NCBI RefSeq assembly: GCF_004010195.1
Contig: NC_057729.1
Span: 4,339,802 to 4,403,801 of the forward strand
Direction of reading: 5' to 3'
Source of the DNA: Chiloscyllium plagiosum
Taxonomy: Eukaryota
DNA length: 64,000 bases
The notes beneath the pieces are model-generated. The model was given only the letters and a program-made list of their open reading frames with translations, ran no database searches and was not told the origin of the DNA. Positions 1 through 64,000 of this stretch are shown here, piece by piece (within the stretch, counting starts at the first letter, position 1; each line of letters starts with the position of its first letter). The translations under genes and the position numbers were made by a program.

Positions 1-171
1 ATTAGGCAAAAACTTCCAAAAACTGATTGAGGACAGATGTTCGCAGGTAAAAGGACAGCTGGAAAATGGGAAGCCTTCAGATACGAGATAACGAGAATCC
101 AGAGAAAGTATATTCCTGTGAAAGGAAAGGCTGGTAGGTATAGGGAATGCTGGATGACTAAAGAAATTGAG

Positions 172-304
172 CCCTTTCCTGAAGAAGGACTCATGCCCGA
201 AACATCGATTCTCCTGCTCCTTGGATGCTGCCTGACCTGCTGCGCTTTTCCAGCAACACATTTTCAGCTCTGATCTCCAGCATCTGCAGTCCTCACTTTT
301 TTCT
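172..304 (+). mobile_element. Short Penelope-derived terminal-repeat insertion with degenerate hammerhead motif, inside the CR1
   Basis: 13-bp TSD TAAAGAAATTGAG at 159-171 and 305-317. Sequence cctgaagaaggactcatgcccgaaacatcg...cagcatctgcagtcctcacttt is shared with many copies in the window. Confidence 0.85.
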
Positions 305-2041
305 TAAAGAAATTGAGGGTTTGGTTAAGAAAAAGAAGGAAGTATATGTCAGGTATAGATAGGATCGATCGAGTGAATCCTTAGAAGAGTATAAAGGAAG
401 TAGGAGTATACTTAAGAGGGAAATCAGGAGGGCAAAAAAGGGACATGAGATAACTTTGGCAAATAGAATTAAGGAGAATCCAAAGGGTTTTTATAAATAC
501 ATTAAAGACAAAAGGGTAACTAGGGAGAGAATAGGGCCCCTCAAAGATCAGCAAGGCTGCCTTTGTGAGAACCCGCAGAAAAGGGGGAGATACTAAATGA
601 GTATTTTTCATCAGTATTTACTGTGGAAAAGGACGTGGAAGATACAGAATGTAGAAAAATAGATGGTGACATCTTGAAAAATGTTCAGATTACAGAGGAG
701 GAAGTCTTGAAATGCATAAAGGTGGATAAATCCCCAGAACCTGATCAGGTGTACCCTAGAACTCTGTGGAATGCTAGGGAAGTGATTGCTGGACTTCTTG
801 CGGAGATATTTGTATCATCGATAGTCACAGGTGAGGTGCCGGAAGACTGGAGGTTGGCTAACGTGGTGCCACTGTTTAAGAAGGGTGGTAAGGACAAGTC
901 AGGGAACTATAGACCAGTGAGCCTGAGGGACAGGATGTATATGTATTTGGAAAGGCAAGGACTGATTAGGGATAGTCAACATGGCTTTCTGTGTGGGTAA
1001 TCATGTCTCACAAACTTGATTGAGTTTTTTTGAAGAGGTAACAAAGAGGATTGATGAGGGCAGAGCGTTAGATGTGATTTATATCGACTTTAATAAGGCA
1101 TTCGACATGGTTCCCCATGAGAGACTGGTTAGCAAGGTTACTCACGGAATACAGGGAGAACTAGCCATTTGGATACAGAACTGGCTCAAAGGTAGAAGAC
1201 AGAGGGTGGTGGTGGAGGGTTGTTTTTCAGTCTGGAGGCCTATGACCAGTGTAGTGCCATAAGGATCGGTGCTGGGTCCACTACTTTTCGTCATTTACAA
1301 AAATGATTTGGATGTGAGCATAACAGGTATAGTTAGTAAATTTGCAGATGACACCAAAATTTTAGGTGTAGTAGACAGCAAAGAAGGTTACCTCAGATTA
1401 CAACAGGATCTTGATCAGATGGGCCAATGGGTTGAGAAGTGGCAGATGGAGTTTAATTCAGATAAATGAGAGGTGCTGCATTTTGGGAAAGCAAATCTTA
1501 GCAGGACTTATACACTTAATGGTAAGGTCCCAGGGTGTGCTGCTGAACAAAGAGACCTTGGAGTACAGGGTCACAGCTCCTTGGAAGTGGAGTCACAGGT
1601 AGATAGGATAGTGAAGAAGGCATTTGGTATGTTTTCCTTTATTGGTCAGAGTATTGAGTACAGGAGTTGGGAGGTATGTTGCAGCTGTACACGACATTGG
1701 TTAGGCCATTGTTTGAATATTGTGTGCAATTCTGGTCTCCTTCCTATCGGAAAGATGTTGTGAAACTTGAAAGGGTTCAGAAAAGATTTACCAGGATGTT
1801 GCCAGGGTTGGAGGATTTGAGCTATAGGGAGAGGCTGAACAGGCTGGGGCTGTTCTCCTTGGAGCGTCGGAGGCTGAGGGGTGACCTTATAGAGGTTTAC
1901 AAAATTATGAAGGGCATGGATAGGATAAATAGACAAAGTTTTTTCCCTGGGGTGGGGGGAGTCCAGAACTAGCGGGCATAGGTTTAGGGTGAGAGGGGAA
2001 AGATGTAAAAGAGATCTAAGGGGTAACTTTTTCATGCAGAG

Positions 2042-2118
2042 GGTGGTACGTGTATGGAATGAGCTGCCAGAGGAAGTGGTGGTACGTGTATGGAATGAGC
2101 TGCCAGAGGAAGTGGTGG
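2042..2118 (+). repeat. 36-bp tandem duplication within the CR1 3' end
   Basis: ggtggtacgtgtatggaatgagctgccagaggaagt occurs at 2042 and 2078 (VVRVWNELPEEV twice in the ORF track). Confidence 0.9.
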
Positions 2119-2299
2119 AGGCTGGTACTATGGCAACATTTAAAAGGCATTTGGATAGGTATATGAATAGGAAGGGTTTGCAGGGATATGGGCCGGGTGC
2201 TGGCTGGTTGGACTATATTGGGTTGGGATATCTGGTCGGCATGGACGGGTTGGACCGAAGGGTCCATTTCTGTGCTGTACACCTCTATGACTCTATGAA

Positions 2300-3030
2300 C
2301 TACCTCCAATGCCATTACATATTTCCTCAAATAAGGGGACCAAAATTGCAGAATACTCCAGGTGTGGTCTCACCAGTGCCTTGCAATGTTGCAAAAATCC
2401 TTCCTTACCTATATATTTTATTCCTTTAGCTATAAAAACAACATCCTCTTTGTTTTCTTTATTATTTGCTGTACCTGCCTGCTAGTTTTCTGTGACTCAT
2501 GAACAAGAACACCCCAATCCCTCTGCACCGGAGCACCCTGAAGTCTCTCCCCATTTAGATAATAGGTCACCTTCACATTTTTCCAACCAAAATGCATGAC
2601 CTCACACTTACCCACGTTAAACTTCATCTACCACATTTTGGCACACTCTCCGAACCTGTATATATCCATGTGTAAGGTTATTTCCTCATTGCAATTTACA
2701 AACGTGCCTATTTTATGTGTCATTGGCTGTCAGAGCAAACTTGGCTATAAAGCCTTCTATCCCTGTATCCAAGTTGTTAATGTAGATCGTAAATAGATGG
2801 GGCCCAAAGACCGAAGCCTATGGTATCCCACTAGTTACTTCTTGCCATCCAGAAAAAATAAACATTTATCCTGACTGTCTTCTGTCCATCAACCAGTCAC
2901 TGGTCCAAGCTCATAAATTACCCCTAATCTTATATGATCCAACATTGTGAATTTGTGTAGCACCTTATCAAATGCCTTCCAGAAGACCAGATATACTAAA
3001 TCTCAGGATCCGCATTATCCACTTTGCTTA
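2300..3030 (-). mobile_element. CR1 LINE fragment (decayed RT)
   Basis: Minus-strand ORF MKFNVGKCEVMHFG...QRDWGVLVHES. Confidence 0.85.
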
Positions 3031-3604
3031 AGTGCTCAATCATCGTTTTCAGCTCTGGTGAGAAGCTGGACAACATAATCTGTAAATAATGTGTGGCTCA
3101 GAGATCTAATGTGCAAATAACTACTAACTATATTTGAAATGGAAATTAAGGCTTAGCATGAAGGAATCCATTTATAACCCTTGAAATCAAAGCTTTATTG
3201 AAGAAACATTTATCAGGTTTTTCTCCTAAAATATAACTCGAACTAAATGTATTTGCAATTTCTTTAGATTATCTATAGTCTCCATAGTGTTTACACAATA
3301 ACAAATATTAATATAATACCTTCACGGTAATAAGATGTCCCAAATCTCACCAGAGGCATTATGAAACAAATGTCACATTGGAAGATATTAGGGAAAATGA
3401 CCAGATGTTTGAGAGGATTTAAAAGGAGGAAAATAAGGTAGAGAGGCATAGGAGGAAACTGAAAGCACAATAACCAAAGTGGAGCTATTAAAATTTAGAA
3501 TGCTCAAGGAGGTCAGAATGAGAACAATGCAGATATCTCATAGGATTATATGGCTGGAAAAGATTCAAAGTTAAGGAGGAGTGAGGCCAAAGAAGGATTT
3601 ATAG

Positions 3605-5197
3605 ACAGTAGACAATAGGTACAGGAGTAGGCCATTCTGCCCTTCGAGCCTGCACCACCATTCAATATGATCATGGCTGATCATCCTTAATCAGTATCCT
3701 GTTCTTTCCTTATCTCCATAACTCTCGATTCCACTATCCTTGAGAGCTCTAGCCAACTCTTTCTTAAATGAATCCAGAGACTGGGCCTCCACTGCCCTCT
3801 GGGGCAGAGTATTCCACACACCTACCACTCTCTGGGTGAAGAAGTTTCTCCTCATCTCTGTCCTAAAAGGTCTACCCCGTATTTTTAAGCTGTGTCCTCT
3901 GGTTCGGCACTCACCCATCAGCGGAAACATGTTTCCTGCCTCCAGAGTCTCCAATCCTTTAATAATCTTATATGTCTCAATCAGATCCCCTCTCAGTCTT
4001 CTAAACTCAAGGATATACATGCCCAGTCATTCCAGTCTTTCAGTGTAAGGTAATCCCGCCATTCCAGGAATTGACCTCGTGAACCTACGCTGCATTCCCT
4101 CAATAGCCAGACTGTCTTTCCTCAAATTTGGAGACCAGAACTGCACACAGTACTCCAGGTGTGGTCTCACCAGGGCCCAGTACAGCTGCAGAAGGACCTC
4201 TTTGCTTCTATACTCAATCCCTCTTGTTATGAAGGCCAGCATGCTATTAGCCTTCTTCACTACCTGCTGTACCTGCATGCTTACCTTCATTGACTAGTGT
4301 ACAAGAACACNNNNNNNNNNNNNNNNNNNNNNNNNNNNNNNNNNNNNNNNNNNNNNNNNNNNNNNNNNNNNNNNNNNNNNNNNNNNNNNNNNNNNNNNNN
4401 NNNNNNNNNNNNNNNNNNNNNNNNNNNNNNNNNNNNNNNNNNNNNNNNNNNNNNNNNNNNNNNNNNNNNNNNNNNNNNNNNNNNNNNNNNNNNNNNNNNN
4501 NNNNNNNNNNNNNNNNNNNNNNNNNNNNNNNNNNNNNNNNNNNNNNNNNNNNNNNNNNNNNNNNNNNNNNNNNNNNNNNNNNNNNNNNNNNNNNNNNNNN
4601 NNNNNNNNNNNNNNNNNNNNNNNNNNNNNNNNNNNNNNNNNNNNNNNNNNNNNNNNNNNNNNNNNNNNNNNNNNNNNNNNNNNNNNNNNNNNNNNNNNNN
4701 NNNNNNNNNNNNNNNNNNNNNNNNNNNNNNNNNNNNNNNNNNNNNNNNNNNNNNNNNNNNNNNNNNNNNNNNNNNNNNNNNNNNNNNNNNNNNNNNNNNN
4801 NNNNNNNNNNNNNNNNCTTATCAATCTTCAGACCTAACAGTCTCTCCAACACCAATTCCTGGCAAATATAAATTCCCTTAAGTTCTGGTCCTTCAGCCAC
4901 TGTTACCTCAGGGAGATTGCTTGTGTCTTCCCCAGTGAACACCGATCTGAAGTACCAATTCAATTCTTCTGCCATTTCTTTGTTCCCCGTAATATATTCC
5001 CCTGTTTCTGTCTTCAAGGGCCCAATTTTAGTCTTAACCATTTTTTTGCCTTTCACATACCTAAAAAAAGCTTTTCCTATCCTCCTTTATATTATTGGCC
5101 AGTTTACCTTCGTACCTGATTTTTTCTCTGCGTATTTCCTTCTTAGTAATCCTCTGTTGTTCTTTAAAAGCTTCCCAGTCCTCTGTTTTCCCACTTA
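3605..5197 (-). mobile_element. Relatively young CR1 LINE spanning the assembly gap
   Basis: Minus-strand ORFs [48 protein letters not shown] and RNFFTQRVVGVWN. Confidence 0.92.
4311..4816. other. Assembly gap (506 N)
   Basis: Run of N. Confidence 1.
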
Positions 5198-6269
5198 TAA
5201 TCGAGGATGGATTTTTTTTTTGTGAAAAAAAAAGAGGAAATGCTTAACAAAGAAGCAATGCTGTTCAGTAAGCTCAGGGATGATGGGCGAATGGTGATAG
5301 TTAGATATCTGCAATGGAATTTTCCGTGACCTCAAGTTTACCAGAATATGGGAGGCTGACCAGGATGAGGATTTCAACAGCAGATGAGCTAAGATAGGAA
5401 TGAAATTATTGAGGTGGAAATAGACAGCCTTAATGATGAAATAGGTGTGTGGTTGAATACTCATATATGGCCAAATCAATTAAACAGTCCTGTTCATTTG
5501 AAGGCAACAGGGACAGCTATGGGTATCACATCAAAGGAGCAGTTTATGGAAAGAACCAAAACCAATGATTTCAGTCTTTGCAGTATTTAATTGGGAAAAA
5601 ATTTCAAGCAAGCATTCTGATAATTTAGCTGCAGCCTAAGCTTGAAAGAGATTGAAATGGAGGAAAGATTGACAATATATGTACATGTGAAAGCTGATGT
5701 GTTTTTGGATGATGTCATGAGGCCAAGTATGTAAATGAATAATAGGAGAAACTGAAGGACAGATCAAGCAGATTTGTCTTGGTGATGACAGATTTGAAAG
5801 ACTGGACGTCAAGGGAGAAAACTGTAAACAATCTTAGCTAACATGGGTAAGGAAGAAGGTGCAACAGTTCAGTTGGAATTGTTCAAGAAGTTAGTCTCAT
5901 GGACAAGTTGAGCTTGGAGAGGCCATGATGGGAGACAGGAGAAAAACTGGGAAGGAAGCAAATTCAGGGCTTGAGAATAGGCTGCATATGTTGCAGTTTT
6001 TCCCAAAAGAGAAAAAAGTGGCAGAGGCAGGTAATCAAATGATCTCAATCTTAATGTTGAAAAATCCATAAATTTGTCACAGTCATTGCAGTTGAAAGCT
6101 AAGGAAACAGTTTACAGTAGAGAAAAGTAGCTGGGAGTTATCTATTAGCTCCAAGATTACCCTGGAGTAAGCAGCTTTCTGAAAACAGCAGAATGAGATA
6201 TCTGGTCCAGCTCAATCTAGTGGTAAATGACTCAACAAGGTTTCAGCCATAGTACTCATGCCTCAGACC

Positions 6270-6830
6270 ATAAGGTGCAGCAACCTACTGAGTCTGGTCC
6301 ACCATTTGATCATGGCTGATACGTTTCTCAACTCATTCTCCTGCTTTCTCTCTATAACTCTTGATCCCCTTACCAATCAAGAACTAATCTTAAATACACT
6401 CCATGATTTGGCCATCACAGCTTTTTGCAGCAATGAGTTCCACAGATTAATAAACCTTGACTGCAGAAATTCCTCCTCATTTCAGTTATAAAGAGTTGTC
6501 CCTTTAATCTGAGATTGTGGCCTCAAATTCTAGTCTGTTCTTACTAGTGGAAACATCTTCTCCACATCCACTCTATCCAGACTTCTCAGCATCCTCTAAG
6601 TTTCAGTGAGTTCCACCCTTCATCCTTCTAAACTCCATTAAGTTCAGAGCAGTGTCCTCAACCACACCTCATAATAACAAGCCCTTCATCCCTGGGATCA
6701 CTCTCAGAAACTTCCTCCGGACACTTCCGATGTCAGCACATGCTTCCTTAGCTAAGCGGCCCAAAACTGTTCACAATATTGCAAATATGGTCCGACTATG
6801 GCCTTATACAGCCTCAACAATGCATCTCTG
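6270..6830 (-). mobile_element. CR1 3' fragment
   Basis: Decayed version of the CR1 3' end at 3605-4200 (atcatggctgat, gagttccacagatt, cccaaaactgttcacaata). Confidence 0.75.
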
Positions 6831-7919
6831 CTCTTCTGGAAGTAGACAGACTTGCAACTACAATCACGAGCCCCTCATTTAGGGAAGAGTAGAAATTAAT
6901 CAAGGCTTTTCCTGTTATCCAATGCATTATGCTTTTCTGATGAGAAATATTTCTCAAAGTCCAGTTAATGGCCCTTTTAGCTGATACCTCCATTAGTGTA
7001 ATAACCTAGAGAAACGGTGCATCTTTGATTTGTCTTAATTATTTCTTTTGTGTATTTTCTATTGTATATTTTTAAATTTGTAATTAAAATGGCATCAGAG
7101 TATGGAAAATTAAACACTTTTCATTATTTCCCTAAATACAAGTAATAATAAATTAGTATATACTATACTAAATGCTAGCATTGCATTAGCCTTCCTAACT
7201 GCAAATTGAACCTGCATGATAACCTTCAGAGAATCTTGAACTTGGACTCCTAAGTCCCTTTGCACTTCAGATTAGGAAACAGAGATGAGAGCTGTGCCAA
7301 GCATGTGGCCAGGATTAGACAGAGTAATGATTTTAATGGGGCCAAGGGCACAAAAGCTAGAGATGAAGGGGGTGACTGAAGCATTACGGTGACCAGACAG
7401 GCAGAGGTAGATGTTCAGGGATTTAAGAGTTAATTTAATTGTGAGGATCCCTTTCCCCATGGCAAGATACACATAGGTTCTTTTTTCCTGTGATTCGTAC
7501 ACACTTGATGCAACTGCAGTATGCTAATTTCTGTGAACAACCGAAATTTATTAAGCACAGTACAATACAAGCTTTCTGGAAAAACCCTTTAATGCATTTC
7601 GCAAGGCTTGCGAAACCATGTCAAATGATCTCTCTGAACAAAAGAACAGTTCTTCCTTTATACAAAATCTTTACATCATAGTCAGTAATGCCCACAAGAC
7701 AACCCCACAGTTACATACCATTCAAGACACAATGCAGTGACATCATTTCCAGAAACAATATAACATAAATCATCCCTTAATGGTCAAATCTGTTGTGAAC
7801 CATTTTTCAAATGTAGCGAGTAGTCAAAATTCCAACTGAAGTTTTCTACTGGTTTCTGCATAGGGGATGATAATGTAAATTCACTCTGAATAACTTGGAA
7901 ATGGCCATGTAAATGGCTC

Positions 7920-8048
7920 ATTCCTGAAGAAGTGCTCATGCCTGAAATGTCAATTCTCCTGCTCCTTGGATGCTGCCTGACCTGCTGCACTTTTCCAGCA
8001 ACACATTTTCAGCTCTGATCCCCAGCATCTGCAGTCCTCACATTCTCC
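7920..8048 (+). mobile_element. Short Penelope-derived terminal-repeat insertion (degenerate hammerhead)
   Basis: 10-bp TSD TAAATGGCTC at 7910-7919 and 8049-8058; same family as 172-304. Confidence 0.85.
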
Positions 8049-8585
8049 TAAATGGCTCTGAATGGCAAGGGATGGCAATATAAATTCCTTACATTCTACC
8101 TGTAAGACAGAGACATCCCAGCCCAGCCTGAACATCCAATTTCCTGCAGGTCAGCAGAGCAAATTGAACCTTTAATATATCATTAGGCTAGATAGAACAG
8201 CAAAGGTATTTCGACCACATTATGACAGCTGGCTTTTGAAGTAATGAATAATAAGTGGTTCGTAGAGTTTACAGCACAAGCCATTACTCGGTCTATTACT
8301 CCAATAACTCCCAAGGCAGTTGGTACTCAATAGAGCAATGTCACGCTGGTGCAAGTCGAAGCTGCTGTCTGGAATTTGAAGACAACAATGCTCGGAGATT
8401 TCTGACCCTGCAGCTGACCCGGTCTATATCTATCCTGGGTAGGCTGACATTGAACACAAACACATTTGGAGACGGCCCTGTGCCCAGTAGGGACACTTGG
8501 TCCAGCAGTAAGCGCAGTATGGGCACGGGCATCAAGGGCCTAGGATCCAAATCAGCCTAACCCGAAACGCAATCCAGCAGTGTAC

Positions 8586-8669
8586 CTGCTGTTTATCGGC
8601 CAACAAACTCTCCGCCAGCTCTTCCACTTCAGTCAGGTACTTCATCAACAGCTCCGGCTTCCGCGCCAT
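8586..8669 (-). CDS. PDRG1: p53 and DNA damage-regulated protein 1, coding exon 1; later exons not located in this window
   Basis: Encodes MARKPELLMKYLTEVEELAESLLADKQQ, resembling the PDRG1 N-terminus (YLVEVEELAEEVLADKRQ, from memory). Start context AAGATGGCG, phase-0 GT donor at 8585-8584, CpG-rich setting. Confidence 0.85.
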
Positions 8670-8860
8670 CTTCAGCCTGAACCAACTTCCAACCGTCTCC
8701 GTCTGGGCTGTCAATCAACATCCCTCCTCCTGTTTCATTGGCCTGTTTTGCCCGGATATCCCAGTAGTGATTGGCGAATATGTTGCCAATCAACGGTATC
8801 CCCGCCTGCAGTTGTGACGATAACTCAACCGCGCAGCATCCTGGGAGTTGTAGTCCTTTC
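8670..8860 (-). promoter_or_regulatory. PDRG1 promoter: ZNF143/THAP11-type ACTACAnnTCCCAG motif plus CCAAT boxes
   Basis: GACTACAACTCCCAGGATGC on the minus strand at 8836-8855; ATTGG/CCAAT at about 8737, 8770 and 8786; elevated CpG. Confidence 0.75.
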
Positions 8861-9169
8861 TGGGCAGATGCCCTGACCATTCCTCCCAAATGATCCAGTC
8901 CAGCATTTATGTTCTACAGGAGCCGTCCTGTCTGTACTTTTCTCTCTTTCTACCCTATGTGTTTCTCTGGCTTCACCTTCGTCAAGGTTATAGGCGGAGG
9001 TGTGGGAAGTGGAGGAGAACTTCAACTACAATATATGGCGGCACGTTCCTCGTTTTAGCCACTCAATGGATGAAAGAGTTACTCCTGAAATCTTTGTTTT
9101 ATTTAAACACGAGAATACTGAAAAAACTGATTGTCTACGGAGATGGAAAGCGTTAACGCTTCAAGTCCG

Positions 9170-9620
9170 GTACTGGAGGGTTTGAATTATGAGAGGATGG
9201 ATATGCTGGGATTTTTTTTCCCCGTGGAGTATAAGGCTGGGGGGTGACCTTATAGAGGTTAATCAAATTGTGAGAGGCATAGGTTAGGTGAATAGCTAAG
9301 GACTTTTCTTCAAGGTAGGGGAGTCCAAAACTAGAGGTGTGGAAGGGTTAAAGGTGAGAGGCAAAAGATTTAAAAAGGACCTGAGGGACAACTTTTCCTC
9401 ACAAAAAAATAGTGCATTTATGGAAACAGCTGCCAGGGAAAGTGGTAGAGGTATGCAGAATTACAAAATTCAAAAATTATTTGGATGGTACATGGATAGG
9501 AAAGTTTTTTTCAGAGGAATATGGGCCAAATACATGCAAATTGGACTATTTCAGTTTAGGAAACCTGGTCAACATGGACGAATTGGGCCAAAGGATCTGT
9601 TTCTGTGCTGTATGACTACT
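9170..9620 (+). mobile_element. CR1 3' fragment
   Basis: aggctggggggtgaccttatagagg ... tctgtttctgtgctgtatgact, homologous to 1870-2298. Confidence 0.85.
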
Positions 9621-9984
9621 CTTATTCGATTATTTACATGCTGCTGCATAACATCCGAAAAGGTGTTATCTTATACTTATCAAGGTTCAGTATGGATTTC
9701 AAATAACTTTTCCAACTTTTCAAACTATACCTCTTGAAATAAAGCCTGATGTTTGAATTTCTTATTTTATTGCCTTGCTGACCCATGGCACAACTTTAGC
9801 AATTTGTGTATTTGTACCTTAAGTAACCTACCCAGACTGGCGCCTTCAAAGTCATAACTGATCTCCCAATTCATCCTACCAAGCATTGGTAGGAGTGCAT
9901 CTGAATTACGTGTGACTTTTTGGTCGCACTTAAGAAAAGTTATCATTATATTAGAAGCAATTCTGATAAAGTCCACTCAACTCA

Positions 9985-11040
9985 GACCTGGAATGAGGCT
10001 ATTATCATATGAGGAGAAGTTGAGCTGTGTAGGTAGCATCCATTGGACTTTAGAAGAATGGGAGGTAATAATATAGATATGTAAGATCCTAAGGGAATTT
10101 GACAGGGTGGATTCTGAAAATGTATTTCTGCTTGTCGAAGAGAACTAGGGGATATGGTTTCAAAACTAAGACAGAGGTGAATAGGACTTTTTTGAACTCT
10201 TGAGCATTGTGGGTATGTGAAAGTCATCCCTATAGTATGGTAGAGGCTGGATCATTTGAACATTTTTAAAGGTAAGGTGGAAACATTCTTCAGTAACAAA
10301 AGGGTCAAACAATTTTGGGAAGCAAAGAGGTAAGTGGAATTAGGGCAACAATCAGATCAGCCATGATCTTATAAAATATCAAACAGAGTTAAGGCCCTGT
10401 TCCTGACTAATTTGTATGTTCTTATTTATGCTCATATTGTATCACCTCACATTTATCTGTGCGGACCCTCATTTGCCAATTACATAATAATTCTGCAAGT
10501 TCGTATATTTCACTGCAGTCCCTCTTTATTTTAACTACACTGCCTAATTTGGTGTATATTACAAATGTAAGGTATTATTCTTTGCCCTTTCATTCTGCAG
10601 TGTAAAGAGACCACACCTTGAGTGCTTTGAGGAGAGAGTGATTTGGTACATATTGCTTATAATTTAGAAGAATGAGAAGTGATCTATTGAACATAATCCT
10701 AAAACTCAATTGAAATGCTAGTTGCTGGAATTATTTTACCCTAACTGGGTGAGTCTAGAGTAGTTTTAGAATAAGAGGTGGGAAATTTAAGACTGAGATT
10801 AGGAGAAGTGTATTCCTTCAATGGATTGTTAATCTTTGAAATCTTCACCTTAACAGCGCGCATGCTCAGTCCACGAAGAATCAAATCAGAGATCCATTGA
10901 TTACTGATTAGTCAAGAGATATTTGGAGAGCGTGGGGAGGTGGAACGTGGGCAAATAGTTCATCCATTTGATCGTAGTCAATGGCACAGTAGGTTCGTGA
11001 AGCTGATTTAATCTACTCCGGCTCCTATTTCTGAAATTCT
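9985..11040 (+). mobile_element. Two old CR1 3' fragments
   Basis: Decayed tttagaagaatgagaagtgatct and aatcagatcagccatgatctt motifs. Confidence 0.65.
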
Positions 11041-11067
11041 AGGTTTAGTTCATGATACTGTGAGGCA

Positions 11068-11110
11068 ACTACATCTCCCAGAGTGCACAAGGTTGGACAC
11101 TTTATAAAAT
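11068..11110 (+). promoter_or_regulatory. Beta-tubulin promoter elements: ZNF143/THAP11-type motif and TATA box
   Basis: ACTACATCTCCCAGAGTGCA at 11068-11087 and TATAAAA at 11103-11109, followed by CpG-richer sequence leading to the ATG at 11381. Confidence 0.65.
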
Positions 11111-11380
11111 CGGTGGCCGAAGGAGGCGCTTCGCTAATGTGAGCCGGGAGCTGTAGAGCAGTGTCTTAGCGGTAGTTGCAGAGCTCCATCCTAACGGCGA
11201 GCCCTCCGCAATATTGACACCCTTCTGCAGCAAACAAAAAAGCGAACTTTACAGCTGTCCGCAAGCGCACCATTCCCCGCAGCATATGTTAAGCGATCAA
11301 ACATCTGAGTTTTTCTTTTAATTGATCGTGGGGTATCTACCAAAAGAAACAAGAGTCCCCTAAAAAGAGCAGGAGCAACA

Positions 11381-11437
11381 ATGAGGGAAATTCTACACAT
11401 CCAGGCTGGACAATGCGGGAACCAGATCGGAGCCAAG
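11381..11437 (+). CDS. TUBB: Beta-tubulin (class II-like) exon 1
   Basis: MREILHIQAGQCGNQIGAK; canonical 57-nt exon with GTAAGA donor at 11438. Confidence 0.97.
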
Positions 11438-12809
11438 GTAAGAAATCCACCACTAACCACATTCAAATCATTTCTGTTCCTAAAAAAAAATGCAAATCAT
11501 TTCTGTCAATCGAAATGATCTTATAAAATGCTACTCAGCTATGTCCCATCAAGGAAATGAAACCACGCCCTTTCTACACTGCTTTAAACCGTTAGGATTT
11601 CATTCCATCTGACATAATCTGACAATTCGCATTGAGACTGCATCATATGGTGTATTTTCCAGCTGGTGCAGCTGTTTTTTTTCCTGGAGAAAAGGGATTC
11701 TGCTTAAATTGCTAGGTTTGTGTCTGCAAGTGGGGCTGTGTGAGGAGTAGGACATGCGCACAGGCTGCTGCTGACAGGCTTGCTCGCCTCGCTCTCTATT
11801 CCTTTGTCTACTCCACAATTCGACAGAGAAGCGGCCGGTTCTCATTCCCATCTCAATCAAAGCCTCTCACTCTGGGAACCAAGCCTTGGCTCAATTTGAA
11901 GCAAACACGGGGATCGATCTTGGGTTTTTTTTAAATCAAAGTTTGGTTTTCCAGGATACTCCCAAATTCCTGAGGTCATGCAAAGCTTTATTTCTCCCCC
12001 CCCCCCCCCGCATAAAGCAGGAGTTTCAAGGAAAAAAGGCTCAGCAGACCAATAATATTTTTTTACAAGTCAAATTGTTCCAGCGTTCATAAATGGTTTT
12101 TTTGTATGTTTGCAGCATAGTATAATAATTAGCTACCCGATGTCCCCTCCTCCCCCTTGAGCGGGTAGTTGCGTTTTATGGGGTAATCGGTTCCATTCTT
12201 CCTCCACCCGGGTTTGAGTCTGTTCTGCTTTGGATCTGTTCTACTGCTGAGTCTGCAATATGTGAGGAATCTCCTGCATTCTCCGGTAGCTGGTCCTTTC
12301 CCAGTCAGTCCCAGAAAGATGAAGTCTCTCGGGGTTACAAGAGGAAGCCGCTGGCTTTCCCCCGGGAAAGCTCCCATACAGACAGGAAACTGCGGGAGTG
12401 GGGTATCCAGCTGTCACATGCGAATGAAGGGTTCACTGATTCCCAATCGAATGTTATATTGAGTGCTGTACGCCTAGGGGTTTGTGTGAGTTGACAAGGA
12501 AAACACTCTTATCGTCTCCCTGCTGGTGGAGGGAATCATTCCATTGTACCCCATTCACTGTCGGCTCTATTCTGTCGATGTGCAGCTAAAAAGGGTGTGG
12601 TTTATATAGACCGTCACAAACCCCTCAACTTCAATGGCCTGCGCCCTTCACCATATCTGCCTGTAATTGTTCCAGACCGCATCGCATGCGTGCAGACACG
12701 TCCAAGAATAAGGTGAGTAATAATTATCTCATTCAGACTGGGCATTCATCATCAAGCTTTATCAATTAAAACGCTGCATATTCGACCAATAATTTTTCAC
12801 TTTTCGCAG

Positions 12810-13020
12810 AAGATCGGGGAGTTATTCCGGATGTTTTGACCAATATTTATCCCTCCATCAATTTCAGGGAAGCAGATTATCTAATAATTTCACATTACCT
12901 TTGTAGGAGCTTTCAGTGGACAACTCGATTGCACTGTTCCTACATAAGTGACCATACTTCAAAATCACTTCACTGGCACTCTTAAATGTGATTGTGAAAG
13001 AAGCTACACAAATGCGAGTA
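12810..13020 (+). mobile_element. Old Deu-domain SINE (SacSINE1/AmnSINE-like) fragment
   Basis: ccaatatttatccctc...cagattatct...cttcaaaatcacttcactggc...aaatgcgagt resembles the Deu-domain core, recognised from memory. Confidence 0.6.
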
Positions 13021-13070
13021 TTTTCCTTACATTTGTGAATGAACTTGTGCTTGTTAATCCATGTTCATAG

Positions 13071-13179
13071 TTTTGGGAGGTGATCAGCGACGAACATGGA
13101 ATTGATCCTTCGGGAAGTGCCCGTGGTGAAAGTGGTATACAGCTGGATAGGATCAACGTCTATTACAATGAAGCAGCCG
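13071..13179 (+). CDS. TUBB: Beta-tubulin exon 2
   Basis: [36 protein letters not shown]; canonical 109 nt with AG/GT boundaries. Confidence 0.97.
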
Positions 13180-14549
13180 GTAAGGAATCCCGCCACCCAG
13201 AGGATTTGATGTTGTCTATGCAACTGTCCATTGCACTGACTGAAAGTTTGAGGGGGAGAGAACCCAAGCACAAAGGTGTTGATCTTTTTGGAGAGAATCA
13301 TTGATCCCGTAGAACCATTGAGTAAGCTACAAATTATTAAAGATCTATGGGGTTAGTTGCTGTTCCATGCTGAGACAGCACGCCACTTTTATTTCACTTT
13401 TAACTGTTTGCTCTTAATTTCTCAATCTGACAGATGTGGTCTGCTGCACTGCCGTCTTTGATAGTCACCAGATTTCTACACTTAAAAGCTTCAGTCCCTG
13501 TTCTTTAAACTTCTAGGGTCTGAAAAATTGGTTTAAAAAATGCTGTCTGATTGGAGTAAAATAGCTGCTGTTTCAATGGCAAAAAAATCCATCGTTGAGG
13601 GACAGCCTTTTCTAAACCTTAAGAGATGAGTACTTTTCAAAAAGCTAAGTCTAAAGGCTGATAATTCAGACAAGAATGCAAAGTAGAAATGAAATATCAA
13701 GCTAAGTAAAAAAAAATCACAAACAGGATCTTGGATACTCTTGAGTTTTGCCATTTCTCTGCTCACCCATTCATTTTAACAGGCATGGACAGACGATTGT
13801 GGGCTGCTGAGTGCATCAGAAGATTATGATCTTGCTTAGAAATTAAAATCAGAATTTAAAAGTAGATAGCAAAAGAGGGAAGAGAAACAGCTGACTAAGA
13901 AGTAAAACAAAATGGTAACTTAACAAAGGCAATAGATAGATTAGGAAGTAAGGGATGAAAGTAGTCAATCAAATGTGACACTTGTATACCACTGCCAGAT
14001 ATATTCCAAGTAAAACAGAGGGATGAGAAGAATACATTTTAGTTCAGTATATGATGGGTAATAAAAGCAAAATGCTGGGAGTACTCCAATAGATTTGGAT
14101 GTGTATGAAAGAAAGAGTTAATATTTGAAGCTGATGGCCTTTTTTCCAGAGTTTTCAAATACAGCAACAGATGACCAGGAGATCCTGGATTTATGATACC
14201 AAAGAATTAATGATATTAAGAACACATCTTGAGGAAGTAGTATCCTTAAGATGAAGGAAAGGAGTATTACAAAGGGTTCGGATTTAAAACCACACCAACT
14301 TTGAAGGGAGAAGGAAGTAATTGGTAAGAATAGGATAGAGGAAATTATTTGCTGATACATTGGTCAACCAATAGCTGGATCTATTAACGGTATGTGTTAA
14401 TACTTCACACTCTCTCATCAAGAATCAGACATTTATGTCACAGGAGACTATTTAGCCCATTGTTTCTGTACTGGCTCTTTACTGCATCAATCCAAAATAA
14501 ATACAATTATACGCTTTCTCCTCATCTTTCCCTGCCTTGTAATATCTCT

Positions 14550-14827
14550 GGGACACCCGGACCAACCAACCCAACCACCCTGTAGCTCAACATTTCAATT
14601 CCCCCTCCCACTCCACCAAGGATATGCAGGTCTTTGGACTCCTCCATCGTCAGACCACAGCAAAACGACGGTTGGAGGAAGAACGCCTCATCTTCCGGCT
14701 AGGAACCCTCCAACCACAAGGGATGAACTCGGATTTCACCAGTTCCCTCATTTCCCCTCCCCCCAGTTCTCCTGTTCCCTAGATGCTGCCTGACCTGCTG
14801 CGCTTTTCCAGCAACACATTTCCATTT
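14550..14827 (+). mobile_element. Penelope-like element 3' fragment: GIY-YIG endonuclease C-terminus joined to the short terminal repeat
   Basis: Translates HPVAQHFNSPSHSTKDMQVFGLLH...LEEERLIFRLGTLQPQGMN, then gatgctgcctgacctgctgcgcttttccagc. 13-bp TSD TTGTAATATCTCT at 14537-14549 and 14828-14840. Confidence 0.88.
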
Positions 14828-15291
14828 TTGTAATATCTCTAGTCTGTCTTAAATACTGGAAGAGACCATTAAATATTTATTTAACTTTGTTGGAAGCTTT
14901 AGGCTGGGTTTAATGGAAGCAATATGGATCTAATCTTCTGGCTCAAAGAGCTCTGAGTTGCCTCTGTTCATGTAGGCCTTCCCCATTAAACAATAAGCAT
15001 GTAAGTGGTCGATAAGTTATTCTGGGATCAAAGGAGAATGTCCTGACGGCAGCTGGCCACTGAGGCCAGAAACTCTTCATTGCTTGGCAGTATCCTGGGA
15101 AGTGATGGCATGATGTGTGTTGCTATGGTGAAGGATGGTGTTTGTTTGACATTAATTGCCTTATTATCGACTTCAAATGGCAGTGTGAGGCTGTCCTTCA
15201 TCAGAGCAGAGGCAGGAAGGTCGCTGGGCTTCCACCCATCTACCGGATTAAATGATCCTCACCATTAACTCACTATAGAAAACACCATTAA

Positions 15292-15471
<180 letters not shown>

Positions 15472-16269
15472 TAACTTTTTTATTGCATAAGCAAATGCTT
15501 CAGTACGGCTGATTGGAATCTATAGATGAAGTAGCTCAGTGTAATTGGACCAAAGATGGAGCCTTTTTTATTTAAGTACTATTCTCCCTTCAAAAATGAG
15601 AATTCAGTCCCAGGTTTAATGTGTGCAATCTTCTGTTACTTACCACTCGGAGGTGAATGAGGTGACTGACCCTCGAGCATGTCTCGTCCAGGGAAGGAAA
15701 TTATGGAAATGGTACTTGAAAGATCATACAATGATTAGGTAGAGTCAATGTGGGTTTATGAAAGGATAATTGTATTTTCTAAAGCAGATTTTGTTTTAAA
15801 GGTTAACTACAAGGGTGGATGATCAGGAAACAGTACAAATAGTATATTTAGATTTTGGGTATTATTCATTTTGTTGAAGTACTGAGGCAATACATAGTTT
15901 TACTGATCATACAAGGCTAGTTGGAAAGTAGCTGTGTGGAGATCATAAAGAAGCTGAAGAGGGAGAAATGTAGCTTAAGATAGTAAATGAGGTGGTAGAT
16001 GGAAGAATGCAAATGTATTCACTTTGGTAGGAAGAATAGAAAACCTTTTAAATAGTGAGAAATATTAAATATTGTAATTAAGAAGAATTTGGGTATCCCT
16101 TTAACAGTTCTGCAACTACTGATTTGTTCAACCTCACCTTCACTATTTAATCCCCTAGTCCCCATTATTCTCTCTCATTCTGGCCTAAAAAGGCTTTCCA
16201 CTCTGCTTGCCTAAGTTCAAAGAATACAGACATGAATATATACCACAGGCAACTAATTTAGCCCTTACT

Positions 16270-17165
16270 GTCAGATGGCCTCCTCCTTCAAGGACCACAA
16301 TTTCCCCTCCCACGTGGTCAATGATGCCCTCCAGCGCATCTCATCCATTTCCCTCACCTCTGCTGTTGAACCCCACCCTTTCAATCACAAGGACAGAACT
16401 CCCCTGGTCCTCACCTTCCACCCCACCCCATACAACACATCATCCTCTGCCATTTCGACCACGTACAAACAGATCTCACCACCAGCGATATATTTCCCTA
16501 CCCACCCTTATCTGGATTCCACAGAGACCATTCTCTCTGCGATTTCCTTGTAAGGTTCATGCCTCCCATCAATCCACCTTCCACTCCTGGCACCTTCCCT
16601 TGCCACCACAAGAGGTGTAAAACCTCTGCCCACATCTCCTCCTTGCCACCATCCAAGGCCTCAAAAGATCCTTCCATACCCAACAGATTTTCTTGCACCT
16701 CCACACTGTGTCCTTTCCTTGCGATGTGGTCTCCTGTATGCTGGACAGACAGGACGCCAACTTGCGGAACATTTTAGAGAACATCTCAGGGGACATATAC
16801 GCTAAACAATCCTACTGCCCTGTGGCCAAAGACTTCAACCCCCGCTCCCACTCTGCCAAGGTCGTGCAAATCCTGGGATGCCTCCACCACCAAATTCTAG
16901 CCACCCAACGCCTGAAGGAAGAACAACTTATCTTCTGTCTTGGGACCCTCCAACCACATGGGATCAATGTTGCTTTCACCAGTTTCCCCCACCCCACCTT
17001 ATTCCAGATCTAATCCTCCAACCCAGCACCGTCCTTTTGAACTATCCGACCTGTCCATCCGCCTTCCCATCTATTCACTCCACCGTCTGCTCTAACCTAT
17101 CACCGTCAGACTTCATCTATCTATTGCATTCCCAGCTACTCTTTTCTCTCCCCCCCCAATCTCTT
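16270..17165 (+). mobile_element. Penelope-like element fragment (RT C-terminal region, linker, GIY-YIG)
   Basis: MASSFKDHNFPSHVV, RTPLVLTFHP, GTFPCHHKRCKT, PVAKDFN, EEQLIFCLGTLQPHGIN across several frames. Confidence 0.85.
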
Positions 17166-18009
17166 CCATCTTTGTCTCCAACAGAAAATGAGGAGCTTAT
17201 GGATGTCTTGTTAGTATCTTCCGAACACTTGCAATTCCCCAGTTCAACAGGCCATCCACCTCTAAGGCCCAAGCTTCATTCTTGATGTCATTTTACATCT
17301 TTCCCTAGTTTCTCTCTCCTCACACCTTCCTGATCTCATCATGTCCATAAGGCCCACCTCTTGCTCCCTCAACCCTTTTTGATCAAATCCGCTAACCCCC
17401 ACAACTTCCCTTGGACTTATCCTAACTAGTAGAGTGACCAATTTTCTTCTCTGGGTATTGTTCCTCCCTCATGAAATCTGTTGTCATCACTCATCTGAAT
17501 AAGTCAACCCTTGATCCCACCACCCTTTCAAACTAACTGTCCATCTCCAAGCTCCTGTTCCTGTTCACAGTTGTTTAACATAATGTTACCTCCAAAACCC
17601 ATGTTCATATATACCAGAGTTTCATGCTTGAATTCTTCCAATCAAGTTCCTGGCCCTACTGCAGTATTGAATCATCTCCTATTATTCTTATAAATGAGTC
17701 AGAAACCTTCGTAACTCCTAATGTTTAAATAGTCACTTGTACTGCCATAGAGCCCAGCACTATGAGACAAAAACTGGAGAATACAATTAGGGCAGTGAGA
17801 GTGTGTGGACATGGTGGGCCAAATGGTTTCCCTCTGTGTTACAACATCTGAGTCTATAAATGACATCTATGTGATTATAAGAATGTTAAACCTTCTTTCT
17901 TTAACCTTCTCTACCTATCTGCAGCTTTTTACACCTTCAACACCTATTCACTGACCTGTAACTGCATTTGCTTAGTTCTGTACTTGTCTAAATTATACAG
18001 ATTTTTAGT

Positions 18010-19500
18010 CAGAGTCACAGCATGGAAACTGACCCTTTGGTCCATGCCAAATGAAATCCTAAACAAAATTAGTTCCACCTGCTCCTGGCCCATATTCCTA
18101 TTCATGTACCTATCCAAATGTCTTTTAAATGTTGTAATTGTACCCACATCCACCACTTCAGGAAGTTCATTCCACCTGTGAGCAACCCTCTGTGATTAAA
18201 AAAAAATTGCTTCTCATGTCTTTCTTCAAATCTCTCTTCTCTCTCCTTAAAAATGCGCCCATAGTCTTGAAATCCTCCATCCTAGGGAAAAACAACTATT
18301 ATTACCTCTATCTATATCTCTCATTATTTTATAAACTTTTATAGGTTGTGTCAACCTTCTATGCTTCAGTGGAAAAAGTCCAGGCTATTCAGCCTTTCTT
18401 TATAATTCAAACCTTCTGTATCCGGCCACATCCTGGTAAATCTCTTCTGAACCCTCTCCAGCTTAATAATATCCTTCCTATAACTGGGCAACCAAAACTG
18501 GACACAGTATTCCTGAAGAGGCCTCACCAATGTCCTGTACAACCTCAACATGATTTCCCAACTCCTATACTCAAAGGACCGAGCAAGAAGGCGAACATAC
18601 CAAATATCTTTTTAACCACCCTATCTGTATGTGATGCAAACTTCAAAGAATTATGTACCTGCTATTCTACAACACTCAAAAGGTCCTACCATTAATTGTG
18701 TAGATTAAAGTGGCGCTGGAAAAGCACAGCAGGTCAGGCAGCATCCGAGGAGCACCACTCTAATCTAGACTCTGGTTTCCAGCATCTGCAGTCCTTGTTT
18801 TTCGCCATTAATTGTGTAAGCCCTACCCTTGTTTGTACCAAAATGCAATACCTCACTTTATCCAGATTGAACTCTATCTGCCATTTTTCAGCCCATTGAC
18901 TCATCTGATAAAGATCCCTTTGTAATCTTAGAAAACCTCTTCACTGTCTATTATGCTACCCATTTTGGTGTCATCTGCAAACTTACTAACTATGCCTTCT
19001 ATATTCTCATCCAAATCATTTATATAAATGACAGACAAAACAAGACCCAGAACTGATCTCTGTGGAATACCGCTAGTGGCAAGTCTCCAGTCTGAAAAAC
19101 AACCCTCCACCACTTGTCTCCTGCTGTTAAGTCAATTATGCATCCAACTGGCGAACTTACCCTGAATCCCGTATGACCTAATGTTACTAATTAGTCTATC
19201 ATGCGGAACCTTGTCAAAGGCTTTACTAAAATCCAAATGAACAACATCTGCTCTGCCATCATCAATCTTTTTGTTACCTTCCTCAAAAGACTCAATCAAG
19301 TATGAGAGACATGAACCTTTCCTTTTTTGCCTCTAAATGTCCATAAATCTTATCTTTTATAATCATCCCCAACAATGTACCCACATCCAAAGTCAGACTC
19401 AGGTCTATAGTTACCTGGTTTCTCCTTACAACCTTTTTTTAAACAAAGGTACAACATGAACCACCCCCCAGTCATCAGGCACCTCACCTGTAGTTAAAGA
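18010..19500 (-). mobile_element. CR1 LINE fragment
   Basis: Minus-strand ORFs SGIPQRSVLG..YINDLD..SKFADDTK and YRTLVRPLQEYCVQFW. Confidence 0.9.
18703..18804. mobile_element. Short inverted Penelope terminal-repeat insertion inside the CR1
   Basis: 14-bp TSD CCATTAATTGTGTA at 18689-18702 and 18805-18818; inverted arm (gctggaaaagcacagcaggtcagg) followed by a direct tail (ccagcatctgcagtcc). Confidence 0.8.
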
Positions 19501-19529
19501 TGAGTAAATATTTATGCAGCTCCTGTACA

Positions 19530-19745
19530 GAGCTGAAAATGTGTTGCTGGAAAAGCGCAGCAGGTCAGGCAGCATCCAAGGAGCAGGAGAATCGACGTTT
19601 CAGGCATGAGCCCTTCTTCAGGAAGAAGGGCTCATGCCCGAAACGTTGATTCTCCTGCTCCTTGGATGCTGCCTGACCTGCTGCGCTTTTCCAGCAACAC
19701 ATTTTCAGCTCTGATCTCCAGCATCTGCAGTCCTCACTTTCTCCT
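19530..19745. mobile_element. Palindromic Penelope terminal-repeat insertion in tubulin intron 3
   Basis: 92-bp inverted arms 19528-19619 and 19622-19713 plus a 32-nt tail; 15-bp TSD TGCAGCTCCTGTACA at 19515-19529 and 19746-19760. Confidence 0.9.
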
Positions 19746-20713
19746 TGCAGCTCCTGTACACCCCAGATGTTCCCCAGAGATCTCTTTTTGCCCCTGTAGT
19801 TCTCATGCTGTCCTCAGCAACATCATCTTTTGACACAGTTTGTTTTCATATGTAAACAGATTACACTACTCTCCCCCACACCCCTTTCTCAGCTACTACA
19901 CTAGTGCTAAATTATAAGACTGCTTGTCTCAGGTGAGCACAAACTTCCACCAATCGCTCATTGGGAGGAATTAGGTGAATGCCTTTGATTTCTGTTCTCA
20001 ACGCCAACCTTCTGTATTTCAACAGCTGGGGCTGAACCAGACCTTAGTGATATTAGTTTTTGATCAAAAATCTATGATCATTAAGACTATTTTTACCTCT
20101 GCAACAGTGCCAAGTTATACCCCTGACCCTTGCTCACCTGTTACTGAAACCCCCTCATCCATGTCCTTGATATCTTTAAACCCAACTATTCTAAGGCTTC
20201 CCAAATTCTTTAAACCTGGGGTAATTCAAAATTCTGCTGTCCTTCTCCTTGCACTAAGTTCCATTCACCCATCACTTCTACATTTGCATTAGCTCCTGGT
20301 CAAGTACTGTCTCAATTTAAAAATTCTTGTTCATTTCAAAGACCTCCTTGGCTGCCTTCATTTCTGTAATCTCTTGAGGAACACAATTTACAAAGCATCT
20401 GCCCTCATCCAATTCTGACTTCCTGAGCATCCCTAATTGGAATTTCTCCACCATCATTGGCTGTTCAACATCTATGCCTCACTTTTTTTTTTCCCCTCCA
20501 GATTCTCCTTAAAGCCTATCTCTCTTGCTATTTGTATTTGCTGTTCATGTTGCATATATGATAGGTAATCATATGAGTCAGGCAAAAAGGACTGTTGGCT
20601 TCTGCGGAATTGTACTACCGTGTGCAAGGAAGACCTGAAGAAAATCAACCCTTCAAACATAATATTTTCAACATAGTAGTAATCAGAAATAAAAATGATT
20701 GTATAAAAATTAG

Positions 20714-21844
<1,131 letters not shown>

Positions 21845-22130
21845 GTATGGTGGGATCATCAAGAAGCCTCTCTATTGGAGAGAAAGTTGTTTTGAGTCAA
21901 CTATTGAATTCTGCTGATTCTTCCAGCCATTTAATTAAGAAGACATTGTGATGCTAATGGAAATGGAATTCCTTTTTGAAGGTTTGTGTGTGTGGTTTAA
22001 TATGATCTGTAGTTTTAAAACAATAGTGCCCACAGTAGGCTATGTTCTGAAATTCAACTTTATGAACTGGCCTGAAAAGTCTTATCCTGCAGCTGCTGAA
22101 CCTGTCTGAGTACCTTGTTTTAGTTTGTTA

Positions 22131-22345
22131 AGAAAAAGTGAGGTCTGCAGATGCTGGAGATCAGAGCTGAAAATGTGTTGCTGGAAAAGCGCAGCAGGTC
22201 AGGCAGCATCCAGGGAACAGGAGAATCGACGTTTCGGGCATAAGCCCTTCTTCCTGAAGAAGGGCTTATGCCCGAAACGTCGATTCTCCTGTTCCCTGGA
22301 TGCTGCCTGACCTGCTGTGCTTTTCCAGCAACACATTTTCAGCTC
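22131..22345. mobile_element. Palindromic Penelope terminal-repeat insertion downstream of the tubulin stop
   Basis: 92-bp arms 22162-22253 and 22256-22347 with a 31-nt tail on the left; 15-bp TSD TGTTTTAGTTTGTTA at 22116-22130 and 22346-22360. Confidence 0.92.
22251..22285 (+). ncRNA. Minimal type I hammerhead ribozyme motif (PLE-associated)
   Basis: CTGAAGA-A-GGGC(TTAT)GCCC-GAAA-CGTC with an intact core; stem I is weak in this copy. Confidence 0.6.
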
Positions 22346-22383
22346 TGTTTTAGTTTGTTAGATTGGTAATTTGTGTGCTTCTA

Positions 22384-22389
22384 AATAAA
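22384..22389 (+). terminator. Candidate polyadenylation signal of the tubulin gene
   Basis: First AATAAA I found after the stop; another lies at 23168-23173. Confidence 0.5.
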
Positions 22390-24295
22390 GATACCTTGTC
22401 AGTTCTGGTGTTGACATACAGCCTTTTAAACTCCTTTACTGATTGTTTTACGGGCTTTCAGGCAGTAAAACAATCTCTAAAATGGGAAGCAGATTGCAGA
22501 TTGGCAACTGCAACAAGGAGGGCAGTGAGAGATTTGCCCTTCATTCATTAAAGTACTAGTATGATCCCTTTTTACTTGCAGACTATTTTGTTTATTTTCT
22601 CTCTTCAGCTGAGATAAAGTAAGGATACTTCTAAAAACTATTAAATGTAACAATCGGGCACTATAGCTTTAGATGTAGTCAGTTGTTTTAAAAAGGAAAT
22701 GTAATTAATAACAAAACCTTCCCTAGAAGAGTAGCATAAAGCACTGTTCAGTAATAAGTGTTGAGATCAGATGGTGTTATGTTGATTTGAGATGCAGAGG
22801 TAGACCTTGGAACAGAGGTTTTCAACTCCATGAACTGCCAAAGAGCCCTCAACAGGTTCATACAGCTCTTTCTGGATCGGTGATTGTTCTCTATATTGCA
22901 TGCCTATCTAAGTTTGTCTTTCTGCGATGTTTGTACTGTGAAAATCAAATCATTCAAATAAATCAATACAACTTCTTTCTTTGTTTTTTTTCTTCTCCAG
23001 CTGATTAAAGGGTACTGACTGTAACTACAGTTGCTTGCTTTTACCAAAATTGAGTCAGAGTGGAGAAACATGGGGAATGGCAAAAAGTTCAATCAAATCA
23101 AAACCATGATTCCTTTCTGCTGATAAAAATCTGGATATACAGCACCTTGATACTGATCCAGAAATGAAATAAAAGGCCTTTTAATTTTAAAAGTTATTTT
23201 GAGGTGCAATTATGTAGATAAATGCAGCAGCCATTTTGTATGCATTGAAATGCAGAGAATGACAATGAATTGAATGTCTGAGTTATCTCCTTTTAGACAT
23301 GGGTTCATCAATCAAATCTTGCATACTCAGGAGTCCATTTGGGCCATTGTGTCTGTGCTGGCTGTTTCAAAGAACTGTAATTTATTCACATGTCCCAATC
23401 TTTTCTCCATTTTTGTATAAATTGAGAATGCTCTTCAAGTACATGTTCAATCATCTTTTGAAAGATGGTATGAAATCTTGTTCCATCGTTCTTCTAGCCA
23501 ATTATTTATCATTTATGACCTCTGGTTACCAAGTCTTTTATTACAGATGCAATACCTGATACTCCAACAGAGGCCTAAATAGATTTATAAAGGTTTAGCA
23601 TGACTTTTCTAAAGACATAGAACAGTGGAACACAGGATTTTTGTATTCAGTGACACAAAAGTCAAGTCCCTGTAGACTTTCCTGAACGCTTTATTATCTT
23701 GCTCTGCCACTGTCAAAGATTCTTCTGCTCATACATTGCTCATGTCTTGCCATCTTGTTTTTTCCATACACTTGCCACTGAACTGTATTAAAATGCATGG
23801 CTAAAGAGGGAAGTTGCTCTAAACACCATTAGAATCTCCTATTCTGTTCCAAAAAGTAGACAGAATATTGGAATGCACAAGAGCATTATTCATGTTAGAT
23901 TATTCTGTTCGTGTTGCAAAACAGAACAAACCACCAAAAACTGCATGAGGACTGTAATGACCCATGCCTTTATATGTATACAGGTATCTAAGAGATTAGA
24001 AGAGACCCCTGAAAAACTAGGGTCAACTTGTACACGAGGTATTTGAAAAATAGCAGCATTTTTGGCCAAAAATAAGGGGTTTACTTATATGAGAGATTGA
24101 CCTACACATGAGTATATATGGTAGTTTATTTTAGAAATTTCTAAACGGACTACAAAGTAGACAGGTGGCAACTAAGATGTTAAGGGTGACATTTTCTTCT
24201 TTGGTCCAACCATTATGAGACTTAGCTTAATGTTGTTACATTGTTCATTACACTTCAGAGATTCTGTAGCCTTATCTAGAACATTGATATTGATA

Positions 24296-24621
24296 GGGCA
24301 GCACGGTGGCTCAGTGGTTAGCAATGCTGCCTCACAGCACCAGGAACCCAGATTCAATTCCAGCCTTGAGCAACTGTCTGGGTGGAATTTGCACATTCTT
24401 CCTATGTCTGCATGGGTTTCCTCCCACAATCCAAAAATGTGCAGGTTAGGTGAATTGGCCATACTAAATTGCCCAGTGTTCAGGGATGTGTAGGTTCGGT
24501 GCATTAGTCGGGGGTAAACGTACGGGAATGGATCTGGGTGGATTACTCTTCAGAGTGTCAGTGTGGAGTTGTTGGGCTAAAGGGCCTGTTTCCACGTTGT
24601 AGGGACTATATGATTCTATGA
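24296..24621 (+). mobile_element. tRNA-derived SINE (shark HE1/V-SINE-like)
   Basis: A box (tggctcagtggttagc), B-box-like agattcaattcc, body gaatttgcacattcttcc, and CR1-like 3' tail. Confidence 0.88.
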
Positions 24622-25021
24622 TATCAGAAATACCTGATTGGAATTCGTACCTCGAGCCAAAATCTAACTTGCTTCTTTGCTCCCTAACAATGGTTATTTG
24701 GGTACCTACACATTTCAGTTAGACCAGGAGGAGCCGGGTTCAAACCCATTTCCATTATCTAATCAATTACAGTGGCAATTGATCAGACATTAGAGAGGAG
24801 GAAAGTTACCACCTCGTAGAAACTGTGATGTTGGGGATGAGGACTGCAGCAGATTGCAATCTGACCTGCCCCATTATTTTTGATACACTTTATAAGCTCA
24901 TTTATGAAAAATGGTCAGTTGGGCAAAGAACAACGAGATAGCAGCTCTAACCAAATATGTCTAATCCTTCAGGAAATGCAAAATAAAGTTAATTCAAAAA
25001 CTAATTCAAAGCTTGCATTAA

Positions 25022-25150
25022 AGTTCTGATGAAAGGTCAGTGACCTGGAACACATTTTTTCTGTCTCCACAGGTGCTGCTGGACCTGCAGAGTATTTCCA
25101 GCATTGTGTATTTCTATTTGATTTCCAGAATCTGCAATTTCTTGCTTTTG
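25022..25150 (+). mobile_element. Older PLE terminal repeat with degenerate hammerhead
   Basis: agtt-CTGATGA-A-AGGTC(AGT)GACCT-GGAAC, then ctccacaggtgctgctggacctgcagagtatttccagca. Confidence 0.65.
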
Positions 25151-26489
25151 AATGGAAGAATTCATCATGGTCTTGGTGTTAAAATGCATTTCTTTATCGG
25201 AAGGCAATTCACATACCATAAAGTCATCAAGTAATTTTACCGAGTCTGTGACTATAAGTGAATTGCTGGTTTCATGCAGAAAATATTAGTTGCAATTTCA
25301 AAATGAAAACTTCTTTGTGGAGCTGATCTCCTTTATCGATACAGTTTGAAAGTATTTACATTGCAGTGGCTTTTCAATATTGCAATTTACTATTCTTGCT
25401 ATTGATCCCTTCACTGCTCACTTCCCCATGGGAATGGATGAGAATAAACACCAGCTTTCCTGATCTGTCTAATTTCCTTAGATTCACCCAGCAGAAATTG
25501 GACTTATTCCATTGAATGTGCAGTGACTGTTGGTATTGGGACTGTCAGGATGTGTATTTATTGATATGTACAGTATACACATATATAAGTACAAAGGGAG
25601 TGGAGTTGGCACAGCGAAATGGCTCTTTCAGAGTCACAATAGATTTTATGCACCTCCTGTGTTGTGACAACTCTGATTCAATTTTATATGTTGTAGTGCA
25701 TCACCACCATGCCTCTGATTTTGATTTGATTATAAATTAATTTGTTCTCACCTTCACAAAATGAAGCTGCAGAATCTCATCGTTCACAATTTAAATTTGT
25801 TTGTGAATGGGACAGACAGGAAAGGCTATTAATCCAGTCATGTCAGTACAGCTGTATCAAATTTCAACAGGCTTAAACTGCAGTAATAATAGAACTTGAG
25901 AAACAAACTGAGATCTTGAGTTGTGACAGCTGTTACCCCAGCTGCCAAGTCAGTTACTGTAGTGTATAGATTTCCCAAATTATGGAAATGTCAGAAAAAC
26001 ATTCGACACCTCTCTACACCAATTGTAGCAGCCAAAATACTGCACTTGCTAAGACTGGCCAGTGGACAAGGGATGGAACCTAGACTGATCTGTAGTTTCA
26101 TGGACAGCTGGCTGTTTCCACTAGCTCCAATGTTAATAGTTAGGAAACTCTCACAATTCTGAAATGTCTAATGTACTTCAGGTAAGGAAAACTGTCATTT
26201 TTACCTGCTCTGGTCTACATGTGACACCAGACCCATCAGAAATGTGTTGACTCATAACTGCTCTGTGAAATGACCTAACAAGCTATTCAGTTGTGTCAAC
26301 TGCTAAAATGTCTCAAAAAAAGAAATGAAACTGGATGGGCCACCTGATACTGACCAAGACACTGAAAATGACACGAGCAGACTCCAGCCTGAAAAGTCTT
26401 GCTTACTAACCTGTGGGGTCCAGTACCAAAATTGGAATAACTACTTCATAGGTGAGTCACGCAACATTCTGGCACAGTCATACTCACCA

Positions 26490-28550
26490 TGTCATAATTC
26501 TCCCGCAAGGCGACAAAACCTTTTTTCATCTACCCTGTCAAGTCCTATAATAATCTTGTATTTTTTAATAAGGTCATCTCCGATTCTTCTATATTCTAAC
26601 AAGTACAGCCCCAAACTATTCAATCTCTCCTCAGAAGACCGTTCCTGGTATCAGCCTAGTGAACCTCTTCTGGGCTTGCTGCAATGCTAGTATATCTTTT
26701 CTTAAATAAGAAGCTCAAAACAGTTCACAGTATTCCAGCTGTAGTCAGACTACTACCTTTGAGCAAAACTTCCCTATCTTTGTACTTCATTCCCTTTGAA
26801 ATAAAGGGCAACATTTCATTTGCCTTTCCTAATACCCACTGAATTTTGATGTTCTCTTTTTGTGATTCATGGACAAGAACTCCCAAATCCCTCTCCTCAG
26901 TATTCAGCTTCTCTGTTCCTCCAACCAAACTGCATAATTTCACATTACTCCACATTATATTCCATTTGCAAAGCTTTTGCCCACTCAATTAACCTGTCTA
27001 TAGCCCTCTGTAGACTGGTGGCATCCTCACTGCTTGTCTTCCCACCTATTTTTATGTCACCTGCAAACTTGATTTAGTTCATTCATTTTCTTCATCCAAG
27101 TCATTAATACATACTGTATATAATTGTGGCTCCAGCACTGATCCCTGTGGCCCACTTCCAATTACAGATTGCCACCCTGAAAATGCCCCATATCCCAACT
27201 GTCCTCTATCAGTTCATCAATCCTCTACACTTACTAAATAGAGTACATTAAATAGACTAATGTACAGAACCAGATCAAATGCCTTCTGAATATTGTATCC
27301 ACTGATTCCCCTATATCTATCCTGTGTGTTAACTCCTCAAAGAATTCTATTTTCCCTTCATGAAGCCATACTAACAGTGCTTGATCATACTATGTATTTA
27401 AGTGTTCTGCAATTACATTCTTTATAATAGATTGTAACATTTTCCCAACAATAGATATTAACTCGTCTGTGCTGACCAGATATTCTAAATTAATCAGTCC
27501 AATTTGCCTGCATTTGGCCCATATCTGTCTAATCCATTACTCTTCATATACCCCATCCAGATACCTTTTTAAATGTCATAATTGTGCCAGCCTCCACCAC
27601 TTCCTCTGGTAGCCTACTCCGTACATAAACCACCCTCTATGTAAAAAAATTGCCTCTTAGGTCACTTTTAAATCTTTCCCCTCTCACCTTATAACTATGC
27701 CCTCTTGTTTTGGACTCCCCTTCCCTGAGAAGATGACATGACTTGGCAATTCACCCTATCCACATCCCTCATGATTTTATAAACCTCTAAAGTCATCCCT
27801 CAACCTTTGACGCTCCAGGGAAAATAGCCCTAGCTTATTCAGTCTCTCCATATAGCTCAAATGCTTCACATACTTGTAAATCTTTTCTGCGCCCTTTCAA
27901 GTTTAACAACATCTTCCCTATTTAAATACAGGTGTTATGTTCTAAGTTTTCCAATCCTATGGCAGTTTTCTAGAATGTAAGAAGATTACTACCAGTGCAT
28001 CTACTATCTCTGGAGCTGCTTACATCAAATATTCATTGGTCTTTAGCCCCATGAAATTTCCTAGAACATTTTAGCTATTGATAGTTATTATATTTATTTC
28101 CTCCCCACCTTTTTCCCTGGAATATTTAGTAATTTTGGAATGCTGTTTGTGTCTTCTGCGTGAAGACTGAGCAGAATATTTGTTCAACCCTTCTGTAGTG
28201 TTCAGTCTAATTTTCCAAAACCATAAGTTAATCCTGTGATCAGCATGCTGCTCTGTGCGGAACTTTGGAGCAGCTGCATGTGTACGCAACTTAGAGGGAA
28301 CTTTGTTCACCATTATTACTTCCCTAGCCTTATTCTCGAAAGGGCCCACATTCACTTCAGCTTCTCTCTTCCTTCTTTACAGAAGTTCTTGGTAATCTTA
28401 ACTTCCCTAGTTAACCATGATTGGCTATCTGCTTCCTGGAACCTTCTTCCTGACTGGAATATGTCTTTGTTGTGGCCATGCACTATTTTCTGTTATTGTT
28501 CCTCAACCAACTTTGCTGTTTAACTCCTTTCCCAGTCCACTGTAGTCAGC
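26490..28550 (-). mobile_element. Decayed CR1 LINE with a nested CR1 3' fragment (about 27470-27920)
   Basis: ERDLGVLVHESQK, MNVGPFENKAREVIM and cctgcaaactt (KFA) remnants. Confidence 0.8.
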
Positions 28551-28894
28551 TTGTAACCATGTCACTGTAATGCCTGTAAGATCATACCTGTTAACCTGTA
28601 TTTGTGCGGTTAATTTATTCTAAGTTTTACATGTGTTCAAGATCCATTAATTTTGCTTTCTTGTCATTTTCCCTTTGACCCTATTTACTGCTGTTTTTGT
28701 GTTTGTATCTTCTGTCCCTTCCTGTCCTATTCTGTGTATCATTTGTTCCTTGCTCCAGTCCTACTCTTATTGGCTACCTCATCTCTTTTATTCCAGTATA
28801 TTTATGATTTTATCTGTGCTATTTCACATACTAATCTTAAACTGAAAACTTCATAATCTTTCTTCCAATTTCCATCCTTCTCTCACCTTTATGA

Positions 28895-29157
28895 TTAGAT
28901 TAGATTACCTACAGTGTGGAAACAGGCCATTCGGCCCAACAAGTCCACACCAATCCTCTGAAGAGCAACCCACCCAGACCCATTCCCCTGAGTAATGCAC
29001 CGAACACTACGGGCAATTTAGCATGGCCAATTCACCTAACCTGCACATCTTTTGACTGTGGGAGGAAACCGGAGCACCTGGAGGAAACCTATGCAGACAC
29101 GGGAAGAATGTGCAAACTCCACACAGACAATTGTCTGAGGTGGGAATTGAACCCGGG
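28895..29157 (-). mobile_element. HE1-like tRNA SINE, 5'-truncated
   Basis: Reverse complement of the 24296 SINE, with (ttaga)n tail and gggaattgaacccggg B box. Confidence 0.85.
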
Positions 29158-29189
29158 ATATTGTCCAACACTGACTCTTCCTTTCATAG

Positions 29190-29480
29190 ATGCAGAGTCA
29201 TACAGTTCAGAAACAAACCTTTGGTCCAACCAGTACATGCTGTCCATAATCCCAAACTAAACTAGTCCCACCTGTCTGTGCTTGGCCTGTATCCTTCCAA
29301 ACATTTATTATTCATGTACCTACATCATTGTCTTTTAAGCATTGTAACTACCCACATCTACCACATCATCTGGAAGTTCATTCCACACATGAACCAGTCT
29401 GTGCACAATAAAAAATATACCCCTCATGTCTTATTTAAACCTTTAGCCTCTCACTTAAAAATATGGCCCCTTGTTTTGAA
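29190..29480 (-). mobile_element. CR1 3' fragment
   Basis: agagtcatacag...ggaagttcattccacac, similar to 18010-18290. Confidence 0.75.
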
Positions 29481-29736
29481 ATCTCTTCCTCAACTTCTCT
29501 ATTTTCATTTCTGGAAATGGATTATCAAAATATTCATTGCAAGTCCACTGGTACTAGCAACTATTTTGAACACACTTCCTCTTACCCTAACCAGTGCTTC
29601 AGATATGTCTTTCATTATTCTTAATCAAGGTATTATCTCTCCCCACCAATGTTGACAGGATCCTCAACCATGTCCAATCTATTTCTTGCACTTTCAACTT
29701 TCCCTTTCCTTCCTAGAACTGATAGGAATCCCCAGT

Positions 29737-30020
29737 CAAAACCGAAAGAACTGCAGATGTTGTAAATTAGAGACAAAAATAGAAATTGCTGGAAAAGCTC
29801 AACAGATCTGGCAGCATCTGTGGAGAGAATCAAGAGTTAATGTCTTGGGTTAAGTGACCCTTCCTCAGAACTAAATAAGCTCTGGCAGCATCTGTGTAGA
29901 GAATCAAGAGTTAACATTTTGGGTTGAGTGGCCCTTCCTTAGAATTGAATAAACTCTGATTTCCCTACACAGATGCTGCCAGAGCTGCTGAGCATTTCCA
30001 GCAATTTCTATTTTTGTCTC
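29737..30020. mobile_element. Inverted PLE terminal repeats of a second family with an internal ~70-bp tandem duplication and degenerate hammerheads on the minus strand
   Basis: tctggcagcatctgtg..gagaatcaagagttaa..tgacccttcctcagaact occurs twice, followed by an inverted arm ending ctatttttgtctc. Confidence 0.78.
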
Positions 30021-30024
30021 GGAA

Positions 30025-30510
30025 TCAGCTTTCACCCACGAGTCTTTGCAATCAATGCATCATCCCTCATTTCGATTACCTCTATCATAATGTCACCGCC
30101 AAACACAAAATGCACTCACTCCCCTTTCGGCATTACAAAGGCACTGTTCCCTCTGCAGCCCTATAGTCCACTCTTCAAACAGCTCCAAAACACGACATTC
30201 TCTTGCAGTACGGTTCCATGCAATTGTAGATTTAACACTTGCTCTTTTGCCTTCCACCTTTCACTATTGTAAAATCTCTCTTCAGTTATTACTGTACTGA
30301 ATGCTCGCAATGTGGTTTGCTCTACAATCAAACAGACTAGGTGATTGCTTCAAGGAACACTTCTCTTTGTCTACCATTTTAATTTTCCACCTTGTTCTTA
30401 CTCTAACGTGCAACAGTGAAGTGAATTAATGCAAGTGTGAAGAACAGCATCAAATTTTTAAATAGCGCTTTAGTATGTTGGACTCAACTTCAAGTTTAAT
30501 AATTCTAGAC
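30025..30510 (+). mobile_element. Highly decayed Penelope-like ORF remnant
   Basis: ctttcaccca.. (TFHP), tgctcgcaatgtggtttgctctaca (CSQCGLLY) and gaagaacagcat remnants. Confidence 0.6.
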
Positions 30511-31299
30511 AAAAAACTCTGGCCTTTTTAATTCATTTCATTTGGATATTTTGTTTTTAATCTTCTTTCCACTTTTGGACGATAGGATGGCAGAAAGATG
30601 AACTAACTATCTCCTCTAGTCACTGCTTCTGTTTCTATGATTGACACATTATCATTCAGAGTATTCACTCTGCCCCACTAACTCTTTTGTCGTTTAATGT
30701 GCCCTGCCATCCATTCTATTACAGGGATTCCCTATTGTACTTTTACCATATCCCACTTTTTTTTTGTTTCATATCTAGTATGCTTTTAACTTCCCACAGC
30801 TGAAAGCCCTAGCTGTTTTACTACAAATGTTGCCTGAATTTTCTTTGGGAGATTAGAGTGCACAACTGGCTACTGCATCTTCCACATTACAGCAGTTCAG
30901 AAAGTATTTCATTGTAATGCACAGAAATTGATACTGAGATTGTGAACAGCGTAAATTAAATTCTATTTTTAGATACGGTTATGCCATTGATAGTAATTAA
31001 GATTTAGGATATTCAGATATTTTGGGTGTATTGGGGAGGACAACTGGAATTGTGGGTTATCTCAGATCCCATAGATTAGAAGCAAGTCATCCTACAGAAG
31101 GGACTGACTCAGAACAATGATTAAGATTGAGGCTTAGGTTTAGAGACGTAGTCAAAAACCCACTTTTAAAGTGATTGATAGACAAACAACTAAACAAAAT
31201 GAAACATCAAAGATATGTGGCGTCCCCCCACACATCACAAAACATTTTCAACCTCCCTGAGGGTGTCTGAACCTGCAATCCGCCGAAGTTCTTCATCCT

Positions 31300-31480
31300 T
31301 GAGCGCGAGGGAACTGAGTAAACGTTGGAAAAGTTAGCATGCGCCAGTTGGCGCAAGCGCAGATGATGATTTTAGAGCGCGCGTGCGGGTCGGTGCAGGC
31401 GCAGACGGTGAGATTGGTGCGGGCGGGTGGGTTGGCGCAAGCGCAGACTGTGGAAAAGGCGAGGTGCGGGGCAGGTGAGA
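31300..31480 (+). promoter_or_regulatory. CpG-rich promoter with NRF1-like motifs and a candidate non-coding first exon (probably of NUDT19 copy 1)
   Basis: GCATGCGC, GCGCAAGCGCA twice, TGCAGGCGCA, GGGCGG and ATTGG; donor CAG|GTGAGA at 31474/31475. Confidence 0.65.
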
Positions 31481-31519
31481 CATGATAGTTGTAGGTGTGA
31501 GTTGATGCTTTTAGCAGAT

Positions 31520-32185
31520 AGGAACATAAGAACCAGGAGCAGGATTAGGCCACCTGATCCCTCGAGCCTGCTTCGCCATTTAGTAAGGTCATGGTTGATC
31601 TTTTTTGTGGACTTACCTCCATTTACCCGGCTCTCACCATATCTCTTAATTCCTTTATTCAAAAAATTCTCTCTTAGCTTTAAAAACGTCAACTTCTTCA
31701 CTGAGCAGGGAATTCCATAGATTTACACCATTCTGGGTGAAGAAGTTCCTTCTCAATTTAGTCCTAAATCTGCACCCTTTAGTCTTGAGGCTATGTCCTC
31801 TTGTGTGAATTTCATCTGCCAGTGTAAACATTCTATTTTTATCTTATCTATCCCCTTCATAATATTATATGTTTCTATAAGATCATCCTTCATTCTTCTG
31901 ACTTCCAATGACTATAACTCCAGTCCACTCAGCGTCTTCTTATAAGCCAACCCCCTCAACCCCGGAATCAACATAGTGAACCTCCTCTAGCGCTAGTACA
32001 TCCTTTCTCAAGTAAGGAGATCCCAAACTGCACACAGTACTCCAAATGTGGCCTCACCAGCATCTTGTACAGCTGCAACATAACCTCCCTGCTTTTAAAC
32101 TCAATCCCTTTAGCAATGAAGGACAAAATTCCATTTGCCCTCCTAATTACTTGTAGTACCTGCAGACTAATTCTCTGTGATTCTT
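31520..32185 (-). mobile_element. CR1 3' fragment
   Basis: gaacataagaaccaggagcagga end and caaactgcacacagtactcca (EYCVQF). Confidence 0.85.
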
Positions 32186-32779
32186 TATGAAATATGGTCT
32201 AAATAAACTGGTTTTGTCATGCCAAGCATAATTAATTTGTTTTATTTTAAACCTATTCCAGCATTTTTGTCATATACTGCACCCGTCAGTATTTGCTATA
32301 TCAAATTCTTGAAGTGCTCACTACTGAAACCCTTCCAGTTAAATACTTGTTTGACAACAAATACCTGTACTGTGTGTCTAGAAATTTCCTCTAATTAAAA
32401 ATTGAGATAACTAAAGCTATTGTTTTTGGCCCCCTAACACAAAATCCGTTCCCAGGCAACTGACCCCCACTCCCTCTCCCTGAAAACTCTGAGGCTCATC
32501 CAAGCCATTTTAGATTTAGTATTTTTACATCAAATTGTTGTTGGAAGCTGAAATGTTTATTTGGCCATTGGAAGAGTGAACCTGGTTCTGTGGTCCATTC
32601 CGAGAAGGTAGGCAAGTTTAGCTTAGATATTCATGTGGAAGTGTGATAAAGAACAAAGAAAATTTACAGCCCAGGAACAGGCCCTTCGGTCCTCCAAGCC
32701 TGAGCCTGTGATGTTATGGAGAAAACAGAGGCTTATCTCTTAGGTATGGGGCTGATTAATAAATATTCTTGGATGCAGA

Positions 32780-33850
32780 AGATTTAGAAAAAAAACGAGG
32801 AAGGAAAGAAAGAGAGGGGGAGGTAGTGGTAATAAGAAAACTGTTAGAATGCTCGAGAGAGAGGATATGCCTGAGAGCCCCAAGACAAATTTATTTGAAT
32901 AGAGCTAAGAAATAGATATACCCTGATATTTTTCTATGTATTCTATAAGCTGCCAACTGTGAAGAAGATGGAGATGAACAGATTTGTAAGAATATTACAG
33001 AGAAGTGCAAGATTTAGTCAGTCATTAAAATATGGGGATTTTAATTATCCTAAAGTAGACCGGATAGTAATAATGTAAGGATGGGAATGAACAAGAGATT
33101 ATAGTGCCTGATCAGGAGAATTTTCTACATCTGTATGTTTGCAACCTAAGAATAAAGTAAGCAATCCTCGACTGTTCCTTGGAAATGAGGTACACCAATT
33201 AGACAAAGTGTCACAAGGAGATCATTTAGGAGACAGTGATCATTGAGGCTGCAGAAAAGGACAAGGAGCAATCCAGAGTAAGAATAAATGGGGAAGGTCA
33301 ATATGGGAGAGAATGGATTTGGCCTAGATAAGATTTACAGTCAAAATAATAACTCTATTTAAAAAAAAAGACTATTCAGATATAGTAAAGGTATATTCCC
33401 AAAAGGGGAGAAGGAAGAATAAACAAACCCAAAGCTCAGTGAATGATGAAAGAGATAGTAAGATGAAACAAAAAGAGGCTTTAATACACTAGATGGCAGT
33501 TGGATAATATATTGAGATTCAAGTTTGATATATATAGTTCAGAGGGAATTTTAAAAACAAGAGCAGCAAAGAGAGTGTATGAAGAGATTGGCAGCTAACA
33601 TAACACAGAATCCAAAGTCTTCTGTAGACATATAAATTGCAAAAGGGTTGTAAAAATGGGAGTAGGGCTGATTATGAACTAAGAGGATTTATGCATCAAT
33701 ATAGAGAGGTTAGTTGAAGTACTTAGTGAGTACTTTGCATATATTTTTATCAAAAAAGATGTGTCTTAAGTTATGGTGAAACAGGAAATAGTTGGGAGAC
33801 TTGATGAATTCAAAATTGATGAAGAGGAGACGATAGTTAGGCTGTGCAAA
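32780..33850 (+). mobile_element. Decayed CR1 ORF2 endonuclease/linker region
   Basis: atggggattttaattatcc (MGDFNYP), ggagacagtgatcat (GDSDH) and gagtactttgcat remnants. Confidence 0.7.
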
Positions 33851-35389
33851 CCGAACCAAGGAAAAACTTTCCCAAGAGATTTGATTTCAGTTCTGGTGTG
33901 CAGTTTCCCAGGAGGCTAGCCAAATGATCCTGGAACAAGAGAGAAGAAGCTGCCATTGCAGATGCTTCCACGCAGTACACTGTGTGGTTGATTAATAAAA
34001 TAAATTAATAAAACAACACCAAAATGAGGTTTCAATGCCTATCATTCTCTGTCCATCCCAAATACATTGCCTCTTCCTCCTCATGGTAAACCATAACCCC
34101 ATGCATCTCATTTTATCCTTCTACCCCTCCCTATGCCAACTTATTCCCTCAATGTCACCTTGTGTTTCTGTACCCTCCCTCATAGCCCAACAAATCCTTC
34201 AGGTCACTGAATGCTCTGTACTTAACCCCCACAACATTACTGCCAACTTATGCCCCTGTACCCACCCTATGCTAACATATGCACCTTTACCATCCCCACA
34301 TTCTTCCATATCGTAGATGCCAACCAATCTATCCATTCATCCCCATAGCACTTTATTTTCCTTATCACAACTTAGTGCTAACATGCCAACCCATTTGTAC
34401 TGCTCTCTGTGGCCAAACATTAGGAACCACGCTGACATAAAATAAAATTGTCTGTTTATGACATCACTGTTTGAAATCAAAACTCTTGTTGAGTAAACAA
34501 AACTCAGTACATTGAAATTCCTTAAATAAATCTTTCATGAAAATAAATGTTTCACTCTTACTAAATTACTTAAAGAAACAAACATTTGTATTTTACAACC
34601 ACTTGAGCTGTCAATCAGACTATTCACTTAATGAACATCCAACTGTGAAATTAGTCATGAAGCACTAATCCTATACTTGTAACTGTTGGGCTATGTCAAC
34701 AGATAAAGGGAAAGTACACCAATTTTTAAAAAAACTATAGACTTTTCATTAACTGTAAAGCTCAGGAGTTAAATAACTTGACAGTTCCTTTGGGATTATG
34801 CACCCTTAGGCATATTCATCTACAATTTTAACAGTCCCAAAAGGGTACCTGCTCCACTCCAGTACCTGATCTGTGCAGTACTCAAAAGATACCTGACCCC
34901 TCTCGAAAGTACCTGCTATTCCTTGACCCTAAAGGTATTTGCGACCATATGCAAAGGTGCATCCTGGTTATTCAAACAAATCCACAAACTTCAGAACAAC
35001 TCTTTAACAGATGTGCACATTCCAAGTTCCATGCTACTGGAATATAAAACTCCACTTCAGTAGAGATAGCCGATGATTTAAATGGCCAGTGTCTCCTTAA
35101 AATTTGCCGTATGTCAAATCAGATTTGACCCAAGTTGGATCCTGCAAAAATGGGAAGTGCAGTGTTTGGTGGTGGGACTTGCAATTGCAGGCCATCTCTG
35201 CTGTTTATTGTGGTGAAAATCTTGCCCTGATTCTTCATAATTTAAGATCTCACAGAATTACTAACTAATTCACCTTGTGCTTGCTGCTTCCCACCTTCAG
35301 CTCACCTCTCCCAATTCATTGCCTTCTTTGACTTTTTGCCGATTCTCCTACATGCCATTTCCCTTTATATAGTTTGTGCGCAGAAATGA

Positions 35390-35910
35390 TTGAAGAGGAT
35401 GGGGCAGTTTGGCCTCAGCTGGAGTATTCTGTCCAGTCTGGATCTCACACTTTTGAAAGAAAGTGAAGGCATTAGTTTGCAGAAAAATATCATGGAATTG
35501 TTCTAACTTCAATTATGTAGCTAGATTGGAGAAGCTGCGATTATTCTTGGAGAAGAGAAAATTGAGAGGAGATTGAATGGAGATGTTCGAGATGAAAAGT
35601 GGTTTGGACAAGTAGATAGGGAGAAATTGTTCCCATTGGACAGATGGAGAAACAGTGATTGGCAAAAAAAAAAGAACAACAATGTGATGAATATCTTTAC
35701 AGTGAATCATTCGGATCTGGAATGCACCTGAGATTGTGATGAGGACCGATTCAATTGTGGCCTTCCAAAGAAATTAGGATCATTATCTGAAAAGGGAAAA
35801 TTTGCAGAACTAAAGGAAACAGATCAGGCGAGTTGCAATAGGTGCATTATTCTTCCAGAGAATTGGCGCAAATCCAGCCAGCCTAATGGCATCCTGTAAC
35901 AATTCAATTA
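35390..35910 (+). mobile_element. Old CR1 3' fragment
   Basis: cctcagctggagtattctgtccag (PQLEY) and gagaaaattgagaggagatt. Confidence 0.7.
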
Positions 35911-38900
35911 GTCTATGAACTCTGACCCTGCATCAATTCATCTACTCCAGAAACCTGCACTTGAGTCTTTGTTACCTTTGGCCTTGGCCCTTTTCCCACA
36001 TTCCTGTCCTCTGTATTCTCCCCACAGTAAATTAGAGACAATCCAAAAATCTGCTTGTGTCCTAACTCCTGTCAAATCCCATTCACCCACAGAGCTGTGC
36101 TGCTCATGTATAATGACTCCAGGTGAAGTAAATCTTAAGTTAAAAGTTCTCATCCTTGTTTTCAAATTTTTTCATAGCTTCATGCCTCCCTGTTTTTGTA
36201 ATTTTATTTTGAGATATCTAATTCTGACCACTTGAATACCCCCTTAGCTCCATCATTTCTGGCTGTACCTTTAGTTTCCTGGGAGGTCTGGAAATCTCTT
36301 CCTTCATGAAGCTCCACTTAACTTCTTTTCAGTTAGCTACCTCTTTGATGAAGCATTTTGCTTTATAATGCTCATGTGAGATAACTTAGGGTATTTGTTT
36401 TCATTTATTCTTTCATAGGATCTGGCAAATCCAGCATTTATTGCCCTTTCCTAATTGCCCTTGAACTGAGTGCTTGGCTATTCTAGAAAGCAGTTGACTG
36501 GAGTCACAAGTAGGCCAGACAAGGTAGGTCAACAGATTTCCTTCTCTATAGAGAAGCAGTGAACTTTTTTCAATAATTTAATGGTGACCACTATAGGGAC
36601 TAGCTTTTTAAGTCCAGATAAGATTGATTGAATTTAAATTTCATCAGCATTAGCTACTGTGTGTTACTGAACAATTTGTTGTTATAACCTAGTCATAAAT
36701 GTAATTATACTGCCACTGGTTCAATGCCCTCAGTTCGTGGCAGACTCTGCTGTCCACATCCAGTCCCAATAGAAATCCTGTGCATGTAGCTTTGCTAACC
36801 TACATTGGCTTCTGATGCCTCAACATCTAAAATGAAAAATTATCTTATTCAATTGCCTTGAACTCCCCTATCTCATGAACTCCTCTAATGCTACAATCTG
36901 CATCACACTATTGTATACCCTTACCAATCCCATCACCTGTGATTAATGGTTGTGTTTTCAGCTGAGGGAATGATTCTGCTGCTTGAAGAATCTAAAACAC
37001 AGGGACACAGCCTAAGGGTAAGGATTATTTAAGATAGCGATGATGCGAAAATACTTCACTCACAATTCTCTACTCCAGAGGGTTGTGGATTCATAATTTT
37101 TTATTAGATTTAAGGCTGGAACAGACAGATTGTTTTCTCTCAGGGAAACATTGGAGTTAGAGAGTAGTTTGAGAAAGTTGAGAACAAGTCCAAAGTCATC
37201 AATGATCATACTGAATGGCAGCACAGACTTGATGGGTCATATTTGTCTGCTCCAGCTCCTGTTTATTGTATTTTTGCATGAATTTTGAAGCAGGCATTGA
37301 ACCCAGATTCCTGGTATCTTATCGGGCAAGATTTATTTGCAGATGTCCTGCCAAAGCTCCATCCCATCAGGCAAAGAAAATACTGGAAATAACATTTAGG
37401 AAGAGAGAAACAGGGTTGATATGTATACTGATGACATGTCATCAGAAAGTTTTATATGTATGAAATTTTAGCTCAAATTGCTCACAGACAGGAACTGGAA
37501 AGTGGTAGTAGTGTAACTGAGAACCTCTGAAGAGGTTCTTGATAGGCAGGGATGGGTAACTAAACCAAGTCTAGGGCAAGGAAGACCAAGGCTCCATCCT
37601 GAGACCATTTGCATATTTTTTCTGTTTTTTTAAATTACAGACAGAGAGCTCAGTTTTCCAAGATTAAAATTCTCTACACTTTAACTGATACTTTCACAGC
37701 TTGTGAGCAACAATTGTCAGTTTTTGACAGCTTAGAGATATACACACCTGATCAGGAAGCATAACAAAAGCTGACAGATTTAAAAAGCTATGGCAATAAG
37801 ACCTGTAAGTGCTGCCCTCCTCGGCCCACAACTAAACCAATATTAACTATTTATAAACTTACTTGACTAGGTTTCTACTTTCTAATAGATTAATCCTCAC
37901 AGGAAAACTCAGTTACTCAGACTACTGACTAATACTGCATCAAAAAATGGGACAAGATATGGTCATGGAGAAAATGAAGCAGGATTGTACAAACTATTTT
38001 ACTACACTTGTCTTAACTGCTGCATTGCCTGGTTTCACTAATCAGAGTTAACACATGAGCGACAAAAGATTCATGGCATGTAAACATGTCATCTCTAGGT
38101 TGGGATTGTACATAGGTGACATATTGGAACTCTTGATGATTTTTCATTTTTTAAAATTGTTTTTGATTTGGAAATATGAGTTGACAACTGAAGGTGACCT
38201 TTGCACTGTGAGCATCAGCATTGTATTTTAAAAACAAATAAACAAACTTATATTAGTTTATAAACCCAAACCTAAAAGTTAATTGCAGGTTGTTACTTGT
38301 TCAAAGAATAGTCTAGACATTTCGTTCCAGAGATGCATTATGCCCAAACAGATATTGAATGTTAACTGCAGAGAGGGCTAACCAATCTAACAAAGGGAAA
38401 CCAAAGCTTGAATTGGTCTTGAATTGTGTGTTTCAGAGGATTGTGTTAGCCAAAGCTATGGGAGAGAGTTTGCTTGCTCCCTGGTTATCCTCTCAATATA
38501 CTGAAAGTTCAGAGAATAGAATCCCAGATATAAATATTAAGTAAATATTCCTTGGAGACCATGGGAAACTATTTGTATGCATGGGTGACTTTGCAAACTA
38601 AGCAAGATACAATTCCATGTACCTGTTATGTTATGGATCATACAGTCTGCTTATCCGAACTGTCCAGTTACATATTATTTTTCTTTTGATTTATCCCTTA
38701 ACTGTGTCTCTTTGTCTATCTTTGTGTGACTGGGGCTAGAATAAAAAAAAATTGGGTTTCAATCATAGATAATAATTAGATTATCTTGTTGCTTAACTTT
38801 CAACTGGAAAGATTGTTTAATCTTTTGTTTAGCCTGTGTACTTAGTGTCTGATATTAGTTACTCATGAAGTCTGGTTCTGGTTGTTCAAAATGTCTGGTT

Positions 38901-39266
38901 AGGAACAATTGGTGTCAATTTTGATGGTCATTGAAGGTTTTCATTTTACTGCATTGTAAATACAGGGATAAGGAGGCTGATTTGATTTGGCTGCTGTCTT
39001 CGTGTTGGAGCTGATGTTGAAGATTAAAATGTTGAATGAAAACACTTTGGTAGGGCTAATGGGTTCCCACTTACAATGTCTACTCTCCATGTTTCCAAAT
39101 TTGGTGTATTTGCAAGGTCTTAAGCACTAGATTGCTAGTTCAAGCAGAGGGTAAAAGGTTTACTAATTTGAGCAAGAGGACAGTGGTGTTGCTGATGAAC
39201 TGTAAGAGCTCTACGGTTCCAGCAACAACTATTAAGGTAATAAATTGTCCTTTTTTTGCAGCGAAG

Positions 39267-40454
39267 ATGAATCGAGACTTGAAGTATTGGAAGGAAGCAG
39301 CTACTGTCATCTTGGCTTCAAGTGTACGAAATTGCTTTGGGAATAAAGATTCCACCAGCACACAGGCTAGTTGGCCTCCACGTTCGGTACTTAAACAAGA
39401 GAGAAATGTAATTCACTCATTGGTGGAGAAGACTGTCTTTGATTATGCTGTACTTATGTTACAGCGGAGTGCAAAAAGCAGTTTCTTGCCTCATGCTCAG
39501 GTATTCCCTGGAGGTATGGTCAATCCGTCTGATTTTTCCAGTGAGTGGATTCAGATGTTTCAGCCCTTTTGCAAGCCACCTAACTTTAAACTTGGTATAG
39601 TCAGGCAAACCTCCAAAAGAGCTCCAATTTTTGCAACGGACAGGAGAAAGCTAGGATCTGAAATCCCTGGAGAGGTGGCTTTCCGTATTTGCGCTGTTAG
39701 AGAAACCTTTGAAGAATCAGGGATTCTACTTGTGAAGCCAAATGCCCCTGAAACATGTTTGAGCAGCCAAGGAGCCATAAAGCTCACACAGTACGACCAA
39801 AAGGAACTTGCAAATTGGAGGCCACTTGTGCAGAAAAATGCAGCAAATTTTATAAAGCTTTGCAAAGAGCTGGACTGTATACCAAATATTTGGGCATTGA
39901 AAGAGTGGAGTAATTGGTTAACTCCCACTTACTTGGAGAGAAAGCGTTTTGATACTGCATTCTTCATCTGTTGTTTGCAAGAGATTCCTTTCACATTGCA
40001 AGATGGTTATGAAACTGTTTTCTACAATTGGATGTCCCCACCTGATTTTATTAAAGGCCACAATTCAGAGAAATTCTACATCCCTCCCCCGCAGTGGTAT
40101 GAACTGAACAGACTCTGCCAAATGCCCCATTTCCAAGATCTGCAGCAGTTTAGCCAGCATCGGGCATTGGAAGGCTGTGAGCGATGGCTTCCAGTCCGTT
40201 TCCTTGCTTCTGATGGTTATGCAATTTTGTACCCTGGGGATGACCTTTATCCAGAGGATCCTGATTACACAGGAGAAAAGAAGATGAACGTCAGTTCCTC
40301 AAAAACTCTGGAACAATTGAGGTTAGAGGTTACCAAACTAAATCGCGCAGAGCTGAGAGGTCTGCATGGCATAACACTGTACGTGAATATTGAGCCGCAG
40401 TATAAACATCTCCATCCACTAACTATGGGGTCATGTCAAAACTGTCACCTGTAA
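39267..40454 (+). CDS. NUDT19: Acyl-CoA diphosphatase NUDT19-like, copy 1 (395 aa, intronless CDS)
   Basis: Starts MNRDLKYWKEAATVILA; LQRS..S.FLP.A.VFPGG, Nudix box AFRICAVRETFEESG, WSNWLTP, RFDTAFF, PPPQWYEL. C-terminal CHL fits PTS1. Acceptor tttttttgcag 5 nt before the ATG; AATAAA at 40486. Confidence 0.93.
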   Translation: MNRDLKYWKEAATVILASSVRNCFGNKDSTSTQASWPPRSVLKQERNVIHSLVEKTVFDYAVLMLQRSAKSSFLPHAQVFPGGMVNPSDFSSEWIQMFQPFCKPPNFKLGIVRQTSKRAPIFATDRRKLGSEIPGEVAFRICAVRETFEESGILLVKPNAPETCLSSQGAIKLTQYDQKELANWRPLVQKNAANFIKLCKELDCIPNIWALKEWSNWLTPTYLERKRFDTAFFICCLQEIPFTLQDGYETVFYNWMSPPDFIKGHNSEKFYIPPPQWYELNRLCQMPHFQDLQQFSQHRALEGCERWLPVRFLASDGYAILYPGDDLYPEDPDYTGEKKMNVSSSKTLEQLRLEVTKLNRAELRGLHGITLYVNIEPQYKHLHPLTMGSCQNCHL

Positions 40455-40779
40455 ATTGTCTCTAATATAGAAAAAGTTATTTTGAAATAAATATTAGTGA
40501 GTATTCTTGAAAATGATCAAACTTTATGTGGTGTTTTTGTATAGTACCGGTGAAGGTAGAAATATTTTTTTAAAAAAGGCAAATTTGACAAGGCTAAAGT
40601 ACAGCAGTTCTAAAAATTTGCACCTATTAATCCTGCCAAAAGCTGGTAAACTCTGGGTAGGCACATGAAACATGGATCAGAATGAGAAAGTAAAAAACCA
40701 GTCATGAATCATAGAGGATGCTCTTCACCATGTAGAATTAGCTATAGAGCATGCTTTCACGAGACATGAGCAACCCGAT

Positions 40780-41350
40780 GATACCCAAAGGATAGCTTGT
40801 CTGTGTCAAGATTAAATGGAAAATAATCTGACTGATAATTCTTCACAGATCACTAATCCCATGCCAGATGTTTGACTAACTTAATCCAGCAGTTTCATCA
40901 ATACCCTTTATAAGAAAGCAATATGCTTGTCCAGTTCATGTGGACCCAGAAAGCCAAGTTGCCCGAGCTGTGGGATTGGCATCTACCACTCAGTTCCTTC
41001 AGCTTCTAGGGGCTGTGTCCTGCCTGTCTGTGGTGCCTAGAGCTCTGTGGCATCATCGAGCCAGATTCCTGAACAGGGAGGGATTTCATTTATTGTCCAG
41101 CTCAGTTATGACCAGAAGCAGCAATTCCTGGAGATGTGTACCCGATATCCAGGAAATGTTACGGCATTTACATTCTGCACAACTCTCAAGTTCCTCAAAT
41201 GTTCATTATCTTCCGAACTGGCTATTGGGTGACAAGGCATACCACAGAAGGCATGGCTAATTACCACAGTAGAAAACCCTCAGAATTGCATCACTATAGT
41301 GCTGTTCATGCATACACTAGGCCATTATTGTACAAAAAATTTATCCTTTG
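40780..41350 (+). mobile_element. PIF/Harbinger DDE transposase relic (HARBI1-like), frameshifted
   Basis: Pieces across frames: FLNREGFH, VQLSYDQKQQFLEMCTRYPGNV, ILHNSQVPQMF, WLLGDKAY, YSAVHAYTR. Confidence 0.8.
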
Positions 41351-41732
41351 AAGATGTGCTTCCATTGTCTAAACTGGTTGGGAGGAGCACTGTTTTCTGC
41401 TCCCCATGCAACCTTACTCTTTGATGGGGTGAAATATTAACGAGGGGAGATGGCTGGCTGTGGGACGGTCACAGTCGTGCTTGGAGATGTTCTGCAAAGT
41501 GGTCACCTAGTCTGTGTTTGGTTTCTCCAATATAGAGTAGGCCACATTTGGTACAATACACAAGATTGAAAGAGGTACAAGTTAAATCCTGCTTCAACTG
41601 AAAAGACTGTTTAGGCCCTTGGATGGTGAGCAGGGAGGAGGTGAAAAGGCAGGTGTTGCACCTTCTTCATTTATGTGGAAAGGTGACATGGGAAAAGGGG
41701 TGGTGCTGGTGGTCATGGAATGGGTTGGGGTT

Positions 41733-42018
41733 TAGATTACTTACAGTGTGGAAACTGGCCCTTCAGCCCAACAAGTCCACACCGACCCTCCAAAGAGCAA
41801 CCCACCCAGACCCATTCCCCTACATTAACCCCTTCACCTAACATTACGGGCAATTTAGCATGGCCAATTCACCTATCCTGCACATTTTTGGACTGTGGGA
41901 GGAAACCGGAGCAGGGGGGGGAGAATGTGCAAACTCCACATAGACAGTTGCCTGAGGCGGGAATTGAACCCGGGTCTCTGGCACTGTGAGGCAGCAGTGC
42001 TAGCCACCGTGCCACCCA
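41733..42018 (-). mobile_element. HE1-like tRNA SINE nested in the PLE
   Basis: Reverse A and B boxes (gctagccaccgtgccaccc; gggaattgaacccggg). Confidence 0.88.
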
Positions 42019-43099
42019 CAAAATCTTTAGATAGGTTTACAAACAAGCGATCGGGTTGGAGGCTGTGTTTAATTCTAGCTGATGTTTTATTCAGCTGTTT
42101 ATACAATCCTTGTAGCTGTTCAGCCTATCAAGTCCACACTATCCCTCCGAAGAGCTTCTACCCATACTCACCTCATCCCGGAGAGGATGATCCCTGCGAA
42201 ATGCAGAAGGGGGAGTGAGGAGAAGGTGTGTTTAGTGGTGGCATTCTGTTGGAATTGTCTGAAATGGCTGAGAATGGCCCTTTGAATGTGAAGGCTGGTG
42301 GGATGAAAAGTGAGGGCAAGGAGGACCTGATCACACTGTCGTGAGTGATGGGAAGGAGCAAGTCGGAAGCACAGGTGATACATCGGATGTGGTTGAAGGC
42401 CGTGTCAACCACATTGAGTGGAAAACCATGATCATGGAAGAAGCAAGCCATGTCAACAGCACTGTTTTGGAAGGTGTCATCATCGGAACAGATGTGACGT
42501 AGGTGAAGGAACTGGGAGAATGGGATGGAGTCCCTGAGGGACATGGGGTGTGAGGAGCTGTAGTGAAGGTATCTGTGGGAGTCAGTGGTTTTATAGTGGA
42601 TGGCAATGGACAGTTTATTCCCTGAAACGAAGACAGAGAAATCAAGGAAAGGAAGGGGAGTGTCGAAAATGGATAATGCACAAGTTATAGAGGGGTGGAA
42701 ATTTGAGGCAAAATGAACAAACTTTTCAGGGTCCTGGCGAGAGCATGAAGCATTACTGAAGCAGTCGTAGATGGAGCAAAAGAAGAGCTGTGGGAGGGGA
42801 CTAGTATAGAACTGGAACAAGGATTGTTCCACATACCCCATAAGGAGACAGGCATAACTGGGACCCATGTGGGTGCCCAAAGCCACTCCTTTAAATTGGC
42901 AGAAGTGAGATGAGTTAAAGGAGAAATTGTTCAGTGAGAAAACAAGTTCAGCCAGGCAGAGGAGATTGGCAATAGATGGGGAGTGTCCAGGCCTCTTGTC
43001 GAAGAAGAAGCCAAGAGTTCACAGACTGTCCTAGTAGGGGATGGAGTGTAAAGGGATTGTACATCTGTGGTGAACAGGAGGCAGTTAGGGCCAGGGAAA

Positions 43100-43322
43100 T
43101 ATTCATGCAGAGGATGTTGCATGTATGGAATTAGCTGCCAGAGGATGTGGTGGAGGTTGGTGCAATTACAACAATTAAATGGTACCTGGATGGGTTTAGA
43201 AGGATATGAGCCAAATGCTGGCAAATGAGACTAGATTTATGTAGGATATCTTATCAGCATGGATGAGGTAGACTGAAGGGTCTGTTTCTGTGCTATATAT
43301 CTCTAAAACTCTATGACTCTAA
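43100..43322 (+). mobile_element. CR1 3' end nested in the PLE
   Basis: gtatggaattagctgccagagga ... ctctatgactct tail. Confidence 0.8.
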
Positions 43323-44143
43323 CTGGAAATTGTCAATATGGTGGAGGGCATCAGACGAATTGCGGAACTAGGTGGGCAGACTTTGGACAAGCGGAGAGAG
43401 GAAATCGGCTTGGTGGGGCAGGAACAGACTGTTACGATGGGCCTAAGGGGGCAGTCTGGCTTGTTGATTTTAGGAAGGAGGGAGAAGCGAACTGACTGGG
43501 ATTGAGCGACTACAAAGTTGGAGGAAGTGGGAGGAAGATCTCGGGAGGTAAAGAGGTTGGTGACAGTCCTGGCAACAATGGCTTGATGTTTGGATGTGAG
43601 GAAGTATCCGAGAGTTGCCTTTAAGTCTCTGCAAAGTAAAGATCAGTGCACCAGATTACACCAGCACCATGTCTTTTGGCGGGTTTGTTAAGAAAGTTAA
43701 GGTTGGGTCTGAGAGAGAACAATGTGGCAATTTCAGAAGGAGACAGGTTAGAGTGGGTGAGAGAAGCAGAGAAATTGAGACAGCTGAGGTCATGTCAGCA
43801 GTTTGCAATGAAGAGATTGAGGGCAGGTAAGAGATCAGGAGAAGGGTTCCAAGTGGTGGGTGAAAGGGATCAGTGGAATGCGGGTGGGGGTTGCGGGTTG
43901 GAAGGCCCCTGCCCAATAAAGTGAAAACGGAGATGAAAGGGCTGGGACAAACAGTTCAACATCATGGTGAGCTGGAAATTCATTAAGGTAGAGGTATAAA
44001 GGTGTGAAGCCTAGTTCTTTTCTGGGAATGACCTTGTGACTGTCAACGGATGTTAATACAATTGTGAGCCAATTATGTCACCCTTCAATGGAATGCTTGC
44101 TTTCTATCTTTAAAAAGATTAAAGTACACTGTTTTCATTATAA

Positions 44144-44341
44144 GGAGAAAGTGAGGACTGCAGATGCTGGAGATCAGAGTCGAGAGTGTGGTGCTGGAAA
44201 AGTAGAGCAGGTCAGGCAGCATCTGAGGAGCTGGAGAATCGATGTTTCGAGCAATAGCACATCCTGCCTGAAACGTTGATTCTCTTGCTCCTCAGATGCT
44301 GCCTGACCTACTGTGCTTTTCCAGCATTACACTCTCGACTG
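44144..44341. mobile_element. Older palindromic Penelope terminal-repeat insertion
   Basis: Inverted arms around about 44250; imperfect TSD TGTTTTCATT(A/G)TA at 44130 and 44342. Confidence 0.82.
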
Positions 44342-46559
44342 TGTTTTCATTGTAAGTTAATTCATTCCCCTTGCAACAATAAATTCTTGCTCTGCATCCT
44401 GTCCACAGCATCATAATGGATTACGTGCAGGATTACGTGCAGGCTGTGCTTATATGAATCAAATTTCAATTTGCAAGGGGCATTGATCTTTTAGAGAAGT
44501 AGAGGGTCTATACTTTGTTGATTGACTCCTGAAACCTATCCAGCTTAAGTTCCTACTTTCTAGAGGTTATGTTCTTCTCAGAGGGTGACGAATAGGTTCA
44601 GTGCTATTTACACAGCTCCATACAATCCATACTTGACTGTGTATGGAAATCACTGCCCATCAAAGTAGTCTACAACAAAAACATAACCAGAAGCCATATA
44701 CAACTGAAAGAGACCACGGGACTATCGAACGGTGTGCTATATTTGTGCCAAGTTTTAGCTTGTACAGAAGATTGACACTTATGCATCCAAAATGCCTTTG
44801 CCTTGGTGCCACCTTCGCAGCCACACCTGAGTTTGAAGAGGTCTGCTGACTGTTTTGTTGGCTTGCCTCAGATGACTTTGGTGGGCATACACTGGAGCCT
44901 AGAGGTCTGTTGCTTAGGTGCAGGTATAACCTTCTTGGCCTGATCTGATAGAAGAGTTTGGGTTCCTGGCTGAGGTGAGATAGTGTAGCAGACCACCTCT
45001 GGATTGTCCTGAAATGACAATCCCTAAATGCCTGTCTTTTGCTCCTTTTACCTGCTGGAGCACAATGGCATTTTCTTGCCCTTCAAGGAGGTGGTTACCT
45101 GGAGGGAGGTCAAGATCCCTCAGCCCACTGTTGTCTAGCCAGTGAATGAATGCATGCATAGCTCTAGCAATACTGTGAAGGTCCTTGCACATATCCATCA
45201 AATACTGATTGTTCTGCTAGACCGATCTCTGCATGGTGGCCATCACTATTCCATGGAGGCAGTCCAAAGCCACAATAAGACAAAACCTGAGCAGGCTCCT
45301 TGGCCCTTCACTGTAGTCTGTGCATGATTTCTATCACCGCTGCCAGATGTTCACCTCCTTGTCCATGCATATCCACCAGCTCAGTAATTGCTGAGTTTGG
45401 GGCTCTTATTCTGTGCTGTACTCCAGTAGTTTTCCGAGTGTCAGAAACCTCACCTGTCTCTTCGTCCTCAGTTTACAGGCCCATATCAGTGCTGTGCTCA
45501 CCACAATGTGACTCCAAACTTTGTTACATAGATTACCCACTGAAGTGAATGTTTCTGCACTGGTGGAGGTTGGTGGCATCCTGTTGGAGATGGCAAAAAT
45601 GACAGTGTATGATGCTTTGAATGCAGAGGCAGGTAAATGGGGGGGGGGGGGGGGGGGGCATTCTCCCAGTCCTCTGTCCATCTCACCTGTTCTGATGATC
45701 CTATTTCTTTTACATTAGATGGGCACAATCAGGCAAATAAACTACCCTAGTGATTAAATTGATCATATTTCAGACTTGTAATGACTTGTGGAACAGTGAG
45801 GCTTGATTTGCAGTACATTATTCCCACTAGGGTTCTACCTCTCTGCATGCATATGTAATTGCCCAATAAAATGTGACCTATCTGAGTGGAAATATGTTGC
45901 AATTTAAGCTCGACTCCACTAAAAACTAAAGATTCTGTTCATTGTTTCTGAACCAGCAATCTGAAAATAGAATGTTATTTTATTCAATAGGTTTTAGTAA
46001 GGCAGTTTTAGAATTAAGTTTGCAGGTGACCATTAAATCCCATGCTTCAAGAAGAGAAAGCATCAATACTGTATTAAAAAAAAAGCCTTGATTATATTGG
46101 TTAGCACAGGGTTAAGGTTTGTTAAAGGGTACAAATTAATAATGAAGCAACAAATCAGCTCTATCATTATAATGCATTAACAAGGTGGACAAAATGAACC
46201 ACAAGGAACAGCTATTAATGGTAATAACATTGAGCAAACAGTTTTGAATGTTTATTTGTTAATTTTAAAGCTCACATTGAAATTCTATTTCTTTTGCTTA
46301 ATAGTGAAACAGTTGTGAGCAATTTTTGACAGTCATGCATGCAGTTTAGGAAACTTAACAAAAGCTGATGGATCCAAACAGTCTTTGCAACAAATCTTGT
46401 AACGGGGGGTTACAAGAGTTTGGACTCAATAAATAGCAGGGTAGTGGCTTATCATAAATTCAGATACAAGTATTATCCAACTTGCCAGTATTTTTACAAC
46501 AGGGGAATAATACTTGGCTCTAATTTTTATAAGAAGAATTATATCTTCAATACTGTGTA

Positions 46560-47085
46560 GTTTTGTTCAGTCTGAAGAAGCCTGCTTTGAAGGCAATACA
46601 GTGAAGTTTCATTAAATTGGTTCTTGGAATCTATTTTTTTTTATGTTGAGGGAGCCTAAGTAAATTGGGCCTTCTCTGAAATTCAGAAGAATGCAAGTGA
46701 TCTCTACGAAACATTCAAGATTCTGATGGGACTTGAATGAGTAGACACTAAGACATTGATTCCCCATGAAGAAGGGCCGTAGCTGAGTCTGAGAGGCTTG
46801 GCAACTGTTAGTGGTTCCCGAAGAGTGGCAGAACCCAAATTGAAGAGAAAGAAGAAATATTAAGCACAGGGGACAGCCTTAGGATAAGGAGCTGATCATC
46901 TAAGGACAGATCTCAGAAATTATATCACTCAAATAATTGTGAATCTTCAGAATTCTCAAGCCCTACAGGTTGTGGATATTCCATTACTGAGTACATTTAA
47001 GGCCAGGCTAGATAGACTTTTGGTCTCTTAAAATGGGTTGAAAATCTCAAGATTGTATTGAATGGTGAAACAGGCTCAATTGGCC
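46560..47085 (+). mobile_element. Old CR1 3' fragment
   Basis: ttcagaagaatgcaagtgatctc and ttgtgaatcttcagaattctc. Confidence 0.65.
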
Positions 47086-48199
47086 ATATTTCAACCATGA
47101 AAAGGTGTGAGGTGATGCTCTATGGAGGTCTAAAATATCAAGGGATTATGCATAGTAGGATCCTGAAAATATTGAAGATTGGAGGAACTTTGGTGGACAT
47201 GTTCACAAAGAAGAGGAAAAGATGTACTTTGACCTCATTGATTATAAGAACTAGGAGCATTTGTTCCCTCACCAACTGACACAGGCCGGTGATCAATACA
47301 AACTATGATCTTTAGGACTGGGTCAGTATTGGTGCTACTGATTCACACTTATTGATGGATATTGAAATCTCCTATCATTCTATTACCCTGACACCCTCAG
47401 TGCCTCCTCCAAATGGTGTCCAACATGGCAAACTCATTCACTGTTTTTTTTGCGTGCAGAGGGGGCTGGATGAGTGGGTGGCGTTGTGGGTGATAAACAC
47501 TAGATTACTATTATATGTTTGATGTGATGTCGTAAGACTACTTGAAGTTTGGCATCAACGCTGAAGACTCCAAGGGCAACTCCCTCCTGACTGTATACCA
47601 CTGTGCCACAGCCTATGGTGGATCTGTCCTATCAGTGCGTGTTTGGGACATTGTCATGAACATGGTAATGTCAGGCTGTTGCTTGAGTATTTTGTGTTCA
47701 TCCTTTACTTTGTGGGACTGCTTCAGCCCTACAACCTCTCCCCTATCCTTCTGATTCCAGTGATTTGAGTTGGCTCTTCAATTAATGCTGTGCCTTCAGC
47801 TGCTTACCTTCCGCTCTTCCAGCTTCCTCTCCTTTGAGTCCCCCCTTGAACCCAACCTTTTGGGAATCAGCTATTAGTCACCCTTCCTTTTCCCAGATTT
47901 TGTCAAGGTACCTGGATATTATAATGTCAAAAAACATTTTGGAATTTCTAAAGATTGTAAATTGTTATTGCTTGCATGGAACTTCACAGAGACAAAATGG
48001 AAAGTGAAACAGGGAGAATCCCAATTTCATATGTACATTTAAGGCAACCAATGGTAAATTTAATTCTATTATTATAAAAATGGTCCTGTTGCAATGCCAG
48101 CTGCAACTCTTTCTGTTCTCACTGTATGGTCATCCTGACCCATAGATGGAGTAATGTTTGGTAGTATGTAACATACCAGCTCAGAGATAGGCTATTTTT

Positions 48200-49310
48200 A
48201 TTTTTATTTATTCATTTGTGGGATGTGGGCATTACCGACTGGCCAATGTTTATTTCCCGTCCCTAGTTGCACTTGAGAAGGTAGTGGTGTGCTGCCTTCT
48301 TCAACCACTGCAATCCACTCAGTGTGTGTGTTAGGGAGGGAATTCCAGGATTTTGATCCTGCGACAATGAAGGAATGGCAATATATTTCCAAGTCAGAAT
48401 GGTGAATGGCTTAGGAGAACTTGAAGGTAGTGATGTTCTCATGTATCCATTGCCTCTCTCCTTCCAGATGGAAGTGGTCGTGGGTTACAAAGGTGCTGTC
48501 TGAGGATTTTCGGTGAATTTCTGTAGTGCGTCTTGTAGATCATACACATTGCTATTACGTGAGGTCAGTATTGGAGAAAGTGGATGTAGTGCCAATCAAG
48601 TGGACTGCTTTTTGCTGGATAGTGTGCACCTATCCAGGCAAATGGGGAGCATTCCATCACATTCCTGACCTGTGACTTGTAGATGATGGACATGCTTTGG
48701 GAATCAGGAGGTGACTTACTCACTGTAGTATTCCTAGCCTCTGACCTGCTCTTGTAGCCAATTTATTTATGTGACGAGTCCAGTTGAGTTTCTGGTCAAT
48801 GGCAACCCCCAGGATATTAATAGTGGGGGATTCAGCACTGAATGTGAAGGGCAGTGGTTAGATTCTCTTCTTGGTATGGTCAGAGCTTGGCATTTTTGTG
48901 GCACAAATGTTACTTGCCACTTGTCAGCCCAAGCTGGGATATTGTCCAGATCTTGTTTCATTTGAACATGGACTATTCAGTATCTGAGAAGTCATGAATG
49001 GTTGCTGAACGTTGTGCAATCGTTGGCGAACTTCCCCACTTAAAACCTTATAATAGAGGGAATGTCATAGATGAAGCAGCTGAAGATGTCTTGGTCATGG
49101 CCACTATCCTGAGGAACTCCTGCAGAAATGAACTGGAGCTGACATGATGACCTCCAACGACCACAACAACCTCTTCCTATGTGCCAACTATGACTCCAAT
49201 CAGTAGAGAGTTTGCCCCCTGTTACGCATTGATTCCAGTTTTGCCAGGGCTCCTTGATGCCACATTTTGTTGAATGCAGCGTTGGTGTCAAGAGTTGTTA
49301 TTCTCACTTT
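48200..49310 (-). mobile_element. CR1/L2-group LINE, 3' part (distinct family)
   Basis: AGVPQDS..FSCFIYDIPS, QDLDNIPAWADKWQVTF.PQKCQ and SFIVAGSKSWNSLP. Confidence 0.82.
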
Positions 49311-49509
49311 CACACCAGGGCTGCATATTCTTTATAACCATATATATTCTTTGTATTCAACTCCCTAACCCAAATTCCTGAGTTGTGAAGAAGAGTCAAA
49401 ATCTTAACTCTGCATTTTCTCCACTGAGTTTTCCCAGCAGCTACTGATTCACAATTTTTGTTGCACTGTCATGTCCTTTCTGTGCACATGACTGGGAAAT
49501 GCAGACTTT

Positions 49510-49562
49510 AAACACGCAGACGTGGCGTGCTTGGGACCGTGCGCAGGCGCACTCGGTGAGCT
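49510..49562 (+). promoter_or_regulatory. Small CpG cluster with NRF1 motif and splice donor (candidate NUDT19 copy 2 promoter/first exon)
   Basis: TGCGCAGGCGCA at 49540-49551; CG|GTGAG at 49555/49556; followed by G-rich intron-like sequence. Confidence 0.5.
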
Positions 49563-50514
49563 CTGCTTCTAAGTGTTCAAGTTCGGACATGGAGTTGTGT
49601 TTGTGCTAATGTTCCGGACTGTACACAGCTGGTAAAGACACGCTGTCAATTTTTGACAGCTTCGGAAACTTAACGACACTGTGATCTGGAACAAACCTCG
49701 GTAAGAAAACCCTGTCATACAGTAACGGACTCGGAGTTAGAATCAGTACCTACACTTCAGCCGGGAGGTATTGCCCAACATTATACAACGCGTTTATTTT
49801 ACAACAGGGAAGGGTGGGCACTCTAGGGTAAAACCCCGAAACTGCCGCCCGATTCAGGGGAAAGGAAAGGCCCAGGTGCATTTCAGCTGTATCCAGGCTG
49901 GAGGAATGTGAACCTCAACTGGCCTGCCACTGCACATGGGGAAGTGGTGGTAAGAGGCTGGGCAGTCACAGTGTTTGGGGGAGCATTGAGGAGGGAAACA
50001 GGAATTTGGGGCAGAAGGAATGGGATTTTGAGGACAAAAAGCCTGATTTTAGTTATGGGTTCAGGGGTTGAAATGGCTTGAGTGGGTTGGTTGCAGGAGT
50101 TTGAGGCAGTGGATAGAGGAGTGGTGGCTTGGGGTTTGAGTTAGAGAATTGAGGTAGGGTTTGTGGGAGCAGAGAGGTGGATTGGATTGAGGAAGAGTGT
50201 TTTCACTGAGTGAGAGAGGTATTTGAGATGAATCGTTTGATGAAACTCAAGGCCTGTCCAGCAGCCCAGAGGAACTATCCTTGTGATTTGCAAAGAAAAA
50301 AGATTTTTCAGATATTATGTATTTAGCTGGGCCTTGACTGGCCTGTAACTCAATTCCTGATAACTTTGTGACAGGTAAACCAGTGGTTCTTCTTTCCTCA
50401 GGTTTCCACGTATCTAATCTAATCTAATACTGTAATTAAATTGCAACAACATGAAGTGAGAAAGACTGAGATATAGCAGGACATTCTTGGAATTAAAGAG
50501 GATGATTTACAATC

Positions 50515-51900
50515 TTCATATAACATACCACAACACGGTACAGGCCCTTCAGCTGTTGATGTTGTGCTGACCTTTTATCCTCCTCTAAGATCAAACTAAC
50601 CAACATACCCTTCATTACGCTATCTTCCATATGCCTATACAAGAGTTGCTTAAATGTCCCAATGTATCTGACTCTACTACCACCACTGGCAGTGCATTCC
50701 ACGCACCCACTACTCTCTGTGTCAAGAACCTACCTCTGACATCTCCCCTAAACCTTCCTCCAATCACCTTAAAATTATACCCTCTCGTTATAGCCATTTC
50801 CACGCTGGGAAAAAAGTCTCTGGCTATCCACTCTATCTATGCTTCTCATCATCATGTACACCTCTATCAAGTCACCTTATCCTTCTTCGCTTCAATGAGA
50901 AAAGCCCTAGTTCCTTCAACCTTGCTTCATAAGACATGCCCTCCAGTCCAGGCAGCATCTTGGTAAATCTCGTCTGCACTCTCTCTAAGGCTTCCACATT
51001 CCTTCCTATAATGAGGCAACCAGAACTTAACACAATATTCCAAGTGTAATCTAACCAGGGCTGTACAGAGCTGCAGCATAACCTTGTGGCTCTTAAACTC
51101 AATCCTCCCCTGCTAATGAAAGCCAATACACCATATGCCTTCTTAACAACCCTATCAACTTGGGTGGCAACTTTAAGGGATCTATGGACATGGACCCAAG
51201 GTTCCTCTTTTGCTCCGCACTGCCAAGAATCCTGCCTTTACCCCTATATTCTGCATTCAAGTTCAACCTTCCAAAATAAATCACTTCACTCTTTTCCAGG
51301 TTGAACTCCATCTTCCGCTTATCAGCCCTGCTGTGCATCCTGTCAATGTCCCGTTGCAACCTACAACAGATTTCCACACTATCCATCACTCCACCAACCT
51401 TGGTGTCATCAGCAAACTTACTAATCCAATCTTCTGCTTCCTCATTGCAAGTCATTTATAAAAAACACAAAGAGCCAAGGTCCCAGAACTGATCCCTGGG
51501 GAACAGCACTGGTCACTAAATACTATGGGCCAACAATTATGTATCCAGACAGCCAGATTTCCCTGTATCCCATTCCTCCTCACTTTTTGAATGAGCCTCT
51601 AGGGGGAACCTTATCAAGCGCCTTGTTAAAATCCATGAATATCACATCCACTGCTCTACCATCATTAATGTGTTTTGTCACATCCTCAAAGAATTTAGTA
51701 AGGTTTGTGAGGCATGACCTTCCACTCTCAAAGCCATGCTGATTTTCTAATCAAGCTGTGGTTTTCCAAATAATCATAAATTCTGTCTGTCAAAGTTCTC
51801 TCCATAAGTTTTCCCACCACAGACATAAGACTGATTGATTGGTCTGTAGTTATCAGGATTATCCCAACTCCATTTCTTGAACAAGGGACTAACATTTGCT
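50515..51900 (-). mobile_element. CR1 LINE, 3' part; continues at 54488-54615 and about 55455-56080
   Basis: SKFADDTK, ERVQTRFTKMLPG, FLTQRVVGAWN. The PDDWRAANVSPLFK motif is split across the 51901-54474 insertion. Confidence 0.9.
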
Positions 51901-51993
51901 GGAGAAAGTGAGGTCTGCAGATGCTGGAGATCAAAGTTGAAACTTTATTGCTGGAACAGCACAGCAGGTCAGGCAGCATCCAGGGAACAGGAG

Positions 51994-52029
51994 ATTCGAC
52001 GTTTCGGGCACAGGCCCTTCTTCAGGAAT
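51994..52029 (-). ncRNA. Minimal type I hammerhead ribozyme motif
   Basis: Minus strand reads ATTC-CTGAAGA-A-GGGC(CTGT)GCCC-GAAA-CGTC-GAAT. Confidence 0.7.
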
Positions 52030-52244
52030 GAGCAGAGAGTGTTCAGCAGGAGAAGATAAAAGGTAGGGAGGAGGGACTTGGAGGAGGGGCGTTGGAAATG
52101 TGATAGGTGGAAAGAGGTCAAGGTGAGGGTGATAGGTCGGAGTAGGATGGAGGCGGAGAGGTCAAGAAGAAGACTGCAGGCCAGGAAGGCGGTGCCGGGC
52201 TGGAAGGATCCCTTTTATCTTCTCCTGCTGAACACTCTCTGCTC

Positions 52245-52280
52245 ATTCCTGAAGAAGGGCCTGTGCCCGAAACGTCGAAT
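52245..52280 (+). ncRNA. Minimal type I hammerhead ribozyme motif
   Basis: ATTC-CTGAAGA-A-GGGC(CTGT)GCCC-GAAA-CGTC-GAAT: stem I AUUC/GAAU, palindromic ACGU stem III, predicted GUC cleavage after 52276. Confidence 0.72.
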
Positions 52281-53214
52281 CTCCTGTTCCCTGGATGCTG
52301 CCTGACCTGCTGTGCTGTTCCAGCAATAAAGTTTCAACTTTGATATCCAAATGAATCCAACAAGAACTGGACCAAGCATATGTGGTACTCATAATCTTCT
52401 TCATCCTAAGTATACGCATGATTTTACTACAACTGCTAAGTATTTCATCAGTAATATTTTCAGCAACATAACACAAAACATCGCAGATAAGAAAAACTGC
52501 AGCATATTAACATGCCAAATTTCCCCTAAAGTAAATGCATTAAAATTCCATCAAATTTGACAATATTGTTATGTATTTGGCTTTAAGGGGTTAACACGTA
52601 GGGGGTTCCATACAACAGCCAAGCAGGGTGAGATCAATAGTTGTGATGTTGAGAAGATATGCTCTTCTTCATTAGGGTAAATAAAACCACAGAAAGTAGA
52701 CAAAATCAAACACAAAATATTGCTGAGGAAAGGAGTGAACAAAGACAGAAATGGGAACTATTTAAATGTAAATCTATGATTCGCTCCAGTAATAATATCT
52801 AACAATATTCAATATCTAGGATCATACCAAAAGAGTACTTTGAAGTATTAAAGGGATTTTCTGCTATCTAGTGATCTCTGAGGCATGAAGTTTCCCTTTC
52901 TTGATATGTGCAAGATCAAGACAAACACTAGGCATACAGTAACAGTGATATCACCGCAGGGAGTTGGCAGCCAATTACACTGAAGTATTCTCAAACAGCA
53001 AATCAGAAAGTAAAATGCAGTAAAATCTTCTACTCAATTAAAATTTCCACAGAGTAAATACAAATCATCAGTGATACACATGGGATTAAAGTAGCTGAAA
53101 TATCATAACTTTTTTTTAAATTTGAAAAAAACATTATTGCCATAATAATGGCAAAAAAGCATCCCAGTGATATAACATTAGATTTCTATGAGTAACTATT
53201 GAGTTATTAAAATT

Positions 53215-53750
53215 AAATTGCATTTATATAGTAACTGTTATGGCCACAGAAAGATCCAAAATGCTTTACAGCCAATAAAGTACTTTGGAAGTACAGTCAG
53301 TGTTGACACATAGCAGGCAATTTACATGTAGCAAGCTCCCACAAAAAGAAATGCTGTACTAATTATTGAAAAAATATTGACTATGACACCTGGAACAACT
53401 TTCTCATCAGTGGTGAGGTTCTGGAACCCACGAGTTCAAAGGGTAATACAGGCAAAAACCATAATCACATTAAAACATGCGGTGGAACAGTCAATGGGTT
53501 TAGGAATCAAAATTTGGAGAGTGGGATTAGTGTGACGAGGTATTCATCGACTGGTATGGACATAATGTGCCAGACGACTACCTTCTGTGCATGAAATCTT
53601 ACTGTGTTTTCTATGTATCTATAACTCTTATTAAAAATAGTGCCATTGGCTCTTCTATGTCTACATTAGAGGACAGACAGGCCTTCACTTAGTAGGCTCT
53701 CGTCAAAAAGATAGCAGCTTAAATCTTCCAACTTCCCTCACTGGATTGGA
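53215..53750 (-). mobile_element. Old Deu-domain SINE interrupted by a plus-strand CR1 3' fragment (about 53405-53620)
   Basis: ttgcatttatatag..gctttacagccaataaagtacttt..gcaagctcccacaaa..aaatagtgccatt. Confidence 0.65.
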
Positions 53751-54095
53751 ATGTGTTGCTGGAAAAGCGCAGCAGGTCAGGCAGCATCCAGGGAACAGGA
53801 GAATCGACGTTTCGGGCATAAACCCTTCTTCAGGAATGAGGAAAGTTTGTCCAGCAGGCTAAGATAAAAGGTAGGGAGGAGGGACTTGGGGGAGGGGCGT
53901 CGGAAATGTGATAGGTGGAAAGAGGTCAAGGTGAGGGTGATAGGCCAGACTGGGGTGGGGGCGGAGAGGTCGGGAAGAAGATTGCAGGTTAGGAAGGCGG
54001 TGCTGAGTTCGATGGATTTGACTGAGACAAGGTGGGAGGAGGGGAAATGAAATTTTCAGCTCTGATCTCCAGCATCTGCAGACCTCACTTTCTCC
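53751..54095. mobile_element. Inverted PLE terminal repeat plus direct tail (sister subfamily) inside the composite
   Basis: Inverted arm 53751-54050 with a minus-strand hammerhead near 53800-53840, then tttcagctctgatctccagcatctgcagacctcactttctcc. Confidence 0.8.
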
Positions 54096-54382
54096 TAGCC
54101 ATAGTGAAGCCACACAGTGTCTAACTCAATGACTCGTCTCTGGTAAATACGAACGTTGTTGATCTCCTCTTGTGTTGAAATCAGAAACAGACATGAAGGT
54201 GACAATTGGAAGCCACGCACCGCCTTCCTGACCTGCAGTCTTCTTCTTGTCCTCTCCGCCTCCATCCTACTCCGACCTATCACCCTCACCTTGACCTCTT
54301 TCCACCTATCACATTTCCAACGCCCCTCCTCCAAGTCCCTCCTCCCTACCTTTTATCTTCTCCTGCTGAACACTCTCTGCTC

Positions 54383-54418
54383 ATTCCTGAAGAAGGGCCT
54401 GTGCCCGAAACGTCGAAT
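54383..54418 (+). ncRNA. Minimal type I hammerhead ribozyme motif
   Basis: Identical to 52245-52280; predicted cleavage after 54414. Confidence 0.72.
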
Positions 54419-54634
54419 CTCCTGTTCCCTGGATGCTGCCTGACCTGCTGTGCTGTTCCAGCAATAAAGTTTCAACTAACATTTGCTGCCCTCCAATCAT
54501 CTGGCAGTACTCCAGTGGATATTGAAGATGCAAAGATGGAACAATTTTTTTCTCTCATCCTGTAGGAACCTTCTGGCCCAGGGGACTTATCTCTCCTTAT
54601 GCTTTTCAAAACTTTCAGCACAACGTTCTAGGCA

Positions 54635-55455
54635 CCAACCCAAACGTAAGTTTGTTCACTGAGCTGGAAGTTTCTTTTACAGATGTTTCATCACAATACT
54701 GGTTAACATCATCAGAGAGCCTTGGCGAAGCACTGGCGTTAGTGACCCACTTTCTATTTATGTATTTAGGTTTCCTTAGGTTGATGATGTCATTTGCTGT
54801 GATGATGTCATTTCTTGTTCTTTTTCTCAGAATGTGGTAAATGGGGTCCAAATTGATATGTTTGTTGATTAGAGTTCAGGTTGGAATGCCATGCTTCTAG
54901 GAATTCTCGTGCATGTCTCTATTTGACTTGTCCTAGGATAGATGTGTTGGCCCAGTTAAAGTGGTGTCCTTCCTCATCTGTGTGTAAGGATACGAGTGAG
55001 AGTGGGTCATGTTTTCTTGTGGCTAGTTTTCTGCCTGTTTGCCTAATGTAGTGTTCGTTACAGTTCTTGCAAGCTATTTTGTAAATGACAATAGTTTTGC
55101 TTGTATGAAGTCTTTCCTTAGCTGCTGGTTTAGTGTATTGGTGGATTTGTGGGCTACCATGAGACCAAGAGGTCTGAATAGTCTGGCAGTGATTTCCAAG
55201 ATGTCTTTGATGTAGGGGAAAGTGGCTAGGGTTTCTGGACGTTTTGTCTGCTTTTTGGGTTTGTTGCTGAGAAGTCAGCAGACTGTGTTCATTGGGTACC
55301 CATTCTTTTTGAATATGCTGTACAGGTGATTTTCCTCTGCTGTTTGTAGTTCCTCTACAGTGTGTGGTGGCTCATTGAAATAATAATTTAAACAGTTTTG
55401 TTTGTGGGTGTTGGGATGATTGCTTCTATAGTTCAGTATTTGGTCTGTTTGTATT
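54635..55455 (-). mobile_element. Penelope-like element of a different clade (Penelope/Poseidon-like), 3' part with its own degenerate hammerhead
   Basis: Minus strand: LNYRSNHPNTHK, EENHLYSIFKKNGYP, LPYIK, YKIACKNCNEHYI.QTGRKL, AREFLEAW; then CTGATGATGTTAAC...GTGATGAAACATC at about 54680-54716. Confidence 0.85.
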
Positions 55456-56443
55456 GTATTCCTGTAGACGCTTCAGCTGTGATACTATCCCTGATTAGCA
55501 ATGCCACCCCCCACCATTCCTTTTGAAACAGCCAACAACCATTCCTGTCCCTGTGATATCCAAGTCTCCATGATGGACACAACATCATAGTACCAAGTAC
55601 TGATCCATGCTCTAAGTTTGTCACCCTTATTCCTGACCCTTCTTGCGTTAAAATCGATGCACCCTTCAACCCATCTCACTGACTGCACCTTTGCCCTATC
55701 AATTGTCTGTCCTTCTTCACAGACTCTCTGTATGCTGTATCTGGCTTCTCACAACCTACTCCATCATCTGATCCGTAGCTCTGGTTCCCAACCCCTTACC
55801 AATCTAGTTTAAACCCTCCCAATCAGTTGCAGCAAACCGCCCATCCAGGATATTGGTGCTCCTCCAGTTCAGGTGCAACCTGTCCTTCTTGTACAGGTCC
55901 CATCTTCTCCAGAAGGTATCCCAATGATCTACATATCTGAAGCCCTCCCTTCTACACCAGTGCTGTAGTCACGTGTTCATCTGTACTTGCTGTCTGTTTC
56001 TAGCATCACTAGCCTGTGGCATTAATAGCAATTTTGAGATTCCTACACTGCTTGTCCTGCCTTCTTGCTTAACTCCCATGTTACACAATGCACTGCCCAA
56101 TTTGACTGTTCAGGAGTTGAAATCCAGATCTGTGATCAAATTTCCACAAGCACAATTGTTGTGTATTATTTTGATTGAGATTGGCGGATCTTGCAGAGTT
56201 GACCAGATTGGATTATGGAGTGTTGTTGGGTGGGGGTTGGGGGCGTGGGGGGCAGTACGTAAGCTTTCTAGTAAATCTGCTGTTTTTGCGAGTTCCTTAT
56301 GGAAGATTTGAGCCCTCTATGTTAGAAAGTGTTGGGGTTGTTGGTGTGAGCAAGAAGACATTAGGATTGCTGATGAGCTGTAAGAGCTCTACAGTTCCAG
56401 CAACAAGTAATAAATTAATAGATTGTACCTTGTTGCAGCAAAG

Positions 56444-57628
56444 ATGAATCGAGACTTAAAGTATTGGAAGGAAGCAGCCACTGTCATCTTGACTTCAGGT
56501 GTTCGAAATTGCTTTGTGAATAAAGATCCCAGTACACAGACTTGTCAGCCTCCACGTTCAGTGCCAAAACAAAAGAGAAATGCAATTCACTCGTGGTTGG
56601 AGAAACCTGTCTTTGATTATGCTGTACTTATGTTACAGCGGAGTGCAAAAAGCAGTTTCTTGCCTCATGCTCAGGTATTTCCTGGAGGTACCGTCAGTCC
56701 GTCTGATTTTTCCAGTGAGTGGATTCAGATGTTTCAGCCCTTTTGCAAGCCACCTAACTTTAAACTAGGTATAGTCAGGCAAACCTCCAAGAGAGCTCCA
56801 ATCCTTGCAACGGACAGGAGAAAGCTAGGATCTGAAGTCCCTGGAGAGGTGGCTTTCCGTATTTGTGCTATTAGGGAAACTTTTGAAGAATCAGGGATTC
56901 TACTTGTGAAGCCGAATACCCCTGAAACATGTTCAAGCAGCCAAGGAGCCATAAAGCTCACACAGTACGACCAAAAAGAACTTGCAAATTGGAGGCTGCT
57001 TGTGCAGAAAAATGCAGCAAATTTTATAAAGCTTTGCAAAGAGCTGGACTGTATACCAAATATTTGGGCATTGAAGGAGTGGAGTAATTGGTTAACTCCT
57101 ACTTACTTGGAGAGAAAGCGTTTTGATACTGCATTCTTCATCTGTTGTTTGCAAGAAATTCCTTTCACATTGCAAGATGATTATGAAACTGTTTCCTACA
57201 ACTGGATGTCCCCACCTGATTTTGCTGAAGGCTACATTTCAGAGAAATTCTACATCCCTCCCCCGCAGTGGTATGAACTGAGCAGACTCTGCCAAATACC
57301 CCATTTCCAAGATCTGCAGCAGTTTAGCCAGCATCGGGCATTGGAAGGCTGCGAACGATGGCTTCCAATTCGTCTTCTTGCTTCTGATGGCTCTGCGATT
57401 TTGTACCCTGGGGATGACCTTTATCCAGAGGATCCTGATTACACAGGAGAAAAGCAGATGAACATCACTTCCTCAAAAACTCTGGAACAATTGAGGTTAG
57501 AGGTTACCAAACTAAATCGCGCGGAAGTGAGAGATTTGCATGTTATAATACTGTACGTGAATATTGAGCCCCCGTATAAACATATCAATCCACTAATGGT
57601 GAACCCAATACTTTCCAGTTATCTGTAA
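56444..57628 (+). CDS. NUDT19: Acyl-CoA diphosphatase NUDT19-like, copy 2 (394 aa, intronless CDS)
   Basis: Close paralogue of 39267-40454; Nudix box AFRICAIRETFEESG; acceptor ttgttgcag ends at 56438; C-terminus SSYL. Confidence 0.93.
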   Translation: MNRDLKYWKEAATVILTSGVRNCFVNKDPSTQTCQPPRSVPKQKRNAIHSWLEKPVFDYAVLMLQRSAKSSFLPHAQVFPGGTVSPSDFSSEWIQMFQPFCKPPNFKLGIVRQTSKRAPILATDRRKLGSEVPGEVAFRICAIRETFEESGILLVKPNTPETCSSSQGAIKLTQYDQKELANWRLLVQKNAANFIKLCKELDCIPNIWALKEWSNWLTPTYLERKRFDTAFFICCLQEIPFTLQDDYETVSYNWMSPPDFAEGYISEKFYIPPPQWYELSRLCQIPHFQDLQQFSQHRALEGCERWLPIRLLASDGSAILYPGDDLYPEDPDYTGEKQMNITSSKTLEQLRLEVTKLNRAEVRDLHVIILYVNIEPPYKHINPLMVNPILSSYL

Positions 57629-57734
57629 ATTCTTCCAATGAATCAACAAAAATATCTGTCAAAAATGTTCTTAAATGATCAAAGTTTATTTTTGAATGTC
57701 TTCAAATAGAACACTGGTAACAATATCAAAACAG

Positions 57735-60700
57735 AATTAGAACATTACAGCGCAGCACTGACCCTTTGGCCCTTGATGTTGCACCCACCTGTTGAACCAA
57801 TCTGAAGTCCATCTAACCTCTACTATTCTATTCTTGTCCATATGCTTGTCCAATGACCATTTAATTGCCCTTAGAGTTGGTGAGTCTACTTCTATTGGAG
57901 GCAGTGCATTCCATACCCCTACTATTCTGAGTACAGAAACTAGCTCTGACATCTGCCCTATATCTATCGCCCCTCAATTGAAAGCTATATCCACTTGTGC
58001 TAGCCATTGCCATCAGAGGAAAAAGACTCTCACTGTCCAACCTATCTAACCCTCTGATTATCTTATGTCTCAATTAAGTCACCTCTCCACCTTCTCTCTA
58101 ACGAAAACAGCCTCACGTCCCTCAGTCTTTCCTCGTAAGACCTTCCCTCCATTCCAGGCAACATCCTAGTAAATCTTCTCTGAACCCTTTCCGAATCCTT
58201 CTTATATTGCAGTGACCAGAACTGTACACAGTACTCCAAATGTGGCCGCACCAGAGTTTTGTAAACTGCAGGATGATCTCATGGTTCCAAATCTCAATCC
58301 CTCTACCAATAAAAGCTAATGCACCGTATACCTTCTTAACAACCCTATCAACCTGGGTGGCAACTTTTAAGGATCTGTGTACTTGGACACAGAGATCTCT
58401 CTGCTCATCTACACTACCAAGAATCTTACCATTAGCCCAGTAATCTGTATTCCTGTTACTCCTTCCAAAGTGAATCACCTCACATTATTCTGCATTAAAC
58501 TCCATTTGCCACCTTTAAGCCCAGCTCTGAAGCTTATCTATGTCTCTTTGTAATCGATAACATCCTTCATTACTATCCACAACTCTACTGACCTTAGTAT
58601 CATCTGCAAATTTACTAACCCATCCTTCTAATTCCTCATCCAGGTCATTTATATAAATGACAAACAACAGTGGCCCCCAAAACAGATCCTTGCGGTACCC
58701 TACTAGTAACTGAACTCCAGGATGAATATTTCCCATCAACCATCACCCTCTCTTTTCTGATCCAAACCATTAAATCACCCTCAATCCCATGCCTCTGTAT
58801 TTTGTGCAATAGCCTACAGTGGGGGAACCTTATCAAATGCCTTACTAAAATCCATATACACCACATAAGCCCACTTTTCCCTCATGCACATTTGGTCACC
58901 TTCTCAAAGAATTCAGTAAAGGTTGTGAGGCATGACCTACCCTTCACAAAACCATGTTGGCTATCCCTAATCAACTTATTCATCTCTTGTAACCCTTTCC
59001 AACACTTTACCCACAACCGAAGTAAGGCTTCCAGGTCTATACTTTCCAGGGTTGTCTCTACTCCCCCTCTTGAACTAGGGGACAACATTTGCTATCCTCC
59101 TGTCTTCTGGCACTATTCCTATAGACAATGATGACATAAAGGTCAAAGCCAAAGGCTCGCAATGTCATCCCTGGCTTCCCAGTGAATCCTAGGATAAATC
59201 CCATCCGGACCAGGGGATTTATCTACTTTTCAGAATTGCTAACAAATCCTCCTTATGCACCTCAATCCCATCTATTCTAGTAGCTATATCAAAGTATTCT
59301 CCTCAACCACACTGTCTTTTTCTAGTGTGAATACTGAAGAAAGGTATTCATTTAGTGCCAACCATAACTCCCCTGACTCCATGCACAACTTCTCACCACT
59401 ATGCTTGATTGGCCCTAAGCTTACTCTAGTCATTTTTTTATTCCTGATATAGCTACAGAAAGCCTTAGGGTTTTCCTTGATCCTATCCGCCAATGACTTC
59501 TCATGCCCCCACCTGGCTCCTCTTAGCTCTCTCTAGGTCCTTCCTGGCTAATTTGAAACTCTGAAGTGCCCTAACTGATCCATCACATCTCATCCTAACA
59601 TAAACCACCACCTTCCTCTTCATTAGTAAACCACGGCTCCCATGCTCGACAACTTCATTCCTACCTGACCGGTACATACTTGTCAATGACCCGCAGTAGC
59701 TGGTCCTTGAATAAGCTCCACATTTCAATTATCCCCATCCCCTGAAGTTTCCTTCCCCATCCTATGCATCCTAAATCTTGCCTAATTGCAACATAATTGC
59801 CTTTCGTCCAGCTATAACACTTGCCCTGTGGTATATACCTATCCCTTTCCATCTAACCAAATTGTGGTCACTATCACCAAAGTGCTCAGCTATCTCCCAA
59901 ATCTAATACCTGGCCAGGTTCATTACCTAGTACCAAATCTAATGTGGCCTCGCCCCTTGTTGGCCTGTCGACATACTGTGTCAGGAAACCCTCCTGCACA
60001 CATTGGACAAAAACTGACCCATCTAAAGTACTTAAAGTATTCCAGTCAATATTGGGAAAGTTGAAGGCCCCCATAACAGCTACCCTGTCACTCTTGCCTC
60101 TAATGAGGATTATCTTTGCTATCCTATCCTCTACATCTCTGGAACTATTTGGAGACCTATAGAAAACTCCCAACAAGGTAACTTCTCTCCTGTTTCTAAC
60201 CTCAGCCCATACTACCTCCAGTAGATGAGTCCTCAAATGTCCTTTCTGCAACTGTAATACTGTCCTTGACTAACAATGCCATACCTCTTTTACCATTTTC
60301 TCTGTTCTTACTGAAACATCTAAATCCTGGAAGCTGCAATAACCATTCCTGTTCCTACTCTACCCATGTCTCTGAAATGGCTGCAACATCAAAATCCCAG
60401 GTACCAACCCATTCTGCAAGTTCATCCACCTTATTCCATATGCTCCTGACGTTGAAGTAGACACACCTCAAACCAACTTCTTGCCTGCCAATGCCTTCTT
60501 GTGATCTTGAAGTATTAGTTCTGACTTCATTACTCTCATCCTCCCGTATACTCGAACTACAATTTCGGTTCCCACCCCCCCTGCTGAATTAGTTTAAACC
60601 CACCCAAAGAGCATTAGCAAATTTCCCCTCCAGGCAAATTTCACCTCTGGTTCAGGTGAAGACCATCCTGTTTGTAGAAGTCCCACCTCCCCCAAAAAGA

Positions 60701-60790
60701 GCCCCAATTATCTAGAAATCCGAAATCCTCCCTCCCTGCACCATTCCTGTAGACACGTGTTCAACTCCTCCCTCTCCCTATTCCTCCAAT
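57735..60790 (-). mobile_element. Long CR1 LINE: ORF2 AP-endonuclease plus RT, decayed with internal deletions
   Basis: [80 protein letters not shown]. Confidence 0.93.
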
Positions 60791-61199
60791 TAGGGTTTTT
60801 GTCATGTGTACTCATGTATGTGTACTCAAAGATACCTCGATACGAAATAGAAAAATAAAGCAAAAGTACCATAAATTAGCAACTATTAATCATTGAAAAT
60901 GATTGGAAGAGACAGATGGCATTTTAGGAAAAGATTAAGATATAAGTGGCACAGTGTTTGGGTGGAGAAAGTTAGTCTTGAACAAGATCCCAGTGGAGAC
61001 TAACATGACATACCTGACTCCTAATAGTTGTAATTGTGCCTAACTGGTTAATGTTAATTGTACCTATTGCTATCACACAATAAATGACAGCTTACTTCAG
61101 ACAAGTATTTCTTATTGCTAAGACTCAACATAGGTCTATCCTCTACCATTGATAAATAGACTAGCTCTTCAGCTCCACACTCCTGATCTAAGGGTACAC

Positions 61200-61430
61200 C
61201 ATGCAGGGAGGGGCAGACAAGTGACAGGGCCTTCTCGTTGGTCTGCTCCTAGGCCTGGTCAAGGTGGCCTTTAACAGGCCCAAACAGCAATTTGTGGAGA
61301 GGCTTATTGTTTCCTAACTGTCTGCGCCTCTTTCACAGTTATATCTGTGCTTGTGCTTTCCTAGAGAGGGAGCATGTAATGCTCACCAGTATGATAGACG
61401 CCTGTAGACTGTGGGCATCACAAGGATTAG
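61200..61430 (+). mobile_element. Tx1/L1-type element ORF2 C-terminal remnant
   Basis: LLVGLLLGLVKVAFNR..CLRLFHSYICA..LEREH resembles Tx1 C-termini from memory. Confidence 0.6.
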
Positions 61431-61435
61431 GGTGG

Positions 61436-61660
61436 GGGAGCTTTATGTTCTGTTTAAATGAGTAGAGGGAGCTTTACTGTACATCTAATCCCATATTGCA
61501 CCTATCCTTGGAGTGTTGGATGGGGACAGCGTGGAAGGAGCTTTACTTGCACTTTAAATAAGTAGAGGGAGTTTTGTTTTCAGTTTAAGAGTATCTATCT
61601 AACCTCATGCTGTACTTGATCTGGAATGTTTGACAGGTACAGTGTAGAAACAGCTTTATT
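61436..61660 (+). repeat. Degenerate minisatellite-like repeat (gagctttact...tatctaacc...gtgtttga..gacagtgtaga)
   Basis: Repeated ggagcttta and agtagaggga units. Confidence 0.6.
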
Positions 61661-62764
61661 TTCAGAGTAAAAAATAAAATTGTACAGGTCTCTATGATCG
61701 GTGAAATCCACTGAGGATGAGGTGCATCATCACATTTTGAAAATTATGTTTTAACTTAGTTTTAAGTTTTTGTTGGCTTTTTGATTTTTCTTGTTATAAT
61801 GATCCATCAGAGGATGTCTAAACCATATTGTTTATTTATTAAAAGAATAAAAAAGAAAATTGATGGCGGCCAGAACCACAACCACAAATTGTCAATTAAA
61901 CAGTCACCTCCCATACTATTACTTCTGGTGTCACACGATCTCCTACGATTTCTCATCTACATATTAACCTCTACGACATAATCTGAAGGCACAACATTAC
62001 TTTTTATTAAAGTTAGTTCTGCTTCACTATCCACCTCTCTCAACTTCTCCATTGTTGCTAAATTATTCAGCTTCTTATCTGGCTGCATGAGCAGAAACTT
62101 CCCTTATGGTCACTGACCCATATTGAGTTCAGCTCTCCTCCCCCAACACACATCTCAGTAATCAGCTTGAGGTCCATAACCATCTAAGATATCTGTGCTC
62201 CTTTAATTCTGGCCTCCTATGACCCCATTACAGCATTCACTGCAGGTTAGCAGAAATATGAAAGGGCAAGACATATATATGAGCTCCTACAGCACAAATC
62301 TCTCCATTGCAAATTGTCTGCCTCCTCATGTAAAAACTGGGTCCACCTTTGACTAAAGCTTCAGACGATCTTGGAGGAGCTCCAGCCCCCATGAGGTATG
62401 TAATATGCAGAACACTAGCCCATCAATCACACTGACTCTCATGAACCAAACTCGCAGATACAATCTTGGAAGAGACCAAGGCTAAATGAATAAAATCTGA
62501 AATGGACCTCAAAGACAAACTGATGTCGATATGTGTAATGTTTTTCACAATTCCTCAACCACATTGGTATCTAAAGTTTAAAGAAATGCAAACCATAACT
62601 GGAAATGTTTATATGGGGTGGGGCTAGGGTTATGATCACAGGCGCAGACTACCAGCTCGTGAGCGGAACGTCTGACAGCCAAAACATATCACTTTCTTCT
62701 CTTTAGGCTCATGTGAAGTGTTTTGGAACATTTCATTGTTAAAGACACCAGACAACTATAAGTT

Positions 62765-63340
62765 AGGAGCAAATCAGTGCAGTTGCTGGAATCTGTACTG
62801 AAAACAACAAACGCTGGAGATCATTGCGGGTCAGGCAGCATCCATGGGGAGACAGCAAGCTAATATTGAGTCTAGATGACTTTTCATCAGAGCTGACGTG
62901 AAGTGTGGAGGGAGGCAAAAACTGTGGATGCTGGAATCCAAAGTAGACAGGCAGGAGGCTTGAAGAACACAGCAAGCCAGGCAGCATTTGGTGGTGTAGA
63001 AGTCGACGTTTCGGGTGTAAGGGCAGCATTTATGCTATAGATGGTCGTGCAGTGTAGGAGTGTATAGAGTGCTGGGTGAGAAAAGGTATTGATAGTTCAG
63101 ATTAAGTGGTCTGGGAGGTCTGTGAAGAGAAATCAAAGTTAACGTTTCGGATCCGATAACCCTTCCTCAGAACTGATGGTAGCTAGGAAAATGTCTGTTT
63201 ATATGCAGAAGGTAGGGTGGGGGAGGGACTAGGGAGTAAATGATAAGTATGGATAGAGTCGGAAAATGGCACTGGAAAAGCACAGCAGGTCAGGCAGCAT
63301 CCAAGGAGCAGGAGAATCAATGTTTCAGGCATAAGCCATA
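62765..63340 (-). mobile_element. Stack of PLE terminal repeats from about four families with hammerhead motifs
   Basis: Motifs at 62858-62894, about 63001-63020 (partial), 63137-63174 and about 63310-63338 (partial). Confidence 0.75.
63137..63174 (-). ncRNA. Minimal hammerhead motif, second family
   Basis: Minus strand reads AGTT-CTGAGGA-A-GGGTT(ATCG)GATCC-GAAA-CGTT-AACT. Confidence 0.65.
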
Positions 63341-63489
63341 CAGCTCAGAGACAGAAGGACAGACAAAGGAGTAGTTAATGATCTGGCTGAGAGGGTGAAT
63401 AGCTGTTCATGGAGACTGTTAGTTATTCTAACAATAGGTAGAATGTAACGGTAGACTTTGTGATATCAAGGTCTGATATATGGTAGGGG

Positions 63490-64000
63490 GCTAGGACAGG
63501 GAGAGTTCCGGCCCTAAAATTGTTGACCTCTTATTTTGAATCCGGAGGGCTGCAGGGTCCCCACGCGGAAAATGAGCTGTTGTTCTTCCAGCTTGCCCTG
63601 AGCTTTGCAGGAGCACTGCAACAACCCAGGGAACAGGGCGGTGTGTTAAAGTGACAGGCAACTGGAATCTGTCTTTTTTGCAGGCAGATGTTCTGCAAAG
63701 CGATAACCCAGTCGACACTTGGTTCCCCAATGTTAAGGAGACCACATTTTGAGCAGTGAATGCAGTGGACTAGTTTGTGAGAAGTGCAGGTAAAGTGCTG
63801 CTTCACCTGGAAGGTATGTTTGAGCTCTTGGATATTGAGGAGGAGAGAGGTTAATGGGCAGACGTTACACCTTCAGCAGTTGCAGGAGAAGGTGCTGTGG
63901 GGTAGAGGGATGTGTTGAGAGTGAAAGAAGAGTGGATCAGGGTGTTCCAGAGGGAACAGTCCTTACGGAAGATTCCAGTGAGGCTCTACGCCTGTTTTGG
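63490..64000 (-). mobile_element. Penelope-like element GIY-YIG region
   Basis: KQHFTCTSHKLVHCIHCSKCGLLNIGE and PVACHFN. Confidence 0.85.

Follow-up and report, generated by a model that had tools for sequence, protein, structure and literature searches.

A composite insertion interrupts a LINE at a 14-bp duplication

The window, by which we mean the whole 64-kb stretch of DNA analysed, contains a large tubulin coding exon on the plus strand (20714-21844), presumably of beta-tubulin, and two NUDIX-domain genes with single-exon ORFs at 39169-40422 and 56347-57596, which we take to be NUDT19-like. The two NUDIX genes are 92% identical and lie 17 kb apart; their homology is confined to the ORF and ~90 bp upstream, and each has an acceptor-like site before its ATG and a CpG-rich patch 7-8 kb upstream.

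The insertion described here lies in a minus-strand LINE, which we assume to be of the CR1 type. Its RT-coding part to the left of the insertion (50683..51887) was recognised by BLAST to paralogs in the window (63-70%) and by a tblastn match to RT at 51445-51516, and the LINE resumes in register and in frame at 54489..54628, again on the minus strand. The 14-mer ACTAACATTTGCTG was found exactly twice in the 64-kb window, at 51888 and 54475, and forms the left (51888..51901) and right (54475..54488) copies of a target site duplication (TSD), both given on the plus strand. The final base of the left copy is shared with the repeat of a Penelope-like element (PLE) that follows it. By chance, an exact flanking repeat of at least 10 bp was obtained for 3 of 2000 random boundary pairs. 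The left flank of the LINE (51602-51900) aligns to a paralog at 58821-59093 and the right flank (54478-54535) to 59084-59141 of the same paralog. The two flanks overlap there by the duplication alone and rejoin both in DNA and in the minus-strand reading frame (...DDWRAANVS / ANVSPLFKK). The LINE is therefore cut exactly at the duplicated sequence, as a preliminary description of this DNA had claimed. The duplicated NUDIX gene region excludes the insertion site, so that it offers no empty paralog. Two independent insertions flanking resident DNA were rejected, because the TSD is confined to the outer ends and the two halves of the LINE directly adjoin each other.

The same LINE carries a second, unrelated PLE fragment on the minus strand at 54629-55440, 140 bp to the right of the TSD. 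Its translation and a weak tblastn match identify a GIY-YIG C-terminus, and it has its own hammerhead-like motif from 54715. A TSD was looked for around this fragment and none was found.

Three near-identical PLE arms lie between the duplications

The left part of the composite is an inverted PLE terminal repeat (pLTR) of 309 nt on the minus strand (51901..52209), of which ~51901-51934 is the optional tail. It is followed by a middle direct arm on the plus strand (52211..52344), corresponding to element positions 147-280, and, beyond the cargo, by a tailless right direct arm on the plus strand (54217..54477), corresponding to element positions 15-275, whose final 3 nt are common to the right TSD. 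The order inverted, partial direct, cargo, final direct is thus the one initially described, and the near-identity claimed for the arms was borne out. They are 99-100% identical: no position differs over 134 bp, and over 261 bp two do, namely substitutions at 54231 and 54250 between the right and inverted arms. Six bases are common to the three arms and absent from all 10 other arm sequences aligned. The identical direct-repeat stretch on either side of the predicted hammerhead cut is 129 bp long.

At each of its ends the inverted arm extends beyond both direct arms. It alone has the tail, giving the one-sided 30-40 bp tail of endonuclease-bearing PLEs, and on the 5' side it includes 14 nt of the element that the right arm lacks. 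These 14 nt match the sister repeat described below at 9 of 14 positions, and also align to the 3' UTR of a related PLE near 17.0 kb; against the end of the cargo they match at only 5 of 14. Because the tail and the 14 extra 5' element bases are without counterpart in the direct arms, at least two templates must have been used. The alignments indicate that the inverted arm was copied neither from the cargo-joined repeats nor from a cut-and-ligated circle. The middle arm ends 2 nt beyond the tailless end of three sister arms, and the 5 nt past it (to 52349) resemble the tail with one mismatch, which amounts to near-homology at the start of the cargo. This end looks like a primed 3' end rather than read-through.

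The arms belong to an endonuclease-bearing PLE family with sister copies in the window

A sister copy at 14456-14830 retains the end of an ORF that encodes a GIY-YIG C-terminus. The best relatives of this fragment are shark and skate proteins, with a maximum of 88% identity (Chiloscyllium punctatum). Among four relatives fetched, RVT_1 matches were found in three and GIY-YIG in all four, mostly below the Pfam curated cut-offs. The combination of RT with a GIY-YIG domain at the C-terminus is thus found for the family through this sister copy and not at the composite locus, where tblastn with four related proteins detected no PLE coding sequence within 51901-54477. The ORF end of 14456-14830 aligns with the sister repeat of the cargo at the 5' end of that repeat, and we therefore read the arms, from sequence, as belonging to an endonuclease-bearing (GIY-YIG) PLE, of which they form the 3' UTR and terminal repeat. 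In the 14456-14830 copy itself the ORF end abuts the final part of the terminal repeat, and ~250 bp of UTR and the hammerhead are missing.

The window is densely populated by short copies of the PLE repeat family to which the arms belong, bearing TSDs of 10-15 bp (19528-19748, 22129-22347, 44143-44343, 18707-18800, 176-303 and 7916-8050). When eight copies other than the composite were tested, leaving out the one at 63.3 kb, TSDs of 10-15 bp were found in six; the two misses are weak, as the 14.7-kb copy was tested from inside the ORF and the 29.8-kb copy is of a more distant family. Three copies (19528, 22129 and 44143) form hairpins without cargo whose 3' ends face outwards, one tailed and one tailless, and the outer ends of the composite are the same as theirs. 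The other copies in the window are 80-91% identical to the composite arms. The more distant PLE-type repeat, at 29785-30005, has a short internal direct duplication between inverted ends. Rfam matches of the microRNA type proved spurious and correspond to hairpin copies of the PLE repeat, and a Pfam search at E 0.1 with five short repeat-derived peptides left four without a match and gave the fifth one sub-threshold match.

The cargo is non-coding host DNA with decayed repeats

The direct arms enclose ~1.87 kb of host DNA, made up of 1404 bp, a sister-subfamily repeat and 113-119 bp, in agreement with the sizes first given for it (~1.4 kb, a sister repeat and ~115 bp). The cargo begins with AT-rich DNA (33% GC; 52345..53200) that has no copy elsewhere in the window. 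A heavily decayed interspersed repeat, putatively a Deu-type SINE, follows at 53200..53390. It has a paralog at 12895-13018, and none of 300 shuffles reached the score of the piece 53190-53395 against it. Next comes a probable decayed LINE 3' end on the plus strand (53390..53625), with a marginal paralog at 17737-17843 (nhmmer E 0.004; score 80 against a shuffle maximum of 82.5), and then a possible continuation of the decayed SINE (53626..53748), for which the window holds no paralog. Continuity of the SINE across the LINE piece was not significant, as 120 of 1000 random pieces were equally good. Of the proposal that the cargo holds a SINE split by a CR1 end, the decayed repeat at 53190-53395 therefore stands, while the LINE end is marginal and the continuity of the SINE lacks significance.

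The sister-subfamily PLE repeat has its body on the minus strand (53749..54050), 88-90% identical to the arms and 98% identical to the copy at 22.2 kb, and its tail on the plus strand (54050..54097), inverted relative to the body. Body and tail are nearly non-overlapping inverted halves, as in twin priming. No TSD was found flanking 53749-54097, although the 98%-identical copy has one. Because a sister repeat without a TSD lies inside it, the cargo may not have come from a single uninterrupted stretch of the donor and may itself have been rearranged. A 7-mer shared by positions 53745 and 54205 was considered as an internal TSD and rejected, since words of at least 7 bp were shared in 210 of 995 random window pairs. 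The final 119 bp (54098..54216) have no copy in the window and no window paralog that could make them the end of the decayed SINE.

No coding capacity was found: across the entire cargo the stop-free frames do not exceed 92 codons. Sensitive BLAST and nhmmer searches of the 64-kb window, a weak test, found neither a donor nor a second copy. There is likewise no TSD between the end and the start of the cargo, as would be expected from circular permutation around one donor copy; the longest shared word is 5 bp. Compared with the arms, which scarcely differ from one another, the decayed cargo repeats have drifted much further from their paralogs. The cargo is therefore older than the arms, as had been proposed.

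The hammerheads are predicted to be silent at this site

Two identical minimal type I hammerhead cores lie on the plus strand at 52249..52276 and 54387..54414, with predicted cuts after 52276 and 54414. Their identity and their spacing of 2138 nt confirm the preliminary description, which did not include two further cores on the minus strand, in the inverted arm (51998..52025) and in the sister repeat (53833-53806). Core 1 has 4-bp stems I and II, an extra base after A9, a palindromic ACGU and no loop III. The features of PLE minimal hammerheads are all found: the extra base between 9 and 10.1, the G10.1-C11.1 pair, the palindromic 15.2-16.2 and a short helix I. Helix II is 4 bp here compared with the 7-8 bp given for Schistosoma. 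Rfam searches of the window (E up to 1) and of 52200-54500 (E up to 10) detected no hammerhead family. Just after the cut (52277 and 54415) the three-arm subfamily has A, which makes stem I a perfect 4 bp, and the 10 other arm sequences have T.

The preliminary description had proposed that transcription across the composite could release a ~2.1-kb RNA. The loop-III-less plus-strand cores can act only as a pair, and standard base pairs suffice to draw the double hammerhead from two 44-nt pieces, at -14.3 kcal/mol. The insertion site probably lies within a plus-strand intron, as judged from its sequence surroundings. Because it is situated between a CpG-rich patch at ~49.5 kb and the acceptor-like site before the NUDIX ORF at 56.4 kb, the likely transcript is read-through from upstream. 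Each plus-strand core has an antisense partner upstream of it. In the predicted fold of the read-through RNA, 26 and 28 of the 28 core bases are paired with antisense arms: core 1 is fully paired (28/28) once transcribed from upstream, and the antisense sister repeat pairs with 26 of the 28 core bases of the downstream hammerhead. Forcing the active double hammerhead would cost ~173 kcal/mol in the read-through RNA and 70 kcal/mol if the RNA starts at the middle arm, compared with 20 kcal/mol if pairing by the sister repeat is disallowed. The figures are equilibrium predictions for RNAs of 2-3 kb and take no account of proteins, but the margin is large. The literature points the same way. Minimal PLE hammerheads are reported to cleave weakly (PMC4209133), hammerhead cleavage of a PLE is reported to need protein, with mainly uncleaved RNA as the insertion template in vitro (PMC11167929), and one of nine predicted Xenopus dimers is reported to cleave in vitro (bioRxiv 10.64898/2026.07.22.740005). 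Although both cores are intact and the site is probably intronic, we therefore regard it as highly improbable that transcription today would yield a linear or circular RNA of 2138 nt by double hammerhead cleavage, and the proposed release of a ~2.1-kb RNA found no support. On this reading the hammerheads would be passive components of the repeat and are probably silent at this site.

Discussion

The composite has a target site staggered by 14 bp, element 3' ends that face outwards on both sides (tailed on the left and tailless on the right), near-identical arms and an unrelated, older cargo. Because of the TSD, the continuity of the LINE, the near-identity of the arms and the family rules seen in the sister copies, the placement of host DNA as a unit by one PLE-driven event is supported at the level of sequence. 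This upholds the corresponding claim of the preliminary description, for which there is a precedent in Adineta vaga (PMC3846280). We lean towards a single, recent and probably one-off insertion by a GIY-YIG PLE, with capture of host DNA through template jumping. The TSD together with LINE continuity, the TSDs of 10-15 bp in six of eight copies and the cargo-free, outward-facing sister hairpins all speak for it. The element protein would have nicked both strands and started two cDNAs, as we picture for ordinary sister insertions. The left cDNA would have copied 309 nt of element RNA. The right cDNA would have copied 261 nt, jumped to a host template, copied 1.87 kb of it and then returned to element RNA at the normal tailless start site for 134 nt. 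The return could have been a re-initiation, or the donor transcript could already have begun in a young copy. At least two templates would have been in use, and the two cDNA ends would have been joined at 52210. Frangieh et al. (PMC11167929) report that in vitro a PLE protein cuts the two strands and extends each of them; it is modelled as a dimer, and the tail is defined by two internal sites on the RNA at which it initiates. Because initiation is reported in the same source to require no homology, the microhomologies at the junctions add little. L1 is described as making analogous chimeras with host RNA (PMC13174262). The captured template may have been RNA or DNA, and no donor locus was found within the window. 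As a counterpoint to a single event, both substitutions fall in the part shared by the inverted and right arms only. A hand calculation puts the chance of this at ~0.16, and the placement mildly favours a later exchange.

Such an exchange is the core of one alternative, in which a plain two-arm hairpin was inserted first and a DNA circle or repair template carrying one repeat and the cargo later recombined into its direct arm, duplicating that arm. Deleting one direct repeat and the cargo does restore a normal sister-type hairpin with its TSD, and both substitutions lie within the part attributable to the incoming copy. Near-perfect inverted repeats are also prone to breakage. Yet this route needs two rare events and a second copy with ~99% identity, when the other copies in the window are 80-91% identical, and the TSD that an integrated donor should have left between cargo end and cargo start is missing. 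We therefore consider it rather unlikely. We also judge unlikely, if slightly less so, the insertion in trans of a pre-existing non-autonomous element of the form repeat-cargo-repeat, transcribed elsewhere and perhaps circularised by its hammerheads. It is the mechanism proposed for the A. vaga cargo (PMC3846280), and 129-bp direct repeats that are identical on either side of the cut are what the copying of more than one unit of a circle would give in the model described in PMC4209133. Against it, the inverted arm with its tail and 14 extra bases cannot be derived from such an RNA or circle and would require a second template anyway, the other copies that it predicts are not represented by a second cargo in the 64 kb (a weak test), and the downstream hammerhead core is paired with the antisense sister repeat.

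Two further readings are less probable still. It is quite unlikely that the composite is one copy of a multi-copy, kb-sized, non-autonomous shark PLE family that spread by means of a hammerhead-cut, protein-assisted 2.1-kb circle assembled together with master-element RNA in a dimeric particle. If it were, abundant young shark PLE repeats would routinely shuffle kb pieces of host DNA, and the two-template model of PLE insertion would be open to testing on natural junctions of this kind. An assembly artefact, in which the assembler looped through the identical 129-bp repeats and drew the segment from another locus, we hold to be very unlikely. The geometry is that of a repeat loop, the window has a scaffold gap (a 506-base N run at 4311-4816), and PLE structures are reported to disturb short-read assemblies (PMC8557442). 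However, the identical stretch is just 129 bp, every junction is clean and obeys the family rules, and a repeat-cargo-repeat segment must exist somewhere regardless.

Capture of host DNA by a PLE is already known from a rotifer, and the composite extends it to a vertebrate. Our literature search, whose scope did not extend to most subscription journals or to repeat databases, found no vertebrate or shark case of PLE-driven host-DNA capture. The steps of PLE insertion after priming are described as still unvalidated (PMC11167929). As a natural record the composite is clean: its target site is staggered by 14 bp, it shows two start sites, and the lengths of its arms call for no fewer than two templates. 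Its effect on the host is probably nil, with a non-coding cargo and a possibly unique locus, and it would matter more if such captures prove frequent.

Comparison with known systems

The preliminary description likened the composite to a retrozyme. Plant LTR retrozymes are described as having type III hammerheads, ~350-bp LTRs, Ty3-gypsy motifs, a 4-bp TSD and a spacer of 600-1000 nt (PMC4918200). The composite resembles them in its two hammerhead-bearing direct repeats around non-coding DNA, and departs from them in its minimal type I motif, 14-bp TSD and 1.87-kb cargo. Metazoan non-LTR retrozymes are reported as tandem units of 150-450 bp, with family consensus lengths of 51-972 bp, mostly canonical type I hammerheads and abundant small circles (PMC7229834; bioRxiv 10.64898/2026.07.22.740005). 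The type I hammerheads in a direct repeat, the non-coding spacer, the PLE origin and the long TSD are shared with the metazoan type. In contrast to that type, the unit is 2138 bp rather than below 1 kb (the repeated part being 129 bp), the hammerhead is minimal rather than canonical, and it is probably blocked by antisense arms. In size, hammerhead type and TSD the composite thus falls outside the retrozyme definitions in these sources, and its layout is instead the ordinary inverted and partial-tandem arrangement of PLEs (PMC8557442). The analogy is accordingly not retained; the resemblance reflects shared PLE ancestry of the repeat.

The usual insertion of an endonuclease-bearing PLE, as described by Craig et al. 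(PMC8557442), consists of partial-tandem pLTRs with an adjacent inverted, 5'-truncated copy and a tail at one end, and the composite has partial-tandem pLTRs with such an inverted copy. It is like canonical PLEs, including Poseidon of Anolis (PMC11167929), in the arrangement of its arms, the one-sided tail, the minimal hammerhead within the repeat and the outward-facing 3' ends; it differs from the canonical form in PMC8557442 in that host DNA, 1.87 kb long, occupies the place of the ORF. As in the L1 chimeric insertions described in PMC13174262, a retrotransposon and unrelated host sequence arrived together. The enzyme class is different, however, and an L1 insertion has a single 3' end, primed at poly(A), where the PLE has two internal start sites.

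The closest parallel is the host DNA mobilised by PLEs in A. vaga, where the cargo is both coding and non-coding, as in the Pen3a pLTR-NRPS insertion and the Pen1 spacers (PMC3846280). There, as here, host DNA lies between two direct pLTRs together with one inverted pLTR, the whole unit is inside a TSD, and no PLE coding sequence is present. The host here is a vertebrate of shark type, the cargo consists of decayed repeats rather than a gene, the TSD is 14 bp compared with 8 bp in A. vaga, and LINE continuity alone stands in for an empty allele of the A. vaga type. Beyond that precedent, the composite has an inverted arm that is longer than both direct arms, pointing to two templates.
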